Source: an uncultured Acidobacteriota bacterium (GTDB lineage Bacteria > Acidobacteriota > Terriglobia > UBA7540). From it: DNA of 64,000 nucleotides. The notes beneath the pieces were generated by a model. The model saw only the letters and a list, made by a program, of their open reading frames with translations. It searched no databases and was not told where the DNA came from. Of the stretch, positions 1 through 64,000 are shown piece after piece. Position numbers and translations under genes: made by a program. Where the stretch lies: assembly GCA_963804995.1 (NCBI GenBank), contig CAWDSK010000005.1:672001-736000 (forward strand). Reading direction: 5' to 3'. Positions within the stretch are counted from its first letter, which is position 1; each line of letters begins with the position of its first letter.

Positions 1-775
1 GTGTACCACCTGGCTGCCGCAGTGGGGGTTCGACGGATTATCGAAAGTCCGGTGCGGACCATCGAAACGAATGTCAAGGGGACGGAGTTGGTTCTGGAAG
101 CCGCCGCCAAGAAGCGGAAACTGGTTTTCATTGCCTCCACCTCCGAAGTCTATGGCAAGAACAACAAAGTGCCGTTCTGTGAGGACGATGACACTACTCT
201 CGGTCCCACGGTCAAGTCGCGCTGGTCCTATGCCTGCTTCCAAGGCTCTGGATGAGTTCCTCGCCTTGGCTTACTGGAAAGAAAAGAAGTTGCCCGTCGT
301 GATTGGCAGGCTCTTCAACACCGTCGGCCCGCGCCAGACCGGTCGCTACGGGATGGTGCTACCAACTTTCGTGGCCCAAGCCATTAGCGGGCAGCCCTTG
401 ACCGTGTATGGAACGGGCAAGCAGAGCCGCTGCTTTGGCTACGTCGGGGACGCCGTCGAGGCGATCCTGAAATTGATGGACACGGACCGCGCGGTCGGCG
501 AAGTGGTCAACATCGGGAACGATGTGGAGATTACCATCGAGGACTTGGCCCTTCTTGTCAAGGAAAGGACCAAGAGCGCCTCGCCGGTTCACTACGTCCC
601 CTACGACGAGGCTTACGAGCCGGGCTTCGAGGACATGACCCGGCGTGTCCCGTCCCTGGAAAAGCTCATGCGGTTTACGGACTTTCGTCCCTCGACGCCC
701 CTTCCCATGATTATCGATCGGGTGGCCTCTTACATTGCGGCAAAAGTACAGCTGGTTCAAACCACCCCGGCGTGA
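1..775 (+). CDS. NAD-dependent epimerase/dehydratase (extended SDR); 5' end outside the window; one frameshift near 238-241
   Basis: YHLAAAVG, STSEVYG, then YACSK(ALDEF) once an extra base is removed, and RLFNTVGPRQ and QSRCF. ORFs 1..255 and 71..775 join. Confidence 0.9.
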   Translation, partial: CTTWLPQWGFDGLSKVRCGPSKRMSRGRSWFWKPPPRSGNWFSLPPPPKSMARTTKCRSVRTMTLLSVPRSSRAGPMPASKALDEFLALAYWKEKKLPVVIGRLFNTVGPRQTGRYGMVLPTFVAQAISGQPLTVYGTGKQSRCFGYVGDAVEAILKLMDTDRAVGEVVNIGNDVEITIEDLALLVKERTKSASPVHYVPYDEAYEPGFEDMTRRVPSLEKLMRFTDFRPSTPLPMIIDRVASYIAAKVQLVQTTPA

Positions 776-1058
776 GCCCATTGTGTTGCCATGGGGATAA
801 ACTTTTATCCTAGACGTTGCGGGAGCCCTCTGCGATCCGATGCCCAGCGGGGCAGTCGCAATGATGGATATCTCCGGCGGACAGGCTGGAGCACTGTATC
901 ACGGGTTTGAAGAGGGTAAAGAGCCCGAAAGCGGCGATATTCATCTGGCTGAGCGAAGGGCTCACTCTTACCCTTGATCCTCGAATACAATCTTGAGTAT
1001 CGCACCTGCCAAACTAAACCCACGTTCCGAATAGGAAATCCCAAGGGGTCCCATCATC

Positions 1059-2078
1059 ATGCCTTCATCTCTTAGCATTGCTCTTGTCGGCTACGGCCGT
1101 TGGGGACTGAACTATGCTCGCGTTATTGGCGAACTTAGGGGAACAGAGCTTGGCGCAATATTTGACATTGACCCGGGCCGTCTGGATCGGGCCCGGACGC
1201 GTCATTCCCAAGTTCGCTGCTCAAGCGACGTGCAAGATATCCTCGCCGATACTTCCCTCGATGCGGTGGTAATCGCCACGCCGGCCTCGACTCACTATGA
1301 GCTGGCCCGGGTGTTTTTGGAGAGTGATCGGCACGTGCTGATGGAAAAACCTATGGCCCTCCGAGTCGATCACTGCGAAAATCTGCGCGAGATTGCCGAG
1401 CACAAACAAAAAGTGCTGATGGTCGGTCACACCTTCCTTTACAACTCTGGAATCCACAAGATGAAGGAAGTTATTGCCTCTCCGGATTTTGGGCGAGTTT
1501 ATTACCTACACGCCACGCGTACGAATATGGGGCCTATCCGTCACGACGTGAACGCCGTGTGGGACCTGGCCGCTCACGATGTTTCCATTTTCAACTACCT
1601 GCTCGACCAGCAACCCCGCACCGTGAGTGCCGTCGGGTCAAAGGTACTTCACGACCCGCGTGAGGATGTGGCCTTTATCACCCTTCAGTATGGCAGCGGT
1701 GTGATTGCCAACATCCACGTTAGCTGGGCGGATCCGAATAAAGTGCGCGAAGTGGTCGCCGTGGGCAGCCGTCGCCGTGTGGTCTTCGATGACTTGAACA
1801 GCCTGGAGCGGATTCGTATTTTTGAGAAGGGTGTCTCCGCGGAAGATCCCCGGCCTGAAACCTATGGGGAGTTCAAGCTTGTCATGCGGGATGGGGACAT
1901 CCTCAGTCCCAAAATCGAGCCCAGTGAGCCTTTAAAGGATCAGTGCGAGGACTTCATCTCAGCCATCCAACATCGACGCAGGCCCATTTCCGATGGCCAC
2001 GTAGGCGTACAAGTTGTTCGTAGCTTGGTGGCCATAGAGGAGTCGCTACGTGAGGGCGGCGTTCCCAAGGAGGTCTGA
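1059..2078 (+). CDS. Gfo/Idh/MocA family oxidoreductase (WbpB/WlbA-like sugar 3-dehydrogenase)
   Basis: GYGRWG Rossmann motif, ATPASTH, EKPMA, VGHTFLY, DLAAHD. Confidence 0.9.
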   Translation: MPSSLSIALVGYGRWGLNYARVIGELRGTELGAIFDIDPGRLDRARTRHSQVRCSSDVQDILADTSLDAVVIATPASTHYELARVFLESDRHVLMEKPMALRVDHCENLREIAEHKQKVLMVGHTFLYNSGIHKMKEVIASPDFGRVYYLHATRTNMGPIRHDVNAVWDLAAHDVSIFNYLLDQQPRTVSAVGSKVLHDPREDVAFITLQYGSGVIANIHVSWADPNKVREVVAVGSRRRVVFDDLNSLERIRIFEKGVSAEDPRPETYGEFKLVMRDGDILSPKIEPSEPLKDQCEDFISAIQHRRRPISDGHVGVQVVRSLVAIEESLREGGVPKEV

Positions 2079-2081
2079 GAA

Positions 2082-2777
2082 ATGGAAGCATGCGTTGACG
2101 TGAGGTTCGGCGATGGCCCTTCGATTGACGACAGTGTGCTTCTCGGATACCGGCCAGGCCGTCTGATCAAACTTGAGCCGGTCCAGATCGGGGATGGGGC
2201 TAGGATTCGGGCCGGAACAATTATTTATGCCTCAGTGGAAATTGGTTCCGGCTTCGAAACGGGGCACAACGTGATCATTCGTGAGCAGACCCGTATCGGA
2301 AATGACTGTTCCATATGGAACAACACGACCATCGACTATGGCTGCGTCATCGGCAATGGTGTTCGCATACATTGCAATGTATATGTTTCTCAGTACACCA
2401 ATATTGGGGATGATGTGTTTCTTGCGCCGGGGGTCATGATCGCCAACGACCCCCATCCGATTTGCACGAAGTGCATGCAAGGCCCGACTTTCAAACGCGG
2501 CGCCCGTGTTGGGATTAACGCCATCGTTTTGCCTCACGTCATCGTTGGGGAGGATTGCTTGATTGGCGCGGGCAGTGTCGTTACGAAGGACGTGCCCGAC
2601 CACGCCGTGGTGGCCGGGAGTCCGGCGCGCGTGATTGGCGACGTGGACAACTTGGATTGTCCCTTCGAAATCGTAAAGCCCTACCAAGATGGCCGTGACG
2701 TTCTGCACCGTGCGGAGTGGAACACCCTGTTGCCCCTTTCGCGCCCCATCCATAAGCCCAACAAGACCCGCGCTTGA
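2082..2777 (+). CDS. Hexapeptide-repeat (left-handed beta-helix) N-acyltransferase, WbpD-like
   Basis: Repeated IGxx hexapeptides; IGAGSVVTKDVPDHAVVAGSPARV. Confidence 0.88.
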   Translation: MEACVDVRFGDGPSIDDSVLLGYRPGRLIKLEPVQIGDGARIRAGTIIYASVEIGSGFETGHNVIIREQTRIGNDCSIWNNTTIDYGCVIGNGVRIHCNVYVSQYTNIGDDVFLAPGVMIANDPHPICTKCMQGPTFKRGARVGINAIVLPHVIVGEDCLIGAGSVVTKDVPDHAVVAGSPARVIGDVDNLDCPFEIVKPYQDGRDVLHRAEWNTLLPLSRPIHKPNKTRA

Positions 2778-3484
2778 AGACACTCGTAGCGGCTTTCGCC
2801 TACAACGAGGGTGAAAAGATCCGCCGAACCCTAAGCCGGCATCCACCCGAACGTCCATACGACTTGCTCGTGATGGACGATGGCTCGACCGATGGTGCAT
2901 TGAGTGGGGTGGACAATGCGGATTTCATCGTGCTTCGCAATGAAAATAACCGAGGCATCGGTTTCGCCATGAAGCGGGTTTTCCAGTACGCCCTGGACAA
3001 GGATTACGATGTATTGGTGATCCAAGCAGGGAATGACAAAGACGACCCCCTGGAGATATCTAAGCTCCTGAAACCTATCCTCAACGACCACGCCGATTTT
3101 GTCCAGGGGTCACGTTTCTTGCCGGGTGGCGGCTCCGGCAATACGCCTGTGTACCGGATCTTGGCGACTCGCCTTGTCCATCCTACGCTGTTTTCGCTGG
3201 CGGTCGGCAAGCGGCTAACCGAAACCACCAACGGCTTCCGGGCGTTTCGCACCAGCGTCCTACGTGATGCTCGTATCAACTGGCGCCAGGACTGGCTTGA
3301 TAAGTACGAGCTTGAACCGTACATTCTTTACAAGGCCATAAAGCTGGGCTACCGGCACCGTGAGGTCCCCGTCACAAAAATCTATCCGCCACATGAACAG
3401 GGCTATACAAAAATGAAGCCGTTCACAGGCTGGTGGAGCATCCTCCGACCCATCTTCTACCTTTGGCTAGGCATCAAGAATTGA
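2774..3484 (+). CDS. GT2 glycosyltransferase, DPM-synthase-like (polyprenol-phosphate sugar synthase)
   Basis: AYNE, MDDGSTDG, NRGIG, DFVQGSRF, TNGFRAFR; TTGA overlap with the upstream gene. Confidence 0.85.
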   Translation: MKTLVAAFAYNEGEKIRRTLSRHPPERPYDLLVMDDGSTDGALSGVDNADFIVLRNENNRGIGFAMKRVFQYALDKDYDVLVIQAGNDKDDPLEISKLLKPILNDHADFVQGSRFLPGGGSGNTPVYRILATRLVHPTLFSLAVGKRLTETTNGFRAFRTSVLRDARINWRQDWLDKYELEPYILYKAIKLGYRHREVPVTKIYPPHEQGYTKMKPFTGWWSILRPIFYLWLGIKN

Positions 3485-3566
3485 TTTGTAGTCTGAGAAC
3501 GGCACAGCCTTTTTTCGAAGGACTCGCCCGCGACGCTAACAGACTTGCCCTCCTGTGGAGACTTAG

Positions 3567-4702
3567 ATGATGCGAGTGCCATTTGTCGATTTGAAATCCC
3601 AGTATCGCGGGATTGCCCCGGAGATCAACTATGCCATCCACGGTGTAGTGGAACGGGCGGATTTCATTCTTGGCCAGGATGTGGAGCGGTTCGAAGCGGA
3701 GTTTGCCGCCTACATTGATGTGAAGTACTCCGTCGGAGTCGGTTCCGGTCTGGCAGCTTTCAGTTGGCTTTGCGGGCTTACGGAATCGGTGGCGGCGACG
3801 AAGTCATTACGACGGCAAATACCTTCGTTGCAACGGTGCTTGCGATCATGGCGACGGGCGCACGCCCTGTCCTGGTCAACGTCGATCCGGCTACCTATAA
3901 TATGAATCCGTCCGCCTTTGAAAGTGCTATTACCCCGCGTACCCGCGCCGTAATTCCTGTTCACCTTTACGGTCAACCCGTTGATCTTGACCCCATTTGT
4001 GCGATTGCCAGAAGCCACAATCTGCTCGTCATTGAAGATGCCGCGCAGGCCCACGGAGCTCGGTACGGAGGCAAGCGAGCTGGCAGTTTCGGCCACGCGG
4101 CCGGATTCAGCTTTTATCCCGGCAAAAATCTTGGCGCGTACGGCGACGGCGGAATGGTTGTTACGAATGATAAAGACGTGGCAGAGAGAATCCGCCAATT
4201 GCGTAATTATGGTCAGCGCGAGAAGTACTATCATGAAGTCAAGGGCACGAACTCTCGTTTGGACAGCCTGCAAGCAGCGGTCTTGCGCGTGAAGCTGCAA
4301 TATCTGGACCAATGGAACGAGCAAAGAAGAAAACATGCAAACGCCTACAGCCAGCAACTCGCCGGCTTGCCGGTAATTTGCCCGGTTGTATCTCCTGGTG
4401 GCGAGCACATCTATCATCTCTACGTAATTCAAGTGGAGAGCCGGAGCGCCGTACAAGCGGCTCTTAAGTCGCAGGGCGTTGATACCGGTATTCATTACCC
4501 TGTGCCGATCCACCTGCAAAGTGCCTGTGCCGACTTGGGCTACCGCCTGGGAGATTTTCCCGTTACCGAGACGCAAGCCGATAAGATTCTCTCTTTACCG
4601 ATGTTTGCAGAACTAACGCACGAGCAAATTGATTACGTCGTGTTTTCCCTCAAACAAGCCATTTCAACATCACAGCGTGGCTTAACGTGGTTGGCACGAT
4701 AG
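3567..4702 (+). CDS. DegT/DnrJ/EryC1/StrS PLP aminotransferase; one frameshift near 3760
   Basis: [11 protein letters not shown]-terminus in ORF 3567 joins [30 protein letters not shown] and [15 protein letters not shown]. Confidence 0.92.
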
Positions 4703-4781
4703 ATTTGCCTGGTTTGTTGGAACGTTCTTGGGCAATTCGGGCACAAGCCCACTGGGAATCTTCGTCTGCAGAGTTTCGACA

Positions 4782-6247
4782 ATGATTTTGCACGGATTGA
4801 AGGCGCAACCCAAAAACGTGAAAATCCTGGCGATTCTATTCCTGCTGACCCTACCTCTGGTGAACCCCTGGGTGCGCGGGGACGGTGTTGGTTACTACGC
4901 CTACGTCCGTTCCGTGGTCGTAGAGCGTACGCTCCACTTCGAGAACGACTGGAGGGCCGGGAACGAAAGTTTCACTATGGGCAGGGTAGGTGCAGATGGG
5001 AAGATCAATCCCATCCAGTACACGCCGACCGGCTATATCGAAAATGCTTACGCCATCGGCCCTTCCTTGCTCTGGGTGCCCTTTATCTTGCCCGTTCATT
5101 ACGTCATGCTGACTCTCCAGAAGTGCGGGTTGAGCGTTAAAGCCGATGGATTTTCCCGGCCTTACCTCATCGCGATGGCCCTTGCGACTGCGCTTTACGG
5201 GTTTTTAGGCCTGCTCATTTCGTATCGCCTGGCTTCCCTCTATACCGAAGAGCACTGGGCATTGCTTGGGACGATGGGAATGTGGTTCGCGAGTTCTCTA
5301 CCTGTCTACATGTATTTCAATCCCTCCTGGTCGCACGCCCACTCGGTTTTTATCGTGGCAGTGTTCTTGTGGTACTGGCATCGAACAAGGCAAGGCCGCA
5401 CCTTGGGGCAATGGGTGATTCTGGGTCTGATTTCCGGCCTGCTTCTCGACGTCTATTACGTAAACATTGCGGTCCTATTCGTACCTCTTGTGGAATCTCT
5501 GGAGGGGTACTGGCGTGGCTGGCGTGAGTCTGGGCTTGGGGGGCAAGCCGTCCGCAGGCTCTTTGTGGCTAATCTACTCTATTGCTTGGGCACGCTGATC
5601 GCCTTTTCGCCTACTATGATCACCCGGCAGATTATCTTTGGGAATCCACTCAACCTTGGTTACGGAAGCATGGGGGCGTGGCTTTGGACGTCACCCTACT
5701 TGGGTAGCGTCCTGTTCTCGTCCGACCACGGCCTCCTGACCTGGACCCCTATCGTCATCCTCGCGTTGGGCGGGCTTTTTCTACTCCGTCGACGCGATAA
5801 AAACCTGGCCACGTATTTCATGGTTGCGTTAGTCGTATTTTGGTTCCTCGTCGGCAGTCATCTCTGTTGGGACGGCATTTCATCCTTTGGGAACCGGTTC
5901 TTTATTTCTCTCACGCCCATGTTCGTCCTGGGGTTGGCGGTATTTTTCAGCGACTTCGCCAAATGGGTAAAGGGAACCCGGCGGGCCATGGTGATCGCAG
6001 GCTCAGTCACCGCTCTCCTCATCCTCTGGAACCTGGCCTTCATTTTCCAGTGGGGCACGCATTTGGTTCCTGCCCGTGGACCTATATCTTGGAAACAGAT
6101 GGTTCGCAATCAATTCCTCGCTGTGCCGCAGCGAGCCGCGACTGAAGTCGCGGCCTATTTTAAAACCGCCGAGCGCTCATGCACCATATCGAGCAGGAAG
6201 ACGTTCACCAATTGAAACAGCAGCAAGGAGCGGCTAAAGCGAAGTGA
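4782..6247 (+). CDS. Polytopic membrane protein, GT-C (PMT/ArnT-like) glycosyltransferase; frameshift near 6165
   Basis: RGDGVGYYAY acidic loop after the first TM, many TM segments, FGNRFF. The shifted tail NRRALMHHIEQEDV ends in TGA overlapping the wzm GTG. Confidence 0.65.
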
Positions 6248-7105
6248 CGAACGCTTTCGCCGAGCAAGCTGTTCAGGTTGAGCCACCGGTGCTGCGCATC
6301 GCTCCGCCGCGCGGATGGTTCGACATCGATTTCAAGGAGCTCTGGGCAGCGCGCGAATTGCTTTACTTCTTCGTCTGGCGCGACATCAAAGTTCGCTATA
6401 AGCAGACCGCCATTGGAGCGGCCTGGGCGGTGATTCAGCCCTTCATGACGATGGTCGTTTTCAGCCTTTTCTTCGGAAAATTGGCCAAGATGGATTCGCA
6501 CGGTCTGCCTTATCCGATCTTCTACTACAGCGCCCTGCTGCCCTGGATGTACTTTGCCGGCGCTTTGCAGAAGGCTACTAACGTCGTGGTGGACCAGCAG
6601 CACGTAATCACCAAAGTCTATTTCCCTAGACTTGGTGCTCCCCTTGGCGGCCGTGACGTTGCAGGGTTGCTGGATTTCGCCATCAGCTTCCTGGTGTTTC
6701 TGGGCATGATGGCCTAGTACCGAATCATGCCCGGCCCCGCCCTGCTTCTGTTTCCCCTTTTTCTGTTGCTGGCGATCCTGACGGCGCTGGGCGTGGGCCT
6801 GTGGCTCTCCGCTCTGAACGCGCATTTATCGCGACGTCCGTTACGTTGTTCCCTTCCTCGTGCAATTCTGGCTATTCGCCTCTCCCGTGGCCTATCCCAG
6901 CAGCCTCGTGCCGGAGCGCTGGCGTTGGCTTTACGGACTCAATCCCATGGCCGGGGTCATTGAGGGCTTTCGCTGGGCGCTCACCGGCCATGGCCAGCCA
7001 CCGAACATCATGCTTGCGGTCTCCACCGGGATGGTTCTGCTCCTCGTGGGCGGCGGTTTGGCATTTTTCCACAGGATGGAAGGAACGATTGCCGATGTCG
7101 TCTGA
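6244..7105 (+). CDS. wzm: ABC-2 polysaccharide exporter permease Wzm; several indels and an in-frame TAG at 6715
   Basis: RDIKVRYKQTAIGAAWAVIQP, KVYFPR, SPVAYP, LNPMAGVIEGFR and EGTIADVV are spread over three ORFs. Confidence 0.88.
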
Positions 7106-7325
7106 TTGGATTGATGAATTCTGAATTATGAATGACAGTTTGTATCTTCATCGAAATTAGGTACAGAGGCGAACGGGCTCCTAACATATTGCATGGACGC
7201 GCAGGATAACGCTCGCTTCGTGGGGTTCGGAGTGCTGCCGCCGGGTTCGAGAAAACCAACTCACTAGGGTCAGGCCAAGATTCCAAGTGGAGGCCATTGT
7301 GGGCACTACTGTAGAGGATCCATCT

Positions 7326-9324
7326 ATGAAGCCATGCCGTTGGGTGGGACCGACCGCGATCCTCTTCTTTATTGTTGGCGTGGGAGTTGGGGTGCTGATA
7401 GGGATACTTGAGGCTGCGATGATCTGGTGGGATCCACGGCGCTCACATTATCTCGTCGCGCCCATTGGGCCAATCCTCTGGCTTGTAGTACCTCTTGTTG
7501 ATCTTGTCCCATTTGCCCTGCTTGGTCTATGTCTAGGGGTATTTGCCCAGCGGTGGGTACCGGATAGCAGGATGGCCAAGGCCCTTCTCGCCGCGCTAGG
7601 TTTTGGGATGGCGGGATGGTTTGCCACATATGCCACTCTGTCATTGCATCATTTCAATTCACACCATTGGATGGTCTTCAGCCTTTTGGCCGCATTCCTC
7701 AGCTTCGCCATGGCTCTCTGGGTTATCACCCTCACTAGCAAGCCCTGTCCAGTTCGCCAGAACGTAATAGGGAACCTCTCGCGATTTTCCTATTCGAGGA
7801 AGTTTTTAAGGCCGTTCCCGTTGCTGACGGTTCTCTTGGCATGTGTCTTGGCTAATCGGATTCAGGGCTCAGGTTCTGACCTTCCGCCGGCAGGTTCTTA
7901 TGTTCCCGGGAGCCACCCTAACATTGTTCTTATTGCCTTTGACACCTTCGCCGCTAGTCACTCCTCGACTAATGGTTACACTCGTCTCACAACACCTAAC
8001 CTCGACTCGCTTGGTCGCCGTGGGATAGTCTTTGAAAATGCTATTGCTCCTTCTAGCTGGACGTTGCCATCCTTTGTTTCCATGTTTACCGGTCAACTCC
8101 CTCACCAGCACGGCGCGGACTTTGACATTCCCTGGAGGGGCCGGTCCCCTGCACTGCCCGAAGTTCTGAGGTCGATCGGCTACGAGTCGGCCGGCTTCAA
8201 TGCGAACTGGATCTATGGTGGGGCAGCTCAAGGGTCGGGGCGAGGCTTCGACGTTTACCATGACGGTTCATCTACCTTTCCGCCGAACTTCCGACGGACG
8301 CTCATAGGACGATATTTTGAGTCCTGGATGTACGGGCATGCCGATTACATGGGTCGGCGGAACGCACAAGAAGTCAACCGCGAAGTTTCCCAGTGGTATT
8401 ATCACCGGTCCAGGCGCCCCTTCTTCCTATTTTTGAATTACTTTGATGCTCATTTCCCTTATTACGCCCATGCCCCTTTCAAGAACCGTTTTGGGGATGT
8501 ACCCGACGACCTGATCGGGTTGCAGGCATCGAGGGAGGATCCAAAGACCCGTAATTGGCGTCTCTCGCCTTCCGAGCGAGCGGAATTAATTGAGGGATAT
8601 GACAATGCCCTCGCCTACGTAGACAGCCAAGTTGGCGAACTTCTAAAATTTCTGGGGACTTCCCCCGATTGGGCGAACACCTTTGTGATTGTGGTCGCAG
8701 ATCATGGCGAGGCTTTTGGTGAGCATGGGCGCTACGGACATGCTTTGGATCTTTACCGCGAAGTCCTCCATGTTCCACTCATAATTTTAGGACCGGGCGT
8801 TCCGGCTGGCGTGAGAGTTTCAGGCGTGGTCGGCACGCGCGAGATCTTTGCGACTGTCATTGACCTCGCCACCCATCCGGAAGCGCCTTCTCAATCGAGT
8901 TTACGCAGGTTTTGGGCCCCCAGCCCAAGTCAGACCGACGCACCTGAGGCGATCATCTCCGAACTGCATAGTACGTGGTTTAAAGGCGAGCGCCCGCGCA
9001 CGCCGATAAGCCTGACCACGGACCATTGGCACTACATCCAAGATACACCAGAGAAGCTGCGAACTTTTCGATTGGACCAAGGATGCCCTCGAGCAAACCA
9101 ATTTGGCCTCAAAACCTGAGGAACAAAGTATCATCGCATCCTTTCAAGCTCAATTGGGTCATCAACTCAGTGAGACAAGCCAACCCTGGCTGGGACCGCA
9201 TTATCTCTTGGCGGTCGGGTCATTCCGACTTCCCTTGCTTCATGCGATGGAATCTCGTGCGTTACCCGCCGAAAAGACCACGCCCGAGGATAGGGAGTTG
9301 TTGGAGGGTCTCCCTTACCATTGA
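7326..9324 (+). CDS. Membrane-anchored sulfatase-like/alkaline-phosphatase-superfamily protein; frameshift near 9050-9100
   Basis: About 5 N-terminal TMs, PNIVLIAFDT, SWTLPSFVSMFTG, NYFDAHFPY, ADHGEAFGEHG, LHVPLII. Confidence 0.85.
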
Positions 9325-9438
9325 ATCAACTTAATCAAGAGCAACCGTAGCACGGACATCTCTCGTAGGTCGGCGGCTTTTCTCGACTTCCATGTTCTGC
9401 TTCGCCATGGCGTCCGAAAGAGCTTTCTCCCGCTGAAC

Positions 9439-9645
9439 AGCAGCTTCGTCCCAAAACGATGGCGCTGGCTGTACGGCCTCAATCCGATGGCGGGCGTCAT
9501 CGAAGGGTTTCGCTGGAGCTTGACCGGACACGGGCAGCCCCCGACGTTGTTGCTGGCCGCCTCATCTGGAATGGTGCTTCTCTTGGTCGCTGGTGGGATG
9601 ATCTTCTTTCATAGAATGGAAGGGACCATTGCGGATGTGGTGTGA
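9439..9645 (+). pseudogene. wzm: Diverged duplicate of the 3' 207 bp of wzm
   Basis: Translates to SSFVPKRWRWLYGLNPMAGVIEGFRWSLTGHGQPPTLLLAASSGMVLLLVAGGMIFFHRMEGTIADVV*, co-linear with 6899..7105. No start or 5' part. Confidence 0.92.
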
Positions 9646-9822
9646 GTGATGCATTCTGAATTGAAACTCAAAATGAAGCCGGCAACCGTGAGTGCATTGT
9701 GGATAAACCAAAAATCCCCGGCACTGAGGGCGATATCCGGAATCGCAGCTTCTGACATAATGTCCGTGGCGCTGACCCTAACCCTATTCCCTACTCCCTG
9801 ATTCCTAATTCCTAAAGTCAAA

Positions 9823-11085
9823 ATGTCCCAAATCGTCATTCGTGCTGAAAACCTGGGCAAGCGCTATGAGATCGGTGAGCGAGAGCAGTACACGGCGCTG
9901 CGTGATGTCCTATCCCACGCACTCAGTGCACCGGCCAGGATGTTCCGCCACCGAAAGCCTCAATCCTCAAACGGTGACGTGACCCACATTTGGGCGCTCA
10001 AGGATGTCTCGTTTGAGATTCGCCAAGGCGAAGTGGTGGGAATCATCGGTCGCAACGGGGCGGGGAAGAGTACTCTGCTCAAGATTCTCGCCCGTGTCAC
10101 CAAGCCCACCACGGGCTATGCCGATGTGCAAGGCCGCATGGGCACACTTCTTGAAGTCGGCACGGGTTTTCACCCCGAGCTTACCGGCCGCGAGAATACT
10201 TATCTCAACGGCGCCATCCTGGGCATGAGCAAGAAAGAAGTGACGCGCAAGTTCGACGAAATCGTCGCCTTCGCCGAAGTTGAGAAGTTCATCGATACCC
10301 CTGTCAAACACTATTCCAGCGGCATGTACCTCCGGCTCGCGTTTGCCGTGGCGGCGCATCTGGAGACGGAAATACTCCTTGTTGACGAAGTGCTGTCGGT
10401 GGGCGACCTCGCCTTCCAGAAGAAATGCCTGGGGAAGATTGGGGACGTGGCTAAGGCTGGCCGGACTATTCTCTTAATCAGTCACCAGATGAATCAGATC
10501 CGACGACTGTGCGACCGTGCAATTTGGCTTGTCTCGGGCAACTTGGTAGCTCAAGGGCCGGTAGGAGAAGTTGTCTCTGCTTATGAAGTGGCTATGATGG
10601 ACCTTCGCAAAGCGAATGATGACAGTCACTGTTTCCTTGACTGGGAAATCCCCGGACAGGGGAACGTTTTGCGAGACGGTCTGCGTGAGGTGAAACTGCA
10701 CTTCAGCCTAAAACTGAATGAACCCATTTCGCGCGGACACTTCGGGTTGAACGTCTATGATGGGTCCAACTTTCTGGTCGCTGGTTGGGGTTTGGACGAC
10801 GTCAATATACCTAAGGGGTTGCACGAGTTGGCCTTTTCCGTTCCGATGCTGCCACTGCGCCCCGGCGCATACGTCATTCAATGCACGTTGATTAACAACG
10901 GAAACAACTTGAATGGTGGGGTCTTAGTGGAGTCGTGGTATCCACTGCGCCCGCTTATAGTGGATACAATTCCGCTATCGCACCCCCAGGACAGGTATTC
11001 GGGACTTCTGAACATTCCTCCCGCGATCAACGTCTCAGCGGCCAGAAAGCTTAGCGCCGGATCGGTTCGCGCCGACGAACCTTAG
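9823..11085 (+). CDS. wzt: ABC transporter ATP-binding protein Wzt with C-terminal carbohydrate-binding domain
   Basis: GRNGAGKST, GFHPELTGREN, YSSGMYLRLAF, LLVDEVLSVGD and a C-terminal Wzt_C-like extension (LRPGAYVI). Confidence 0.93.
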   Translation: MSQIVIRAENLGKRYEIGEREQYTALRDVLSHALSAPARMFRHRKPQSSNGDVTHIWALKDVSFEIRQGEVVGIIGRNGAGKSTLLKILARVTKPTTGYADVQGRMGTLLEVGTGFHPELTGRENTYLNGAILGMSKKEVTRKFDEIVAFAEVEKFIDTPVKHYSSGMYLRLAFAVAAHLETEILLVDEVLSVGDLAFQKKCLGKIGDVAKAGRTILLISHQMNQIRRLCDRAIWLVSGNLVAQGPVGEVVSAYEVAMMDLRKANDDSHCFLDWEIPGQGNVLRDGLREVKLHFSLKLNEPISRGHFGLNVYDGSNFLVAGWGLDDVNIPKGLHELAFSVPMLPLRPGAYVIQCTLINNGNNLNGGVLVESWYPLRPLIVDTIPLSHPQDRYSGLLNIPPAINVSAARKLSAGSVRADEP

Positions 11086-11177
11086 AAGTGGGCTCATGCC
11101 CATGCCGTCCAATAGCGACGGGACATTTGGAACTCGTGGTCAAGAACGTCCTGACCAAATCAAATCCCAGGGCATAT

Positions 11178-12305
11178 ATGGATAAACCCCTCGCGTCAGT
11201 CGTGATGCCTGTTTTCAATGGCGAGCGCTTCCTGCGCGAGGCCGTTGAGAGTGTTCTTGCGCAATCTTTTACGGACTTCGAGTTCATCATCATCGACGAC
11301 GGCTCGACCGACGGCACTGCTGCGATGCTTGATTCGTATGCCAGAAGCGATCCGCGTGTCCGCGTTTACCATCAGGAGAACAAAGGGTTGGTTGAGTCCC
11401 TAAACCGCGGGTGCGGGCTGGCTCAGGGCAAATACCTGGCCATTATGCACGCCGACGACCTCGCCGTCAGGAATCGCTTGCGGTGGCAGATCGAATTCAT
11501 GGAGAGACATGCTGACATAGGTGTTGTTGGCGGCGCGGCCGAGACCATCGATAGCACGGGTAGGGCGTTAACGTGCTTGCACCCCCCACTCGACGACGAG
11601 GACATCAAGAACGCGCTCCTGCACTACAATCCTATGGCGCACCCCACAGTCGTGATGCGGAAAGAAACCTTTGTATCTGTCGGAGGGTACAGAAGGTTTT
11701 TTCCCGCCGAAGACTACGACATGTGGCTCAGGATCGCAGAGCGGTGGCGGCTGGCCAATCTTGAGGCCGTCGTGCTCAGGTACCGGATTCACCCCAATCA
11801 GGCATCCAACCAGAAGCGGACACAGGAAACCCTCTGCACGCTCGCCGCCCGCGCCTTTGCTTTGCTAAGGAGGGAGGGAAAAACCGAACCGGTCATTCCG
11901 GTTGAGAGTATCACGCCAGAAGATCTGGCACGGCTGGGTGTGGACCGCGCCAGCCAGCAGCGGGCTCTGGTAGCGGACTGTTTTGTCTGGATGGGATTGA
12001 TGTCACGAGCCTCTCAGGACGATGCAGCTTTACGGATGATGGACGAATTGATCCATCTATCGAGGTCCGGCCCGGTCGATCGACGTATCTTTTCAAATGC
12101 AATGCTCTTGGCTGCCCGGATTCACCACCGCCAGGGCCGGCGCTTCCAGGCTCTGGCTCTCGTGATGCGGGGGGCGATCATGACTGGCCCCATCGTTCTA
12201 AGAGACATCTTTTGGGAAATCTTTATTAATCGAACCTTTCCTTTGCGGAAACGGCTCGGGTTGAGGCGACGAGCAAGCATCGAGCGTGACGCGCGGCCAG
12301 TTTAA
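11178..12305 (+). CDS. GT2 glycosyltransferase
   Basis: SVVMPVFNGE, IDDGSTD, HADD, AEDYDMW. Confidence 0.9.
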   Translation: MDKPLASVVMPVFNGERFLREAVESVLAQSFTDFEFIIIDDGSTDGTAAMLDSYARSDPRVRVYHQENKGLVESLNRGCGLAQGKYLAIMHADDLAVRNRLRWQIEFMERHADIGVVGGAAETIDSTGRALTCLHPPLDDEDIKNALLHYNPMAHPTVVMRKETFVSVGGYRRFFPAEDYDMWLRIAERWRLANLEAVVLRYRIHPNQASNQKRTQETLCTLAARAFALLRREGKTEPVIPVESITPEDLARLGVDRASQQRALVADCFVWMGLMSRASQDDAALRMMDELIHLSRSGPVDRRIFSNAMLLAARIHHRQGRRFQALALVMRGAIMTGPIVLRDIFWEIFINRTFPLRKRLGLRRRASIERDARPV

Positions 12306-12483
12306 GTACTCCCCCAGCCATGGTGCGCTGGCACCCTGAAATTGGCGTAACCAAACCAGGCGAAACTTTTGCGATCCCGGAAGACCACGTGTGGGGGCCT
12401 GACTCGCCCCATCGTTGCTGGGTGCCCCCTAAGCGCGTTGTGAACTCAGTTCTCCGCAAACCCCCCGGGGAACACAGAACAGT

Positions 12484-13761
12484 ATGAGGATAGTCCACAT
12501 TAGCGTTGGCGATGGCGTAGGCGGCGCAGAGCGCGATGCCTATCGGCTCCATCGCGGGTTGCGCCTACTAAATCAGGATTCCTCCATGCTGGTGGCCTCG
12601 CGCTTCAGTGATGATCCTCACGTGACGGAGATCGTGCGGAGTAGGAATCTGATGGCCCGGCTAAGGCGCCGTGGTTGGCGCCACGTTCTGCGCTGGAGCG
12701 AGGCGCGCTATGCCTCGACGCGCCGCGCGCCTTACTTCTTCGACGACCGGAGTGAGCTGGGAGCCGACCTGGTGCGTCAGTTGCCGCCTTGCGAGGTTTT
12801 CAACCTCCATGTGATCTGCAAATTTGCAGATTTCCGGAGTTTCTTCCGGTCTATTGCACGACGAAGTTCGTTGGTCTGGACACTGCATGACCCGATCCCT
12901 TTTACCGGGGGTTGCCACCACTTCGACTCGTGTCGGCGCTTCAACGATGGCTGCGGCGCCTGCCCTGAACTTGGCTCCAGCGATGAGAGCGACCTATCTC
13001 ATGAAATCTGGCAGCGCAAAAAGGCGGCCTATTCTTACATCCCAGATGGGCGACTCCACCTGGTGGCACCCAGCCGCTGGCTTGCAGGTGAAGCCCGGCA
13101 GAGCAAACTGCTGGGCAGATTCCCGGTCTCGGTCATCCCGTATGGGCTTGACACCGAAGTCTTTAGCCCCAGAAACCGGGCGGCGGCCAGAGACGTCTTG
13201 GGCATACTGCCCGGTACGAGGATGATACTCTTTGCCGCGTCTTCCATCCGGAATCCAAAGAAGGGTTTCACGATGCTGGCGGAAGCGCTCGCCCCCCTTC
13301 CTGCCGATGCGGGAATCCAACTTGTTTCAGTCGGATCGAACGCAGTTTCTCCCAACATTCGCCTACCACACATGACCTTGGGCTATGTCGAAAACGACCG
13401 TATCCTTTCCTTGATTTACAGCGCAGCAGACCTCTACGTTACTCCAACGTTGGTTGAGGCCATGGGAAACACGGTGATGGAATCGATGTCCTGCGGCACG
13501 CCGGTCGTGGGTTTTGACACGGGAGGCGTCCCGGACATGGTGCGCAATGGCGTCTCTGGATTTGTGGTGCCGAAGGGAGATACCGCTGCGTTACGCCATG
13601 CGATCCTGCGAGTACTAGACAATCCCGCACTTAGGGCCGAGTTGGCCGCCAATTGCCGCCGAATCGCTGTGGCGGAGTACGACCTCTTGATCCAAGCTCG
13701 ACGCTATCTGGAACTTTACACGTCATTAACCAATGGATGCAAACGAGGGGCGCAGGCATGA
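12484..13761 (+). CDS. GT4 glycosyltransferase (WcaC-like)
   Basis: GGAE, WTLHD..FTGGCH, CGACP, KKGF, EAMGNTVMESMSCGTPVV. Confidence 0.9.
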   Translation: MRIVHISVGDGVGGAERDAYRLHRGLRLLNQDSSMLVASRFSDDPHVTEIVRSRNLMARLRRRGWRHVLRWSEARYASTRRAPYFFDDRSELGADLVRQLPPCEVFNLHVICKFADFRSFFRSIARRSSLVWTLHDPIPFTGGCHHFDSCRRFNDGCGACPELGSSDESDLSHEIWQRKKAAYSYIPDGRLHLVAPSRWLAGEARQSKLLGRFPVSVIPYGLDTEVFSPRNRAAARDVLGILPGTRMILFAASSIRNPKKGFTMLAEALAPLPADAGIQLVSVGSNAVSPNIRLPHMTLGYVENDRILSLIYSAADLYVTPTLVEAMGNTVMESMSCGTPVVGFDTGGVPDMVRNGVSGFVVPKGDTAALRHAILRVLDNPALRAELAANCRRIAVAEYDLLIQARRYLELYTSLTNGCKRGAQA

Positions 13762-14639
13762 CGAAGGCAGCGCGCCCGATCGTTTTATTGCTGACTGCCA
13801 CCGTAGATCCCGGGCTCATGACCCATGTTAAACGTAGGGATCCGCGCAGGCGGTTCAAAGACTACGAACAGGCGTTAAAGAAGTGGTGCCGCGTCCCCGG
13901 CTTTCAATCGATCATCTTTTGTGAGAACTCCGCGTTCGATATATCTCCCCTTCACAAGTGGACGGCGAGTGCACCTGAGGCACGCACCCGTGTACGCTTT
14001 ATCTCTTTCCAGGGCAACGACTACCCACCCCACCTTGGCAAGGGATACGGCGAAATGCGCATCCTCAAGCATGCCTTATCTTTGGCCAGTCTGGAGCCCG
14101 ACACTCTCATCATGAAGGTCACTGGTCGTTACTTCGTGCGGAATGTCGATGCTCTGCTTGGTCAAACCCGGACGCAGAGGGAATTTGACGTGTTTTGTAA
14201 TGTCGCGCCCGATGGATGCTGGGCGCACTCGGTGGTGTTCGCTAGTACATTGTCGTTTTTTGAAACTCACCTTTTCCCATTTCATGAGCGTCTTGATGAT
14301 TCTGCCGGAATATACTTCGAACACGTGTTGGCTGACGCAATACGGGCGGGCATGGCTGCCGGGCTCAGATGGACGGGGTGGTGCTATCCGCTTCGGTTGT
14401 CTGGAGTGTCAGGCACTCTGGACAGACGCTTCATAGCCGTAAGGTCCGGTTTGGAGCGAGTCAAGCAGTGGATTATAGAGAAGACATACAGGCTTCGCCA
14501 TGCACTGGGGCTTTATCGGAGACATGGAACGTCCGCTGGGCCAAGGGCTGGAAGGGATTCCGCTATGCAGCCACGGGAAACAGATATAGGGATCGCGGCC
14601 GCTGTCGATAGCGAACAAAAGGCCTCGACGGTGGACTAA
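13758..14639 (+). CDS. Hypothetical protein of polysaccharide loci (possible GT-A-like)
   Basis: ATGA overlap with the upstream gene; motifs LLTATVDP, FCENS, GKGYGE, MKVTGRY, FEHVL. Confidence 0.6.
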   Translation: MTKAARPIVLLLTATVDPGLMTHVKRRDPRRRFKDYEQALKKWCRVPGFQSIIFCENSAFDISPLHKWTASAPEARTRVRFISFQGNDYPPHLGKGYGEMRILKHALSLASLEPDTLIMKVTGRYFVRNVDALLGQTRTQREFDVFCNVAPDGCWAHSVVFASTLSFFETHLFPFHERLDDSAGIYFEHVLADAIRAGMAAGLRWTGWCYPLRLSGVSGTLDRRFIAVRSGLERVKQWIIEKTYRLRHALGLYRRHGTSAGPRAGRDSAMQPRETDIGIAAAVDSEQKASTVD

Positions 14640-14841
14640 GGTAGGTGAATAAGAACTGCTTCAAGAAACAGCAAGCTCCGGCATATGAAGTCTGTGATCG
14701 AGCGCGCTTCAGGCAAGCCTTGGTATGAGGCGCAAGGACGTTCCATATGCCCACGTTTAGCTTTGTGGCGCATACCCGGACCCCGGGCTTCTCGATCCTG
14801 CGGTTAGGGAAAGCCAGCGACGAGCCAAAGGGAGGACTCCC

Positions 14842-15744
14842 CTGGGTCGACTGAGTCAAATCCGAAATTCGCTTAGGCCAGGTCGCATCCTGGACCGCGC
14901 CGTAAACCCGCTCCTTCGAATTCTTGGCGGGCGCCTTGCGGCACAGGTGTTCTGGGAGTCTCTGCTTCGATCCTCCCTGGCGGGCATGAATATCGGATTG
15001 GGCGGAAATTTTGCAGTTAGCGGCGAACTATTCGCTATAAACTACGCCAGGCGGGCACTGAGAAGCGACGAACCACTCACAGTTTTTGACGTGGGCGCCA
15101 ATCTTGGCGGCTATGCCAGTGCCGTCATCCGGGAGCTGAACGACCAGTTGAATTTGTACTGCTTCGAGCCTTCCAAGGATACTTTTCAGAAACTGTCTGA
15201 AGCGGTGCCAGGTTCTCAGAACGTGCACTTGTTTAATATTGGTCTGTCCGACGTAAATGCCTCCCTCGTGCTGTACACCGACGCGCCGTGTTCTGGGTTG
15301 GCATCTTTCCATCACCGGCGGCTGGATCACTTTGGGAAGCAAATGCCATACTCGGAAGAGGCGACCATTCGCACGTTGGATAGCTTTTGTAGCGAGCGCG
15401 ACATCAACCATATCAATTTCCTGAAGCTGGATGTAGAAGGGCACGAGCTCAAGGCATTAGAGGGGGCCAGGGAACTCATTGCCAATGGCTGCATCGATTT
15501 CATCCAGTTTGAATTCGGGGGATGCAATATTGATTCCAGGACGTTCTTTCAGGATTTCTACTATCTCTTGAACCCGAAGTTCAGAATTTACAGGATTCTC
15601 AGGAACGGCCTGGCCAGCATTGACTATTACCGTGAAACACTGGAGCAATTCGTGACCACCAACTTCTTGGCGGTAGGCAGACGGGTAGTTCCTTGCAGTA
15701 AGGCTGAAAGTGCGCGGGCATCAACCCCGGGCAATATAGATTAG
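14842..15744 (+). CDS. FkbM family methyltransferase; probable CTG start at 14842, alternative GTG at 14947
   Basis: VFDVGANLG, FEP, TLDSF, LKLDVEGHE, IQFEFG; SD AAGGGAGGA before the in-frame CTG. Confidence 0.88.
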   Translation: MGRLSQIRNSLRPGRILDRAVNPLLRILGGRLAAQVFWESLLRSSLAGMNIGLGGNFAVSGELFAINYARRALRSDEPLTVFDVGANLGGYASAVIRELNDQLNLYCFEPSKDTFQKLSEAVPGSQNVHLFNIGLSDVNASLVLYTDAPCSGLASFHHRRLDHFGKQMPYSEEATIRTLDSFCSERDINHINFLKLDVEGHELKALEGARELIANGCIDFIQFEFGGCNIDSRTFFQDFYYLLNPKFRIYRILRNGLASIDYYRETLEQFVTTNFLAVGRRVVPCSKAESARASTPGNID

Positions 15745-15767
15745 CTTATTGCGAGGTACAAATTCTA

Positions 15768-16478
15768 ATGTTCGCTTTACTCCGCAAGATGCTGCGAGTG
15801 TTTTTGGTCCGAATCGGTAATTTCAACTTCGAGTATTTACTGAGACGGCGCCGAGAGCAATTTTCACGCCCACTATTGTTCGACATCGTAATGGGCTTCG
15901 TGGACGATTGCCGCGTTGAGGGCTGCTATCTGGAATTTGGGGGCTTTGCCGGCGGATCTCTCATCGACGCTTTTCATGCGACGCGAGACTATGGGAGTCT
16001 GAACTCCATGCGGTTTTTCGTGTTTGATTCTTTCGAGGGATTGCCCCAACCCGTTGGCCTCGATGCGGGCGAGTTCCTGAGGTACAAGCAGGGACAGTAT
16101 GCCTGTAATCTTGACCTATACAAACAGAATATCCGCAAACAGGGAGTAGATCTGGACAGGGTTACCTGCATTCCTGGTTGGTACCATGAGACTCTGAATG
16201 AAGAACTGAAACGGCAACTTCCCATAATGAAAGCTGCGGTCGTGTTGATTGATTGCGACCTGTACGAGTCGACGGTTCCGGCGCTTGATTTCATCACCGA
16301 TTACATCCAAGACGGGACGGTAATAATCTTCGATGACTGGTTCTCTTACAAGGGTCGGTTGGATCGCGGGGAGGCAAGAGCTTTCAATGAGTGGTTGGCG
16401 AAGAACCCTTCGATCCGGGCCCAGGAATATCATAAAGTTGGTCGAACCATGATCTCGTTCATAATGCAGGTTGATTGA
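15768..16478 (+). CDS. TylF/MycF/NovP family sugar O-methyltransferase
   Basis: GCYLEFGG..GGS, FDSFEGLP, GWYHETL, IDCDLYEST, IFDDW, GEARAF. Confidence 0.9.
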   Translation: MFALLRKMLRVFLVRIGNFNFEYLLRRRREQFSRPLLFDIVMGFVDDCRVEGCYLEFGGFAGGSLIDAFHATRDYGSLNSMRFFVFDSFEGLPQPVGLDAGEFLRYKQGQYACNLDLYKQNIRKQGVDLDRVTCIPGWYHETLNEELKRQLPIMKAAVVLIDCDLYESTVPALDFITDYIQDGTVIIFDDWFSYKGRLDRGEARAFNEWLAKNPSIRAQEYHKVGRTMISFIMQVD

Positions 16479-17400
16479 CCCGCTGATCATGGCGGTACGT
16501 ATAGGCGCAAGAGAGGATGTGCACACGGTTACCGTAATCTTGCAGGCCGGACTTGGCAACCAGATGTTTCAATACGCGTTGGGCAGAACGCTCGCCCAAC
16601 GGCGCGGAACCTCCTTAGCAATGGATTTGAGTTGGTACAAGTATGACAAGCTTCGGAAATACTCGCTGGGAATTTTTAACATCACTGAAAAGTTCGCGAC
16701 CCATCCCCGCCGCGGGCTGGTCCGGGCGGTTGGCCAAAGACTCCGCCTTCCGGGATTTTCAAGGAACCTCGGGTGCCTTCGGATTCCAGGATTTGACTAT
16801 GTGCTGAGCGAAAAGGCGTTTCCATTTGATCCAACTGTTCTCGACGCGCCCCAGGACGTGTACCTGGAGGGGTGGTGGCAGAGTGAGAAGTACTTTAAAG
16901 AAATCGAAAGCGTTATTCGGAGTGAGTTTTGCTTCAAACATGAGGCTGATGCCCGCAACAGGGAACTCGGGGACAGGGTCAAGAGTCTGAACTCAGTCTG
17001 CGTACACGTCCGGCGTACCGACTACATAACAACCCCCCGGGCCGCCCAAGTGTTTGGGACATGCCCGGTGGAATACTATCGAGTGGCTGGACAGTGGATC
17101 ACCTCCCAAGTCGTGAACCCACATTTTTTTGTCTTCTCCGATGAACCGGATTGGGCGAAAGCCAACCTGGAATTCAAAGGGCCCACAACATTCGTAACTC
17201 AGAACAGCATAGGAAACGATTTCGAGGACCTACGACTGATGACCTTCTGTCGGCACCATATCATCGCCAACAGCTCTTTCAGTTGGTGGGGGGCATGGCT
17301 CAGCAACTCGCAAGGGATTGTGATAGCACCTCAAAGATGGTTCAGGTCGAAGGACTTGGACACGCGCGACTTGATTCCGGATAGATGGATTCGCCTGTGA
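16471..17400 (+). CDS. GT11 alpha-1,2-fucosyltransferase; start may be GTG 16519
   Basis: GLGNQMFQYA, GWWQSEKYF, HVRRTDY, FSDEPDW, ANSSFSWWGAWL. Confidence 0.93.
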   Translation: MIDPLIMAVRIGAREDVHTVTVILQAGLGNQMFQYALGRTLAQRRGTSLAMDLSWYKYDKLRKYSLGIFNITEKFATHPRRGLVRAVGQRLRLPGFSRNLGCLRIPGFDYVLSEKAFPFDPTVLDAPQDVYLEGWWQSEKYFKEIESVIRSEFCFKHEADARNRELGDRVKSLNSVCVHVRRTDYITTPRAAQVFGTCPVEYYRVAGQWITSQVVNPHFFVFSDEPDWAKANLEFKGPTTFVTQNSIGNDFEDLRLMTFCRHHIIANSSFSWWGAWLSNSQGIVIAPQRWFRSKDLDTRDLIPDRWIRL

Positions 17401-17676
17401 ACGTGCTGCTCAGGGCGCGGACCCTCGCGACTCACCCCATCATTATGTAGCGTCCCCTGAAGCGTGCCGTGAGCCCCCTATTTCGCACATCTCAGAGGAG
17501 AAATGCCCAGTTCTCGCTCCAGCCCCAGGGTGGTGTCAGGGGGCAGCCCACAGTGTATGCCGTCTGGGAGGAGCCGCCACGCGTTCGCCCATCTCCGGAA
17601 AAGTGGCTAGTGAGCTTATCTGTATCAATCTCTGATTATCGGCGGCTTGATTAGATTTTTTCGTGGCCTGTAAGTC

Positions 17677-18594
17677 TTGGCAATCGGCCCAGCGAGGCTT
17701 CCAATCGAAAATCCAAAATACAAAATCGAAAATCAAAGGGTTTCGCTCTACATTCCCTGCTACAACGCGGAGCGCTACATTGGTCAGACGATTGAGGGAG
17801 CGCTGCGCCAGACCTACTCTCTGGAGGAGATCATCGTCGTTGATGACGGCTCGACCGATCAGACGCGGGAGATCGCAGCGCGCTACCCCGTCCGGGTCGT
17901 GGCGCATGACCGGAATAGAGGGGTCACGGCAGCCCGGAATACAGGCTTCCGCTGCGCGCGCAATGAACTGGTGGCATCCTTGGACGCCGATTGCGTGCCG
18001 GAGCCGGATTGGCTGGAACAACTTATCCCGCTTCTGGATGATTTGAAGGTTGGCGCGGCCGGCGGGCGCCTCGAAGAGACCCACTTGACGTCGATCGCCG
18101 ACCGCTGGCGCCAAGCGCACCTGCCCGAGGATTGGGGAAACGCCCTGGTGGTGAATCCGCCGTTCCTCTTCGGCGCCAACGGACTGTATCGCAAGTCCGC
18201 GTGGGAGCGGGTGGGTGGCTACGACGAGGGTACATTTCGAGCCTACGGCGAGGATATTTACCTGTGTCGCCGGCTTCGAGACCTTGGTTACGAGCTTATC
18301 TATAGCCCCTTGGCTTTGGTAAAACACATCAAGCAGGATACGGTGCGCTCCGTGCTGAACACTCGGTGGAACTGGTGGCGGTACGGGGTCCAGGCTTACT
18401 TCCAGCGCATCCGCTTGCGTTCCATTGCGGGCACGTTTTATCGCGCCCATTTCCGAACCATGTTTTTTGAGCTCGTGGCACAAGACTTGAACTCCCGCAG
18501 GTACGAACTTCTTTGGCTCGATACCCTGTGCCTGTTCTACATGCCTTATCGCGACCTGACGCTCTACTGCGAGAGATCTAGGTGGCTCCAATGA
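17677..18594 (+). CDS. GT2 glycosyltransferase
   Basis: IPCYNAE, VDDGSTD, ARNTG, LDADC, GGYDE, GED. Confidence 0.9.
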   Translation: MAIGPARLPIENPKYKIENQRVSLYIPCYNAERYIGQTIEGALRQTYSLEEIIVVDDGSTDQTREIAARYPVRVVAHDRNRGVTAARNTGFRCARNELVASLDADCVPEPDWLEQLIPLLDDLKVGAAGGRLEETHLTSIADRWRQAHLPEDWGNALVVNPPFLFGANGLYRKSAWERVGGYDEGTFRAYGEDIYLCRRLRDLGYELIYSPLALVKHIKQDTVRSVLNTRWNWWRYGVQAYFQRIRLRSIAGTFYRAHFRTMFFELVAQDLNSRRYELLWLDTLCLFYMPYRDLTLYCERSRWLQ

Positions 18595-19349
18595 ACACGG
18601 TTCTTGAGGAGATTCTCCGGTCAGGCATTACGGTGACGGAATCGGGGGAAAAGGTTCCGATAAATTCGGCTGTTACCGAAGGCGAGGGTTCATTTCTCGA
18701 AGGGCTCGTTTCTGACATAAAGCCCCGCATAACCCTGGAGGTTGGGCTTGCCTTCGGTGTTTCTGCCCTATTCATTTGCCAGGCTCTCCCCTCAGGAGCC
18801 AAACACATCGTGATCGACCCGCACCAGTTCTCTGGCCCTTGGGGCGCTGGATGGCACGGTGCTGGTCTGGCCGCCCTTAAACGAGCTGGGTACGGAGACC
18901 GGGTTGAGTTCCATCCTGAACCGTCTTACGCCGTCCTTCCGCAACTCGAATCGAGTGGAGTCAAATTAGACTTCGCCTACATTGACGGCTGGCACACGTT
19001 CGCCTTCGCGTTGGTCGATTTCTTCTACATCGACAGGATGCTGGAGGTCGGTGGAATTGTGGCGCTTGATGACGTGCACATGCCGAGTATTAGAAAACTC
19101 TGCAGATTTGCTCTCATCAATCTCAACTATGATGTCTGCGGCCACTACCCCGAGACAAGGTCCAAGCCGACCTGGAAGCAGCGCGCTGTGACGGCATTGG
19201 CGAAGAAATCGAAGATCATGGGGCGGTTCGTCAAACCAGAGTTCACTGTGCCCGACACTGATCTCGGCATGCCCCTGGACTGTCGATGTCTGGCCCTGCG
19301 AAAGCGATCGCACGACACTCGCGACTGGGACTTTCACCGGGAGTTCTAG
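18582..19349 (+). CDS. Class I SAM-dependent methyltransferase (Methyltransf_24-like)
   Basis: LEVGLAFGVS, IDP, DFAYIDGWH, GGIVALDD. Confidence 0.85.
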   Translation: MAPMNTVLEEILRSGITVTESGEKVPINSAVTEGEGSFLEGLVSDIKPRITLEVGLAFGVSALFICQALPSGAKHIVIDPHQFSGPWGAGWHGAGLAALKRAGYGDRVEFHPEPSYAVLPQLESSGVKLDFAYIDGWHTFAFALVDFFYIDRMLEVGGIVALDDVHMPSIRKLCRFALINLNYDVCGHYPETRSKPTWKQRAVTALAKKSKIMGRFVKPEFTVPDTDLGMPLDCRCLALRKRSHDTRDWDFHREF

Positions 19350-19408
19350 CCCCGCCGTTACTCTTTCGATCAGCTTAGCTTCCGGCCATTGAGGCGGCCA
19401 ACGGAACA

Positions 19409-20467
19409 ATGTCAACACCACGCGTCAGTGTTTTGGTCGACACCTACAACCACGAGCGCTTCATTGAGCAAGCAATCGTCAGTGTGCTGGAGCAGGACGT
19501 GTCGGAAATGGAAGTGATCGTCGTGGACGACGGGTCTACAGACAACACTCCCAGCATCGTTCGCAAATTCATTCCCCGGGTCCGGTACCTGCGCAAGGCC
19601 AACGGCGGGCAGGCGTCAGCGTTCAACGCCGGGATTCCGGAAACGCAGGGCGAGGTCGTGGCTTTTTTGGACGGCGACGATTGGTGGGCAAAAGACAAAC
19701 TGCGCATTGTGCTAGATAAGTTGGCGAGCAACCCAGAGATCGGGACCGTCGGACATAGCATCTTCGAGGCGGATGCGGAGACCGGTCGCGCACTGCCGAT
19801 CCGTCCCCTTGGGGAATGCTGCCTGCGCCTAACAAGTCCTGAGGAAGCCTTGTTGTTCACCCAAATGAAATGCTTCATGGGAACGAGCCGGGTGGCGATT
19901 CGCCAGACGGTATTGAAGCAAGTGCTGCCCATCCCGGAAGAGTTGGTGGTCGAAGCGGATGAGTTCATGTTCACCCTGGCGGTGGCGTTTGGCGGGGCGG
20001 TGGTGCTTGAGCGCCCACTCACTTATTACCGGCTCCACGCCAACAACCTCTTCCAGTTTCGGGCCGGAGATGACACTAAGGTTCGGCGGAAGAGAGATGT
20101 GATGAGCTGTCTTGTGAGGGAATTACCTCCACATCTTGCACTGATGGGTGTGCCGCCGAACGTCATCGACACGATCATCAAACCAGTTTGGGTAGATGCT
20201 GAGCGCCTGCGCCTCACGCTTGGGGGCGGAAAACCGTGGGACACTTTCAGAGTGGAGCGTGTGGCATACAGCACGGCGTATAGAAAAACTTCGCTCGCCT
20301 ATCGCGGCTTCAAGTCTCTAGTGCTTTTCAGCGCCCTGCTGATGCCGCCGCGGCAATTCTACCGTATGAAAAACTGGTATGCGGCCAGGGGCTTGCGCAA
20401 ACTGCGGAGCATCCTGGGCGAGCCCACTCCAGCGGCGCCGATACTGGAAGGTGAGCAGGGAACCTGA
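19409..20467 (+). CDS. GT2 glycosyltransferase
   Basis: SVLVDTYN, VDDGSTD, NGGQASAFNAG, LDGDD, YRLH. Confidence 0.9.
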   Translation: MSTPRVSVLVDTYNHERFIEQAIVSVLEQDVSEMEVIVVDDGSTDNTPSIVRKFIPRVRYLRKANGGQASAFNAGIPETQGEVVAFLDGDDWWAKDKLRIVLDKLASNPEIGTVGHSIFEADAETGRALPIRPLGECCLRLTSPEEALLFTQMKCFMGTSRVAIRQTVLKQVLPIPEELVVEADEFMFTLAVAFGGAVVLERPLTYYRLHANNLFQFRAGDDTKVRRKRDVMSCLVRELPPHLALMGVPPNVIDTIIKPVWVDAERLRLTLGGGKPWDTFRVERVAYSTAYRKTSLAYRGFKSLVLFSALLMPPRQFYRMKNWYAARGLRKLRSILGEPTPAAPILEGEQGT

Positions 20468-20487
20468 CCCTACTGTTTGGCTGACGA

Positions 20488-21376
20488 ATGCAAAGTGTGC
20501 ACAGTCTACTTTCTGCCCTGCCTCCTTTTCCCGGAAAGCTCCGCTTGGCGGACATTCTGGGAGGAATGAGGAGCACGCTGGGTGGCGCACGTGGTTCGGT
20601 GCGCTTGTCACCAGGAGTACAGTTTGAAGTCGACTTGCACGATCGTGTGCAGAGACAAATGTGGGCAGGGTGTTACGAGCCGCACGTCCGCAAATGCCTT
20701 GAGAGTCTCCTGGCGGAAGGCGACATCTTTGTCGATGTTGGAGCGCACATCGGTTATGTCACGATGATTGCTGCGCAGCGGGTGGGTTCGCAAGGAAGGG
20801 TGTTTTCCTTTGAACCTGATCCATTCTTGCATAAGAGGTTAGCCCGGAATGTCGCGCACCAGCCGTGGGTTCAAACCTTTTGCTGCGCTGTCTGGAAACA
20901 AAGCTGTGCACTTACCTTTGAACGGTCATCATCAGAGGGTGAATCGGGCTGGGGTACATTGACTTCGGTTCGTGACCTGAAGAAGGGTGAGCACATTGAC
21001 GTCCATGCAATTTCGCTCGACGATTGGGCTGTTCGCTCCGCGGTGGATAGAATCCAAGCCATAAAAATCGACGCCGAAGGGTCGGAGGTAAGCATTCTGG
21101 AGGGCGCAAGCGAGAACGATTTCCCGAATTCGTCCGATCATCATCATGGAGCGGAATGACACCATTCTTAGGCAGGCTGGCGCTTCCACCTCGATGCTGG
21201 TGAATCACCCGGTCCTCACGAATTACAAGATCTATGGGCTTACTTGGATGCAGTTGGCGCCTCTCGATGCGCGAGAGGCTGCGAACGAACTTCCTTCCGA
21301 AGTCCTCTGCGTACCCAATAGCCAAACTGAAACCACGTTGGGCATGCTCCAAAAGGCGGGATTCAAGCTGTGCTAA
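20488..21376 (+). CDS. FkbM family methyltransferase; frameshift near 21110-21140
   Basis: YEP, FVDVGAHIG, FEP, KIDAEGSE; the C-terminus continues in ORF 21146..21376 (IIMERN). Confidence 0.88.
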
Positions 21377-21490
21377 CCCTGGGCGTTAATTACTCTCATA
21401 AGAACGACTCGTCGGCGTGCAATGCATGGAATGGTGAGCCTTTATTTGTTGCGGTGGAGGAGGTGCTGAACCGTGTCGAGCACGATGCCT
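21370..21490 (+). pseudogene. Decayed duplicate of the carbamoyltransferase 5' end
   Basis: MLTLGVNYSHKNDSSACNAWNGEPLFVAVEEVLNRVEHD versus MLTLGINYSQMHDSSACIARDGELLFAVAEERLSRVKHD at 24217. Confidence 0.9.
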
Positions 21491-21761
21491 GCCTCCGGAG
21501 GCCCATTTTAACGACCTGGCAGACATTTTCCGGGACTGGCGCCCAGTCAACTATATAAATAGGACCTGAGATCTGAGGGCCGGTCTACCCATCAAAATGA
21601 AGCCCGCAAAAACTCATCCTTCCAATTCCTTTCCAATCTGGTTATGGCCCTTGATGATTGATCTTTGGGTCGGGGCGGTGCTCGGCCTGTTCCTGGTTAT
21701 CCGCGTTTTGGGGTCAAATATGGCGAAACACGCACTTCGCGTGTGGTGGTCGTACTAAGCG

Positions 21762-23603
21762 ATGCTGATGAACGCACTGGGGGCAATGTTCGCGACGCTG
21801 GTCGTCGCCGTAGCAGCATGGGGACTGGGCGGCTGGATGTGGCGGGGATTGCCCCTGACCTTCTCCCGGCTCGACCGGCTCGCATGCACCTGGCTTGGTG
21901 GCCTGGGATTACTTGGCACATTGCTGTTTCTCATCGGCCAGGTTGCGTATACCCGCACAACCATTTTCCTTACGTTGGGGGCAGCCGTGCTTGCGGCGAT
22001 TGGCCTGTTCGCACGCATGTGGAAAACGACGTTCGCCATATCTATACGGGAACTTAAGATACCGGCCCTTCCCGCCATTGTCATTGCTACCGTGCTGCTC
22101 GTGACAGCGCTGGGAGGGTTCTCGGAGCCTGTCGGTGACTGGGAAAATGATAGTATTGCTTACCATCTGCTTGGGCCAAAAGTTTGGCTTCGAAATGGCA
22201 CTGTGCGTCCTGTGCTGGACAACTTTCGCACGGCGTTTCCAGCCACGGCTGAGATTGTCTACGGAGCGCTAATGGCACTCGGTGGGAAGTGCGCTCCGGG
22301 TTTTTCTGCGGTTCTGACCCTCACGATGTTCTTTTTGGTGATCGGCTCGCTGGCCACTCGCTCAGGCTTGGATGACCGCGGCGCATGGTGGGCTGTGGCG
22401 CTCGTCGCCACCATGCCGGCTGCCTATTTCGCGGGCACTTCCGGTTTTGTAGATGTTCTCTATGCGAGTTTCGTACTGGCTGCAGCCAGGGTTGGGCTCG
22501 ATGCACAAACTACTTGGGAGCACATCTTATTTGGACTCTTCTGCGGACTTGCAATGGGAACGAAATATACGGGCGTGGTGGCGCTCCCACTCCTGGTTTC
22601 TTGTGTCGCTCTACGGATGGTGAATACTAGGCACGCGAGCCGGGATCTGGCCATACTGAAGACGGGGATTGCCATGGCTGTTGCTTTTGCAGTTGCTACC
22701 CCATTCTATGTCCGAAACTGGATCCTCCTCGGCTGCCCGATCTATCCTCCCCCGGTGTTTTTGTTGCATTTCTTTAAAGTCAAGTACGTGACGAAAGGGA
22801 TCGTTGAAGGTTTTCAGTCGAATGTTCTCAATCATGCGCCGTCGAACGTGCTCAGGCCTGGTTCGAGTCTCGGTCGTGTGATTGAGGGCTACCTACTCCT
22901 TCCGTTCAATCTGACATACCACACTTCAAACTTCAATGGGGCAGGCGGGATTGGACTGGCTCCCTTGGCCCTCGGACCTTTCGGTCTCTTTGCCGTCCGC
23001 CGGAACTGCTTCTTAAGATCGCTAGTCCTATTCGCATACTTACTCACCACATTCTGGTTTGTTTCAGCCCAGGAGTCACGTTACTTGGTCCACGTGTACG
23101 TGATCGCAGCAATTCTGGCCGTGATCGGCTGGCGCTACGCCGGTTCGGTGGCGTCGCGGGTTTCACCATTACTTGCCTCCGTTGTGGTCGCCAGCTCGTT
23201 GCTGTATGGCCTGTTCATGATCGCGTCTTCGCGGGTGGACGACATCCGTGCCGCATTTTCAAGCTCCTTTGCAGAGCAGCGGCGGCAAGAACATATCCCC
23301 TTTCTTGCGAGTTTCGAATACGCGAATAGGGACCCGTCCGTGCGAGGCGTACTCATTCTCAACCCGATGGTTCAGCCTTATTACTCCGATAAGACCTATG
23401 TGAAGCCGTTCGGAGATTGGGGAGTACGAACGTTACCTGACACGTCCGACCTGGACAGCGTCCTAGCGCGACTCCACGACCTACCCGTTTCGCATGTTCT
23501 CGATGTAAACTCGGGCGTCTTCCCCTTCCAGTTGCCTGCACGCACTCGGGGCTTGACGCTCGTATTTGAGCGAACGAACCAGAGAATCTATAGGATCGAC
23601 TAA
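21762..23603 (+). CDS. Polytopic membrane protein, GT-C-like
   Basis: Many TMs; WENDSIAYHLLGPK, GLAMGTKY, PFYVRNWILLGCPIYP, QESRYL. Confidence 0.65.
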   Translation: MLMNALGAMFATLVVAVAAWGLGGWMWRGLPLTFSRLDRLACTWLGGLGLLGTLLFLIGQVAYTRTTIFLTLGAAVLAAIGLFARMWKTTFAISIRELKIPALPAIVIATVLLVTALGGFSEPVGDWENDSIAYHLLGPKVWLRNGTVRPVLDNFRTAFPATAEIVYGALMALGGKCAPGFSAVLTLTMFFLVIGSLATRSGLDDRGAWWAVALVATMPAAYFAGTSGFVDVLYASFVLAAARVGLDAQTTWEHILFGLFCGLAMGTKYTGVVALPLLVSCVALRMVNTRHASRDLAILKTGIAMAVAFAVATPFYVRNWILLGCPIYPPPVFLLHFFKVKYVTKGIVEGFQSNVLNHAPSNVLRPGSSLGRVIEGYLLLPFNLTYHTSNFNGAGGIGLAPLALGPFGLFAVRRNCFLRSLVLFAYLLTTFWFVSAQESRYLVHVYVIAAILAVIGWRYAGSVASRVSPLLASVVVASSLLYGLFMIASSRVDDIRAAFSSSFAEQRRQEHIPFLASFEYANRDPSVRGVLILNPMVQPYYSDKTYVKPFGDWGVRTLPDTSDLDSVLARLHDLPVSHVLDVNSGVFPFQLPARTRGLTLVFERTNQRIYRID

Positions 23604-24216
23604 CTGCGGATCCTTTTAGAAAAAGCTCTTGAGATTTGCCAAGTCATGACATTCGATTGTCAGCCTCGGCTCACCCAAGGCAAATTCATAATGCAAACTC
23701 AGGTTGCCGTCAGGCGCACGCTCCGGCACGCTCTCCACGCCATGGTCAAAACCGATCAGCCCTACGACGGCTCCAAACGTTGTCGGGCGCCCCTGCCCAG
23801 AAGGTGACCCGTGCTCGCGTTGCTCGCTGACCTTCAAAACGAAAGAGGTTTCCCGGACGCTTTTGGAAGGAAGAAACGCTTGAACTTCAAGAGAGAATTT
23901 ACCGGCTTCGAGACTTTGATGCGGTCCTTAATTGAGGGGGAGTGTGAGCCGGCTGAAAGCTGCCCGTCCGGCTCGAAGAGCGGGCAGGGAGGTCGGGATC
24001 GGCATCGCGCAATCACTTACTCTACCCTTCCAGGCTCATGACGTTTTGTTAATGTGGGACTGTCCCACTTGTTGCGCTCCGCGGGGCAGCGCGACCGTCG
24101 TCCCACCAAATTCCCCGGCTCTACGCGTTTTGCTCTTGACTTTTTCATACCCCACTGGCACTCAGTAGCCAGACTCAAATGGCACCGGGCATGCTCCAAA
24201 AAGCGGGATTCAACCT

Positions 24217-25893
24217 GTGCTAACCCTGGGGATTAATTACTCTCAAATGCACGACTCGTCAGCGTGCATCGCCCGCGACGGCGAGTTACTTTTTGCCGTT
24301 GCCGAAGAGCGCCTGAGTCGAGTCAAACACGACGAGCGGTTTCCAGCCCTGGCGATCAAAGCCTGTCTCCAGTTCGCCCGCGTCCGACCTGAGCAGCTTG
24401 ACTACATCGCATTCGGTTGGTCTCCGCCCCGTCGAACCTACTTGCACGATCTTGCGGATTTTGTGCGCGGCCGCCATCCCATCAGCTATTTGAATGTGCT
24501 GAATTCAACTCGGCAGTTTGTGAGCATGAACCATCAGCGCGGTGGCCAGCGGCGCTTTACCCAGTACTTTGGTCCGACGAAGGCGCGCATGCTCTTCGTG
24601 GATCATCATCGTGCCCACGCGATCAGTGCCTATGCCCATTCCGGATTCGAAGAAGCTGCTGTGGTCGTAGTGGATGGAAGGGGTGCCTGGGAAGCGACTT
24701 CAATCTGGCATGGCCGCAACGGCAAGCTTGACCATGTCCTTACGATCCCCTGGCCGAATTCTTTGGGTCTCTTTTACGCTGCCTTTACAGAGTATCTCGG
24801 ATTCCAACCTTACAGTGACGAGTGGAAGGTGATGGGATTGGCGCCTTATGGCCAGCCGGGAGTCAGTCTTAAGGATTTTGTCACAATCGATCACGGCTTC
24901 TATGAGGTGGACGGTCCACACTTGATCGGCCGCGGCTCCAACCTTGATGGGCGGATCGTCGAGCGTTTGGGGCCCAAACGAGTGCCGGAAAGCGAAATCG
25001 AAAGCCGGTACAAGGATGTTGCCTTCGCCGTTCAGGACGCCTGCGAACAGGCGATGAAGGGCATCGCGGATGTGGCAGTGAAGAAGACGGGTTGCCGCAA
25101 GCTGTGTCTGGCGGGGGGCGTCGCGCTGAATTCTAAGGCCAATGGACTGATCCTGAGTTCAGGCCTAGTCGAGAGCATCTTCATTCAGCCCGCAGCCTCA
25201 GACGATGGCGTGGCGTTGGGCGCCGTTTTTGCGCCCTATCTCGAGACCGGCGAGCGCTTGCCGCTCAAGGCCATGCGGCAGGTTTATCTGGGGGCTGCAT
25301 TCGAAGATTCAGAAATTGAAAAGGTCTTGCGCACTTACAAACTCCGCTCGACGCAGCTCTGCGATGTGGCGGGTACGACCGCAGATTTGCTGGCGGCGGG
25401 GAAGATCATCGGCTGGTTCCAGGGCCGCATGGAGTTTGGTCCCCGGGCGCTGGGTAGCCGATCGATTCTCGCTGATCCCCGCGACCCGGAGATGAATGCC
25501 AAGGTCAATAACGCGGTAAAGTTCCGAGAGTGGTGGCGACCCTTTGCGCCCTCGCTCCTGGCTGAGTCTGCCGGGGATTATTTGGAGTCCGCAGTGGATT
25601 CACCTTTCATGATCCTGACCAGCCAGGTTAAGCCCGAGAAACGGAGTGTCATTCCGTCCGTGACACACGTCGACGGCAGCGCCCGGCCGCAGACAGTTGA
25701 GGAAAGCGTGAATCCGCTCTATTGGCGAGTCATCAAGGAGTTTGGCCAGCGCACGGGTGTGCCGGTCATCATGAACACCTCATTCAATTTGCGCGGCGAG
25801 CCGATTGTGTGCACTCCCACCGACGCCATTCGCACGTTTTTCAGTTCGGGAATGGACGCGTTGATTATCGGTAGCTTCATGGTAGAGAAATAG
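24217..25893 (+). CDS. O-carbamoyltransferase, NodU/CmcH/TobZ family
   Basis: HDSSA, EERLSRVKH, HHRAHA, DGRG, EWKVMGLAPYG, AGGVALNSKAN, EFGPRALGSRS, HVDGSARPQ, NTSFN. Confidence 0.95.
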   Translation: MLTLGINYSQMHDSSACIARDGELLFAVAEERLSRVKHDERFPALAIKACLQFARVRPEQLDYIAFGWSPPRRTYLHDLADFVRGRHPISYLNVLNSTRQFVSMNHQRGGQRRFTQYFGPTKARMLFVDHHRAHAISAYAHSGFEEAAVVVVDGRGAWEATSIWHGRNGKLDHVLTIPWPNSLGLFYAAFTEYLGFQPYSDEWKVMGLAPYGQPGVSLKDFVTIDHGFYEVDGPHLIGRGSNLDGRIVERLGPKRVPESEIESRYKDVAFAVQDACEQAMKGIADVAVKKTGCRKLCLAGGVALNSKANGLILSSGLVESIFIQPAASDDGVALGAVFAPYLETGERLPLKAMRQVYLGAAFEDSEIEKVLRTYKLRSTQLCDVAGTTADLLAAGKIIGWFQGRMEFGPRALGSRSILADPRDPEMNAKVNNAVKFREWWRPFAPSLLAESAGDYLESAVDSPFMILTSQVKPEKRSVIPSVTHVDGSARPQTVEESVNPLYWRVIKEFGQRTGVPVIMNTSFNLRGEPIVCTPTDAIRTFFSSGMDALIIGSFMVEK

Positions 25894-25903
25894 GCGACAT
25901 TCA

Positions 25904-26707
25904 GTGCCGGGCATGAACCTCTCTAATACATTAGTATGGTTTTGGCAAATGGTTCCCCTGGAATGGAGAAAGTTTGTGACGAAATCTCCTAACCTCCGAT
26001 CATTTGCCAACAGGTTTTATCCAAACCAGCCGAGGATTTTCCCGCTCGCCTCTCCGCTTGAGGGGCACCAAATGCTATTGCACTGGCAAACCGGGAAAGC
26101 GTGGGTTTTCGGGACCTATGAGACCGAAGTGACCAAGGCGATACAGAACACTGTTGAGCCAGGTCAGTGCGTAGTTGATGTGGGCGCCAACATTGGCTAT
26201 TTCACCCTGCTGTTGGCCAAGAAGGTCGGATCACAAGGCAGGGTCATAGCCTTCGAGCCCTTCAGTGTAGTGTATGAGGTTTTGGAAAAGAATGTAGCTT
26301 TGAATGGCTACGGTAACGTGACCCTCGTAAACAAGGCCGTTGCCGGACGCTCGGCCGCAGTTGGCTTTAGCCATGTTGGCACCGACCTGCTTAGTTCAAT
26401 CGAAAGGATTGTCCCTGATTCCCTCAATCATGTCTCAGCGGTGAGCCTCGACGACTATTTCGGTCCCGTCCACCGTCGCGTTGACTTTGTCAAAGTGGAT
26501 GTCGAAGGTGCAGAACTGAGCGTCTTGGAAGGGATGCAGGGAATCCTTCAGAATGATCACCCGATTCTGCTCATCGAGCTCCACGGGTGTGCTAGCAGTG
26601 TGGATGTGCACCCAGTGGTCTCAAACCTGTTGAACGCAGGGTATAGCTGCTGTCTTCTCGATGGATCACAAACCCAGGGGCATATTCTTGCTCGGGTGGG
26701 GCATTGA
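25904..26707 (+). CDS. FkbM family methyltransferase
   Basis: GTYE, VDVGANIGYF, FEP, SLDDY, KVDVEGAE. Confidence 0.9.
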   Translation: MPGMNLSNTLVWFWQMVPLEWRKFVTKSPNLRSFANRFYPNQPRIFPLASPLEGHQMLLHWQTGKAWVFGTYETEVTKAIQNTVEPGQCVVDVGANIGYFTLLLAKKVGSQGRVIAFEPFSVVYEVLEKNVALNGYGNVTLVNKAVAGRSAAVGFSHVGTDLLSSIERIVPDSLNHVSAVSLDDYFGPVHRRVDFVKVDVEGAELSVLEGMQGILQNDHPILLIELHGCASSVDVHPVVSNLLNAGYSCCLLDGSQTQGHILARVGH

Positions 26708-26846
26708 TAAGTATGCACCTCGCTCGCTGGTCGGAGTCACACCAACGTGTAGGGCTTCGATATCATTTCGACTCAGGCAAATCGGAGCTCGAAGCGTCGC
26801 GCAGGTGCCGGGAAAACAGGATCCTTCTCTAATTGACAGGCCGCAT

Positions 26847-27953
26847 ATGAACAAGAACCCTGCTCCTTCCTCCATCCTTATCGTACTTTTGGGGAGGAGA
26901 GATGTTCCGACCGACGGTGTGGAGGATTACTGCGGGTTCCTTGGCCTTGCGATGGAAGCCAGAGGCTACAGGGTCGAAATGGTTCGCGTCCCCTGGGAGG
27001 ATATTGGGTGGATTCGAGCTTGGATGCGCCTTTGGCAGGAGAGCCGGGAGTGGAAAGGGAAGTGGGTTCTGGTTCAATACACGGCCCTGATGTGGTCCCG
27101 ACATGGGTTTCCACTGGCGTTCTTGGGAGTCTTGCTGACCCTCCACGTGCGAGGCGTGCGCCTGATTACGGTCTTTCACGATGTTGCGACGTACCCTGGT
27201 AAGCGCATGATCGATCGAATTCGCCGCGCCTGCCAACGATGGGTATTCCGCAGAGCTTATGGGTGGACGCAATCCTGTGTGCTGCCTGTGCCCAAGGAGC
27301 AAGTAGACTGGCTCCCACTGCCTGCCACGAAAGCCAGTTTCATCCCTGTGGGAGCGAACATCCCGGCCATCGCTCCCGTGTGCCGCTCCGCTCACAACGG
27401 AAACGAGCCAAAGACCATCGCGGTTTTCGGGGTTACCGACGGCGGGGACATCAGCAAGGAGGTTTCGGCGATTACCCATGCTGCAACCGCGGCCATCACT
27501 TGCGTCCGCGAAGTGCGGTTGGTGACGCTGGGTCGCGGGTCGCGAGAGTCGGAACCCGCCTTCCGGAAAGCATTGGCCGGAAGCGAAGTTGAGTACCAAG
27601 CCCTCGGCGTCCTTCCTGCCGATGAGGTTGCGAGATTGCTGGCGAGTTGTGACGTCTCACTTTTTGTGCGCGGCCGGATCACGACTCAAAGGGGAAGTGC
27701 TATAGCCAGCATTGCCTGCTTTCTCCCCTTGGTGGCCTATGCCGACGGTTGCCTGCCCACCCCATTAGCGGAAGCCGGTGTGTTGGGTGTCCCCTGCGGG
27801 GATCGCGAAGCATTGGCCGCAGCGGTGGTTAGGGTGTTGACCAATGACGATCTTTGGCTAGAGCTTCATCAACGCAGCCGGCGTGCTTATGAAAGATACT
27901 TTTCTTGGGAAGCCGTGGCAGCCCGCTTCCTAGGGCTTCTTGACCGTGCCTAA
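26847..27953 (+). CDS. GT4-like glycosyltransferase
   Basis: DGVEDY, VQY, FHD, IPVGANIP, RGSAIA, FSWEAVA; GT-B pattern. Confidence 0.8.
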   Translation: MNKNPAPSSILIVLLGRRDVPTDGVEDYCGFLGLAMEARGYRVEMVRVPWEDIGWIRAWMRLWQESREWKGKWVLVQYTALMWSRHGFPLAFLGVLLTLHVRGVRLITVFHDVATYPGKRMIDRIRRACQRWVFRRAYGWTQSCVLPVPKEQVDWLPLPATKASFIPVGANIPAIAPVCRSAHNGNEPKTIAVFGVTDGGDISKEVSAITHAATAAITCVREVRLVTLGRGSRESEPAFRKALAGSEVEYQALGVLPADEVARLLASCDVSLFVRGRITTQRGSAIASIACFLPLVAYADGCLPTPLAEAGVLGVPCGDREALAAAVVRVLTNDDLWLELHQRSRRAYERYFSWEAVAARFLGLLDRA

Positions 27954-29160
27954 AGAACGATATCGAGTTCTGTATGTTGCTTCCCATCCCATTCAGTACC
28001 AAGCGCCGATCTTTCGTCTGATGGCGCAGCATCCGCAGCTTGAGATTCAGGTGGCGTATTGCAGTTTACAAGGAGCCAAATCCGGGCTTGATCCGGAATT
28101 CGGGGTCGATGTGAAATGGGATGTTCCATTGCTGGAAGGCTATCCGTGGGTTCACGTTCCAAACAAATCCCCTTGGCCCGGGCTGGGGCGTTTCTGGGGT
28201 TTCTTAAACCCAGGATTATGGAAGTTGGTAAGCCTCGGTGGCTATGATGCCATCGTGGTACATACGGGTTACGTTTGTTTAAGCTTTTGGATCGTGATGG
28301 CCGCGGCCAAGCTCTACAGGGTTCCCATATTGTTTGGGACCGACGCGCACGGACTGGTTCCGCTGGACGGGAAAAAGTGGAAGGTTCCCGTTAAGCGGTT
28401 CGTCTGGCCACGGCTTTTTCGCCTCGCCTCCGTCGTGATTGTGCCCTCGACTTGGAGTGCCGATATGATGCGAACCCTCGGCATTCCGGATGACCGGTTG
28501 GTTCTAACGCCCTACGTGGTCGATAACGATTGGTGGATCAATCAGTCTGAGAAAGTGGACCGCGGTGAGGTGCGGCGAGCGTGGGGGGTGCCTGAGGAGG
28601 TGGCCGTCGTGCTCTTTTGCGCCAAGCTCCAGCCATGGAAGCGCCCCCTGGATGTCATGAATGCGTTCGCCCACGCCGAGGTCACCGGCGCGCACCTTGT
28701 TTTTGCCGGAGAAGGCCCGCTCCGAGGCGAGTTGGAATCCCAGGCCGTTTCCTTAGGCATTGCAGGGCGCGTTCATTTTCTCGGATTCACCAACCAGTCG
28801 CGACTGCCGGCAGTGTACCGGGCCTCGGACCTACTTGTCATGCCTTCGGATTACGACGCTTTCGGTGTCGTTGTGAACGAAGCGATGCTGTGCGGGTGCC
28901 CCGCGATCGTCAGTGACCATGTGGGCGCTGGTCGCGACTTGATATTGGCGGGGCAGAACGGGGGTGTCCTCCCCTGCGGTGACGTGGACGCCCTCGCCAC
29001 GCTCTTGCGGGAAGTCCTTTCCGACCGTGAGCGGCTGAGGCGAATGAGTTCGGCCGCCCGTCAGCGCATGGAGACCTGGTCGCCCCGTGAGAATGTCGAA
29101 GCCCAGGTACAGGCGGTCGAGAAGGCAGTCCTTATGATGCAAAAGGGAGCTTCGCACTGA
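27940..29160 (+). CDS. GT4 glycosyltransferase
   Basis: HPIQYQAP, AKLQPWKRP, DAFGVVVNEAMLCG. Confidence 0.92.
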   Translation: MTVPKERYRVLYVASHPIQYQAPIFRLMAQHPQLEIQVAYCSLQGAKSGLDPEFGVDVKWDVPLLEGYPWVHVPNKSPWPGLGRFWGFLNPGLWKLVSLGGYDAIVVHTGYVCLSFWIVMAAAKLYRVPILFGTDAHGLVPLDGKKWKVPVKRFVWPRLFRLASVVIVPSTWSADMMRTLGIPDDRLVLTPYVVDNDWWINQSEKVDRGEVRRAWGVPEEVAVVLFCAKLQPWKRPLDVMNAFAHAEVTGAHLVFAGEGPLRGELESQAVSLGIAGRVHFLGFTNQSRLPAVYRASDLLVMPSDYDAFGVVVNEAMLCGCPAIVSDHVGAGRDLILAGQNGGVLPCGDVDALATLLREVLSDRERLRRMSSAARQRMETWSPRENVEAQVQAVEKAVLMMQKGASH

Positions 29161-30365
29161 AAATCCTGCTTTACAGCCACTCCTTTGCGCCTAGTGTTGG
29201 CGGGGTGGAGACGTACGTCATGCTGCTCGCGCAAGGGCTAGCCGAGCGCTCAGATCAAGGTGGGGAGAGTGACCTGGAGATCACGGTAGCAACACCTACG
29301 CCAGCGAGCGGGATGGACGACGCCTCGTTGCCGTTCCGTGTCGTGCGCCAACCAGGGCCCCTCACGCTGCTCAAGCTATTATGGCGCTCAGACGTGATCC
29401 ACCTAGCGGGTCCCTGTCTGCTTCCCATGTGGTTGGCAATCCTTTCTCGCAAACCTACGGTGATAGAGCATCACGGGTATCAGGCGATCTGCCCGAATGG
29501 ACTGCTTCTCCATGAGCCGACCAAGACGGTGTGCCCAGGTTACTTCATGGGCCGCCAATACACGAAATGTCTGCGTTGCGACGCCACTAACTCCGGCCTG
29601 CTCAAGAGCATGGTCCAGTTGCTGCTTACATTCCCTCGCCGTTGGGCCTCGAAGCTTGTTACGACTAACGCGCCGATCTCTAGGCATGTTGAGAACCGCC
29701 TCCTTCTTCCCCGTTCGGAGGTTATCTACTATGGTGTTCCCGACCCCCACAAAGGGCTTGAGCGCCCCGCCATCATCAGTGAACGCGACAGGCTGGATCC
29801 TCCTATTTTTGCCTACGTCGGAAGGCTCGTAACCGAAAAAGGGGTGCCAGTTCTCCTGCAAGCAGCGAAGGAGCTAGTTGACGCCGGATACTCGTTTCGC
29901 TTGAAGATTATCGGAGACGGTCCGGAACGAGCGGCCCTGGAGAATAAGGCGATCTCCCTCGGACTTCAGCGATGCGTGTTTTTTGCGGGCTGGCTTCAGG
30001 GAGAAGCTCTCCAGGTTGAGCTTGAAGGCGTTTCCGCAGTGGTAATGGCAACACTTATGGAAGAAACCGCTGGTTTGGCCTTAATCGAGCACATGATGCG
30101 GGGTGGGTTGGTAGTTGCCTCCGATATCGGCGGAATGGGAGAGGTGGTCGACGGCGCGGGATTGAAATTCGCGGCGGGGAGTGTTGCTGGTCTTGTCTCC
30201 TGCCTTCGACGCGTGCTCGATGATCCCTGCTTAGTGACAACCCTGGGGGCCAGGGCGAGGGCACGAGCGCAAGAACTCTTCACACAAGAGAGGATGGTTG
30301 ATGACCATCTAGGCATCTATCGCGAGATCTCTGGAAGCTGTCGGCGAGCGAGGCATCTGACTTAA
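29157..30365 (+). CDS. GT4 glycosyltransferase; probable CTG start overlapping the upstream TGA
   Basis: In-frame LKILLYSHSFAPSVGGVE upstream of the called start; GRLVTEKG, ETAGLALIEHM. Confidence 0.9.
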   Translation: MKILLYSHSFAPSVGGVETYVMLLAQGLAERSDQGGESDLEITVATPTPASGMDDASLPFRVVRQPGPLTLLKLLWRSDVIHLAGPCLLPMWLAILSRKPTVIEHHGYQAICPNGLLLHEPTKTVCPGYFMGRQYTKCLRCDATNSGLLKSMVQLLLTFPRRWASKLVTTNAPISRHVENRLLLPRSEVIYYGVPDPHKGLERPAIISERDRLDPPIFAYVGRLVTEKGVPVLLQAAKELVDAGYSFRLKIIGDGPERAALENKAISLGLQRCVFFAGWLQGEALQVELEGVSAVVMATLMEETAGLALIEHMMRGGLVVASDIGGMGEVVDGAGLKFAAGSVAGLVSCLRRVLDDPCLVTTLGARARARAQELFTQERMVDDHLGIYREISGSCRRARHLT

Positions 30366-30437
30366 TGATCCACGGTTAGCAGGCGTGTTGCGAGGGGATC
30401 CTGCGCCGAACACCTCCTTGATAGATGAGAACAAAGG

Positions 30438-31997
30438 GTGGGGACCTTAGTGCGGAATAACGAAGGTGTCGGGAAAACGCTTCTTTTCTACCTGGGGCTG
30501 GCCGGCGCAGTCTGGCTGGTGCGGGGCTGGATCCTCGCGGGCAATTACAAGACCGTCATCTTGGTTCCCCTAAGTCTCGCTTTGCTGGGCATCGCGGGCT
30601 TGATTACCGGTGACTGGAGGAAAGGGCTCTATGCTTTCCTGGCCTGGCTGTTGTTTGAGGACATGATCCGCAAGTACATGGGCAACAACATGGCAATCTA
30701 CTTTGCTAAAGACGCCCTTGTAGGAATAACCTACCTCTCGTTCCTGCTGGCTAAAACGCGTGAAAAGCGCATCATGTTCCGCGCTCCCTTTCTCTACCCG
30801 CTCGGGCTGTTTGTAGGTCTGGGTGTTGTCCAGGTGTTTAACGCCGATTCACCAAGCATTCTCTATGGTTTGATGGGCCTGAAAATCTACTTTTACTACG
30901 TTCCGTTGATGTTTGTGGGTTATGCGTTCCTCCGCGATGAGGAAGACTTGCGTCGCTTCCTGGTGTTCAATATGGGGATCGCCGCGGTTATCGCTTCGAT
31001 TGCCATCGCTCAATCGGTCTTCGGGCTCAGTTTCCTTAATCCGAGCGGAGGCGCGGAAATTGATGAACTGGGACACCTGACGCGGTTCACATCTACAGGT
31101 GTAGCGGTGTCACGTCCCCCTTCGGTTTTCGTGAGTGAGGGCCGATGTGCTTGGTATCTGATTCTTACTTTCATAATGGGCTTGGGGGCGGCGGGGTACC
31201 TGCTCCTCAAAACGCCCAGAGGCCGAAAAGTTGTCTTTCCCGGCTTGCTCTTGGTGAGCGTTGCGGCCATGATGAGTGGGTCGCGTGGGTGCGCATCATA
31301 CGTCGTTATCAGCGCGCTGGTTCTCTCTGCTGCCTTGCTCTGGGGTGCGCCACCACGCGGGCTCGAGGCCTACCGGCTCTTCAAAGCCATCCGCAGGAGC
31401 TATATGGTGGTTGCGTTGGGCTTGTTCCTGATGCTTGTGGTTTTCCCCGAAGCTATTGGAGCACGCTGGACTTTTTATGCGGAGACCTTGGACCCGAGAA
31501 GTGAAAACTTTGAGGCTTCGAAGCGTGCGTGGGATTATCCCGTTGATAACCTGATGTTGGCGTTTACGGACCCGGAGTGGCCGCTTGGACACGGCATCGG
31601 GACGTCATCATTGGGTGTGCAGTATGTTGCGAAAGTATTGGGACCAGAAGTCGATGCTTCGATACATCGAATGGGCCTCGAAGAGGGATTCGCAACGTTG
31701 ATCTTCGAACTCGGAATCCTTGGCCCGATTCTTTGGTTATTTTGGGCCGGGAGCCTTATCTACACTACCTGGAAAACAGTAGTGCGGGTCAAAGGGACTT
31801 CGACCTTTCCTCTAGCGATTTGCATCTGGTGGTTTGGATTCCTGCTCCTCTTTCCCTTCACCTATGGAGGCTTCCAACCGTATCAGAATTTCGTATATAA
31901 CGCCTACTTTTGGCTTCTAACCGGAATTCTCTTCAGTCTGCCGAGGTTGAGTGAACAAGGTTCTCTCCAACCCGAATCCCTCGTACGTTCCCGCTGA
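30438..31997 (+). CDS. Wzy/O-antigen-ligase-like polytopic membrane protein
   Basis: About 12 TMs; RPPSVF, MSGSRG, PLGHGIG and ELGILG motifs typical of Wzy_C/WaaL-like proteins. Confidence 0.7.
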   Translation: MGTLVRNNEGVGKTLLFYLGLAGAVWLVRGWILAGNYKTVILVPLSLALLGIAGLITGDWRKGLYAFLAWLLFEDMIRKYMGNNMAIYFAKDALVGITYLSFLLAKTREKRIMFRAPFLYPLGLFVGLGVVQVFNADSPSILYGLMGLKIYFYYVPLMFVGYAFLRDEEDLRRFLVFNMGIAAVIASIAIAQSVFGLSFLNPSGGAEIDELGHLTRFTSTGVAVSRPPSVFVSEGRCAWYLILTFIMGLGAAGYLLLKTPRGRKVVFPGLLLVSVAAMMSGSRGCASYVVISALVLSAALLWGAPPRGLEAYRLFKAIRRSYMVVALGLFLMLVVFPEAIGARWTFYAETLDPRSENFEASKRAWDYPVDNLMLAFTDPEWPLGHGIGTSSLGVQYVAKVLGPEVDASIHRMGLEEGFATLIFELGILGPILWLFWAGSLIYTTWKTVVRVKGTSTFPLAICIWWFGFLLLFPFTYGGFQPYQNFVYNAYFWLLTGILFSLPRLSEQGSLQPESLVRSR

Positions 31998-33205
31998 TGG
32001 ACAACAAGCCCCGTGTAGCAGTCATATCACCGTTCCTTGATAAACGGCACGGGACTGAACGATGTGTGGCGGAGCAAGTGGAGTGGCTGTCGCAGAAGTA
32101 CGAAATCCATCTTTACAGTGCCCAGGTTGAGGACATTGAACGCAACACGATCCGCTGGCACCGCATCCCTAATTTGCCAGGCCCTCATCTGCTGCGGTAC
32201 TGCTGGTGGTTTCTTTCCAATCAACTGTTGCGGTGGTGGGATACCAACTTCCGGGGATTCCGATACGATTTGATTTACACGCCAGGCATAAATTGCTTCG
32301 ATGCCGATGTCATATCAGTGCATGTTCTTTTTTCAGAGTTCTACTGCCAGGTCAAAGAGGATCTGAAGCTCCTGCGGAATCCCATCTCGAGTTGGGCCCG
32401 GCTAATCCATCGTCGGCTTTACTATAGACTGATCATTTGGCTAGAGCAGCTTATTTACCCGAGGAAAAGGTCTCTGTTGACGGCGATTTCAAAAAGAACA
32501 GCCGAAAACATGACTTGGTTTGGTAGATCCGAAATCCCCGTGATCTATTACGGGGTCAGCTCGAAACGCTTCAATCCCGAAACTCAGAAGCGCTTGCGCG
32601 ATAAGAGCCGAGGCTCCTTGGGTCTTCCCCCCTCAGCCTTCTGCTTGCTCTTGGTTGGGAACGGTTGGAAGAACAAGGGCTTGGAAACCCTAATAAGAGC
32701 GGTTGGGCTAACCGGGTCCGCGGAACTTCAGTTGCTCGTTGTCGGGCAAGATGACCCTCTTCCTTATCGGAGCGAGATCGTCCACACAGGCCTTGACATG
32801 CGAGTGACTTTTTTCCCCTTGAGGCCTGATGTGGAATTCTACTACGCGGCGTCAGACGTTTACGTCAGCCCCTCCTTGGAAGATGCCTTCGGGTTGCCTC
32901 CCTTGGAGGCCATGGCCTGCGGCCTTCCTGTGATTGTCAGTAGCCGCGCAGGCGTCAGCGAACTCGTAACGGACGGGGTGGATGGGTTGGTTTTGAAGGA
33001 TCCGAAGGATGTTGCGCTTCTCGCTAGGATGATATCGGATCTGTGGAGTAACCCCGTCTTACGAAACAAACTCGGAGAGAATGCTGCACGAACCGCCCAT
33101 CAGTACACGTGGGAACGAAATGCGGCTCAGTTGGACGTGCTCTTCGAACAGGTTCTCGAACGGCGACGGAATCTAAGTTTCGCAAAGACCCCTGTGAAGC
33201 AATGA
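31997..33205 (+). CDS. GT4 glycosyltransferase
   Basis: HGTER, KNKGL, EDAFGLPPLEAMACGLPV. Confidence 0.92.
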   Translation: MDNKPRVAVISPFLDKRHGTERCVAEQVEWLSQKYEIHLYSAQVEDIERNTIRWHRIPNLPGPHLLRYCWWFLSNQLLRWWDTNFRGFRYDLIYTPGINCFDADVISVHVLFSEFYCQVKEDLKLLRNPISSWARLIHRRLYYRLIIWLEQLIYPRKRSLLTAISKRTAENMTWFGRSEIPVIYYGVSSKRFNPETQKRLRDKSRGSLGLPPSAFCLLLVGNGWKNKGLETLIRAVGLTGSAELQLLVVGQDDPLPYRSEIVHTGLDMRVTFFPLRPDVEFYYAASDVYVSPSLEDAFGLPPLEAMACGLPVIVSSRAGVSELVTDGVDGLVLKDPKDVALLARMISDLWSNPVLRNKLGENAARTAHQYTWERNAAQLDVLFEQVLERRRNLSFAKTPVKQ

Positions 33206-34390
33206 AGGTCCTCCTACTCACTCCATCGCTTGAGAGGCCCGGTGGTATCCAGCGTTACACCGTAACCCTGGCACAAGCTCTTAAGGACTTGTTGGGTGAT
33301 CAATCCGTGCGTTGCGTGGGGCCAAAAGAAGACACGGCAGGGCCGGGAAGTGCGCGACTGTCGGGACGTTCTAAATGGCGTTTTGGTTGGCATGCCGCCC
33401 GAGAAGCAGCGCGTTGGCGACCGGACTTAATTATCTGCACCCATCTTGCCTTGGGGCCGGTCGGGTGGCTGGTAAGGATGCTCGCCGGCCCTCCTTACTG
33501 GATCATTGTGCACGGCGTTCGAGGCATGGATGGGGCTTCCCAGGTGGAAGCGTGGTGCTCTGCGTTGAGCCGACCGGGTGATAGTCACTAGCGCCTTCAG
33601 TCGTGGGCAAGTTGTGAAGCGGCACAAGATTGAGGACAAGCGTATATCGAGCCTCCCCTGCACTCTTGACGAGACACTGATAGGTGCCACGCCTGCGGAA
33701 GTGGTCACTTGCGCGCGACTCTCCGACGGGCGACGGTTGGTCTTGACCGTGGCACGAATGGCAGCGTGGGAGCGGTACAAGGGGCACGATGTGGTGCTTC
33801 GAGCCCTCCCATCAGTTGTGGCGAAGATACCAAATCTCACTTACGTGATCGTCGGCGACGGGGACGATCGACCTCGACTGGAAATGCTGGCGCAGGAGTT
33901 GGGACTTATCCAGTACGTCTTTTTTACAGGCGAGGTGACGGAGTCCGAGTTGGCAGCGTTCTACCATCGGAGTGAAGTTTTTGTACTACCTGCCAGGACG
34001 GTCATAGACGAACATGACCCTAAGGGTGAAGGCTTCGGAATTGTCTTTCTTGAAGCTATGGCATTTGGGAAGCCGGTTATCGGGCCAAATTACGGGGCCC
34101 CTGCGGAGTTGATTCGACAGGGAGAGTTCGGAATCCTGGTGGACCCCGAGGATCCGGCTGCAGTTGCCAGCGCGCTCATCCACTTGCTCAATGCGCCCGA
34201 ACAAGCGAAGAGTATGGGAGAGTCAGCAAGGCGATGGGTGAGGCAGGAGTACTCGTTTGAATCCCTCTGTCGGCGGTTGGGAGGTCTACTCGTCGACTCG
34301 GGTTTCGTTAATTGTACCCTGCCGGACCAGGGCGCGGCTCTCGAATCAACTTGGGTGGGTCGTAGCAGTTCGCCTGGAGGTCATCCTTGA
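33202..34390 (+). CDS. GT4 glycosyltransferase; frameshift near 33519 and an in-frame TGA near 33566
   Basis: MKVLLLTP..GGIQRY..VHG joins (ADR)VIVTSAF, ERYKGHD and EGFGIVFLEAMAFG. Confidence 0.85.
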
Positions 34391-35325
34391 GGGATGTGAG
34401 GGCCTTGCAGAAGGCGGCCTTCCTTCAGCTTCACAAGCTGGGCATTCGTTTTGGTATCCACGTTCTCCCGGTCCACTACTACTCGCCCGTAGCAAACATC
34501 CTCGATCTTGAACGGACTAAGCCGGCTTGGGCAAGGAAGTCGGAATTGCCGGGATTAGCCATAAACCTGGATGAACAGGTAAACAACCTGCGAACCATTT
34601 GTCTGCCCTTTCAGAAGGAGTATCTGGGCAACAAGATCTATCACGAGGGCGCAAGGAACCACCGCAAAGCTTTTGGATACATCGAGGCGGAGGCCCTGCA
34701 TGCGGTGATCCGGCATTATCGGCCGCGACGCGTAATCGAAGTAGGGGGAGGGCTCTCGACTTATTGCATGCTCACCGCACTGAAAATGAATCAAGAAGAA
34801 GGAGCCGGAAGCTGGTCAATGGTATCCGTTGAGCCTTATCCCTCTCAAAGCTTAAGAGCGCTGGAGGGAATCAAGCTCATCACCGAGCATATCCAGAGAG
34901 TCCCTCTAGAGCTATTCGCCGACTTAGGCGAGAATGACTTCCTGTTCATTGACTCCTCGCATGCGATGAAACCTGGCAGTGACGTCAATCATTTGATACT
35001 GGAAGTGCTGCCTCGCTTGCGAAGTGGTGTGCTGGTTCACTTCCACGACATCCATCTTCCTTATGATTACCCGCGCGATGTGCTTGAGAATTTCCTGCAT
35101 TTCAATGAAACGTCGCTTCTGCGCGCCTTTCTTATCTTTAACAATCGGGTCAAAATTATCTTCTGTATGAGTCAGCTACACTACGAAAGGCGAGACGCTC
35201 TACAAGAAATCTTTCCGGACTACCGCCCTCAAGCCGATGTGAATGGCTTACGGAATGGGGGGCACAAACCTTTTGCGTCGATAAGTGAGCACTTCCCATC
35301 CTCCCTTTACTTCCAAGTACATTAA
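34387..35325 (+). CDS. Class I SAM-dependent methyltransferase (Methyltransf_24-like)
   Basis: HYYSP, IEVGGGLST, EPYP, FIDSSH..GSDV, HFHDI. Confidence 0.88.
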   Translation: MRDVRALQKAAFLQLHKLGIRFGIHVLPVHYYSPVANILDLERTKPAWARKSELPGLAINLDEQVNNLRTICLPFQKEYLGNKIYHEGARNHRKAFGYIEAEALHAVIRHYRPRRVIEVGGGLSTYCMLTALKMNQEEGAGSWSMVSVEPYPSQSLRALEGIKLITEHIQRVPLELFADLGENDFLFIDSSHAMKPGSDVNHLILEVLPRLRSGVLVHFHDIHLPYDYPRDVLENFLHFNETSLLRAFLIFNNRVKIIFCMSQLHYERRDALQEIFPDYRPQADVNGLRNGGHKPFASISEHFPSSLYFQVH

Positions 35326-35358
35326 ACAGCACGGGTCCAGCCCTTCGGGAGGCGGCTT

Positions 35359-36603
35359 GTGCGAATCCTTAAGGTGACACAAGCATATTATCCCTTCCAG
35401 GAACGGGGAGGACCCGCCGTCAAGGTCCGGTCAATTGCCCGAGCGCTGAGAGGGCTGGGAAATGAGGTTACGGTCCTGACTGCGGACTTGGGTTTCGGAC
35501 CCCGAGAGATCGCGGCTGCCAAGGTGGTTGATGATCCGCAGGGCTGGCGGACCGATCTGGACCGAGTGGAAGTAATTTATCTCAGAACCCGCCTCCATTA
35601 TCGAAATCTGACCGTGAATCCAGGTGTTCTGGGGTTTTGCCGGCGCCGCCTCAAAGAGTTTGAAATTGTCCACATATATGGCCTTTACGACACCTTAGGC
35701 CCCACTGTCGCGCGGTATTGCCGAAAGTTCAGGGTCCCGTATTTTGTGGAACCGCTCGGGATGACGAGGCCAATTGACCGGGGATTTCTGCTCAAAAAGA
35801 TTTGGAGAAAATTGGCAGGGAACTATTTAGGGCGGGCCAGCAAATGGATTGCGACCTCGGAACTGGAAAGGAAGGATTTGCTAGCCGAAGGCATTCCCTC
35901 TGAAAAAGTACTGGTTCGGTTCAATGGAATCGACCGAGAGGATTTCGAGAAGCTCCCTCCGTATGGCGCCTTCCGGAAGAGGCTGGGGATTCCTGACGAC
36001 GAGCGCCTGATCCTTTTCTTGGGCCGTGTGATCCCACGCAAGGGCGCCGATCTTCTCATTGAAGCGCTGCCTCAAATCGGCTGCGGAAAGCTCAAGCTCG
36101 TTATCGCCGGTCCTGAAGGTGAGAACGGGTATTTGGCCTTCCTGCGTGACAAAGCTCGAGCGAAGGGAGTCGGCCAACGAGTTCTGTTCCCGGGGCCTCT
36201 TTATGACGATTTGCAGAAGGAGGCATACGTAGACGCGACGGTGTTTGCGTTGCCGTCGCGATACGAGAACTTTGGCAACACGGCGGCGGAAGCCATCGCT
36301 TGTGGCACTCCCGTGATTGTTTCGGATCGCTGCGGCATAGCTCCCCTCGTTGATCAGCGCGCAGGTCTCGTGACTTCTTATGATTCAAAGGCAGTCGCCC
36401 AAGCTTTGAAGCAGTTGTTAAACAACCCGACCCTTTACCAACGCCTAAAAGCGGGATGCGCACAAGTGGCGGAGGAGATTTCTTGGGAAGGCCTGGTTTG
36501 GGGAATGCAAGATTCATACGAACATGCAAGGGACGATTTTTCCAAACGACGTTCGCTCGTTTCTGCTCCGCAAGCGGACGAGATCAGATCACGCCGAATC
36601 TAA
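35359..36603 (+). CDS. GT4 glycosyltransferase
   Basis: GGPA, GRVIPRKG, ENFGNTAAEAIACGTPV. Confidence 0.92.
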   Translation: MRILKVTQAYYPFQERGGPAVKVRSIARALRGLGNEVTVLTADLGFGPREIAAAKVVDDPQGWRTDLDRVEVIYLRTRLHYRNLTVNPGVLGFCRRRLKEFEIVHIYGLYDTLGPTVARYCRKFRVPYFVEPLGMTRPIDRGFLLKKIWRKLAGNYLGRASKWIATSELERKDLLAEGIPSEKVLVRFNGIDREDFEKLPPYGAFRKRLGIPDDERLILFLGRVIPRKGADLLIEALPQIGCGKLKLVIAGPEGENGYLAFLRDKARAKGVGQRVLFPGPLYDDLQKEAYVDATVFALPSRYENFGNTAAEAIACGTPVIVSDRCGIAPLVDQRAGLVTSYDSKAVAQALKQLLNNPTLYQRLKAGCAQVAEEISWEGLVWGMQDSYEHARDDFSKRRSLVSAPQADEIRSRRI

Positions 36604-36621
36604 TACCGCTCTGAAAGAAGG

Positions 36622-37515
36622 ATGACTACGGAAGCCTTGCTTTTAACTCAACTACAGGAAAAGGGCTCACCTGCGAACTCTCATAGATTGTTTGCCCTGG
36701 GCCAGTTTGCCACCCGGACCTTTTTGATTGCTACCCTTGCTTTATTAGTCTACGGGCTGGCCTGGAACACTTCCACGCGGAGGTACCTGAAAGGGTTCTC
36801 CGACGCCATCCTTCCTCTGGAGGGGTCGGAGCAAGAGAAGACCGAAGCCCTGTTGCGGTGGTTTCGCCACGAGCCTCAGCGGCTTGGAACCCCCGTCTCC
36901 GACTCTGCCTACAACCGTGACCCGGTGATCATTGTCAAAAATACCCGCTTGCTTAAGATCTGCGGGTCAGCGACGAACGCCTTCATTAACTTGGGCGATG
37001 CCGCTGGCCTGAAGACACGGCGTCTGTTGCTGGTCGACAAATTCGGGAATTCGATGCACGTAGTCGCGGAAGTGCAATGGGATGACCGCTGGGTGGTAGT
37101 CGATCCTCAGCAGGGACGCGTGTTCGTGGATCACTTGGGCCGCGGCCTGAGCAAGGAGGAGTTGCGTGATCCCGCGGTGTTCCGCGAGGCCGTCAGCGCT
37201 ATGCCTGGTTACAATCCCGAGTACAGTTTTCAGCACACCATACACATCCGTTTGAGAAGACTTCCCTTTGGACGCCTCTTGCGCATCAGCCTGGACCGTT
37301 TTTCCCCGGGGTGGGAGGAAGCAGCCGACTGGGGTTACATCCCAGAGAATCCCTCGCTCTGGCCGATCCTCGCCTCCATACCTCTGTTTTTCTTGGGCAT
37401 CCTTGCTCATTTATCTTTTCGTCGGTACGGCCGCAACAAACTAGGCATCGAGGCGCGAGGTCTTCGGCAGCGGCTGATACAGGCCGGGCGCGCCTTCCTT
37501 TATCGATCGGCATAA
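36622..37515 (+). CDS. Membrane-anchored transglutaminase-like (Cys-His-Asp) protein
   Basis: TM near each terminus; ICGSATNAF, HVVAEV and WVVVDP triad spacing. Confidence 0.7.
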   Translation: MTTEALLLTQLQEKGSPANSHRLFALGQFATRTFLIATLALLVYGLAWNTSTRRYLKGFSDAILPLEGSEQEKTEALLRWFRHEPQRLGTPVSDSAYNRDPVIIVKNTRLLKICGSATNAFINLGDAAGLKTRRLLLVDKFGNSMHVVAEVQWDDRWVVVDPQQGRVFVDHLGRGLSKEELRDPAVFREAVSAMPGYNPEYSFQHTIHIRLRRLPFGRLLRISLDRFSPGWEEAADWGYIPENPSLWPILASIPLFFLGILAHLSFRRYGRNKLGIEARGLRQRLIQAGRAFLYRSA

Positions 37516-37529
37516 AACTGGCATAACAA

Positions 37530-39452
37530 ATGTGTGGAATATGTGGGGTAGTAGGCGTCACGGATCCTGAGCCGACGCTAAGTGTTGTGCGGCGGATGAT
37601 GGGGGAGATGTGTCACCGCGGCCCGGATGATGAGGGCATGTTCGTGGATGACTCCGTCACCCTGGGGATGCGCCGGCTCAGCATTATCGATCTCAACGGT
37701 GGACACCAGCCGGTGTTCAATGGCGACCGAACTGTCGTCGTCGTGTTCAATGGAGAGATTTACAACTTCCAGGAACTCCGGCGCACCCTCGAATCCCGTG
37801 GCTACCCCTTCCGGACAGGGAGCGACACAGAGGTTATCGTCTACGCCTACGAGGAATGGGGAGAGGATTGTGTGGATCACTTCGAGGGCATGTTCGCATT
37901 CGCCCTCGCGGAGACATCGAAGTCCACTCGCCGTGGCAATCCCCGGGTCCTGATGGCGCGCGATCGCCTGGGCATCAAGCCTCTCTACTACGCCCTCGTC
38001 GATGGCAACCTGATATTTGCTTCAGAAGTCCGCTCTCTCCTGGCTTCGGGTCAAGTTGAACCGCGGCTATCGCAGACGGCATTGCGCAGTTATCTCCTGT
38101 TTGGTTCGGTCGTGGAGCCCATGACGCTGGTCGAGGGCATCTATTCCCTGCCACCTGGGCATCGGATTATCATTTCGGCGGCTGGGCGCCACACCTCGGT
38201 TCGCCCCGAGCCCTATTGGGACTTCGCGGAGTCTGCTCGCCCCACTCTTGACACCAAGAAGCGAGAGCGTTGCTCCGCGACGGCGTTCCTGCGTTCGCTC
38301 CTGGAAGAAACGGTCGAGTCCCATTTGACCGCCGATGTGCCCCTGGGAGTTTTCCTGAGCAGTGGCATCGATTCCACCGCCCTCGTCGCCCTCGCGACCC
38401 AGAAGAAAGCTGCCGTGAACACCGTAACCGTGGTCTTCCCGGAGCAGGAGTTTAGTGAGGCGGAAGTCGCTCGTCGCACCGCGCAGCGATTTGGAACGAA
38501 TCACCAGGAACTCACTTTGAGCGGCGACGACATGTTAACGCGCCTGACCGAAGCAGTGGGTGCTCTCGACCAGCCCAGCATGGATGGCATCAACACATAC
38601 TTTGTTTCCTGGGCGGCACGGCAAGCAGGCCTGAAAGTAGCCCTCTCGGGACTGGGTGGTGACGAGATTTTCGGAGGGTACAGCACCTTCCGCTCGACCC
38701 CGGATGCACAGTCCGTGGCGACTCTGGCGCAAACCGTCCCGGGGGGCCTCCGCTCCAGCCTGGCCTCCGCGGCGGAGGGAATCTTGGGGCATTTCCATAG
38801 AAAAGATTCTCACCGCAAGATGGCCGCACTGTGGCGAGACCCCAATTTTCTGCCGCACCCTTATTTCTACACCCGGCTCCTGTTTACCCCGGACCAGGTG
38901 TTGGGATTGTTGAAGGGTAATGACCTTGACTCGCCGGAACCATGGAAAGATTGGCTGGAGCAAACGGCGCGGGAATCGAAACAGCTTGATGATTTCACCG
39001 CCGTGTCTTGTCTGGAATCACGATCTTATATGGTCGACACCCTCCTCCGAGACACGGATGCCATGAGTATGGCTCACTCACTTGAGGTGCGGGTGCCGTT
39101 TCTTGACCATGCCCTGGTTGAGTTCGTAACTCGACTTCCGGGATCGATCAAGCAGACCGCCGGTGTATCCAAGTCGTTGCTGGTTGACGCCGTCGCTGAT
39201 CTGTTACCCGGGGAGGTTGTCTCGCAGCGGAAACGAACTTTCACTCTGCCGTGGGAGCACTGGCTTCGGGGCGCCCTGAGGAAGCAAGTGGAAACGGAGT
39301 TGAAGACCCTGGCGCCCGCGCTCGAGGAATGTCTCAGCGTTCGTGCTGTCGGGCGAGTCTGGTCAGATTTCCTACGCGGGCGCACGTCCTGGTCGCGCGT
39401 CTGGAGCCTTTTTGTTTTGAACCGTTGGGCTCAGCAACACCTGGGCTGCTGA
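37530..39452 (+). CDS. asnB: Asparagine synthase (glutamine-hydrolysing) family amidotransferase
   Basis: MCGICG N-terminal nucleophile, HRGPD, RRLSIID, NGEIYN, LSSGIDS, SGLGGDE, SLEVRVPFLD. Confidence 0.93.
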   Translation: MCGICGVVGVTDPEPTLSVVRRMMGEMCHRGPDDEGMFVDDSVTLGMRRLSIIDLNGGHQPVFNGDRTVVVVFNGEIYNFQELRRTLESRGYPFRTGSDTEVIVYAYEEWGEDCVDHFEGMFAFALAETSKSTRRGNPRVLMARDRLGIKPLYYALVDGNLIFASEVRSLLASGQVEPRLSQTALRSYLLFGSVVEPMTLVEGIYSLPPGHRIIISAAGRHTSVRPEPYWDFAESARPTLDTKKRERCSATAFLRSLLEETVESHLTADVPLGVFLSSGIDSTALVALATQKKAAVNTVTVVFPEQEFSEAEVARRTAQRFGTNHQELTLSGDDMLTRLTEAVGALDQPSMDGINTYFVSWAARQAGLKVALSGLGGDEIFGGYSTFRSTPDAQSVATLAQTVPGGLRSSLASAAEGILGHFHRKDSHRKMAALWRDPNFLPHPYFYTRLLFTPDQVLGLLKGNDLDSPEPWKDWLEQTARESKQLDDFTAVSCLESRSYMVDTLLRDTDAMSMAHSLEVRVPFLDHALVEFVTRLPGSIKQTAGVSKSLLVDAVADLLPGEVVSQRKRTFTLPWEHWLRGALRKQVETELKTLAPALEECLSVRAVGRVWSDFLRGRTSWSRVWSLFVLNRWAQQHLGC

Positions 39453-39500
39453 CTTGGCGGTTCTCGCCTGAACGCGGGCAAGACCCTTACGGACCCATCC

Positions 39501-41294
39501 ATGAACATTCTGGGAATTAACGCTTATCACGCCAACGCCTCTGCGGCGCTCTTGTGTGACGGGCGGCTGGTGACGGCGGTGGAGGAAGAACGCTTCAACC
39601 GCGTGAAATACGCGGCGGGCTTTCCAGCAACCGCGGTCCGGCACTGCCTTTCTGAAGCCGGACTGACCATCAAGGACATTGATCACATCGCGATTCCGCG
39701 TAACCCCTGGGCCCGGATTGCGACGAAGCTCTTCTACGCCGTCCGCATGCCGCGTTTTACTCTTGACCGCTACCGGGCCATGACCCACTTCCGTGGGATT
39801 CGAGAGGACCTTGCCGCGGCGTGTGAGGTTGACCCGCAGGCCATTCGCGCCCAGCATCATCGCGTTGAACACCACGTCGCGCACTTGGCCAGCGCCTTCT
39901 TCGTCTCACCCTTCGATCGGGCGGCCGTGCTTTCTACTGACGGATTGGGCGACTTCGCGAGCACCATGTGGGCAACGGGAGAAGGCAACCGCCTCAACGT
40001 CCACGGAGCGGTGGCGTTTCCCCATTCCCTGGGACTTTATTACACCGCACTCAGCCAGTACCTGGGATTCTGGAGATTCGGTGACGAATACAAGGTGATG
40101 GGATTGGCCGCGTACGGCGAACCGAGCCAGGTTGAGGAACTCCGTCGCATTGTCACGGCCGGCAACGGCAAAGGGTTTGCGCTTGGCCTCAAATATTTCT
40201 GCCACCACCGGACGGGGCCGGAGATGACCTGGCAGGAAGACGGCAAGACTCCCGTTCTGGGTCAGCTTTTTTCCCCTTACCTCGAGGAGCGCCTGGGAAA
40301 GACGCGCACTGCCGCCGAGCCGGTCGGCAAAAACCACAAAGACCTTGCTGCCTCGATGCAAGCGGTCCTGGAAGAAGCGTATTTTCGATTATTGAACCAC
40401 TTGCACCCCATATCCGGTCTAAGCCAGGTGTGTCTGGCAGGGGGTGTGGCTTTCAACTGTGTGGCGAATGGCAAGATTTTCGATAACACGCCGTTTTCAG
40501 AAGTTTACGTCCAGCCCGCCGCCGGTGATGCCGGACTGTCCGTGGGCGCAGCCTACTACGTCTATCATCAAATCCTCGGGCAGCCGCGCAGCTTCGTCAT
40601 GGAGCATGCGTATTGGGGACCGCAGTTTACCCCGGAGGCTATCGGACAGGCTTTGCGAGACAGCCAAGCCAAGGGTTCGAGTCTCCCTGTGCGCAGATTC
40701 TCCGACGAGGAGTTGGTGCACATCACAGCCAAACACCTCGCCGATGGCAAAATTGTGGGATGGTTTCAGGGGAGGGCAGAGTGGGGCCCGCGCGCGCTGG
40801 GAAACAGAAGCATTCTGGTTGATCCACGTCGCGCCGAAATGAAGGACATCCTCAATCAGAGGATCAAACACCGGGAACCCTTTCGCCCTTTCGCTCCTTC
40901 CATTCTGGAAGAGTCCACTGCACAATTCTTCGAGCGCTCACACCCCTCGCCTTTTATGAACCTTGCCTATTCTGTGCGCCCTGACAAGCGCGCCACGATT
41001 CCTGCTCCTACGCACGTGGATGGAACTGGCCGTCTCCAGACCGTGAGCCGCCGGACCAATCCTCTTTATTGGTCGCTGATCAAGGAATTCGAAAACCTCA
41101 CCGGCGTACCCGTCCTGCTCAACACTTCCTTCAATGAAAATGAGCCAATAGTCTTGAAGCCGCAAGAGGCCATCGACTGCTTCCTCCGAACCCGGATGGA
41201 TGTTTTAGTGCTGGGGAATTACGTGGTTGAAAAACCGCCGCAACCCCCCGCGCCCGAGGACCGTGCCGCAGCAGAGAAGATCGTGAAGGCTTGA
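39501..41294 (+). CDS. Second O-carbamoyltransferase, NodU/CmcH family
   Basis: EEERFNRVK, HHVAH, EYKVMGLAAYG, AGGVAFNCVAN, GPRALGNRS, HVDGTGRLQ, NTSFN. Confidence 0.95.
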   Translation: MNILGINAYHANASAALLCDGRLVTAVEEERFNRVKYAAGFPATAVRHCLSEAGLTIKDIDHIAIPRNPWARIATKLFYAVRMPRFTLDRYRAMTHFRGIREDLAAACEVDPQAIRAQHHRVEHHVAHLASAFFVSPFDRAAVLSTDGLGDFASTMWATGEGNRLNVHGAVAFPHSLGLYYTALSQYLGFWRFGDEYKVMGLAAYGEPSQVEELRRIVTAGNGKGFALGLKYFCHHRTGPEMTWQEDGKTPVLGQLFSPYLEERLGKTRTAAEPVGKNHKDLAASMQAVLEEAYFRLLNHLHPISGLSQVCLAGGVAFNCVANGKIFDNTPFSEVYVQPAAGDAGLSVGAAYYVYHQILGQPRSFVMEHAYWGPQFTPEAIGQALRDSQAKGSSLPVRRFSDEELVHITAKHLADGKIVGWFQGRAEWGPRALGNRSILVDPRRAEMKDILNQRIKHREPFRPFAPSILEESTAQFFERSHPSPFMNLAYSVRPDKRATIPAPTHVDGTGRLQTVSRRTNPLYWSLIKEFENLTGVPVLLNTSFNENEPIVLKPQEAIDCFLRTRMDVLVLGNYVVEKPPQPPAPEDRAAAEKIVKA

Positions 41295-41342
41295 TATCTC
41301 GCGTCGCGATATGCCGATCCGGTACCACACATTGATTAACAA

Positions 41343-41412
41343 CCCTCTCCGAGGGGAAGGGTGGACCGCAGCCCACGTTTTCATCGGCCGGGGCGGGACG
41401 GGTGAAGGGGTT
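41343..41412. repeat. REP-like intergenic repeat (CCCCTCACCC...CCCTCTCCC family)
   Basis: The reverse complement ccccttcacccgtcccgccccggccgatgaaaacg..ccacccttcccc aligns with cccctcacccgtctggcatcggctgatgagaacg..ccaccctctcccc at about 48710. Confidence 0.75.
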
Positions 41413-41503
41413 ACTCGCGGGTTCGGGGCGTTTGAAGATTCCAGGAATTCAAAACCGATTAGCCCCGGCAAACCCGTGACGCGAATTCCGCGCTAACAAC
41501 TAG

Positions 41504-42697
41504 ATGCGCATCCTTCTGCTAAACGAATATTTCCCCCCGGACACGGCGGCGACTGCCCACATGGCAGCGGCCGTGGTGGATGCGCTGGCCGAACGTCATC
41601 AAGTAACCGTGCTCTGTGGGCGGCCCTCTTACGATCCGTCCGAGAGGCACCCGTTTTACCTCTTTCGGCGTGACCAGCGGGGCGCGGCAGTGGTGGAGCG
41701 CGTGGGCTCAACCACCTTCCCACGCTTTCGCATGCTGCATCGAGTTTGGAATTATCTCACCTACGTGGTTCTCTCGGTTCCACGCGCCCTGATGGTACGG
41801 ACAGACTTGATCATGGCCATGACCGATCCTCCCTTTGAAGGGATCGTCGGTGCCTTCGTGGCCTGGCTCAAACGCAAGCCGTTCGTCTACAACATTCGCG
41901 ACCTTTATCCGGAGATGGCGCTCGCGGGCAACATCGTTCGCCCCTCCTGGTGGGTGGGGACCTGGGAGCGGCTTCACCGCTGGGCGCTCCGGCGGGCGAG
42001 GCGCGTGATCGTGCTGGGAGAAGACACTCGCGAACGCATCATTGCCAAAGGCATCGATCCTGCGCGCGTGGTCGTGGTCCGGGATGGGGCGCCCGCCACG
42101 CCGCCGGTAACGGGTCAAGACCATCCTATCGTCCAGGAGATTCGTGACGGCTTTTCTTTTGTAGTTCTGCATGCCGGCAACCTGGGCTTTTACGGAGCTT
42201 GGGAAACGGTTATCGAGGCTGCCGAAATGCTCGATCACCAAGGTGTCGGGTTCGTGTTCGTGGGCGAGGGGGCTTTACGTGCCCAAGTGGAAGCTGCAGC
42301 CCATGGGGTCGAGGGGATCAGGTTTCAGCCCTTCCGCCCTGCCGATCAAATTCCTTACGTCTTGGCTGCTGGAGACTTGCACCTGGTGACGGTCAAACGC
42401 GGGCTGGAAGGTGTCGTGGTTCCCAGCAAGCTTTATGCAATCCTGGCGGCGGGCCGTCCGGTATTAGCCCTGGCTCCCGAGGAAACTGACGCAGCCCGGG
42501 TGGTGCGCCGGATGGGTTGCGGAGTGGTTGTCGACCCGGACGATCCCGCTGCCACCGCCCGAATTATCCACGAACTTGCGCACGACCGTGAGCGCGTGGC
42601 CCGCATGGGTGAACGCGCCCTTGCGGCGTCGAAGAACTTCGGGAGAGAAGAAGAACTTCAACTCTTCCGACGGGTTATTGAGGAGGTGCCATGCTAG
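41504..42697 (+). CDS. GT4 glycosyltransferase (WcaI/WbuB-like)
   Basis: NEYFPPD, TDPP, RDLYPE, HAGNLG, VPSKLY..LAAGRP. Confidence 0.9.
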   Translation: MRILLLNEYFPPDTAATAHMAAAVVDALAERHQVTVLCGRPSYDPSERHPFYLFRRDQRGAAVVERVGSTTFPRFRMLHRVWNYLTYVVLSVPRALMVRTDLIMAMTDPPFEGIVGAFVAWLKRKPFVYNIRDLYPEMALAGNIVRPSWWVGTWERLHRWALRRARRVIVLGEDTRERIIAKGIDPARVVVVRDGAPATPPVTGQDHPIVQEIRDGFSFVVLHAGNLGFYGAWETVIEAAEMLDHQGVGFVFVGEGALRAQVEAAAHGVEGIRFQPFRPADQIPYVLAAGDLHLVTVKRGLEGVVVPSKLYAILAAGRPVLALAPEETDAARVVRRMGCGVVVDPDDPAATARIIHELAHDRERVARMGERALAASKNFGREEELQLFRRVIEEVPC

Positions 42698-43758
42698 GCG
42701 GAGTGCTGACTTTCACCGTAGCCTTTGCAACCTCCTGGGGTTTGACACTTCCCATACGGCGGATGGCTCTCCACTGGGGGTTGGTTGACCACCCAAGCCC
42801 GCGCAAGATTCATCGCACCCCGATTCCGTTGTTCGGGGGAATTGCCATTTACTGCGGTACGGTCCTGGCCATCACTTTGTTTGTGGACAGCCGGGCGCGT
42901 GGCCAGATCTTTGGCATTCTTGCCGCTTCGACACTCTTGTTGATCGTGGGCATTCTCGATGACCGCAAGCTGCTGCACCATCAAATCAAGTTATTTGTCG
43001 CCATGCCCCTGGCAGCCTTGACGCTTGTGGCTTTGGGAGTCACAACGCACGTGGGATCGGCCCTTCTACCGGGGCCTGTTGGAGCGGCCCTTGACATAGC
43101 GCTTACACTGCTCTGGGTTGTTGGCATCACCGCCGCCTACAACATTTTCGATCACATGGACGGTCTCGCCAGCGGCATTGCTGCCATGGCCTCGCTGTTT
43201 TTCACGTTGCTGGCGATCCGGGAAGGTCAGGTTCTGGTAGCGACTTTGGGGGCTGCGGTTCTTGGCGCCTCGCTGGGGTTTCTGGGATGGAATTTTAACC
43301 CTGCCAAGATTTTCATGGGAGACGGCGGTGCCATGTTTCTGGGCTTCATGGTGGCAACCTTAGGGCTCAAGCTGCGCCTCGAAGACGTGCCGGAAGCCAC
43401 CAGTTGGATGATTCCGGTGCTGCTTTTGATTGTCCCCATTTTCGATACCACGCTGGTTGTGATTTCTCGATCCCGTCGCAGATTGATTCCCTTTGCTTCG
43501 CCCGGTAAGGACCACACTGCCCACCGTCTGGCGAATGTGGGCTTGGGACAGCGCGGCGCCGTCCTGGTGCTTTATGCCGTGGGAGCTGGTTCTGGTCTCG
43601 TGGCCTGGCTGGTTTGCCGTCTATCCGTGGCCGCTGCTTACGTTGTCGCAGGTGTGGTGACGTTAGCTGTTCTGGCCGCGCTTGTGGCACTTCGAGCGGT
43701 TTCCCTACGAGCCCCAAAGCAGGCCTGGGACCGCGACGTAGGGTTTGTTCGGTTGTAG
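42691..43758 (+). CDS. wecA: MraY/WecA family polyprenyl-phosphate GlcNAc-1-phosphate transferase
   Basis: DHPSPRKIH..P..GG, GILDD, NIFDHMDGL, NFNPAKIFMGDGG, DHTAHRL. Confidence 0.9.
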   Translation: MLGGVLTFTVAFATSWGLTLPIRRMALHWGLVDHPSPRKIHRTPIPLFGGIAIYCGTVLAITLFVDSRARGQIFGILAASTLLLIVGILDDRKLLHHQIKLFVAMPLAALTLVALGVTTHVGSALLPGPVGAALDIALTLLWVVGITAAYNIFDHMDGLASGIAAMASLFFTLLAIREGQVLVATLGAAVLGASLGFLGWNFNPAKIFMGDGGAMFLGFMVATLGLKLRLEDVPEATSWMIPVLLLIVPIFDTTLVVISRSRRRLIPFASPGKDHTAHRLANVGLGQRGAVLVLYAVGAGSGLVAWLVCRLSVAAAYVVAGVVTLAVLAALVALRAVSLRAPKQAWDRDVGFVRL

Positions 43759-43892
43759 CGATAGTCTCCCTAGCACCCCCAAGAGTGGGGTATACTGTGG
43801 CGGCTAAATTGCCCCCGGGATAGGAAATTGGATGGCAAATGATTTCGAACTTGGCCGCTCATCTGACGGCGGACATTTTTGCATGAGGATGC

Positions 43893-45071
43893 GTGGCTAG
43901 GCTCCAACGAACCCCTCACCAAATTGCGATTGTTGGCGGATCGGCTGCTGGCCTTTTTACCGCCTATTTGCTGGCCCGCGCCGGACGCGAGGTGCAGGTC
44001 TTTGAGGGCCAGGACCAGCTCGATTCGGCCTCGCGCACTCTGATTGTTACCGATCGAATGCGCGAGACCCTGGGTGGGCTGGGCGAAAAGGCAGTCGTCA
44101 ACGAGATCCGGCAATTTGAGTTATTCACGGACGGACGAGCGGCCCAAATCGCGCTCCGCCGCCCTGATCTTGTTATTGAGCGCAGCACGCTTATCAATGA
44201 ACTGGCCGGCGCGGCCCAAGGGGCGGGAGCCCGCGTTTTGTTCGGCCGAAAACTCCTCTCTCTCCACGGACAAGACCACAGTTTGACGCTGCGCATGGGC
44301 CGCAGCCAGGGTGGCGGCACGGAGGAGGCGCAGTTCCGCATCGTGGTGGGCGCAGACGGAGCTGGCAGCCGAGTGGCTCAGGCAGCGGGCTGGCGCAAAC
44401 AGCGTACAGTCCCGTTGGTACAGACGGTTGTTGACTTACCCCCCGGAATGCCCCCCAGCACAGTTCGGGTTTGGTTTGTTCCCGATGACACGCCTTATTT
44501 CTACTGGCTCATTCCCCACTCACCCACGCAGGCCGTAGTAGGTCTCATCGGTGAACACGCGTCGGAGACAAGGTTGGCGCTGGAACGCTTCATGGAGAAG
44601 CACCACCTCAATCCCCTGGAATACCAGGGGGCCAGGATCCCCGTCTATACCGGTTGGATTCCGGTTCGCCGTCAGTTGACGGGTGGCGACGTTTACCTGG
44701 TTGGGGATGCTGCCGGCCACGTCAAGGTCACGACGGTGGGTGGAATTGTCACCGGCTTCCGCGGAGCTATCGGAGTTTCGGAGGCCATTCTGAACGGCGG
44801 GTCCAGCCGCAAGCTCGGTGCCCTGCGACGCGAGCTGAATACCCACCTGCTGATCCGCAAGCTGATTCACGGTTTCAATCAGGCTGATTACTCGCGTTTA
44901 GTAGATCTCTTGAATGCCCGCACTCGCAAGGATTTGGCCTCTCACACGCGTGATGAGCCCGGCGGCGTGCTACTGCGCCTCTGCCTCCACCAGCCGCGCT
45001 TGTTACTGCTGGGTCTGCGTGCCTTGATCAGTGGCGCCAGCTTCCCCGGCCCGTCCCCCACGGGCGTGTAA
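43893..45071 (+). CDS. FAD-dependent oxidoreductase, geranylgeranyl-reductase-like
   Basis: IVGGSAAG, VGADG, FYWLIP, LVGDAAGHVKVTTVGGI. Confidence 0.8.
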   Translation: MARLQRTPHQIAIVGGSAAGLFTAYLLARAGREVQVFEGQDQLDSASRTLIVTDRMRETLGGLGEKAVVNEIRQFELFTDGRAAQIALRRPDLVIERSTLINELAGAAQGAGARVLFGRKLLSLHGQDHSLTLRMGRSQGGGTEEAQFRIVVGADGAGSRVAQAAGWRKQRTVPLVQTVVDLPPGMPPSTVRVWFVPDDTPYFYWLIPHSPTQAVVGLIGEHASETRLALERFMEKHHLNPLEYQGARIPVYTGWIPVRRQLTGGDVYLVGDAAGHVKVTTVGGIVTGFRGAIGVSEAILNGGSSRKLGALRRELNTHLLIRKLIHGFNQADYSRLVDLLNARTRKDLASHTRDEPGGVLLRLCLHQPRLLLLGLRALISGASFPGPSPTGV

Positions 45072-45462
45072 CCCTGCCACGTTTTTTCCCATTCGCTGCC
45101 AATCAGACCACCAGGTACTTTCAGACCGGTAACTGCGGAAGTACTGTACAACCATCGTGTAGCTATGCTATATCGTGAAATGAATATCAGGGCACTTTGG
45201 GAAGTTTAGAGTCCGCAAAAAAGGTCTGTTGGAAAACTGAACATGCTGCCAGGTACACGCACTCTATTCCTGGGGGCATAGCGTCCGGCGAACCCTGAGT
45301 GGAGGAACTTGCCACGTGCGTTCACTGGGCAGCGGAGCCGTGCCGTCATTCTCTATTTCCGGCATTGGATTTCAAATTTTGGATTGAAACAGGAGGGGCT
45401 CAGTATTGATCGCGCCATTGGTTCCGCCGGAGCACTTGCGCTACGGCGCGGGCTCCACCTGA

Positions 45463-46365
45463 ATGCGGAAGATTGACCGCCTCGTGTGGGCGGAGGGACT
45501 GTGCTTCGAATCCTACGGCGTGAAGATCGGGATTCGTTCGAGCCAACCTGGCGTAATGGACCGGCTCCGACCGTTTCTGCCGCCACGCTGGGAAGCGATC
45601 GAACCGCCGCGCCGTCTCGATGCGCTCTACTCCTGGGTGGTAGGCGGTGAGCGCAAGCCCAAGGTGCGAACTTTCGACGTGATGTACGCGGGCGTGGGCC
45701 GGATCGCGCGGACGCTCAAGCCCGAGGAACTGTTCGAGACGTTTGAAGCGAACTTGCGGTTGACGGTCGCCCTGCTTTCGCGGCGCTTCGTGTTCATCCA
45801 TGCGGGTGCGGTCGGCTGGCGTGGGCGCGCCATCCTGATACCCGGGCGCAGCTTCACCGGCAAGTCGACCCTGGTCGAGGCGTTGGTGCGTGGGGGCGCT
45901 GAATACTTTTCGGACGAATATGCGATGTTGGATAGAAGCGGGCGTGTGCATCCCTTTCCCAAGCCGATTTCGGTCCGGATGCCGGTAACGCTCCGGCAGG
46001 AACCTCGCACCCTGGAAGAGGTCGGCGGCCGGGCTGCCGAATGCGCCATGAAGGTCGGCGCCATACTCGTCACCCGTCACCGTAAGGGTGCACGGTCGCG
46101 CTTTCGCAGGGCCTCACCCGCCCAAGGTGCCCTTGATCTTGTTGCGAACGCGGTGGCGGCACGCTGGGCTCCGGCGCGCGTGCTGCGTGCCACCTGCAAG
46201 GCGAGCGCAGACGCTATGGTGCTCCGCGGCCCGCGCGGCGAAGCGGAAGAAGCAGTGGAACGGTTGTTCGCGATTCTGGACTGGCGAGAAGCAGTACACA
46301 TCAAATCCCCCTCAGGATGTGTTTATGACCTCACAGAAAAATATGCCTGGGCGGCCCAAGGCTAG
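45463..46365 (+). CDS. HPr-kinase-related P-loop kinase (RiPP-associated type)
   Basis: FIHAGAV, GRSFTGKST, FSDE, PFPKP. Confidence 0.8.
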   Translation: MRKIDRLVWAEGLCFESYGVKIGIRSSQPGVMDRLRPFLPPRWEAIEPPRRLDALYSWVVGGERKPKVRTFDVMYAGVGRIARTLKPEELFETFEANLRLTVALLSRRFVFIHAGAVGWRGRAILIPGRSFTGKSTLVEALVRGGAEYFSDEYAMLDRSGRVHPFPKPISVRMPVTLRQEPRTLEEVGGRAAECAMKVGAILVTRHRKGARSRFRRASPAQGALDLVANAVAARWAPARVLRATCKASADAMVLRGPRGEAEEAVERLFAILDWREAVHIKSPSGCVYDLTEKYAWAAQG

Positions 46366-46858
46366 GACCAAGGGCCTGATCGTCGAAGAAGCTGGGAGTG
46401 AGCTGTTGGTTTATGATCGTAACAATGATCACGTCCATTCTCTGAACGGTCCTGCCGCCCGCATCTGGAGGCTCTGCACCGGCAGACGCACGGTGGAACA
46501 GATTGCCTCGGAGCTCGATATCCCTCTCGACCCCGCCGAGCGGAAGCTGGTGGTCCGCGACGCCATTACAAAATTCGAACGTCTGGGTTTGGTTGATGCC
46601 GCCGAGGGCGCGCCTGCCAATCCGTCGCGTCGGATGTGGGCTCGACGAATCAGCATTGGCGTGGCGGCGGGGGTGGCCCTGCCGCTAGTGACTTCCATCA
46701 TTGCGCCCACCTCTGCGTACGCGGCTAGCAAGCTAGGGACTGGCGCCACATGTTCTACGAGCACGCAATGCGCGTCGGGGTGCTGCTGCTCGAACAACAG
46801 TACTGGTCATCACTTCCAATGTGAGACGTCAGCGGTCTGCGGTGGTTCCTGTGAATAG
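46325..46858 (+). CDS. PqqD/RRE domain fused to a Tat-like signal segment and a Cys-rich tail (candidate self-contained precursor)
   Basis: ELLVYD..HSLNGPAARIWRLCTGRRTVEQIA (RRE); SRR..GVAAGVALPLVTSIIAPTSAYAAS; tail with 8 Cys. Confidence 0.8.
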   Translation: MTSQKNMPGRPKARTKGLIVEEAGSELLVYDRNNDHVHSLNGPAARIWRLCTGRRTVEQIASELDIPLDPAERKLVVRDAITKFERLGLVDAAEGAPANPSRRMWARRISIGVAAGVALPLVTSIIAPTSAYAASKLGTGATCSTSTQCASGCCCSNNSTGHHFQCETSAVCGGSCE

Positions 46859-46935
46859 GGATAGCTAGAGTTGGTATTTTTCCCATCCGCACTCGACGGC
46901 CTCTTGCCCTCTTGGTTCGGTCGCGCGATAAAAAT

Positions 46936-46965
46936 GCAAAGGGTACGGCAAGCCGTACCCCTACG
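46936..46965. repeat. REP-like palindrome (GTAGGGG family, reverse orientation); possible terminator between convergent genes
   Basis: aagggtacggc-aa-gccgtacccctac. Confidence 0.6.
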
Positions 46966-47007
46966 ACTAGGGTGGCAGCGCCGATTCGGCAGATCAAAGC
47001 AGTGGAC

Positions 47008-48189
47008 TTATCCGTCTTGATCCGCGTTGATCTGCGGCCCGAACTGATTTTCGCTTGACCCTCGCCGCCTAGTCAGTTTTTCCCAGCCCGCTTGCAGCGA
47101 CCACCGCATCACGCTCCAAGCGATCCGCAACGGCCGCAGCGGGTAATAGAGGAAGAAGAGGAAACGCGGCAGGTGGATGAATCCCCAGTCCGCCAGCGTA
47201 GGCACAAACAGGCGGATAGCGGCAAAGCGCAGCCTTTCGGAAAGCGTCGGGAGCAATCGCGCCGAGAAGGCGATTTCGCTCGGTACCTGGAGAGACGCGA
47301 ACCCCTCGAGCGTCCGCGGGATTCGAGGCGCAAAGCCCGGGGGAGCGGGCGTGCCAAGTTGAGCGCTACAGGCGCCCAAGCTCAACTCGACGGCGTCGAC
47401 CCATCCCAAAGCCTGGGCCTTCTGCTTGACGATTTCCCAGTCGATTCCCCCTCGCGAGCAGAGCGCGTCCAAGTCCACTTGCCACTTCAGTTCGATCCAG
47501 CCGTGCCGGGCGGCGTGTACAGCCAGGTAAAGGAATTCCCACTCGGGGCTGAGCGCTAAGGTGGGACATCCGAAGAAGTTTACGGGGCGAGCCTCTCGCC
47601 AGACCTCACCGATCAGTTTCTCTTCGAGTCGTCCTCCCCAGACGAGGCCCCAGTGCAGTTCCAGCATAGCCTGACTTTCCTTGCCCATCAGGGTCCAGTC
47701 CTTGCCGTAGCGGAGCGTGAGGTCTTTGAAGAGGGGTGGACTCGAGTCGGGCCGGTATCCCGAAGCCCTCACGATCTCAAGGGCCTCGCGAGCGCGCTCC
47801 GGCTGAACCAGGATATCGAGGTCGCCCGTGAGGCGGAGAGAGACGTCGCCATAGAGCTCCTCGGCCAACGCGACGCCCTTGAGCGGGATTGCCGAAATTC
47901 CAGCCTTGCCCAGCAAGCGCAGCAGTCGGGCCAGCTCCTGGGCCAGCCGCAGGCTGCGGTTTCGATTGGCGTGCGAATCCCTCTGGAGCTTCAGGCGAAT
48001 CGGGTCAGGGACGCCCGGGAAACCCAAGAGATGGTGAGTGACCAGAGGCGACACCCGGTGAGCCTGCACGCGCTCGAGAAACTGGCCCCACCCGAGCGGC
48101 CCCGCCAGGATGTCGCGGGCGCGCCGCTCATCTTCCGGTGAGGGCCGCACCCGCGCCAACAGCAGGCACAACTGATCTTCCCGCGTCAT
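47008..48189 (-). CDS. Nucleotidyltransferase family protein (NTP_transf_5-like)
   Basis: PLKGVALA..LYGD..R..GDLDILV, LELHW, YLAVHAARHGW..LKWQVDL. Confidence 0.85.
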   Translation of the reverse strand: MTREDQLCLLLARVRPSPEDERRARDILAGPLGWGQFLERVQAHRVSPLVTHHLLGFPGVPDPIRLKLQRDSHANRNRSLRLAQELARLLRLLGKAGISAIPLKGVALAEELYGDVSLRLTGDLDILVQPERAREALEIVRASGYRPDSSPPLFKDLTLRYGKDWTLMGKESQAMLELHWGLVWGGRLEEKLIGEVWREARPVNFFGCPTLALSPEWEFLYLAVHAARHGWIELKWQVDLDALCSRGGIDWEIVKQKAQALGWVDAVELSLGACSAQLGTPAPPGFAPRIPRTLEGFASLQVPSEIAFSARLLPTLSERLRFAAIRLFVPTLADWGFIHLPRFLFFLYYPLRPLRIAWSVMRWSLQAGWEKLTRRRGSSENQFGPQINADQDG

Positions 48190-48207
48190 TCTGCCTCAGC
48201 AGTCGCT

Positions 48208-48320
48208 AGTAAGGGCACGCCATCCCGATCAAAACCATCGGGACAGGTGGCGTGCCCCTAAATCCCAGCCTTCTCCCAGGGGAGAAGGTGGCCGACGTAG
48301 GAGGACGGATGAGGGGTTAC
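48208..48320. repeat. Cluster of REP-like palindromes
   Basis: gtaagggcacgcc..atcccgat..atcgggac..ggcgtgccccta, followed by ccttctccc-a-ggggagaagg..gatgagggg. Confidence 0.6.
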
Positions 48321-48545
48321 TTACACGCGCGGGGCGTCGGAACAATTTTCAACTTATAAATTCAAAATCCCTAAGCCCGCCTCTACGTCAAATTGATCCA
48401 CCTAGTCACCCGCGAATAATAACGGATATTGAGCACCACCGTTCCGCGGCGCAACGGTTTATTATTGTCCTCCATAATGCGTGAGAATGAACCCGCAATT
48501 CTCACGAAATCTGGAAGGTCGATAAAAAAATCGCAGGGCCGACCT

Positions 48546-48672
48546 CTAGCAGGCTGATGAAAAACGATGTAGCGGCGGGTTTACCCCGCCATCCCTGTTG
48601 AAATCGTTGGAGATATGGCGGGGTAAACCCGCCGCTACGTCGCACTGCGAGGGTTTTTCAGCAGCCCGCTAG
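48546..48672. mobile_element. MITE-like element 1 with terminal inverted repeats and an internal 24-bp perfect hairpin
   Basis: ctagcaggctgatgaaaaac ... gtttttcagcagcccgctag (18/20); arms 48569..48592 and 48615..48638 are perfect reverse complements. Confidence 0.75.
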
Positions 48673-48879
48673 TGTGGTGTCCCGAGTTAGAGTTGACAAG
48701 GGGTAGAACCCCCTCACCCGTCTGGCATCGGCTGATGAGAACGCCTCGGCCAGCCACCCTCTCCCCCAAAGGGGCGAGGGCAAGAGAATTAACTCTCCCC
48801 TCGCCCCTTTGGGGGAGAGGGGCTGGGGGGTGAGGGGGTCCGACAGCCTTGTCAAATATTAACCGGGACACCACACTAG
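48669..48879. mobile_element. MITE-like element 2 enclosing REP repeats
   Basis: ctagtgtggtgtcccgagttagagttgacaagg ... ccttgtcaaatattaaccgggacaccacactag; shares a CTAG with element 1. Confidence 0.75.
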
Positions 48880-49063
48880 AGCTTGCGCTTGACAAACTCC
48901 CCCTAAGCGCTACAAGCTGCGATCAACATGTCAGAGGGCGTTCGGGCGAAGGCCGTGGGTACTCGATTGTGGAAGCGGGCATTTTGTCCCGTGGAGCGAT
49001 AAGAGGGTTCGCTCGTACTGCTGCAACAATGGAGTTTTTGACGCTTTTGGGGTATGTAAATGT

Positions 49064-49964
49064 GTGGTAATCCGCAGAATCCAAGCTGAGACTTGTCAAA
49101 TTGGATATGATCCCGAGGCTAAACTGAAGGAAAAGGCGCCGCTACTCGTACGGGCTTTCATTTTGCAGGACCGCCTGATGTCCGTGATGGTGCGCGCTTC
49201 CGCCATTATCAGAGATGAGATGCTCTGGGCCTGGACGTTGCCGGAAAGCCGTGAGCGGGCCAACCGAGCGATTTTCGGCCACGCGAGAACCTACTACCCC
49301 GGAGGCTCCACATTCGAAAGGGGCCTCTTCGACTGGGAGCGGGCCGCCATAACCTCTCCCCCTTTTCCACCTTCCGGCCGCATTCTTCTGGGTGGGGCGG
49401 GTGCCGGCCGCGAGCTGGCTGGACTCTGCAAGATGGGATACAAGGTTCTGGCCTTTGAGCCCTCAGCCGCGCTAGCCGAGGCGGCAGTCGCAGTGGCTGC
49501 TCCCTACCCGGAGAGCAAAGTCATCTGCGCCTCCTACCGGGATTCTTGTCCTGGCCGTGGAGAAGGGATCAGGCCCGCTTGTACCCCATGTTTGCCACGG
49601 GGAGTTCGACGGAGTCATTCTGGGCTGGACCAGCATTTGCTACGTGTGGAGACCTGAACGCGAGGCCCTGCTGAAGGCTCTGCGCACCATCGCCCCCCGC
49701 GCCCCGGTCCTGCTCAGCTACTGGTTGACTAGCGATCAATCGGAAGGCAGGCTCGGCAAGGTTCGGGGCTGGATCCGTCGCCTGCTACGCATTACAGGCG
49801 CCCGGACTTTGGCCGAACCCGGCGACGCGTTCTTCCCTTGGACGGGTTTTCTCCAGAGGTTGACGCCGGAGGAACTTCAATCGCTGGCGGATCGGACCGG
49901 TTATCAACCAGCTTACATGAGGAGTCAGCCTGAGCCCCACGCGATCTTTATCCCCTGCCCGTAA
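49064..49964 (+). CDS. Class I SAM methyltransferase-like protein; frameshift near 49540
   Basis: GLFDWE, RILLGGAGAGRE, AFEPS, then FDGVILGW in ORF 49557..49964. Confidence 0.7.
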
Positions 49965-50022
49965 CCCCGAGATGCGTCATGACAGATTGTGGACTTCATC
50001 TTGCTTGGCGTATTTCTGGCTA

Positions 50023-50202
50023 GTGGCACGGGCAACCTGCCCCGATGCATCGGGGTCTTGCCCGTGAGGAGACATGGCCAGGATGGCCATGCCACAGGAC
50101 GTGGCACGGGCAACCTGCCCCGATGCATCGGGGTTCTGCCCGTAAGGAGACATGGCCAGGATGGCCATGCCACAGGACGTGGCACGGGCATCTTGCCCGT
50201 GA
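50023..50202. repeat. Tandem 78-bp REP/BIME-like repeat (about 2.3 copies)
   Basis: Units start at 50023, 50101 and 50179: gtggcacgggca..ccccgatgcatcgggg..tgcccgt..catggccaggatggccatgccac. Confidence 0.9.
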
Positions 50203-50278
50203 CGGGGCGCCGGGGCGCCCGCAAGAAGCCTGGCGGTGCAAACTTCGGCCGTTTGAAACATTAAAATTGGAATCTTGG

Positions 50279-50308
50279 TTGACACCGCTCAGGGGAAGGG
50301 CTTAGCCT
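50279..50308 (+). promoter_or_regulatory. Candidate sigma70 promoter of the rSAM operon
   Basis: TTGACA-N18-TAGCCT, about 170 bp upstream of 50478, preceded by an AT-rich tract. Confidence 0.4.
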
Positions 50309-50477
50309 GCTGATAGCTTTTTCGTTTGAAATAAGGATTTCGGTGGCGCCGGAGGTCATGTTACCGTAGGTGGGGCCCGAGTCGGCTGTCCACGGCATAG
50401 TGACAGAGTACTATTTGGAGCTTGGCACGAGGATGCGGAACCTGTCCGCAGTCGAGTTGGGAATAGGGGATTTCTGA

Positions 50478-51407
50478 ATGGAAGTGCAGGACAAACATCG
50501 GCGGTATTTCCGCATTGCCGGCATTACGGTATGTGTAGAAAGCGACCTGGATTTTGACACCGTCAAGTTCAAGCCGGAATTCGCAGCCTTCGCGGTGGAG
50601 GGACCTGGCGATGACAACGTGACGCTGCGCCACGATTTCGACCTGGCCGACATGAAAGACGAAGACTTGGGAACGGAGGTGTACCGCAAAGCGCCGTGGT
50701 CTATCTCCCGCAAAGGCAATACGTGGCACTATCGCAGTATCTGGTCGCCCGAAAATGAACCCGGGCTGCACCACGTTGCGGTTTTTGATGCCCACTACAC
50801 GCACGCCACGATTCGCAGTCCAGCGCGCTGCAAAGGATTGCTTCGCCAAGTGGGTTGGCACTCGCTCTCGCTCTTCCCGACCGATCAGATTTGGCTTGCA
50901 CCCTTGCTCGCGGATCGCAGCGCGGTCTTGCTCCACTCGGCGGGGGTGATACTGAACGGACAGGGTTTGGTCTTTGCCGGTCATTCGGATGCGGGCAAGT
51001 CCACGATGGTGACTATGCTGAAGAGCGCGGCTGGGGCAGCAAATGGCCACTCGCCTTTGAAGGTGGAAATCCTCTGCGACGACCGCAACGTGGTGCGGCG
51101 CTGGAGGGAGGGTTGGCGCGTGCATGGGACTTGGAGCCACGGCGATGTGACGGAAGTGTCAGCGGCGTCCGCGCCCTTGGCGGCAATTCTATTCCTGCAA
51201 CAGGACACGCGCAATGAAGTCGTCCCCATGACTGATCGCAAGGAAATCTGGAAGCGTTTGCTCTCCACGCTCATCAAGCCCATGGTAACCGCTGAGTGGT
51301 GGCAAAAGGAGTTGGACGTACTGGAGCAGATCGTGAGAGATGTGCCGTGCTTCACGATCCACTTTGATAAGAGCGGGGCAATCGCGGAGAACTTGTTGCG
51401 CCTATGA
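50478..51407 (+). CDS. HPr-kinase-related P-loop protein (reminiscent of SynChlorMet cassette ScmC)
   Basis: LLHSAGV, GHSDAGKST, ILCDDRNVVRR, HGTWSHG. Confidence 0.75.
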   Translation: MEVQDKHRRYFRIAGITVCVESDLDFDTVKFKPEFAAFAVEGPGDDNVTLRHDFDLADMKDEDLGTEVYRKAPWSISRKGNTWHYRSIWSPENEPGLHHVAVFDAHYTHATIRSPARCKGLLRQVGWHSLSLFPTDQIWLAPLLADRSAVLLHSAGVILNGQGLVFAGHSDAGKSTMVTMLKSAAGAANGHSPLKVEILCDDRNVVRRWREGWRVHGTWSHGDVTEVSAASAPLAAILFLQQDTRNEVVPMTDRKEIWKRLLSTLIKPMVTAEWWQKELDVLEQIVRDVPCFTIHFDKSGAIAENLLRL

Positions 51408-52567
51408 GCCAATTCGTCCGGCGGGTTAACAAGCTGGAGAAACCTGTTGCCTCGTGCCTCGAGCAGCTCGACATTGAGCTGACCGAGCGGTGCAACAACG
51501 ATTGCATGCACTGTTGCATCAATCAGCCTGCGAACGACGAGGACGCGCGGCGGCGCGAGATGACCACGGCCCAGGTCAAGGACATCCTGGAACAAGCTGT
51601 CAGCCTCGGGTGTCTGCAGGTGCGCTATACGGGCGGCGAACCGCTCCTGCGGCCCGAATTCGAAGAGCTTTACCTGTTCGCGCGGCGGCTCGGAATGAAG
51701 GTGGTGCTGTACACGAACGCACGCCTCATCACGCCCCACCTTTCCGATTTGTTGGCGCGCATCCCTCCTTTGGAGCCAATTGAAATTACGGTGTATGGGA
51801 TGCACCAGGAAACCTATGAGGCGGTGACGCGTGCGCCCGGGTCTTTCCGACAATTCTGGCGGGGCACAAACCTGTTGTTGGAACACAAGGTGCCGTTCAT
51901 CGTCAAGGGCGCCCTTTTGCCTCCAAACAAGCATGAGATCGACGAATTCGAAGCTTGGGCGGCGACGATCCCTTGGATGAGCGAACCGCCCAGCCATGGG
52001 AAGCACTTTGACTTGCGCAACCGCCGGGACGATGTAAACAAGAACCGACTGATTGAGTCGCTGCGCGTGTCTCCCGAAGAGGGACTCGAGGTGTCTTTGC
52101 GCAACAGCGCGAAGCGTCACCCCTGGACGCCGGAGCTGGCGTCGAGATTCCTGCGCCCGCCTGGCGCCCGCCTCTTCGATTGCGGTGCCTGCGCCGGACG
52201 CCACGCCTGTATCGACGCATACGGACGCGCCCAGCCCTGCATGGGTGTCCGCGCACCGGAGTTGACGCGCAATGTTGTGGGGGCTTCAGAAGGCGACCAT
52301 TGTTCCCTGCAAGATGCGCTGGATCAATTCACCCGCTTCGGCGATCTCCGCGCGACAAATCCTGACTATCTCCAGCGCTGTGCGGCGTGTTTTATCAAAG
52401 GCATATGCAGACAGTGCCCAGCCACGTCGTGGGCGGAGAATGGCGGGCTTGATACGCCGGTGGAATACGAGTGTGAAATCGCTCACGCGTGGGCGCGCCA
52501 CTTGGGCTGGCTGGGCGAGAATGAGCACGGATGGGAAGTGATGGATGGGTGGCAGAGGGTGAAGTAG
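51404..52567 (+). CDS. Radical SAM/SPASM peptide maturase 1
   Basis: CNNDCMHC, TGGEP; SPASM cysteines CGAC..QPC..CAAC..ICRQCP..EC. Confidence 0.93.
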   Translation: MSQFVRRVNKLEKPVASCLEQLDIELTERCNNDCMHCCINQPANDEDARRREMTTAQVKDILEQAVSLGCLQVRYTGGEPLLRPEFEELYLFARRLGMKVVLYTNARLITPHLSDLLARIPPLEPIEITVYGMHQETYEAVTRAPGSFRQFWRGTNLLLEHKVPFIVKGALLPPNKHEIDEFEAWAATIPWMSEPPSHGKHFDLRNRRDDVNKNRLIESLRVSPEEGLEVSLRNSAKRHPWTPELASRFLRPPGARLFDCGACAGRHACIDAYGRAQPCMGVRAPELTRNVVGASEGDHCSLQDALDQFTRFGDLRATNPDYLQRCAACFIKGICRQCPATSWAENGGLDTPVEYECEIAHAWARHLGWLGENEHGWEVMDGWQRVK

Positions 52568-52688
52568 TATAATTATGGGTTGTTGACCAATAACGACCGC
52601 CGGTTAAGAATCCTTTGCCCGGCGATCTTGAGAAAGTGACCTGCTGGTCAGGATGCAGGCTGCACTTAGGGAAGAAAAAGGAGACAAA

Positions 52689-52865
52689 ATGAGCATGGAG
52701 AAGAAGCAATGGGAGAGACCGGAACTCATCGTTCTGGCCCGAAGCAACCCAGAAGAAGTAGTGTTGACAAACTGTAAGGCGAATCCATATCCCACCGCCG
52801 GCAGTGGCAGATGTAAAACCAGTGGTAATGCTTGCACGTCGAACAGTGCTGTCGGCACGAGTTAG
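52689..52865 (+). CDS. RiPP precursor peptide, 58 aa
   Basis: SD AAAAGGAG; MSMEKKQWERPELIVLARSNPEEVVLTNCKANPYPTAGSGRCKTSGNACTSNSAVGTS; WxxPxL leader motif; lies between the rSAM and RRE genes. Confidence 0.85.
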   Translation: MSMEKKQWERPELIVLARSNPEEVVLTNCKANPYPTAGSGRCKTSGNACTSNSAVGTS

Positions 52866-53008
52866 CCCTTGGTCCTCTGGGTTTTGGGCGCCCGAACGCC
52901 CCGCCCTTCTGACAAACCTCCCGCGAGTTGGAGGGTGCTGACCCACGTGCGGAATCATTATGTAACTTCCCAAGGGGGTATGCCAGCCAGAGCAGAGAAT
53001 TTTCGATT

Positions 53009-53347
53009 ATGACGCAACTTGGCCTTAACGCAGTTTGTGTCCCATCCCAGGATGTGGTGGCGCGCGTGATTGAAGGCGATCTGGTTATTGTGCCGCTGGT
53101 GGCCGGCATCGGTGCTGCCGACGACGAACTGTTCACCCTCAACGATACCGGGAAGGCGATCTGGGACCGGCTCGATGGAAAAAAGACCCTGAAGGACGTG
53201 GCGGCGGAATTGGCCGCGGAGTACGAGGCGCCGATCGAGAGCATCGAGAGTGACGTCCTGGGCCTGACCACAGAGCTTTTCGAGCGGAAAATGCTCGTCA
53301 AAGTTACTCCGGAGACAGCCAGTGAGCTCCCAAACCCAACCCCGTGA
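53009..53347 (+). CDS. Stand-alone PqqD family RiPP recognition element
   Basis: DVVARVIEGDLVIVP..LFTLNDTGKAIWDRLDGKKTL..IESDVLGL. Confidence 0.92.
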   Translation: MTQLGLNAVCVPSQDVVARVIEGDLVIVPLVAGIGAADDELFTLNDTGKAIWDRLDGKKTLKDVAAELAAEYEAPIESIESDVLGLTTELFERKMLVKVTPETASELPNPTP

Positions 53348-53813
53348 GCTTCCGCTTTCCGGTCCGGACCTGAAGGGGCTTTTGAGCGCCGTGTTGGCCA
53401 AGGGAGCGGCCTTCCGCTTCCGGGCCAAAGGCGCCAGCATGGCGCCCTTCATCAGGGATGGAGATGTGGTTACGGTCTCACCAGTTCCTGGCACGAACCT
53501 TCGCCCTGGCGACGTGGCGGCATTCACAAATCCCCAGACGGACCGCCTGGTCATCCACCGGATTGTGGGAACCGCGGATGGCTCTTTCCTCATCAAGGGG
53601 GACTCCGTCCGCGAGGGGGATGTTCTCGTTCCGGCCTGTCAGGTCCATGGTCGCGTGACCCGAGTCGAGCGCAAGGGGCGGAACTTGCGCCTTGGCCTCG
53701 GCTCGGAGCGTATTCTAATCGCTTTCCTCAGCCGAACTGGCCTGTTGCCCATACTGCTGGCGCCGGTTCGGGGGATCTACCGATTGATTGTTCCCAGGAA
53801 CCCCTCGGCATGA
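53322..53813 (+). CDS. S24/S26 family peptidase (signal-peptidase-I-like)
   Basis: GASMAPFIRDGD, GDVAAF, VIHRIV, IKGD. Confidence 0.85.
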   Translation: MSSQTQPRELPLSGPDLKGLLSAVLAKGAAFRFRAKGASMAPFIRDGDVVTVSPVPGTNLRPGDVAAFTNPQTDRLVIHRIVGTADGSFLIKGDSVREGDVLVPACQVHGRVTRVERKGRNLRLGLGSERILIAFLSRTGLLPILLAPVRGIYRLIVPRNPSA

Positions 53814-54961
53814 GCGAACCGAAGACGGCATCCATCCGCATCCAGGACTTCCCCCTCTGGGACAAACTCAAGGACCGGCGGGTGCCGCTCTCATTCGATC
53901 TGGAATTGACGGCGCGCTGCAATCTCGACTGCCGTCACTGTTACATCAATCTTCCCGCCGGTGACCGTGAGGTGCAGAAGCGGGAGCTATCCCTGGAGGA
54001 GATTGGCGCCATTGCCGACCAGGCGGTTTCTCTCGGCGCCATGTGGTGCTTGATAACCGGCGGCGAGCCCCTGCTGCGCAAGGACTTCACGGATATATAT
54101 CTGCTGCTGAAGCGGAAGGGGTTGCTGGTCTCAGTATTCACAAACGCCTGCCTGGTGACCGAAGAACACGTCAAACTCTTCCGCAAATACCCTCCGCGCG
54201 ACATCGAGGTCACCGTGTACGGCGCTAGTTCGGAGACGTACGAGCGGGTGACGAGGAGGCCGGGCTCCTTTGACGCCTTCCGGCGTGGCCTGAACCGGCT
54301 GCTGGATAGCGGCGTCAAGGTGCGGCTGAAGGCCATGGCCCTGCGGTCGAACTTGGTGGAATTGCCTGAGATTACCCATTTCTGCCGCGAGCGGACCAAG
54401 GACTTCTTCCGCTTCGACCCGTTGCTCCACCTGCGATTCGATGGCGACCCGCGGCGCAACGAAGAGATCCGTGCAGAACGCTTGACGCCGGGCGAGATCG
54501 TCGCTATCGAGCAGGCTGATGAGGAGCGGGCAGAGGCGTTGCGCAAGGGTTGCGACGAGCTGATCCAGCCGGAACTGAATCATGTGGGGTGCGACCACCT
54601 GTTCCATTGCGGCGCCGGAAACGGCAGCTTCACGGTGAGCTACGATGGGCATTTCCGCCTGTGTTCCGACCTGTGCCAGCCGGATTGCACTTATGACCTT
54701 CGCCAGGGCAGCCTGGCTGACGCCTGGCAGAACTTCGTCCCCAAGGTGCGCGACATGCGGTCAGCCAAGAAGGAGTTCCTCGAAACCTGCCGAGCGTGCC
54801 CAATCGTGAACCTCTGCATGTGGTGCCCAGCCCGCGCCCACCTGGAAAGCGGCAAGATGGACAGCTTCGTACCATACTTCTGTGAGGTGGCGCACGCCCG
54901 GGCCGCAGCCATCGGGGAGAGCGCCGGCCGTCCCTTGAAGCAAACTCCTGTAGTCCGATGA
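53810..54961 (+). CDS. Radical SAM/SPASM peptide maturase 2
   Basis: CNLDCRHC, TGGEP; SPASM HCGAG..RLC..CRAC..LCMWCP..FC. Confidence 0.93.
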   Translation: MSEPKTASIRIQDFPLWDKLKDRRVPLSFDLELTARCNLDCRHCYINLPAGDREVQKRELSLEEIGAIADQAVSLGAMWCLITGGEPLLRKDFTDIYLLLKRKGLLVSVFTNACLVTEEHVKLFRKYPPRDIEVTVYGASSETYERVTRRPGSFDAFRRGLNRLLDSGVKVRLKAMALRSNLVELPEITHFCRERTKDFFRFDPLLHLRFDGDPRRNEEIRAERLTPGEIVAIEQADEERAEALRKGCDELIQPELNHVGCDHLFHCGAGNGSFTVSYDGHFRLCSDLCQPDCTYDLRQGSLADAWQNFVPKVRDMRSAKKEFLETCRACPIVNLCMWCPARAHLESGKMDSFVPYFCEVAHARAAAIGESAGRPLKQTPVVR

Positions 54962-55519
54962 CTACTTCCCATCTACACCTTCGACGAACACAATCAGGCG
55001 TTCTTCTTCATCAGCAACCGCGACACTGACCCACTCGCGCTGATGGCCTATCCCGATTTCACGCGCTTCAACTACACGACGCTGCCTTTGGAGAAGGTCC
55101 CCGGGAATCGCCAGGTGATTCTGGACATCGACTTCGACTTCTTCGCTTGCCGGGATTCGATTCAGAATCACATTGGCTATCAGTTGGAGGTGACCCAAGA
55201 CCAGTTTGCCGCCCGGGAGGCGCTCTTGCGCGATCCGACCCTCCGGTTCAGCGGGATGGCGTTCGATTTCACGGAAAAGGATGGCAGGCGCTTTGTTCAG
55301 GTATCACCCAAGAGGGGAAAGGACGTTTCCCATCTGCCCTCAAAACCGGAGATCGTCGCTGAGATCGGGACTCTGGTGAGCACGCTGGCGGCGAAGAAGG
55401 TCAGGCCGGGGGTCGTCACCCTATGCAGGTCCTGTGTAAGCGGGTATTGCCCCAGAGAATTCGCTGAGATGATTGAAGCCGAATTGAAACCACAACTGAA
55501 GCGTCTTCTTGAGGCGTAG
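54958..55519 (+). pseudogene. UPF0489-like protein, frameshifted after the ATG and apparently shortened
   Basis: ATGA overlap, then PIYTFDEHNQAFFF in another frame, VILDIDFDFF, VVTLCRS..SGYCP. Confidence 0.55.
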
Positions 55520-55817
55520 GGCATAAATATCCTGCCCATCCTCCGCCGCCGACCACCGAATTAGCCCCCTCTGGGAGGCGGTAACTCTGCACGTCCAGTT
55601 TGGCGCCAGGTGAGGAAGTCGGGCTCGGCCTCGCCAGCTCTCCTTCGCTAATTCTGCAGGCCCGCGACTTTTTGTCATTGTGGGACATGTCCCAGTTGTT
55701 GCGCTCCCAGGGGCCTAGCGACCCTTGTCCCACCAACTTCTCCACATTTCGCCCTTTGACGGTTCATTTGCGGTTTAGTCGCCTTAAGCCTCCGTCCCTC
55801 TCCGGTTCAAAGAACTT

Positions 55818-57641
55818 TTGAAGCAAACCCTCCAAATCCTGATACCCCGGCTGCGCAAGGCGCTGGCGCAACTGCCTTACCTTCCGCAGACCCTGTCACT
55901 GGTGTGGACTGCCGCGCGCGGCTGGACGGTCACGTGGGGCGTGCTGCTGCTGCTCCAGGGATTGCTGCCGGTGGCCACCGTCTACGTGACGCGCTGGCTG
56001 GTGAATAGCCTGGTGGCAGCGATTCGCGCCGGAGGCTCCTGGGAAGTTCTGCGGCCGACGCTGCTCATCGTTGCCCTCATGGCGGCCATCCAACTGGCCT
56101 TGCAGATTCTGCGCAGCGCCACGGTCTACGTCCGCACGGCCCAGTCGGAACTGGTCGAGGACCATATCCGCGCGCTGATCCATCGCAAGTCCGCTGCGGC
56201 GGATCTGGCCTTCTACGATTCGGCGGAATTCTACGACCACCTGCATCGGGCACGGAGTGACGCTTCCTATCGCCCCATAGCGCTGGTCGAAAGCCTGGGC
56301 AGCCTGGTGCAGAATGCGATCACGCTGGTGGCCATGGGCGCGGTGCTGATCCCCTTCGGGGCCTGGCTGCCCGGCGCGCTTCTGATCGGCACGGCGCCGG
56401 CGCTGTACGTGGTGGTGCGCTACGCGCTGCTCCAGAACCAGTGGCGGCGCAGGGTCACTCCGGTCGAACGCCGCGCCTGGTATTTCGATTGGCTGCTCAC
56501 CACCGGCGACACGGCCTCGGAGGTCAGGCTGTTCGGTCTGGGCGAGCATTTTCAATCCGCTTACCAAATCCTGCGCCAGCGCTTGCGTGGAGAGCGTCTG
56601 GATCTGGCGCGGAAACAGGTGCTGGCGGAGTTCGGTGCGGGCAGCTTGGGGCTAACAGTCACCGGCGGCGTCATGGCCTGGATGGTGTGGAGGGCGGTGC
56701 GTGGCCTCGCAACCTTGGGAGACTTGGCGATGTTCTACCAGGCCTTCCAACAGGGCCTGGGGCTGATGCGCGGTCTGCTGGAGAATCTTGGCCAGCTTTA
56801 TGGCAACCTGCTGTTCTTGGGAAACCTGTACGAGTTCCTGGGATTGGAACCGCGCGTCGTCAGTCCGCTCCGGCCTTCGCCCGCTCCCCCGGCGGTCGCA
56901 AGCAGTATCAGGCTCGAGCGCGTGCGATTCCGCTATCCCGGAAATGCGCGGCCGGTGCTGGAAGATTTTGATCTGGAAATTCCTGCCGGGCAAATCGTTG
57001 CGGTGGTGGGGCCGAATGGGGCAGGGAAGAGCACGCTGATTAAGCTGCTCTGCCGCTTCTACGACCCGGAGGCTGGCCGCGTGGCGCTTGACGGCGTCGA
57101 CCTTTGCGAATTCAAGATCGAGGAACTGCGCAGTCGCATCACTGTCCTCTTTCAGCAGCCGGTGCATTACAACGATACGGTGCGGGAAAACATCGCCTAT
57201 GGGGATTTGCACGCCCCTGCCGATTCTTTGGAAACAGCCGCGCAGGCCGCGGGCGCGGAGGAGATCATCGCGCGCCTGCCACAGGGTTATGACAGCACAC
57301 TGGGCCGGTGGTTCGCCGACGGCACGGAACTCAGCCTGGGTGAGTGGCAGCGCATCGCTTTGGCCCGCGCTTTCCTGCGGCGTGCGCCCATCCTGATCCT
57401 CGATGAGCCTACGAGCGCCATGGATCCTTGGGCGGAAGCGGATTGGCTGGCGCGGTTCCGGACGCTGGCAACCGGCCGCACGGTTCTGATGATCACGCAT
57501 CGCTTCTCCACGGCAATGTTTGCCGATGTGATTCATGTGATGAGCGAAGGCCGCATCGTGGAATCTGGAACGCATGAGCAGTTGCTCGAAGCAGGCGGCC
57601 GCTACGCACAGGGCTGGGCTACCCTGCGGGAGAGAGCATGA
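55818..57641 (+). CDS. ABC exporter, fused permease/ATP-binding, without a C39 peptidase domain
   Basis: TMD, then GPNGAGKST, LSLGEWQRIALARA, ILDEPTS, ITHR. Confidence 0.93.
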   Translation: MKQTLQILIPRLRKALAQLPYLPQTLSLVWTAARGWTVTWGVLLLLQGLLPVATVYVTRWLVNSLVAAIRAGGSWEVLRPTLLIVALMAAIQLALQILRSATVYVRTAQSELVEDHIRALIHRKSAAADLAFYDSAEFYDHLHRARSDASYRPIALVESLGSLVQNAITLVAMGAVLIPFGAWLPGALLIGTAPALYVVVRYALLQNQWRRRVTPVERRAWYFDWLLTTGDTASEVRLFGLGEHFQSAYQILRQRLRGERLDLARKQVLAEFGAGSLGLTVTGGVMAWMVWRAVRGLATLGDLAMFYQAFQQGLGLMRGLLENLGQLYGNLLFLGNLYEFLGLEPRVVSPLRPSPAPPAVASSIRLERVRFRYPGNARPVLEDFDLEIPAGQIVAVVGPNGAGKSTLIKLLCRFYDPEAGRVALDGVDLCEFKIEELRSRITVLFQQPVHYNDTVRENIAYGDLHAPADSLETAAQAAGAEEIIARLPQGYDSTLGRWFADGTELSLGEWQRIALARAFLRRAPILILDEPTSAMDPWAEADWLARFRTLATGRTVLMITHRFSTAMFADVIHVMSEGRIVESGTHEQLLEAGGRYAQGWATLRERA

Positions 57642-58148
57642 GATTTGCCAAGGAATTTCAGCTCCTGTTGCTCTGTGCGCATCTAAGGCCCCAAAAACTC
57701 CAAATACCCTATCGCGCTTAACCGCAGACAAGAGTTCTCTGAAGTGATATCGCAGTAGCCCCCCACTCCCTTTATCCTCGCAGCTCCTCCCACCACAACA
57801 TGATGGAGCACGTCTGCTCACCCGCTTGATGGAAGCAATAACGTCGAGCAGATTCGAGCAGCGTAGGTTTTCCCGCCCCAATCCTTCCGAGCAGTCCTAG
57901 TACTTCCCCTTTACAAATCTCCAGGTTGGCGCCATTCAGAAACGTCAGGCGAAGCGCCTCGCCGGGCGGCGCTTCTGACGGGTCTCTGAGCCGTATGCCC
58001 CAGCGAGAAAGATTTCGTTATAATCGCATCTGAATAATGATCCTCTGCTATTGACCCGATCACCCAGAAGTGTGATCGCTGGCCACTCAGTCGCATATGT
58101 CGGTAGGGTTGGTTCAGGTAAACAGCCCACCTCAAAAGCTGAGGAATT

Positions 58149-58484
58149 TTAGGGTTTGGACTCGCTCGTATTCGTCAATGCAGAATTGCGGGGTGAGTCA
58201 AGGGAGTCGAAGAGGACTGAAGCCAAATGATCTGGAATCCTCTTGTAGCCCTCTTTTCTTACCCATCGGTCCAACCTTGCAATAAAGGCATACCTCCGCA
58301 ACTCTCTTTCTTCTACACCTAAAGCCCGTGCCAATGCTCTACAGATTTGTCGGGTTGGGGGATCTGTTTTCTCCTTCTCCAGTTGGCTTATGTAGGCACT
58401 AGTAAGACGGCATTTTTGGGCTAGCTCGCTTTGAGTTAATTCCGCGTGCAGTCTGAGGTCCTTTAGGTGGGGGCCGAATCTCAT
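58149..58484 (-). CDS. XRE family HTH repressor
   Basis: MRFGPHLKDLRLHAELTQSELAQKCRLTSAYISQLEKEKTDPP..LARALGV. Confidence 0.9.
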   Translation of the reverse strand: MRFGPHLKDLRLHAELTQSELAQKCRLTSAYISQLEKEKTDPPTRQICRALARALGVEERELRRYAFIARLDRWVRKEGYKRIPDHLASVLFDSLDSPRNSALTNTSESKP

Positions 58485-58519
58485 TGCACGCCGATAGTAC
58501 CACAATTGCAAAAAAGCTC

Positions 58520-58548
58520 TTGACAAGATGGGGGCGGCAATCTAGAAT
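58520..58548 (+). promoter_or_regulatory. Near-consensus sigma70 promoter
   Basis: TTGACA (58520-58525)-N17-TAGAAT (58543-58548). Confidence 0.8.
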
Positions 58549-58572
58549 AAAGAAAGTAACTTACTTTCTTTA
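58548..58572. promoter_or_regulatory. Perfect palindrome; candidate repressor operator over the transcription start
   Basis: TAAAGAAAGTAA-C-TTACTTTCTTTA, 12-bp arms. Confidence 0.7.
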
Positions 58573-59142
58573 GTGAGGCGGGTACAGATGTTGAGTGCCG
58601 AAAGGTTGAAACAAGCCGACAAGCTGCCGGACAGCAGTGGTGCCACAAATCCGTGCTATGTCACCCACGGAGATCTACTGGGCCTTGCCACAGAAAACCA
58701 CTGTCAAGGGATAGTGACTGAGCCAGTGCTTCCGCTGTGCCGGCCGGAAAAGAACTTCTGGGTTTTTAAAGCCACGGTTTACAAATCCTCCAAATGCCGC
58801 GGCTTTGTTGGTTACGGCGATGCTCATCCTGGCAATGTCTCTCCTTTGATTTTCAACAATGCCGAGATGCGCATGGCGGAAACGCGCGCCGTCAATCGTG
58901 CCTTGCGCAAGGCCTACGGCATTGGTCTCTGCTCGCTCGAGGAGCTTCCGCCTTGGCGTATGAGCACCGAGCAAGTCTCCGCGTTGCGCCGGACGCTGCA
59001 AATGCGCCCGGCGTTCCAGAAAGGAGCCCAGCATGCGCACCAAAATCCAAGGCCTCAGCCAGGCAACGGAACGAAGCCCTCTGGTCGAAGGCCTGTATCG
59101 AGCCCGAGTGGTTCACTTCGAGCTCCCCGGGCACGCCGCTAA
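58573..59142 (+). CDS. Hypothetical protein, possible Rad52/Sak-like single-strand annealing protein
   Basis: YVTH..LL, FKATVY, GYGDA, MAETRAVNRALRKAYGIG. Confidence 0.55.
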   Translation: MRRVQMLSAERLKQADKLPDSSGATNPCYVTHGDLLGLATENHCQGIVTEPVLPLCRPEKNFWVFKATVYKSSKCRGFVGYGDAHPGNVSPLIFNNAEMRMAETRAVNRALRKAYGIGLCSLEELPPWRMSTEQVSALRRTLQMRPAFQKGAQHAHQNPRPQPGNGTKPSGRRPVSSPSGSLRAPRARR

Positions 59143-59470
59143 GCCTTGTCGGAGAGTGACGTTCTTGATTCTTGACCCTCCCCAGTATGCCGGCCGCTAC
59201 GTGCGCACGCGGCTCTACTGCCATGAGCGCGCCCTTTGGAAGCTCCGTTGGTTCTTGAATGACTTCAACTACGACGCCGACCTCCTGGCCGCCGACGAGT
59301 TAGACGACCGCCGCGTGGTGGGTCTGGAAGGGGTCATTCGCGTTGCCTATTGGGGAAACGACGGTCACCGCCGTTTGGATGTCGAGGGCTTCGCTCCCAG
59401 CGAGCGTTGGGCCGATCTTTCCGTTCATCAACCATCCTGTGAAAGCCTCGCGGAGGCTGCTCAGGCTTAG
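59033..59470 (+). CDS. DUF669-like phage single-stranded DNA-binding protein
   Basis: EGLYRARVV..VTFLIL..YAGR..ALWKLRWFL; SD AAAGGAG before the ATG. Confidence 0.55.
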   Translation: MRTKIQGLSQATERSPLVEGLYRARVVHFELPGHAAKPCRRVTFLILDPPQYAGRYVRTRLYCHERALWKLRWFLNDFNYDADLLAADELDDRRVVGLEGVIRVAYWGNDGHRRLDVEGFAPSERWADLSVHQPSCESLAEAAQA

Positions 59471-59505
59471 ACTTCGGGATAGAACTATCTTGAAAGGAGG
59501 GGATC

Positions 59506-60294
59506 ATGGATCATTACAGTTACACGCAACTTTCCACCTATCTGCAGTGCCCGCTGAAGTACAAGTATCACTACCTGGAAGGCTGGCAGGAAACGGAAGA
59601 CAAAGCCAGTCTCGTCTTCGGCCGAGTGTTTCAAAGCGCCGTCGAAGCCCAATTCCTGCTGCCTGACTCCGTGCGGTTCTTCACCGAGCGCTGGACGGGA
59701 GTCAAGGAAATGCCGCTTGAGTTTACCAACGGTGATAGTTGGGAGAAGATGCTCGAGCAGGGCCAGTCGCTCCTGGAACAGTTCCGCCAGGACAAGCGGG
59801 TCCTAATTGAGGACGGCCGAACGGATTTTCAGGTCAAGTTCCGCCGTCCCCTGCCGCTCAGCCAGAAGCATTTCCTGGCCTATGTGGATGCCATCGGGTA
59901 TGTCGATGGGCGCCACAGCCTGATTGAGTGGAAGACCACTACGCAATCCTACCCGGAGAACCTGGGCCGAGTTTTAGAACTCGATCCCCAGTTGGTCTGC
60001 TACTCTTGGGCGGCGGAGAAGCAGGAGGTGTGTCTCGTAAACTTCGTACGGAAGAAGTTGCCGGAGATCCAGTACCTGCGGGCGCGCATCCGCAAGCGCC
60101 AGTGGAAGGCCTTTGAACAGACCCTGGACCTGCTGGCGAGCGAGATGGAAGCCGGGCACTTCTACCCCCGTTCGGGGATTCGTTATCCCAACAACCAGTG
60201 TTTGAACTGTGCCTATTTGGGGCTGTGCCTGAGGAAGAAGGCCCTGGTGGAAGAGAAGCTGGTCAAGGTGGAGGAGTTGGCGGTCCATGGATAA
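59506..60294 (+). CDS. PD-(D/E)XK nuclease (RecB/AddB-like, 4-Cys Fe-S staple)
   Basis: SYTQLSTYLQCPLKY, YVD..LIEWKT, QLVCY, CLNC..LC; SD GAAAGGAGG. Confidence 0.88.
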   Translation: MDHYSYTQLSTYLQCPLKYKYHYLEGWQETEDKASLVFGRVFQSAVEAQFLLPDSVRFFTERWTGVKEMPLEFTNGDSWEKMLEQGQSLLEQFRQDKRVLIEDGRTDFQVKFRRPLPLSQKHFLAYVDAIGYVDGRHSLIEWKTTTQSYPENLGRVLELDPQLVCYSWAAEKQEVCLVNFVRKKLPEIQYLRARIRKRQWKAFEQTLDLLASEMEAGHFYPRSGIRYPNNQCLNCAYLGLCLRKKALVEEKLVKVEELAVHG

Positions 60295-60985
60295 GGCGCG
60301 GGCACAACAGGTTCTGGCCCGGATCGATGAGATCCTGCGTTGGGAGCAGCGGACGGACCAGCAAAAGGACCAGAAGTTTGCCGAGCTGGGAAAGCACCTG
60401 TGCGTGGTGAGGAAGCACGGGTACTGGCGGCTGCGGCACAAAAGCTTTGAGGCTTACCTGGAGGAGAAGTTTCCGGACTCGCGGCGGAAGGCGTATTACC
60501 TCATGTCGATTCATGACCACCTGCCGCAAATCCCGGCGCCGGAGATCGAGGAACTAGGCTGGTCAAAGGCGTTGGAACTGGCAAAAGTGGCCAGAAGTGA
60601 AGGTCGACGATTTGACAGTGCAACCTGGTTGCACAGGGCGCAGGAGTCGACGAAGCAGGAGTTGAAGGAAGCGGTTCACAAGTACTTCACGGGGGAAGAC
60701 TACGAGCCTTACGAGATGGTTTACTTCAAGCTGTTTGAGAGCCAGTTGCCGGTGGTGGAAAGGGCCCTGTACGTGGCCTCGCGGATGGTGGGGACGGAGC
60801 GGTCGCGGGGTTACTGCCTGGAACTGGTGTGCGCGGATTTTCTGGCAGGTAGGGGGGAGGAGTCGTCGCCGGACGAGATCTTGATGGTGATCCACCGCCT
60901 TGTGCATCTGCTGCCGCGCGAGTACCAGACACGGCTTGTCGGCCAGAATGGGGGCAGGGAATTGGAGACAGCCGGCAAATGCTGA
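60287..60985 (+). CDS. Hypothetical phage-like protein
   Basis: Translationally coupled on both sides; ELGKHL, SFEAYLEE, LGWSKALEL, LELVCADFL. Confidence 0.7.
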   Translation: MDKARAQQVLARIDEILRWEQRTDQQKDQKFAELGKHLCVVRKHGYWRLRHKSFEAYLEEKFPDSRRKAYYLMSIHDHLPQIPAPEIEELGWSKALELAKVARSEGRRFDSATWLHRAQESTKQELKEAVHKYFTGEDYEPYEMVYFKLFESQLPVVERALYVASRMVGTERSRGYCLELVCADFLAGRGEESSPDEILMVIHRLVHLLPREYQTRLVGQNGGRELETAGKC

Positions 60986-61254
60986 AGAGAGTGAAGCGGA
61001 TCAAGCTGGGGAGCCAAATCTACCGGCGTTTGATGAAGCGGGTGCTGGAGCGGGACGAATGGCGATGTCAGAAGTGCGGGTCGCTTGAGAATCTCCAGGT
61101 CCACCACAAGATCAAAAGGAGCCAAATGGGCAACGACTCGCTTGAGAATTTGGTGACGCTGTGTGCCCGCTGCCACATGGCCGAGCACGGGCAGCTTTTC
61201 TATACGGTTCAGGCGATCAGGGTATGTGCCAAGCCAAAAGCGAGGAAGAAGTAA
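60979..61254 (+). CDS. HNH endonuclease
   Basis: VLERDEWRCQKCG..LQVHH..NLVTLCARCH. Confidence 0.92.
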   Translation: MLKRVKRIKLGSQIYRRLMKRVLERDEWRCQKCGSLENLQVHHKIKRSQMGNDSLENLVTLCARCHMAEHGQLFYTVQAIRVCAKPKARKK

Positions 61255-61422
61255 TGTCCCAGGCCATGGCGATTTCGGGCTTTGGCAATTCGGAATTGGT
61301 GTCGGACATAGGAAGATAAATCTCTGAAGTAATAGTGGGCAAAATCCTCGGCCAGCTCAGCATGGCCGATTCAGCGTGGAACTTCCCGTTTCCTATGTGA
61401 AAGACCGATGTATAATGGCGCC

Positions 61423-61989
61423 ATGGCAGTCGAAGTGATTCCCAAGCTTACCTACGAAGAGTTTCGCCAGCTTCCCGAAGACGGCAAGCGCTACGAATTG
61501 ATCCAAGGGAGGGTGCGCGTGAGTCCATCTCCGAGTGCTCGGCACCAGTCCGTTACATTAAACCTGGCGACTAGCCTTCGCCCCTTCGTCCTCAAGAACC
61601 GGCTGGGTGAAGTCTTCGTTGCCCCGCTCGATGTACGCCTGAGCGAGGATACCGCCCTCCAGCCGGACCTGATCTTTGTTGCCACTGCGCGTCTGGAAAT
61701 CGTGCAGGAGAATTTCATCGCCGGAGTCCCGGACCTGGTGGTGGAGATCCTGTCCGCCTCCACGGCGGCCCACGACCGGGCTACAAAACTGAGCCTATAT
61801 GCCCAGGCGGGCGTCCCCCACGTCTGGCTGATGGATCCCCTGCCGCGGACGGTGGAACTCCTCCAGCGCGCCGCCGACAAATACCTGGTCGAGGCGGTCT
61901 ATGCCGGTTGGCAAACCCTCACTTCCTCACTGTTTCCCGGTTGGGAAATCACCCTTGACGAACTCTTCCGCTTTCCCGCTCGCCCTTGA
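61423..61989 (+). CDS. Uma2 family endonuclease
   Basis: LTYEEF..YELIQG..SP..HQ..QPDLIF..PDLVVEILS..K..Y..GVPHVWLMDP. Confidence 0.92.
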   Translation: MAVEVIPKLTYEEFRQLPEDGKRYELIQGRVRVSPSPSARHQSVTLNLATSLRPFVLKNRLGEVFVAPLDVRLSEDTALQPDLIFVATARLEIVQENFIAGVPDLVVEILSASTAAHDRATKLSLYAQAGVPHVWLMDPLPRTVELLQRAADKYLVEAVYAGWQTLTSSLFPGWEITLDELFRFPARP

Positions 61990-62007
61990 AGAGAAACAAA
62001 CACGCCC

Positions 62008-62117
62008 AGTAGAGCCGCCCTTGAGGGCGGCACCATGTAGCGCCGGCCCTGAGGCCGGCACCGACGGGCCGCTCCCGCCATGCGGGACCGGCAGTGCAGG
62101 CTAAAGCCCGGCTCTAA
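62008..62117. repeat. REP-like palindrome cluster
   Basis: gtagagccgcccttgagggcggc..gtagcgccggccctgaggccggc..aagcccggctcta. Confidence 0.55.
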
Positions 62118-62747
62118 GGTGTATTCTCATTAAAATACTGGTTAGTAGTCAGGTTATCATCTCTCCCGCCACCATTGACTCAGTTGCTAATTGGATTGCC
62201 ACCCCAAGAGCAAAAGAAGCCAGTGGGGAAGTGATGTGCTTGCGGAACACGAACAGCTGACCCGAAAATGGTCCGCCGGCAACTGCTCCTGGCACGCCCG
62301 CGCCAAGCCATCAATCCAAATCGACAGGCTCTACCCCACCAGGATACGGGTATGCGGGGTGACTTGGTTCATACCTCGCCGTCCCGCAACGCCCGGTTCC
62401 GCGCCACGAGTTCCGTCGTCGCCATTCCCTTGAACGGCACCCTCTTGGTGTGCCCGCGGAAGTACCTGGCCCTGCTTACTACACGGAGGAGTGGATTGAT
62501 TGTGAACCTCAGCTATTTTCAGAACGTGATCGAGGAGGCCCCCGCAGCGAAAGTCACCGACGAGTATGGGCGGTATCTTCGCCAGCGTGTGGGCGGTTGG
62601 ATGAGGGAGCGGCAGATCTCAGCTGCTGATCGACAACTTACGAGGACGGCGTCCCGGATTGGACGCTTCGTCACAGCAGGGGCTTGACACATCGTCACAT
62701 GACCTGTAATTATCTGCTTAAAGCATGCTACATCATGGAGACACATT

Positions 62748-63035
62748 ATGATCGACCTTCGCGAAGTTCGTTCGGTCACAGAGTTTCAGCGCAATCTCAA
62801 GGGCTATGTCGGGCGGCTCAAAGCGAAGAAGATTCCCCTGGTATTGACGGTCAATGGCCGGGCGGAACTCATCGTGCAGGATGCCGGCAGCTATCAGGCG
62901 TTGCTTGACCGGTTGGAGCGTGCTGAGACAGTAGCCGCTATCCGTCAGGGGATGGAAGAGTTCGAACGCGGCGAAGGAATACACCTGAAACAGGCGGAGC
63001 GACAACTCCGGAAACGACATGGCTTTTCGCGTTGA
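62748..63035 (+). CDS. Phd/YefM family antitoxin
   Basis: RSVTEFQRN..PLVLTVNGRAELIVQDAGSYQALL..IRQGMEE. Confidence 0.88.
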   Translation: MIDLREVRSVTEFQRNLKGYVGRLKAKKIPLVLTVNGRAELIVQDAGSYQALLDRLERAETVAAIRQGMEEFERGEGIHLKQAERQLRKRHGFSR

Positions 63036-63198
63036 GATTTCACCGGGGGCTTTCCACGACCTCGACGAAATCGCCGGGTACATCAAGCAGCAGGGAAGCT
63101 TCGAGCAGGCCGAAGTGTGGTTCAATGAGATCATGGCTGCCATCCGACGGCTATCAGACATGCGGGAAAGCTTCGTCGAGTACGGATCATCGTGCTAA
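63019..63198 (+). pseudogene. Truncated ParE/RelE family toxin
   Basis: MAFRVEISPGAFHDLDEIAGYI..AEVWFNEIMAAIRRLSDM, then an unrelated tail and a stop at 59 aa; overlaps the antitoxin end. Confidence 0.8.
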
Positions 63199-63259
63199 AC
63201 TGGAAAGATAAAAGTCGGCCCGTTGGGGACAAGAGGCCACTACTGTCGAAGAGCGAACA

Positions 63260-64000
63260 ATGATTAAGAAAATGAAGTCTCCGCTATTACAAGCCGCGAA
63301 TCGCGCCAACAGTCTCAAATCAACAGGACCTCAAACAGTACTTGGTAAGGCGCAATCCAGCCGCAATGCAATGAAATATGGCGTATTTGCCGGGGTACAC
63401 GTGGCGAGCATGAAAGATCTCGGCGAGGATCCTGCCGCCTTCGGGCAGCTCGGTGAATCCCTCCGCCAAGCTTTTTGCCCCCAGGATGCATTCGAGCAGA
63501 TGTTGGTTGAAGACATGGCGGAGATTCGCTGGCGCAGGCAAAGGCTCATGCGCGCAGAAGCCGGAATATTGGCTTCCAAAAGGCGCGAGTTCATTATCCA
63601 GCGAGAATGGAAAGAAGCCAACTACGGCAGGATTTCCAACGGAGAGGCAAAGGACATACCCTATCCCAATATGGGGCTGGTGTCGCTTGGTCCCTCAGAT
63701 GAGAACATCGCTGAGATCATCGATTTGTTGGAGGATCTTAAGCATTCGATTGAAACCGAGGGCTTTGCGGAGGAGGAGTTTTGGCGCGTCAAGGCGGTTT
63801 ATGGGGAGAAGCCTAGTTACACGGGCAGGCACTTGAGGGAACTGTTTGATAGTGCTCCGAAGTGGGTGAAGGAAGATTGTGTCAGGCACTCTGAAGAAGT
63901 TGAAGAGTTCCGGGGACCCATCCTCGCAATCCTCACCAAAGAAATTGCGTTTTTCAGGAAGACGGCGGAATTGCATAACGCAGGGGACGCGAAGGTAACT
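63260..64000 (+). CDS. Hypothetical protein with an ANRxNxxKSTGP..GK..S..NA N-terminal motif; runs off the window and is absent from the ORF track
   Basis: Read by hand, open from ATG 63260 to the window end: MIKKMKSPLLQAANRANSLKSTGPQTVLGKAQSSRNAMKYG..GEDPAAF..P.DAFEQMLVE..RWRRQRL. Confidence 0.8.
   Translation, partial: MIKKMKSPLLQAANRANSLKSTGPQTVLGKAQSSRNAMKYGVFAGVHVASMKDLGEDPAAFGQLGESLRQAFCPQDAFEQMLVEDMAEIRWRRQRLMRAEAGILASKRREFIIQREWKEANYGRISNGEAKDIPYPNMGLVSLGPSDENIAEIIDLLEDLKHSIETEGFAEEEFWRVKAVYGEKPSYTGRHLRELFDSAPKWVKEDCVRHSEEVEEFRGPILAILTKEIAFFRKTAELHNAGDAKVT

Follow-up and report, generated by a model that had tools for sequence, protein, structure and literature searches.

A widespread protein family that joins an RRE, an internal Tat-type signal and a cysteine-rich tail, and whose RRE probably binds its own signal

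The locus and the fusion gene

The window, that is, the whole 64,000-nt stretch of DNA analysed here, carries a 45-kb polysaccharide biosynthesis locus that is closed by two overlapping genes. One encodes an HprK-like kinase, and the other a single protein consisting of an N-terminal RRE, an internal export signal and a small tail predicted to be rich in disulfides (Table 1). The two reading frames share 41 nt. Matches to Wzy_C, Wza and Wzc lie just upstream of the window on the same contig.

Table 1. Features of the kinase-fusion region, with positions in the window
Feature	Position (nt)	Strand	Evidence
Polysaccharide biosynthesis locus (glycosyl-, methyl- and carbamoyltransferases, GT4 initiating transferase, FAD oxidoreductase)	71..45071	+	
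HprK-like kinase, intact Walker A and SDE motifs	45463..46365	+	TIGR04352, 1.4e-14, below cut-off
RRE-signal-core fusion protein (P0001), 177 aa	46325..46858	+	Open frame and family searches
RRE, PqqD/lasso B1-like winged helix, residues 9-92	46349..46600	+	PF05402; fold 6jx3_B, 5v1u_A; pLDDT >90
Twin-arginine motif, residues 101-106, degenerate in the window member	46625..46642	+	RR in 427/433 relatives
Hydrophobic h-region, residues 109-127	46649..46705	+	Mean hydropathy 2.14
Predicted RRE-binding strand, Pro120-Ile126, within the h-region	46682..46702	+	Models and couplings
AxA-type signal peptidase I site, Ala131-Tyr132-Ala133, Pro128 at -6; putative cleavage	46715..46723	+	
Core of 44 residues with 8 Cys and Ser at +2; knottin-derived, I-IV pair missing	46724..46858	+	
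Terminator-like hairpin between the convergent genes	46939..46962	-	5 sites versus 3.8 in shuffles, hence weak
PF14907 nucleotidyltransferase, convergent	47008..48189	-	PF14907, 6e-58; cassette membership uncertain

An AGGA ribosome-binding-like site precedes the ATG at 46325, and close relatives of the fusion protein share this start position. Because the relatives start at the ATG, the GTG at 46088 was ruled out as the start of the gene. A nested internal start that would yield a free precursor was also rejected, as a start codon with a ribosome-binding site occurred in 5/102 compared with 4/102 in a control stretch.

The N-terminal part had been read as PqqD-like from the letters of the sequence, and this was confirmed by a match of residues 28-64 to PF05402 (3.7e-7, above the cut-off). 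Two AlphaFold models of the fusion protein, built from 26 and 150 sequences, had mean pLDDT values of 76 and 88. The modelled residues 9-92 form the winged helix and three-stranded sheet of an RRE; the best structural match was the lasso B1 RRE 6jx3_B (Z 10.3, rmsd 1.8, 83 residues aligned), with Z 9.6 to 5v1u_A. Strand 3 comprises residues 36-41 and bears His38 and Asn41. The RREs of the family have two conserved cysteines, at positions 39 (85%) and 51 (95%); the window member has Ser at 39. In NCBIfam, the kinase and the RRE are most similar to models of the HPr-rel-A system (TIGR04352, TIGR04353) and SynChlorMet, all below cut-offs: the kinase scored 53.9 bits against TIGR04352 (cut-off 200), and the RRE part scored 24.6 bits against the PqqD chaperone model TIGR04353 (cut-off 35). 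The chaperone models of these systems span 74-84 positions and cover the RRE only.

We compared 99 loci that carry the fusion gene (79 + 20 from two sets), which are not independent and many of which are short. A PF14907 nucleotidyltransferase was present at 70 of them and an HprK-like kinase at 61, with either enzyme at 81, both at 50 and neither at 18 (11/64 among loci of at least 14 kb). The usual gene order is kinase, fusion, transferase, with the kinase mostly directly 5' of the fusion. Thus the overlapping upstream kinase, which the earlier note had singled out, is a conserved partner; that note mentioned neither the nucleotidyltransferase nor the polysaccharide setting, which recurs at 45/99 loci. 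Large secreted proteins flank the cassette at 37/99 loci (e.g., L037, L047, L055), and the member tested ends in a C25 peptidase. A MauE-thioredoxin fusion is found at 6/99. Two unnamed proteins, one of a cysteine-cluster type and one of a His-x-His type, recur at seven loci each. No exporter or peptidase cluster recurs across the 99 loci; in BLASTP searches, which miss distant peptidases, an ABC exporter like that of the window was found at 1/99 and an S24/S26 peptidase like that of the window at 0/99.

The window kinase is of the cassette type, being 44-49% identical to cassette kinases at other loci. The window nucleotidyltransferase matches three proteins of the 99 loci, at 26-31%, and falls in an eight-row clade with long branches, apart from 74 others. 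Since it belongs to another subfamily than the usual one, its membership of the cassette is uncertain. The same minor clade is found in three close metagenomic relatives and at a locus of Gemmatirosa kalamazoonensis. This locus (L229, plasmid 1, NZ_CP007129.1) holds a kinase, the fusion, a MauE/thioredoxin-like gene and a convergent nucleotidyltransferase, and a PEP-CTERM-like protein with Gly-Thr-Pro repeats is encoded near the cassette.

Family, export signal and cysteine-rich tail

A single-sequence search with the fusion protein returned 26 proteins, and a profile returned 816 among 8,000 candidates. Exhaustive searching gave 5,424 clusters (50% identity) at E<=1e-3 and 2,067 at E<=1e-10, a number that argues against a chance fusion; with thousands of intact relatives, a missed stop or frameshift splitting the RRE from the tail is implausible. 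We pooled 508 sequences and kept 433 after removing short alignments and sequences more than 90% identical; counts out of 427 refer to the RR-bearing subset of these. The relatives were selected by whole-protein likeness, so the conservation values given below are inflated. The expectation that a conserved RRE and twin-Arg segment would carry hypervariable Cys tails was borne out, with RR in 427/433 relatives and diverse tails. Homologues also retain the fusion: a profile of the C-terminal half (46 sequences) found 387 proteins of 33-189 residues, and PF05402 was present in 117 of the best 120 of these matches.

Named carriers are mostly Blastocatellia and Pyrinomonadaceae, together with Binatia, Nitrospinota, Methylomirabilota and Chloroflexia bins. 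In the phylum of the window, 73/401 genomes matched at 1e-8 and 30 at <=7e-29, most of the others matching through the RRE only. The window's genome has one copy of the fusion gene; searches of 28 genomes from its genus and 36 from its family gave no match, which indicates a patchy distribution here. Among viral contigs, none of 14 pattern matches was a relative. Tandem paralogues of the fusion gene with differing tails occur within single genomes (L143, L122, L144). Candidates for a free-standing precursor were rejected: one (G221:C3) sits, in our reading, behind a decayed RRE, and two short proteins seem to result from start codons called too late. Lone 88-residue RREs near the family are encoded at L138:6078-6344 and L139:6067-6330, with no precursor or enzymes seen near the former.

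The fusion family, a very large one of soil bacteria, is real and widespread, and it is apparently undescribed. NCBI labels its members 'PqqD family protein' only, and a whole-protein search of the ESM Atlas returned unnamed or PqqD-labelled clusters only. We found no description of the family in the literature searched, in which subscription papers are thinly covered. The legible parts of RRE-Finder (PMC7470986) leave the fusion architecture unmentioned, and a mention is possible in some illegible parts of its supplement. An RRE as part of the substrate never appears in the literature searched, where RREs are separate adaptors or parts of enzymes.

The segment of twin arginine, hydrophobic stretch and AxA site is present in the reading frame as the earlier note described it. 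The h-region hydropathy of the window member equals the family median (2.14), and an uncharged run of at least 13 residues is found in 425/427 relatives with RR. Position -1 of the predicted site is A, G or S in 401/427 and position -3 is small in 388/427; Pro128 is conserved at 98%, and the distance from RR to the predicted cleavage is 28-33 residues in 413/427. By a TATFIND-type rule, 362/427 pass and the window member fails. The combination of Z-R-R-X-phi-phi (motif from PMC13673990) and an h-region that marks Tat substrates is found in the family, the motif occurring strictly in 322/433 relatives and loosely in 409/433. In the window member it is found loosely only, as S-R-R-M-W-A with Ala counted as hydrophobic. 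The window member matches no Tat-signal model of Pfam or NCBIfam, and PF10518 was matched by only 3/46 tails. The aromatic residue of the canonical Y/W-x-x-P appears in only 3/433 relatives, with an aliphatic residue in its place. A TatC gene is present in the window's genome and in 5/5 other carriers tested, which discriminates little because TatC is common.

From these features we infer Tat export and cleavage at the AxA site. According to a Tat review (PMC13673990), the pathway tolerates a folded domain at the N-terminus, as in the uncleaved FecR, as well as small passengers that are unfolded; signal chaperones are described there as platforms rather than targeting factors. A cleaved internal signal is absent from the five substrate classes listed there. 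The fusion family resembles class V (FecR) in that a folded cytoplasmic domain precedes an internal Tat signal; the FecR signal is uncleaved, whereas the conserved AxA here argues for cleavage. REMP chaperones likewise use the signal as a platform, although they are separate proteins.

The cysteine spacing of the tail is exactly as first written, C-x5-C-x3-CCC-x10-C-x5-C-x3-C, and its pLDDT is 92-95 over residues 141-177. Its description as knottin-like suits the majority of the family, with knottin C-C-CC-C-C spacing in 294/427 tails, but not the window member, which lacks the full set of six knottin cysteines. The first module could be fitted to 276 of 433 sequences; among these, Cys I and Cys IV are both present in 209 and both absent in 42; Cys I stands alone in 25 (several mis-registered) and Cys IV in none. 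We take I-IV to be a bond of the cystine knot. This loss of cysteines in pairs, together with an even Cys number in 411/419, points to disulfides, with metal binding less likely; of the two options first offered, four disulfides or a metal site, the sequences favour the former. The window member is among the 42, with Lys in place of Cys I and Ala in place of Cys IV, and it carries CCC plus two extra C-terminal cysteines. Without the I-IV bond it is, judged by its sequence, knottin-derived, with another four-bond pattern and no full knot. Its C-x5-C-x3-CCC start is common to seven of the 427 tails.

Eight of the 427 tails have no cysteine at all, and some are Gly-Pro-Thr repeats. Tails gave weak matches to ICK families, a likeness in cysteine spacing alone that says nothing on activity. 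Fold searches were filled by the RRE and barely probed the tail's own fold, and the tail alone gave no usable match in the ESM Atlas. Ser or Thr occupies +2 in 381/427 tails, compared with 20% at the other tail positions; small residues commonly follow a signal peptidase site. Tails beside MauE-thioredoxin genes are longer and have a mean of 10.6 Cys versus 6.1 (10 vs 107 proteins). In two close relatives (L151:5458-6228 and L157:4396-5184) the tail runs into a CFI-box-CTERM-like domain (~1e-6, below the cut-off); CFI-box-CTERM is a surface-sorting domain.

Coupling between the RRE and the signal

The suggestion that the RRE binds an internal leader was examined in models and in covariation. 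Both AlphaFold models of the fusion protein have a strand at residues 122-126. A structural aligner matched residues 5-129 of the model to 135-1020 of the NisB-NisA chain 4wd9_A. This chain has 1,006 residues versus 996 in another NisB chain, with a three-residue offset, and hence 13 extra C-terminal residues, which we infer to be the bound leader; the alignment extends to residue 1020, inside these 13.

In a mean-field coupling analysis of the 433 sequences, His38 and Ser124 were coupled more strongly than any other two positions (z 7.8), followed by intradomain pairs and Asn41-Pro120 (z 5.3). The rank of His38-Ser124 was 2-14 in six random halves and its coupling fell to about zero after shuffling; in shuffled alignments the best chance pair reached z 2.5-5.2, with 5.2 reached once. 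The Asn41-Pro120 and Ala13-Ala127 couplings were unstable in halves, the former dropping to rank 402 in one half. A Trp48-Ser135 coupling was dropped as an artefact of misaligned columns. Simple counts agree with the top pair: 16 sequences lack Ser/Thr at 124 and 15 of these lack His38, which is absent from 42/433 overall. The next-best RRE column against position 124 gave p 1.4e-3, against 7e-16 for His38. On a tree built without columns 36-41, the double change at His38 and Ser124 had about 14 separate origins, and the sequences that carry it are not merely the most divergent rows.

In the solved PbaB1 complex, the strand-3 partner of leader residue Pro+4 is the residue that precedes the conserved Leu by two positions (PMC13381572). 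When we mapped the PbaB1/LppB-leader register onto the fusion protein by analogy, Ser124 would face His38. Co-evolution of these residues in the register of solved RRE-leader complexes suggests that the RRE probably binds its own signal. Complex prediction for the RRE (6-94) with the leader (97-137) counts neither way (score 0.06, mark 0.32). The grip could be made in cis or as a swapped dimer; covariation is compatible with both and cannot tell them apart. The covariation evidence for the self-grip and for I-IV cysteine pairing is new here. The earlier note's interpretation is supported in part: the conserved fusion and the kinase partner stand, self-binding is probable, and the knottin label suits the family majority better than the window member.

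A proposed pathway, related systems and alternatives

Among known systems the family is closest to the LPP RiPPs, and it is a member of neither LPP nor lasso tailoring. LPPs are linear polyphosphorylated peptides encoded by lppAKBSDN in Bacillota, as described by Popov et al. 2026 (PMC13381572). Both systems combine an RRE, an HprK-like kinase and an uncharacterised NTP transferase in (capsular) polysaccharide loci, and both have a conserved leader, a variable core, a Ser near the core start and, as predicted here, type I signal-peptidase chemistry. In LPP, however, the RRE is discrete and the precursor separate, whereas here they are fused, in this reading frame as in the 117 of the best 120 tail matches. 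The LPP leader reads YxxPxVLxHQxIxFETxxS; the one here is Tat-type with another consensus, its aromatic at Pro-3 limited to the same 3/433. LPP has a dedicated SpI peptidase and an MsbA-like exporter, neither of which recurs here (0/99 and 1/99), and the disulfide-rich cores of the window family are unlike those of LPP.

The lasso systems paeninodin and pseudomycoidin (PsmK/PsmN) share the B1-type RRE fold, the HprK-like kinase and a nucleotidyltransferase; in pseudomycoidin, the nucleotidyltransferase is needed for a hexose on phosphoserine (PMC6993621). In phosphorylated lasso peptides the modified Ser is C-terminal and the product is a lasso, whereas the window module lacks a cyclase and a B2 peptidase. 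Asparagine-synthase-like genes were found at 7/99 loci, with no recurring B2 cluster, and the one in the window belongs to the polysaccharide locus and encodes a complete glutamine-dependent enzyme.

We favour, with a probability of roughly 0.55, a self-recruiting precursor that receives its modification in the cytoplasm, leaves by the Tat route and is freed by signal peptidase I. The N-terminal RRE would fold and grip its own leader, with residues 120-126 forming a fourth beta-strand. Because the leader would double as the h/c-region of the internal Tat signal, the grip would hold the precursor in the cytoplasm and present the core start to the HprK-like kinase, which would probably act on the Ser/Thr at +2 (Ser135 here). 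The nucleotidyltransferase may come next and add a phospho-sugar or nucleotidyl group; this second modification, like the first, is modelled on LPP and pseudomycoidin. After release, TatC would read the twin Arg, and the short hydrophilic core would cross the membrane while the RRE stays inside. Housekeeping signal peptidase I would cut after AxA, and disulfides would form outside, helped in some loci by the MauE-thioredoxin fusion. The product may be a mini-protein of knottin type that serves in the envelope or in the exopolysaccharide matrix, a role guessed from gene context.

It is conceivable, though unlikely, that the core is exported and cleaved in unphosphorylated form, with the RRE serving only as a signal chaperone and the enzymes acting elsewhere, for example on a polysaccharide precursor. 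Ser/Thr at +2 is unlinked to the presence of the kinase (0.87 with a kinase in the locus, 0.83 without), the nucleotidyltransferase varies in subfamily and position, and LppN yielded no product in its own system (PMC13381572). Yet the kinase gene usually lies directly 5' of the fusion, and overlaps it here; RRE-adjacent HprK-like kinases phosphorylate peptide Ser in LPP and pseudomycoidin; and Ser/Thr at +2 far exceeds its frequency elsewhere in the tails. We are more doubtful that the protein is an uncleaved class V Tat substrate, which would keep the RRE inside, anchor in the membrane and expose the Cys-rich part as a sensor or scaffold for polysaccharide machinery. FecR offers a precedent (PMC13673990), an h-region hydropathy of 2.1 would suffice for an anchor, and polysaccharide genes accompany many loci. 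However, AxA and the Pro at -6 are both conserved, with constant spacing, the tandem paralogues with differing tails resemble peptide diversification, and the h-region strand co-evolves with an RRE cleft that it could not fill while in the membrane. Least credible is a pathway without Tat, in which the RRE and linker are a large folded leader, the arginines serve a protease or kinase and the core is an internal metal-binding peptide or leaves through an unlinked transporter: the window motif is degenerate, Tat-signal models are rarely matched and the RRE would mask a signal, but pairwise Cys loss and even counts indicate disulfides and so an oxidising compartment, Z-R-R-X-phi-phi, h-region and AxA co-occur in most members, and there are links to MauE-thioredoxin and CFI-box-CTERM.

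If the RRE does grip the Tat signal of its own chain, leader recognition as in RiPPs and the chaperoning of Tat signals would be united in a single sequence, and a cleaved internal Tat signal would add to the five substrate classes known so far. We regard it as possible, at somewhat less than even odds, that the self-recruiting precursor represents both a sixth Tat substrate class and a new RiPP design, in which recognition, modification timing, export and leader removal lie in one chain, yielding thousands of bacterial phospho(glyco)-knottins, possibly tied to cell-surface polysaccharide. The family, with thousands of clusters mostly in Acidobacteriota, would be a rich source of bacterial cystine-knot peptides. 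As a compact three-gene system it could show the role of PF14907 nucleotidyltransferases and of the polysaccharide-locus setting, and a named carrier strain, Gemmatirosa kalamazoonensis KBS708, makes native tests possible.

Other features lie downstream in the window. A SynChlorMet-like cassette at 50478-57641 encodes an ScmC-like kinase homologue, two radical SAM/SPASM enzymes, a discrete PqqD, an S24/S26 peptidase, a peptide-arginase-like fragment and an ABC exporter. We rejected it as the maturation machinery of the fusion protein, as its enzymes recur at 0-1 of the 99 loci and the cassette comes with an RRE and precursor of its own. The likely precursor is a 58-residue reading frame at 52689-52865 (+) with a W-x-x-P-x-L leader and three cysteines, which has no NCBIfam match. 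The gene at 55043-55519 (+) matches the C-terminal half only of peptide arginase NF052474 (profile 135-286) and may be split or truncated. At 49064-49964 (+), overlapping frames of 197 and 135 aa, the first without a Pfam match, resemble one frameshifted methyltransferase-like gene. A direct repeat with a unit of about 78 nt, present twice in full and once in part, occupies 50029-50200, and genes for an HTH regulator, a PD-(D/E)XK nuclease and Uma2 at 58149-61989 suggest the edge of a mobile element.

Follow-up and report, generated by a model that had tools for sequence, protein, structure and literature searches.

A Widespread Candidate RiPP Cassette With Radical SAM/SPASM Enzymes, a Kinase and a Signal Peptidase Homologue, and Its Two-Enzyme Form in an Acidobacteriota Genome

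Organization of the Locus

The DNA analyzed here, referred to as the window, is a stretch of 64,000 nucleotides from an uncultured Acidobacteriota bacterium. As an earlier note on this DNA had described, a co-oriented, partly overlapping run of genes on the + strand (50478–57641) encodes a kinase-like protein, a radical SAM (rSAM)/SPASM enzyme (rSAM1), a 58-aa peptide, a PqqD protein, an S24/S26 protein, a second rSAM/SPASM enzyme (rSAM2) and an ABC exporter; its coordinates were borne out, with start/stop overlaps at the kinase/rSAM1, RRE/S26 and S26/rSAM2 junctions. The description of the run as complete-looking did not hold, since its arginase gene is broken and the kinase-fused rSAM3 is absent from the assembly. 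The cluster sits beside a capsule/EPS locus. A methyltransferase gene upstream of the cluster is split, and a phage-like region follows it. Promoter and terminator scans of the locus gave chance-level results, and a plasmid collection held no match to it. On the − strand, 2.3 kb upstream of the cluster, lies an NTP_transf_5 nucleotidyltransferase gene (47008–48189) of uncertain membership, which could serve either the rSAM/kinase cluster or the adjoining module; its product is at most 38% identical to the family copies, for which the median best match is 58%.

Distribution of the Cassette

Conservation of the cassette extends over 79 genome loci in 19 named phyla, methanogens among them. The RRE gene was present in 68 of these loci, S26 and rSAM1 in 62 each, the precursor in 61, the kinase in 55, the ABC exporter in 42 and the NTP transferase in 36, counts that include many contigs cut short; in long loci the NTP transferase occurred in 33 of 71. 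At E 1e-40 or better we obtained 3,761 of the 8,000 scored candidates, and in the host genus the distribution is patchy (4/29 genomes). The precursor counts as a conserved neighbour of the rSAM genes, and the earlier reading of an orphan RiPP cluster is supported. The cluster is a real locus for a small, modified and exported peptide, belonging to a widespread uncharacterised family for which no curated model or characterised product was found; a description of an rSAM/kinase/S26 family was likewise not found in the literature searched, which mostly lacks subscription journals.

The Precursor Has a Near-Invariant Leader and a Hypervariable Core

The precursor gene (52689–52865, +), with a GGAG ribosome-binding site upstream, encodes a 58-aa peptide with a WxxPxL...EExVLxx leader, three Cys and a C-terminal Ser. 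Scored with a profile made from 78 related precursors from which it was left out, the peptide reached E 5.6e-16, and the runner-up among the genome's 149,419 six-frame ORFs reached 0.61; the peptide is therefore not a chance ORF. Across 161 precursors the leader is near-invariant (consensus WxxPxLxVLxRxxPEExVLxxCK, with core position 3 variable) and the core, predicted to start at Cys29-Lys and to comprise 30 aa, is hypervariable except for the Cys, Lys2 and the last residue. The latter is Ser or Thr in 170 of 178 precursors, against a background of 17%, and is the only conserved hydroxyl of the family cores, while position -3 is Leu in 98% of family precursors. The window precursor is without the conserved Cys seven residues from the end and carries nine residues after its last Cys, a number unique among 159 precursors, 122 of which have six. 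No acceptor residue is conserved near any Cys in the precursor alignment, which counts against the thioether reading given below.

Searched against NCBIfam and Pfam, 79 precursors gave weak, scattered matches and no curated family, and an Atlas search with precursors returned unnamed clusters only. The idea that the L-x-x-C site marks a lipoprotein was dismissed, since a hydrophobic stretch is missing from the leader. A link between Arg-to-ornithine conversion and the Cys-Lys/Arg start was also discarded, other Cys-Arg precursors sitting in arginase-free loci; one locus (L148) combines a Cys-Arg start with an intact arginase.

RRE, Signal Peptidase Homologue and Exporter

The discrete RRE (PqqD; 53009–53347, +; PF05402, 56.6 bits), whose gene immediately precedes that of S26 in 92 of 107 loci, would very probably bind the WxxPxL leader. 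The S24/S26 protein (53322–53813, +), an archaeal/ER-type signal peptidase I homologue and predicted leader peptidase, carries S39, H79 and D94, a Ser-His-Asp triad invariant in 63 aligned sequences, and its closest PDB matches are Sec11C/A. Judged from the triad, the Sec11 match and the RRE adjacency, it appears to be of the type of LppS, an RRE-dependent leader peptidase needing a hydrophobic residue at -3 (PMC13381572). It is highly likely that this homologue, given the leader by the RRE, would act as the peptidase that removes it, and reasonably likely that the exact cut would fall after L(-3)-x-x(-1), leaving an N-terminal Cys29-Lys core. The product of about 30 residues would be exported by the MsbA-like ABC transporter (55818–57641, +, exact start uncertain), which has no peptidase domain.

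Kinase and Probable Terminal Phosphorylation

The HPrK-like peptide kinase (50478–51407, +, 309 aa) has H153, K174, D201 and D202 intact (His/Walker-A Lys/Asp-Asp), and its folded model has the PEPCK/HPrK nucleotide fold. Among 108 family domains the His motif is kept in 107, a strict Walker A in 89 and Asp-Asp in 99. Stand-alone kinases arose repeatedly in the family (AU p 1.8e-10) and differ in their N-termini; that of the window starts precisely at the linker joining rSAM3 and kinase in fused relatives. In lasso precursors, it is the C-terminal Ser that related kinases phosphorylate (PMC9266682, PMC6993621). The window kinase would likely (poly)phosphorylate the C-terminal Ser58, and the nucleotidyltransferase may decorate it further; from the sequences, phosphorylation and export, both put forward earlier, are likely.

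Cysteine Number Covaries With the Third Radical SAM Enzyme

The paralogy proposed for rSAM1 (51404–52567, +, 387 aa; CxxxCxxC and 7 SPASM Cys) and rSAM2 (53810–54961, +, 383 aa; 7 SPASM Cys) was confirmed, the two being 36% identical over 355 aa (E 1e-60) and both containing the shared motifs listed in the earlier note. Across the family the rSAMs fall into fixed orthologous groups, with rSAM1, rSAM2 and rSAM3 each forming one of its own; three rSAMs are the norm, with rSAM3 usually fused to the kinase. No rSAM3 was found in the whole assembly (92% complete), nor any remnant of it, whether ahead of the kinase gene or at any other place.

A precursor with at least four Cys was present in 57 of 60 three-rSAM loci vs none of 7 two-rSAM loci, and a fresh set of loci gave a fourth Cys in 8/8 three-rSAM vs 0/7 two-rSAM loci, the mixed locus L243 being left aside; seven independent pairs comparing rSAM3 with the fourth Cys gave 6:0:1 (p ~0.03). 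Counted against this, no 4-Cys precursor was seen in three three-rSAM loci nor in L243. The window copy is a reduced form, in which rSAM3 is gone together with one precursor Cys, and this joint loss points to which enzyme acts where. A further point against is the one-rSAM sister group, in which 16 of 19 precursors have 3 Cys, the same count as in two-rSAM loci, so that one crosslink per enzyme cannot be taken as an established rule. The earlier proposal that two enzymes divide the crosslinks gains indirect support from the fixed orthologous groups and the joint loss. The core Cys would probably be the targets of rSAM1 and rSAM2, with Cys-to-carbon thioethers as the likeliest products, and the fourth Cys would ordinarily fall to rSAM3, missing here.

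At barrel positions rSAM3 differs from rSAM1/2 (E to M, K to Q, D to A), so it may perform different chemistry, while rSAM1, rSAM2 and the single enzyme of the sister group have barrel residues in common. This sharing, the fact that the sister group manages its 3-Cys precursors with one enzyme, the co-occurrence of rSAM1 and rSAM2 in multi-rSAM loci (cut contigs excepted) and the TrnC/TrnD precedent of thuricin CD (PMC12093266) would suit the same tailoring scaffold with an obligate rSAM1/rSAM2 complex, in which one of the two would be the catalyst for all crosslinks and the sites would not be divided. We consider such a complex unlikely, given that each enzyme retains all 10 cluster-binding Cys and is separately conserved at 58–63% within its group, and that the loss of rSAM3 is tolerated and tracks one Cys, showing that the family does have site-specific roles.

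Each of the four rSAM groups carries 7 SPASM Cys and T/A-V/L-Y-G at the fourth strand. Characterised SPASM enzymes generally have S-L-D-G at this strand, and a 7-Cys SPASM domain leaves one iron site open, a feature of thioether-forming enzymes. Folded rSAM2 has the SPASM rSAM fold, and since its structural neighbours with C-S, C-C and oxidase chemistry tie (SkfB Z 23.7, SuiB 23.3, anSME 23.2, CteB 22.6; ≤20% identity), the fold does not settle its reaction. The rSAMs might instead perform epimerisation, Cys or Ser oxidation, C-C or C-N bond formation, or a reaction on the phosphorylated terminal Ser, with the Cys forming disulfides or binding metal. The fourth-strand motif, the lack of a conserved acceptor, the fusion of rSAM3 to the kinase and a fixed Cys-x5-Ser spacing that could suit a C-terminal reaction point this way; the open iron site, the dependence of Cys number on rSAM3 presence and the common odd Cys counts (3), a poor fit to disulfides, speak for thioethers and make non-thioether chemistry rather improbable.

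An Arginase Remnant and the Integrity of the Window Copy

The peptide-arginase (UPF0489/PF12640-like) pseudogene (54958–55519, +) has its ATG (54958) out of frame and has lost ~109 codons, the DxHxD metal motif among them, so the arginase cannot be active. The remnant retains EH(N)xAF and LDIDxDFF, is 74–76% identical to full-length UPF0489 proteins and scores 78.6 bits against NF052474 (cut-off 350); a PF12640 search of its own genome was blank, as were the controls of that search. An intact arginase lies beside the cassette in 2 of 189 other loci.

The broken arginase gene, the split methyltransferase gene, the Cys missing from the precursor, the patchiness in the genus and the phage-like region would all fit a decaying window copy of an otherwise valid family, yielding no mature product. 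Against decay, none of the six core genes is interrupted and the family-invariant columns are kept (changed in 0/83 for rSAM2, 5/102, conservatively, for rSAM1 and 4/58 for the kinase), the arginase is an accessory seldom present, two-rSAM/3-Cys forms appear repeatedly across numerous lineages and the one-base breaks could be assembly errors. We regard decay as improbable.

Proposed Pathway

Drawn from the observed gene content, conservation and covariation, the chemical steps proposed above would together make a RiPP pathway without prior description, in which an LPP/paeninodin-type tailoring scaffold is joined to radical-SAM enzymes, here in a reduced two-rSAM form, a reading to which we give an even chance. 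The earlier reading, partly supported overall, had overlooked the three-rSAM norm, the broken arginase gene and the LPP precedent for S26 and kinase.

A bolder and doubtful extension would be a new RiPP class in which each paralogous rSAM/SPASM enzyme serves one internal Cys whatever its flanks, so that in clusters with two or three enzymes the number of rSAMs equals the number of Cys less the N-terminal one. The product would be sulfur-stapled, be phosphorylated or phosphoglycosylated at its C terminus, keep its N-terminal Cys free and be coupled to cell-surface polysaccharide; the kinase-fused rSAM3, whose barrel residues differ, may run a phosphoserine-tied reaction, and the locus would be a natural rSAM3 deletion.

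The family unites RRE, signal-peptidase and kinase tailoring with SPASM radical chemistry, a combination not found in the literature searched. Because one-, two- and three-enzyme forms occur in nature with Cys counts to match, the division of rSAM labour is directly testable, and the hypervariable cores of the family suggest stapling enzymes tolerant of sequence. Intact three-rSAM and typical two-rSAM clusters are better experimental targets than the slightly damaged window copy.

Comparison With Known Systems

The LPP system (lppAKBSDN of Paenibacillus alginolyticus; Popov et al., 2026; PMC13381572) has in common with the family a discrete RRE, a Ser-His-Asp archaeal-type signal peptidase I, an HprK-like kinase, an MsbA-like exporter, a [Y/W]xxPxL leader, a hydrophobic -3 residue and capsular polysaccharide loci; an NTP transferase is often present in both, that of the window being of uncertain membership. 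The LPP system differs in that rSAMs are absent (not mentioned in the main text of PMC13381572), whereas one to three rSAM/SPASM enzymes occur here, in its precursor motif (YxxPxVLxHQxIxFETxxS vs WxxPxLxVLxRxxPEExVLxxCK) and in its cores, those here having 3–4 Cys. Its phospho-site is core Ser3 (PMC13381572) and not the terminus, which counts against terminal Ser phosphorylation here.

The paeninodin/pseudomycoidin systems (PadeK, PsmK, PsmN; PMC9266682, PMC6993621) share the WxxP leader, the His-Lys-Asp-Asp HPrK-like kinase, an invariant C-terminal Ser, an NTP_transf_5 partner and an ABC exporter, and the PadeA model weakly matched 4 of 79 precursors (best E 0.034). Phosphorylated lasso loci have a macrolactam synthetase and a B2 protease, in place of which rSAMs and an S26 peptidase stand here; neither of the two was found among the cluster genes or the 121 of 283 neighbour ORFs scanned.

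SynChlorMet (TIGR04248–04251), on which a search of the literature yielded nothing, parallels the family in its two rSAM/SPASM genes, PqqD protein and HPrK-like protein, and occurs in similar anaerobes, sometimes adjoining this cassette. The resemblance proposed in the earlier note thus stands for the architecture, and the Scm and Ahb models were the top, if weak, NCBIfam matches; it does not extend to the genes, none of which reaches an Scm cut-off (27–83 vs 100–400 bits) in the HMM check that the note had suggested: ScmE (TIGR04250) 58.1/71.1 and ScmF (TIGR04251) 75.5/82.9 (cut-off 400), ScmC 31.7 (125) and ScmD 27.4 (100). True Scm controls, encoded by genes of their own next to this cassette, passed (ScmE 520.7 in L021, ScmF 589.7 in L072); their rSAMs are 22–28% identical to the family rSAMs and form a separate branch in the tree. 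Cofactor enzymes were rejected, AhbC, AhbD and NirJ giving at most 95 bits against cut-offs of 500–650 (AhbD 94.9/500, NirJ 80.3/515, AhbC 76/650); PqqE (60.9/381) and MftC (73.6/265) fell short as well. With a conserved precursor adjoining, a SynChlorMet cassette or non-RiPP cofactor enzymes are extremely improbable.

The arginase remnant keeps two motifs of the peptide arginases (PF12640; OspR, FlmR, OhkR; PMC12703449), without their DxHxD. Unlike sactipeptides and ranthipeptides, including the two-rSAM thuricin CD (SkfB, CteB, TrnC/TrnD), the family shows no conserved acceptor, has a discrete RRE and an added kinase and S26 peptidase, is at most 20% identical and passed no family model; in common with them it has RRE-dependent rSAM/SPASM enzymes, Cys-rich cores and the fold (Z 22–24), and the cluster presents the SPASM rSAM, RRE and Cys-containing precursor by which sacti- and ranthipeptides are genetically recognized.

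The cluster in the window is a reduced copy of a RiPP cassette

The gene run described in the earlier note was found in the window, and consists of an HPrK-like kinase gene (50478-51407), the radical SAM/SPASM gene rSAM1 (51404-52567), a precursor peptide gene (52689-52865), an RRE (PqqD) gene (53009-53347), an S24/S26 peptidase gene (53322-53813), a second radical SAM/SPASM gene, rSAM2 (53810-54961), a UPF0489-like gene that proved to be a remnant ending at 55519, and an ABC exporter gene (55818-57641). The proposed paralogy of rSAM1 and rSAM2 was borne out at 36% identity. The complete appearance noted for the cluster did not hold up, as the UPF0489-like peptide arginase gene is broken and rSAM3, a third radical SAM enzyme of the family, is absent. 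The window cluster is genuine and belongs, in reduced form, to an uncharacterised RiPP family made from known parts.

The arginase remnant aligns to the peptide-arginase model at positions 134-286 only, and its ATG is out of frame. Full-length relatives, some 300 aa long, reach 78% identity at most to the remnant, which lacks residues 22-130 of the closest one, including DxHxD, reported as the metal-binding motif of peptide arginases (PMC12703449). Since an intact arginase follows rSAM2 in just 2 of 189 other loci, this is an accessory gene, broken in the window; the six core genes are free of comparable damage.

The host is probably an Acidobacteriota bacterium, judging by a close relative of rSAM2 and the arginase that is named Terriglobia and by the Atlas clusters to which a neighbouring ORF belongs. 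The cassette is single-copy in the window's assembly and is placed between a surface-polysaccharide region of about 45 kb, before it, and a phage-like stretch, after it. The latter, directly 3′ of the exporter (58149-64000), carries HTH regulator, PD-(D/E)XK nuclease and Uma2 genes and is prophage- or ICE-like. The polysaccharide locus closes with a second RiPP-like module (45463-48189), comprising an HPrK-like gene (45463-46365), a fusion of an RRE with a precursor-like protein whose tail has 8 Cys (46325-46858; PqqD only, in Atlas clusters of 57-74 members) and, on the opposite strand, an NTP_transf_5 gene. At 49064-49964 a methyltransferase-like gene is broken across two frames near 49544, possibly by an assembly error; one same-genus genome has an intact 286-aa version, apart from its own cluster. 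A palindrome-rich 78-nt unit in 2.3 copies (50023-50198) is dispersed through many genomes of the genus, and another dispersed repeat, at about 55570-55780, has at least six further copies in the window's genome.

Distribution and gene content of the family

Among 8,000 scored candidates, 3,761 were rSAM2 relatives at E 1e-40 or better. We sampled the 79 top-ranking of 198 loci from genomes and the 80 top-ranking of 499 from metagenomes, along with 30 regions out of a 401-genome phylum sample (38 positives). The 79 genome loci represent 19 named phyla, with 12 loci lacking a phylum assignment; they contained the RRE in 68 cases, peptidase in 62, rSAM1 in 62, precursor in 61, kinase in 55, ABC protein in 42, NTP_transf_5 in 36 and arginase in none, many contigs ending early. 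Accessory genes near family loci, in the 121 of 283 neighbour ORFs scanned, include GNAT (8 loci), methyltransferase and polysaccharide genes. In the genus of the window 4 of 29 genomes match the family, and both clusters read there have an rSAM3-kinase fusion and 4-Cys precursors. Five loci (L051, L068, L143, L205, L042) combine one enzyme set with 5-7 different precursor genes per cluster, which suggests combinatorial product libraries.

Three rSAMs are the usual family state. The rSAM3-kinase fusion was seen in 52 ORFs of about 655 aa, with the kinase as C-terminal half; the window kinase begins at the linker where relatives join rSAM3, and rSAM3 was not found in the window's assembly. In a 44-row tree, branches supported at 97-100 separate rSAM1, rSAM2, rSAM3, a one-rSAM sister group and the SynChlorMet enzymes ScmE/F, each from all other rows. 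All four family groups retain seven SPASM cysteines, and several barrel positions common to rSAM1, rSAM2 and the one-rSAM enzyme are different in rSAM3. Stand-alone kinases are not a single clade (12 vs 69 rows, AU p 1.8e-10); their N-termini differ, and one keeps the first residues of rSAM3. The kinases of one two-rSAM lineage (L234-L238) lack about 90 N-terminal residues. The one-rSAM sister cassette (L110-L129, L138) is frequent in the window's phylum; its precursors carry YxxP in the leader, contain 2-3 Cys and end in Cys-x4-Ser.

Precursor cysteine number follows rSAM3

The leader (161 precursors; numbered back from the first core Cys) conserves W(-21) in 96%, P(-18) in 96%, L(-16) in 91%, E(-6) in 97% and L(-3) in 98%, and the core starts with Cys (100%) and then Lys (94%). 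With 189 loci collapsed to 161 groups at 90% identity, and a false match and a truncated peptide set aside, the terminal residue is Ser (159) or Thr (11) in 170 of 178 cores, Ser/Thr making up 17% elsewhere in them. Six residues follow the last Cys in 122 of the 159 cores from multi-rSAM loci; beyond a loose Gly-Pro, the alignment (n=161) revealed no further conserved core position. The window precursor has 3 Cys and is the sole one of these 159 with nine residues past the last Cys, its tail being that of the 4-Cys relative L035 minus the final Cys.

A precursor with at least 4 Cys occurred in 57 of 60 three-rSAM groups, 0 of 7 two-rSAM groups (window excluded) and 0 of 18 one-rSAM groups; 65 groups on contigs too short for rSAM classification stand outside these counts. 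For a fresh set, two further phyla were searched (12 and 15 of 401 genomes matching), taking all 11 new short-frame matches, 9 of 13 long-frame matches and two same-genus loci. Precursors were present in 7 of 8 two-rSAM loci, all 11 of them 3-Cys, and in 8 of 11 three-rSAM loci, with one of at least 4 Cys in 8 of 8 (two counted by eye); one locus per set repeats an earlier locus, and five of the two-rSAM loci seem to form a single lineage with short kinases. On well-supported branches of the kinase tree, six of seven independent pairs pointed in the same direction, none in the opposite one, and one was a tie (median p of 0.031 by sign test, 0.0625 at the highest), compared with five pairs and p 0.0625 prior to the new loci; L239 (no rSAM), L242 (contig edge) and L243 (both kinase forms, only a 3-Cys precursor) were omitted. 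Judged from sequence, this covariation links rSAM3, at the least, with a cysteine; it bears on cysteine number and not on the kind of bond.

Proposed maturation

The peptidase, closest to Sec11, keeps a Ser-His-Asp triad, the RRE lies immediately 5′ of it in 92 of 107 loci, and the kinase has a PEPCK/HPrK fold with His-Lys-Asp-Asp present. In the pathway that we propose, the RRE would bind the leader, the rSAMs would act on core cysteines, the kinase would phosphorylate the terminal Ser, the leader would be cut before Cys29 and the product would be exported. Thioethers are the likeliest rSAM product, although C-S, C-C and oxidase enzymes ranked equal as fold neighbours. In thuricin CD, two rSAMs are reported to be able to function as one complex (PMC12093266). 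Some loci (L003:9120-9992, L054:3645-4592, L231:4490-5461 and similar) have a longer S24/S26-like gene (about 300 aa) instead of the short peptidase, and the copies read carry Cys at the expected catalytic-Ser position (G-T-C-M).

Comparison with known systems

No description of the family was found in the literature searched, subscription papers lying mostly outside that search; the PMC10288494 spreadsheet had no match, and the PDF supplement of that paper may list these enzymes. The cassette failed membership of linear polyphosphorylated peptides (LPP), lasso peptides and SynChlorMet alike. The likeness to SynChlorMet drawn in the earlier note does not extend to membership; true ScmE/ScmF pass their own models and are separate genes beside the cassette in some genomes. 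SynChlorMet-type genes directly adjoin it in L021, L043, L072, L131 and L135.

A term search of six LPP supplementary files returned Radical_SAM as one column heading among 834 and nothing else (PMC13381572). According to the same source, LPP clusters are situated in capsule loci, the archaeal-type signal peptidase LppS cuts the leader only with its RRE and requires the -3 residue, and LppK adds several phosphates onto one Ser. PadeK and PsmK, from paeninodin and pseudomycoidin tailoring, are reported to phosphorylate a C-terminal Ser, and hexose addition to require PsmN (PMC9266682, PMC6993621). The WxxP leaders of the multi-rSAM form, as against YxxP in the one-rSAM sister, echo the Y/W discrimination reported for LPP/paeninodin RREs. 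The family scaffold, assigned here from its genes, has published precedent: the cassette would work like LPP and paeninodin tailoring combined with enzymes of the sacti-/ranthipeptide type.

Follow-up and report, generated by a model that had tools for sequence, protein, structure and literature searches.

A predicted RiPP cassette joining radical SAM/SPASM enzymes to a lasso/LPP-type phosphopeptide gene set in an uncultured Acidobacteriota bacterium

The gene cassette and its precursor

The window, a stretch of 64,000 nucleotides from an uncultured Acidobacteriota bacterium, carries a cassette encoding, in this order, an HprK/ScmC-like kinase, a radical SAM/SPASM enzyme (rSAM1), a precursor peptide, a PqqD-type RRE, an S26-like protease, a second radical SAM/SPASM enzyme (rSAM2) and an MsbA-like ABC protein. 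All seven core genes are intact open reading frames with catalytic motifs, their order is conserved in related loci, and the cassette adjoins genes of an exopolysaccharide (EPS) locus. The stop codon of the HprK-like gene overlaps the start of rSAM1, and a similar stop-start overlap joins the S26-like and rSAM2 genes.

The precursor ORF (52689-52865, + strand) runs from an ATG at 52689 to a TAG at 52863-52865 and encodes 58 amino acids, MSMEKKQWERPELIVLARSNPEEVVLTNCKANPYPTAGSGRCKTSGNACTSNSAVGTS. A preliminary description of this DNA had credited the gene with a strong Shine-Dalgarno sequence, and AAAGGAG could be read from the letters at 52677-52683 (+), 5 nt before the ATG. The leader, M1-N28 (52689-52772, +), contains W8-x-x-P11-x-L13 followed by R18..P21-E-E-x-V-L26, while the core, C29-S58, which with the TAG spans 52773-52865 (+), carries Cys29, Cys42, Cys49 and a C-terminal Ser58; the residues W8, P11, L13, C29, C42, C49 and S58 named in that description all match the translation. 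Neither Asp nor Glu occurs in the core, core position 3 is Ala at a site that is not conserved in the family, and the last Cys lies 9 residues from the C-terminus, a rare distance common to 2/66 three-Cys cores. Cleavage of the precursor could fall before Cys29, with Leu26 at -3, or after Cys29, with small residues at -1 and -3; the calculated monoisotopic mass of the core before any modification is 2889.2804 Da when counted from Cys29 and 2786.2712 Da when counted from Lys30. A promoter-like site, a consensus match only, lies upstream at 52583-52611.

No Pfam or NCBIfam model matched the peptide, no second precursor copy was found in the source genome, and a terminator scan after the gene returned none, with fewer sites overall than in shuffled sequences. 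In other genomes, small homologous ORFs are found next to orthologues of the rSAM genes, and the ORF is therefore real and not a product of chance; the chance-ORF reading was dropped on these homologues together with the large profile family described below.

The rSAM1 gene (51404..52567, +; PF04055, 2.7e-20) has ScmF as its best NCBIfam match (4.9e-21), far below the cut-off of that model, and its C30-x3-C34-x2-C37 motif and seven C-terminal Cys are kept in 31 orthologues. In rSAM2 (53810..54961, +; PF04055, 8.8e-24; SPASM, 5.1e-04), C37-x3-C41-x2-C44 and the SPASM Cys are kept in 29 orthologues, and its PDB sequence matches include the sactisynthase SkfB (9.5e-12). The same CX3CX2C motif and seven-Cys SPASM set are present in a third enzyme of related loci, rSAM0 (n=20, beside n=31 for rSAM1 and n=29 for rSAM2), which in locus L006 lies at 4004-5023 and of which the source genome has no orthologue. 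The product of the last core gene (55818..57641, +) is an MsbA-like ABC permease/ATPase and predicted exporter (MsbA, 8.8e-83, below cut-off; ABC_tran, 5.4e-33).

Two further genes lie in or near the cassette. At 54962..55519 (+) lies a UPF0489/peptide-arginase-like remnant (NF052474, 2e-21, profile positions 135-286 of 287). Set against a 302-aa protein of a related locus (L006), it keeps residues 7-21 and 133-296 and is missing about 111 residues, the DAHDD stretch of the L006 protein among them; moreover, no ATG, GTG or TTG precedes 55043. Judged from its sequence, this gene is probably inactive in the window. On the opposite strand, 2.3 kb upstream of the cassette, an 'uncharacterised nucleotidyltransferase' of the NTP_transf_5 type (47008..48189, -; PF14907, E 6.1e-58) adjoins a second HprK/PqqD system and may belong either to that system or to the cassette. 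Homologues with 24-31% identity are found beside rSAM2/ABC in loci L062, L065, L089, L111, L119, L122, L127 and others, and by analogy this gene is a possible tailoring enzyme, the counterpart of LppN/PsmN.

The precursor family and its radical SAM enzymes

A profile built from five members matched at least 1307 proteins at E<=1 among 1600 word-indexed candidates, a figure that belongs to the word-indexed search and is not an exhaustive family count. By these sequence matches the precursor is a member of a large unnamed RiPP precursor family, which occurs in records titled Acidobacteriota, Planctomycetota, Bacteriovoracaceae and Chloroflexi. The leader is nearly invariant, with the consensus WxxPELIVLVRSxPEEAVLxxCK, and the core is hypervariable. 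Among 121 sequences (120 listed matches and the window precursor), PEExxLxxC was present in all 121 and the W of WxxPxL in 119; the first Cys was followed by Lys in 118/121, and in 128/128 of a second core set. The terminal residue was Ser in 109/121 and Thr in 10/121, the latter roughly a tenth of members, and Ser or Thr closed 125/128 type I and 8/8 type II cores. Apart from Cys1, Lys2, the later Cys and the terminal Ser/Thr, core positions were near background. The conservation check proposed in the preliminary description thus recovered a conserved leader together with conserved Cys, and its terminal Ser proved to be a Ser/Thr kept family-wide (119/121). Up to 11 precursor genes occur per locus.

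The same description had dealt with a three-Cys core and had argued from the odd Cys count against simple disulfides as the sole linkage. This argument fails for the family as a whole, since most members have four Cys (75/121, against 41/121 with three), although all 8 type II cores have three. Its linkages from Cys to Asn, Thr or Ser likewise remain guesses, as none of these acceptors was conserved at a fixed offset from any Cys across the family cores. What is regular is the tail: the last Cys stands exactly 6 residues from the C-terminus in 149/159 four-Cys and 48/66 three-Cys cores, and a CxxC or CxxxC precedes the tail in 151/159 four-Cys cores.

Co-occurrence was assessed in 24 distinct loci with 5 kb or more on each side of the precursor. 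Of these, 21 have an rSAM gene and 21 an HprK-like gene, with PqqD in 19, S26 in 19, the ABC gene in 10 and the PF14907 NTP_transf_5 gene in 6. A few loci count against the interpretation favoured below: in L057 the precursor still ends in Ser, yet an HprK-like gene is missing within 10 kb; in L042 it is the rSAM that is missing over this distance, while an HprK-like gene is present; and L047 and L049 are orphan precursors.

Cassettes of the family carry between one and three radical SAM enzymes. Where rSAM0 precedes the HprK-like gene, which is so in 16 loci, a core always has at least four Cys, and in 6 of the 7 loci without rSAM0 at that place, the window included, only three-Cys cores are found. 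The one departure, L098, does carry rSAM0, but at another position on the contig and next to a four-Cys precursor; it was coded as rSAM0-positive only after the data had been seen. On the trees of rSAM1 and of the HprK-like protein, rSAM0 and the fourth Cys change at the same three places, an association that amounts to only two to three independent events (sign test, p 0.5). The relation of enzymes to Cys is not one-to-one, type II loci pairing a single rSAM with three Cys and the window two rSAMs with three. Top matches of the rSAM proteins mix heme, cofactor and peptide enzymes, with ScmF and ScmE best in NCBIfam and far below cut-offs; as the enzymes are only distant kin of characterised ones, their type of reaction is not readable from homology.

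Predicted leader recognition, phosphorylation and cleavage

The discrete PqqD-family RRE (53009..53347, +; PF05402, 3.4e-15) is encoded 144 nt 3' of the precursor, and 16 orthologues were aligned. Its matches to lasso PqqD models (4.5e-07 and 2.1e-05) fall short of the cut-offs. Modelling of the leader-RRE complex, which the preliminary description had called for, gave ipSAE values of 0.50, 0.49 and 0.50 against 0.02 for the best of three controls, with a partner pLDDT of at least 51 and 95% or more of contacts shared between runs. The mark applied is reached by 116/157 solved complexes and 2/215 mismatched pairs. The verdict is nonetheless one of weak support, because scores at or below 0.60 cover only 18/157 solved complexes and both of the passing mismatches. 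Similar RRE-leader complexes have already been solved, and the predicted complex may pass through its likeness to these. Discrete lasso RREs are described as binding [Y/W]xxPx[L/V/I/F/A] (Popov 2026, PMC13381572), a motif that W8-x-x-P11-x-L13 fits, in agreement with the earlier assignment of the peptide as a RiPP precursor with a lasso-type leader.

The HprK/ScmC-like P-loop protein (50478..51407, +) is a predicted peptide Ser kinase, matching ScmC (9.7e-08) and HprK_rel_B (6.4e-06), both below the NCBIfam curated cut-offs. Precomputed annotation places PF27840.1, named ScmC in the Atlas, on this protein (P0121) and on all 120 of its listed homologues. Residues H153, G168-x-S170-x-x-G173-K174-x-T176, D201, R207, G217, T218, H221 and G222 are invariant in 18/18 orthologues, and the family carries D201-[D/E]202; the invariance of the His, P-loop and D-[D/E] motifs argues for catalysis. 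The predicted structure (pLDDT 88.9) includes an additional beta-rich domain of some 130 residues at the N-terminus, and Foldseek paired it with PEPCK and the HprK/P chains 1kkl, 2qmh and 1kkm at TM-scores of 0.3-0.5. With a profile, positions 132-193 could be matched to HprK/P structures (E 6e-4), and phmmer against PDB sequences returned nothing at E<=1. The earlier statement that HprK-type kinases modify the C-terminal Ser of precursors is borne out for paeninodin and pseudomycoidin as described in PMC6993621, where PsmK polyphosphorylates the C-terminal Ser and its metal-site double mutant D158A/D159A is inactive.

The predicted leader peptidase (53322..53813, +) is an S24/S26 signal-peptidase-I-like protein of the archaeal/ER type, with Peptidase_S24 (5.6e-08) above the gathering score and sigpep_I_arch (1.3e-11; 44.6 bits, cut-off 51.85) short of its own. 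In 13/13 orthologues G37, S39, M40, P42, H79, R80, G93 and D94 are invariant, and with them the Ser/His/Asp set. An SpI-like leader peptidase that depends on an RRE, LppS, is reported for the LPP system (PMC13381572).

Relation to known systems and interpretation

In gene content the cassette is close to that of the linear polyphosphorylated peptides (LPP; lppA-K-B-S-D-N, Bacillota; Popov et al., Nat Commun 2026, PMC13381572), which have polyphosphorylation as their main modification and are otherwise linear, and with which the window shares the discrete RRE, the SpI-like peptidase, the HprK-like kinase and the MsbA-like pump, as well as a hypervariable core and an embedding in a polysaccharide biosynthesis locus. 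LPP as described there, however, is without radical SAM enzymes and without conserved Cys, both of which the present family has; its leader reads YxxPxVLxHQxIxFETxxS in place of the consensus given above, and its phosphorylation falls on core Ser3, an S3T variant remaining unphosphorylated, whereas the conserved Ser here is C-terminal. LPP is also described as restricted to Bacillota (PMC13381572), in contrast to the distribution of our family records. By sequence, the cassette matches an LPP/paeninodin-type gene set with one to three rSAM enzymes added. The preliminary description had mentioned neither this likeness to LPP nor the S26-like peptidase, the third rSAM of related loci or the ScmC database family.

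Paeninodin and pseudomycoidin, which are lasso peptides, share with the window a W-type WxxP leader, a discrete PqqD RRE, an HprK-type kinase and an ABC pump, and in their clusters an NTP-transferase adds a hexose to the phosphate on the C-terminal Ser (PMC6993621). The precursor could thus be envisaged as that of a lasso peptide, with its WxxPxL leader and a Thr at -2 relative to Cys29, in a setting of discrete PqqD, HprK-like and NTP_transf_5 genes such as paeninodin-type clusters typically have. The paeninodin precursor model NF033524 (cut-off 27 bits) did reach two family members over leader positions 1-12 only, P0002 at 12.6 bits and P0077 at 13.4 bits (E 0.049 and 0.086 for the two), and gave no match to the window precursor. 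However, no transglutaminase-type B2 protease (PF13471) was found in the genome, which is 92% complete. The genome has two PF00733 genes. That at 37530-39452, inside the window, reaches 216.1 with the lasso cyclase model (cut-off 525); it clears the model for true asparagine synthase (457.5 bits against 267.1) and lies inside the EPS locus. Asp or Glu at core positions 7-9, as ring residue, occurs in only 15/121 family cores and nowhere in the window core. Since the cyclase and B2 protease tests failed, and the core offers no ring Asp/Glu, the lasso reading was ruled out and seems to us hardly credible; the window differs from these clusters in its rSAM enzymes, its conserved Cys and its predicted leader removal by an S26 protease.

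Sactipeptides and ranthipeptides, made by enzymes such as SkfB, AlbA, CteB and PapB, combine rSAM/SPASM proteins, a Cys-containing core and an RRE-dependent leader, and are cross-linked from Cys sulfur to C-alpha (sacti) or to C-beta/gamma (ranthi). The window cassette resembles them in its full seven-Cys SPASM enzymes, with SkfB, StsB and AlbA among the sequence matches, and in its Cys-bearing core. The kinship is remote and does not point to thioether synthases in particular; the RRE is a protein of its own rather than fused to an rSAM, and the family has in addition as many as three rSAM paralogues per cassette, along with a kinase, an S26 peptidase and an NTP transferase. One type II precursor matched the StsA sactipeptide model too weakly to count (0.0094; 15.9 bits, cut-off 42).

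An architecture of the same kind is that of SynChlorMet (Scm; TIGR04249-04251, PF27840), which has an HprK-like ScmC, a PqqD-like ScmD and two rSAM/SPASM proteins and is, to our knowledge, functionally uncharacterised. The window proteins all failed the NCBIfam Scm cut-offs, with ScmC at 31.7 (125), ScmD at 27.4 (100), ScmE at 58.1 and 71.1 (400) and ScmF at 75.5 and 82.9 (400), and the Scm precursor models matched none of the 7 family precursors scanned. In the papers searched, all from outside subscription journals, neither SynChlorMet, PF27840 nor the family leader motif appeared, and no paper combined rSAM enzymes with an HprK-type kinase in a RiPP; PMC4289311 mentions HPr kinase only in lasso clusters.

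In the reading that we favour, and which taken whole stands just on the probable side, the W-x-x-P-x-L leader would be held by the adjacent RRE, as analogy and the predicted complex suggest, and presented to the peptidase as LppB does for LppS in LPP. Cys29, Cys42 and Cys49 would likely be joined as thioethers by the two flanking rSAM/SPASM enzymes, in the manner of sacti- and ranthipeptide synthases; indirect support comes from the conservation of Cys in the cores and from the joint change of rSAM0 and the fourth Cys. For Ser58 the predicted kinase is the HprK/ScmC-like protein, by analogy with PadeK and PsmK, and a sugar might be added to the Ser phosphate by the NTP_transf_5 protein, as by PsmN. 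The S26 signal-peptidase-like protease would then remove the leader and the MsbA-like pump would export the product. Two to three rSAM/SPASM genes argue for modification beyond polyphosphorylation. The missing acceptor near Cys and the unequal numbers of rSAMs and Cys count against thioethers, and the acceptance of a terminal Thr counts against phosphorylation of Ser58, the LPP kinase having Ser3 as its target and rejecting S3T.

The product may instead be a linear or disulfide phosphopeptide, its Cys pairs forming disulfides or binding metal after export and its rSAMs carrying out chemistry other than thioether formation, such as epimerisation, Cys oxidation or C-C/C-N links at a residue like Lys2. 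The usual even Cys count (four in 75/121), the CxxC/CxxxC ahead of the tail (151/159), the near-invariant Lys2 (118/121 and 128/128), the want of a kept acceptor, the mismatch of rSAM and Cys numbers and a homology that assigns no rSAM reaction all fit this possibility. We consider it unlikely, however, as three-Cys cores are common (41/121; 8/8 type II) and would leave an unpaired thiol, the third rSAM is gained and lost along with the fourth Cys, and, besides Lys2 and the terminal Ser/Thr, Cys is the sole common handle for one to three enzymes. It is also unlikely, in our estimate, that the HprK/ScmC-like protein has no part in phosphorylating Ser58, being instead an ATP-dependent scaffold or chaperone for the rSAMs or a kinase for another residue or molecule; the terminal Ser/Thr would then be an acceptor of the last Cys link (C-x5-S) or a signal to the exporter. 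The spacing of 6 residues from last Cys to end (149/159; 48/66) fits a ring or structural constraint as well as a kinase site, and terminal Thr in about one member in ten sits with such a role, given that LppK left S3T unphosphorylated (PMC13381572), as do the remote kinship to HprK/P (phmmer none, profile E 6e-4, TM 0.3-0.5) and the added N-terminal domain. The invariant His, P-loop and D-[D/E] motifs nevertheless argue for catalysis; the set of kinase, NTP transferase, RRE and pump goes with Ser phosphorylation in every characterised case described in PMC13381572 and PMC6993621, and in paeninodin and pseudomycoidin the modification falls on the terminal Ser (PMC6993621).

If the favoured reading were true, it would define an undescribed RiPP type in thousands of environmental genomes of Acidobacteriota, Chloroflexota, Planctomycetota and others, in which rSAM Cys cross-linking is merged with the lasso/LPP toolkit of [Y/W]xxP leader, discrete RRE, HprK kinase, NTP transferase and signal-peptidase-like leader protease, two logics so far known separately. 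LPP-type machinery would then reach across phyla and no longer be confined to Bacillota, as in its 2026 description; the orphan ScmC/SynChlorMet database families would gain a function; and a natural series of one, two or three rSAMs against three or four Cys would be at hand for assigning enzymes to sites. The EPS-locus link, common to LPP and paeninodin, would make a role of phosphorylated peptides, a long-open question, testable. A bolder view, which we hold to be distinctly improbable, is of a new RiPP class of rSAM-stapled hypervariable peptides with one added enzyme per added Cys, in which the phospho-Ser cap serves the NTP transferase as a sugar handle and peptide and exopolysaccharide are joined; such joining, if true, would explain the position of cassettes at the ends of EPS loci.

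With no rSAM0, a decayed arginase-like gene and an unusual tail length, the window copy may be off the family norm or decaying. That it is a decaying, non-productive cluster of an otherwise real family is suggested by the missing rSAM0 orthologue, the arginase-like remnant, the single precursor copy with its atypical tail, and a 2.3-kb gap with a 78-bp tandem repeat where relatives carry rSAM0. Such decay nevertheless appears very unlikely: the seven core genes are intact with their catalytic motifs, the Shine-Dalgarno sequence of the precursor is strong, cassettes lacking rSAM0 and having three Cys occur in five other loci (L090, L102, L119, L122 and the HprK-only L042), and a close relative of the window precursor, P0018, has 64% identity to it and identical Cys spacing.

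The precursor gene and its family

Direct reading of the sequence agreed with the preliminary description of the precursor gene at 52689-52865, with AAAGGAG at 52677-52683, an ATG at 52689 and a TAG at 52863-52865. The translated product of 58 residues carries W8-E-R-P11-E-L13, R18, P21-E-E-V-V-L26 and C29-K30, followed by C42, C49 and S58 at the C-terminus, and a second copy was absent from its own genome (7.55 Mb, 9 contigs, 92% complete). Orthologues of the adjacent radical SAM (rSAM) gene were present in three MAG records (Acidobacteriota, Bacteriovoracaceae and Planctomycetota), and the search near homologous rSAMs that had been proposed found small ORFs with the same leader, in the same place, in the Acidobacteriota and Bacteriovoracaceae records. 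A sigma-70-like site (TTGACC-17-AAGAAT, 52583-52611) in the spacer between rSAM1 and the precursor, 78 nt 5' of the start codon, could by its consensus match only be a candidate precursor-specific promoter.

Of 1600 candidates, 1307 proteins matched a five-member profile at E<=1, and the 120 matches listed all lacked a Pfam domain and were named only 'hypothetical protein'. When residues were counted on these 120 together with the window precursor (n = 121), PEExxLxxC was found in 121/121, the W of WxxPxL in 119/121 and a Lys directly after the first Cys in 118/121, while the last residue was Ser in 109, Thr in 10 and another residue in two. The core holds four Cys in 75 of these sequences, three in 41 and another number in five. 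Neither NCBIfam nor Pfam contains a model for the peptide, and none of the 30 nearest ESM Atlas clusters carries a name. In Acidobacteriota, 34 of 401 sampled genomes were matched at E<=1e-3, the weakest, unfetched matches lying in long ORFs and possibly being false, and an HMM re-search of 20 fetched places returned a family-type precursor in all 20. The gene is real and part of a large unnamed family, and it almost certainly encodes a genuine RiPP precursor.

The cassette, its relatives and its surroundings

The precursor gene is preceded by genes for an HprK-like protein (50478-51407) and rSAM/SPASM 1 (51404-52567) and followed by those for PqqD (53009-53347), an S24/S26 peptidase (53322-53813), rSAM/SPASM 2 (53810-54961), an arginase-like remnant (54962-55519) and an MsbA-like ABC pump (55818-57641), with an NTP_transf_5 gene upstream on the opposite strand (47008-48189); at two cassette junctions the stop codon of one gene overlaps the start of the next. 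We surveyed 23 genome and 78 metagenome loci, the metagenome set being the best 80 of at least 157 relatives among 600 matched stretches. The recurrent order among the loci listed is (rSAM0)-HprK-like-rSAM1-precursor(s)-PqqD-S26-rSAM2-(NTP_transf_5, ABC), where rSAM0 is a third rSAM. Among the 24 distinct listed loci whose precursor has 5 kb or more of contig on each side, rSAM and HprK-like genes were each present in 21, PqqD and S26 each in 19, ABC in 10, NTP_transf_5 in six and the arginase-like gene in two. As exceptions, the HprK-like gene is the sole cassette gene at L042 and an rSAM at L057, L056 is without PqqD and S26, and L047 (~10001) and L049 (~10162) are orphan precursors that sit amid unrelated genes and lack cassette genes within 10 kb. 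Since L049 shares its contig with the complete cassette L044, maturation in trans is suggested. The largest array among the loci listed, L089 (7595-15039), has 11 precursor genes in one cassette with one leader and differing cores, and resembles a natural combinatorial library.

A distant 'type II' cassette (L051-L059) has the order PqqD-single rSAM-precursor-HprK-like-S26, and its leader begins with YxxP in place of WxxP while retaining ...RPEEAVLxxCK; each of the 8 distinct cores has three Cys and ends in Ser, in most cases as Gly-Ser. The division into W and Y leaders is akin to the discrimination between paeninodin and LPP in Popov et al. 2026 (PMC13381572), LPP being the linear polyphosphorylated peptides of Bacillota. 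In two type II loci, L058 (11489-19999) and L059 (7469-9985), the S26 domain lies within a very long ORF, of >2,800 aa in L058; the window encodes no giant protein of this kind.

The enzymes appear intact at their motifs. The CX3CX2C motif and seven C-terminal Cys (C-x18-C ... C-x2-C-x5-C-x2-C-x18-C) are kept in all three rSAM groups (31, 29 and 20 sequences). The S26 peptidase retains G37-x-S39-M40-x-P42, H79-R80 and G93-D94 in 13/13 orthologues, a motif set that corresponds to the Ser/His/Asp arrangement of archaeal-type signal peptidases. Invariant in 18 orthologues of the HprK-like protein are H153, G168-x-S170-x-x-G173-K174-x-T176, D201, R207 and G217-T218-x-x-H221-G222, the residue after D201 being D or E. 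As a single sequence it had no match in the PDB; its profile matched HPr kinase/phosphorylase chains (1jb1 and 2qmh, E 6e-4) across residues 132 to 193, ABC transporter matches being confined to the P-loop (151-175). Its AlphaFold model (pLDDT 88.9, pTM 0.88) matched PEP carboxykinases (E 3.7e-07, TM 0.40 on the query) and HprK/P 1kkl_C (E 1.6e-05, TM 0.51 on the target), as well as 2qmh, 1kkm and 1ko7; PEP carboxykinases and HprK/P belong to a single P-loop kinase fold class. By public precomputed annotation the HprK-like protein falls in Pfam PF27840, for which the Atlas name is ScmC.

The cassette stands at the end of a 22-kb EPS locus (21762-43755), as do LPP and paeninodin clusters in Bacilli. 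This locus encodes about six GT4 glycosyltransferases, two NodU-like carbamoyltransferases, an FkbM methyltransferase, WcaI- and WecA-like proteins and a glutamine-hydrolysing asparagine synthase (37530-39452). Directly upstream of the cassette lies a second HprK-associated peptide system (43893-46858). In addition to an HprK_rel_A-like protein (1.4e-14), it has a flavoprotein resembling geranylgeranyl reductase and a PqqD domain joined to both a membrane segment and a tail rich in Cys. Two adjacent RRE systems raise the question of cross-talk, which is among the subjects of Popov 2026 (PMC13381572).

Core cysteines and rSAM0

Core profiles were built on 236 distinct cores ending in S or T, the rest being dropped and 11 with other Cys counts kept outside the profiles. 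Just four features were informative, namely the first Cys, the Lys after it, the later Cys and the terminal residue, other positions being near background. The last Cys stands exactly six residues before the C-terminus in 149/159 four-Cys and 48/66 three-Cys cores; in the window core this spacing is nine, as in 2/66 three-Cys cores. The Cys thiols had been proposed to be linked to Asn, Thr or Ser carbons, a choice of acceptors that found no support, no acceptor residue being conserved at any offset among the distinct cores ending in S or T. Because of this, we infer that side-chain-independent C-alpha (sacti-type) links fit better than residue-specific ones.

In most relatives rSAM0 lies directly upstream of the HprK-like gene. 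No orthologue was found in the window's genome, where the best matches to the rSAM0 of relative L006 were the two rSAMs of the cluster itself (34% and 31% identity). Scored on the 23 distinct listed loci whose contig takes in the 1.1 kb ahead of the HprK-like gene and where a precursor was identified, 16/16 rSAM0-bearing loci had at least one core of four or more Cys, and 6/7 without an upstream rSAM0 had three-Cys cores only; the seventh, L098, has an rSAM0 elsewhere on the contig, adjoining a four-Cys precursor. Quick maximum-likelihood trees of rSAM1 and the HprK-like protein comprised 22 rows, omitting L042 and L069, with L098 scored as rSAM0-positive once it had been inspected. In both trees the changes in rSAM0 and in the fourth Cys coincide, at three places, and well-supported branches force at least two of these. 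Agreement holds for all two to three independent pairs, and with so few independent events the sign test has a floor of p 0.5. This co-variation is suggestive; of the evidence available, it speaks most strongly for the Cys as the target of the rSAM enzymes.

At the position of the relatives' rSAM0 the window has a 2.3-kb gap (48200-50470) containing a 78-bp tandem repeat (2.3 copies, 50023-50198) and two ORFs (49064-49657 and 49557-49964), overlapping but in separate frames, that could represent one gene broken by a frameshift and show no more than a faint methyltransferase hint (E 0.12).

Known systems and a proposed pathway

PMC13381572 describes LppK as adding up to four phosphates to core Ser3, and LppS as requiring LppB and cutting after T-1, with F-3 in a hydrophobic cleft, using S29, H68 and D93 (section 11); LPP clusters are frequently located within capsular polysaccharide loci, next to lasso clusters of the paeninodin type, whose leaders carry WxxP. 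Pseudomycoidin (PMC6993621) receives one to three phosphates on its C-terminal Ser from PsmK, inactive as the metal-site double mutant D158A/D159A, and a hexose on the phosphate from the nucleotidyltransferase PsmN. The window has counterparts of all these components, the NTP_transf_5 protein being a possible one, and differs from LPP in its radical SAM enzymes, conserved Cys, leader beyond WxxPxL and conserved Ser position. A lasso system was rejected: the B2 protease is absent from the genome, the nearby Asn-synthase gene is accepted by the model for genuine AsnB but not by that for lasso cyclases, and the core is without Asp or Glu. All four window proteins fall far under the cut-offs of the NCBIfam SynChlorMet models, whereas the broader Pfam ScmC family takes in the HprK-like protein; no paper on the SynChlorMet cassette was found in the literature searched. 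Neither this combination of enzymes nor the leader motif was found in print by a search covering few subscription journals. We class the cassette as a combination of an LPP/paeninodin-type toolkit with peptide cross-linking by rSAM/SPASM enzymes.

In the pathway we propose, PqqD would hold the leader, as its motif and the adjacency of the genes suggest. The predicted complex (alignments of 16 rows for PqqD and 17 for the precursor, three controls) gave ipSAE of 0.50, 0.49 and 0.50 against 0.00, 0.00 and 0.02, with partner pLDDT of at least 51 and at least 95% of contacts agreeing between runs. The RRE-binding role first assigned to the leader passed the model check, but at the grade of 'weak support': the mark is reached by 116/157 solved complexes and 2/215 mismatched pairs, and at scores of 0.60 or under by 18/157 solved complexes and both passing mismatches. 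The pass may reflect likeness to known complexes, since similar RRE-leader complexes are already solved. Binding of the leader by the RRE is very likely.

On the RRE-bound precursor, rSAM1 and rSAM2 would join Cys sulfur to backbone or side-chain carbons, in keeping with the Cys conservation, the SPASM domains and the rSAM0/fourth-Cys co-variation; we lean slightly towards thioethers at the core Cys. By analogy, the HprK/ScmC-like kinase would phosphorylate Ser58, perhaps repeatedly, which we give an even chance, and the NTP_transf_5 protein may add a sugar. The S26 peptidase, like LppS, would remove the leader, cutting either at L26-T-N / C29, where Leu would occupy -3 in the manner of F-3 of LPP, or at T27-N-C29 / K30, where -3 and -1 would both be small, and the ABC pump would export the product.

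The arginase-like gene (54962-55519) encodes a UPF0489/peptide-arginase-like protein with a FlmR/OhkR family match at 2e-21. Compared with the intact 302-aa orthologue of L006 (11006-11914) it misses ~111 residues, including the DAHDD stretch, and there is no start codon 5' of the retained N-terminal stretch; being a remnant, it probably leaves core Arg41 unconverted to ornithine in the window. Downstream of the ABC pump, 58149-64000 holds an HTH regulator, a PD-(D/E)XK nuclease, an HNH endonuclease, a Uma2 endonuclease and a Phd/ParE-like pair; it resembles a mobile-element region and sets the right-hand limit of the cluster.
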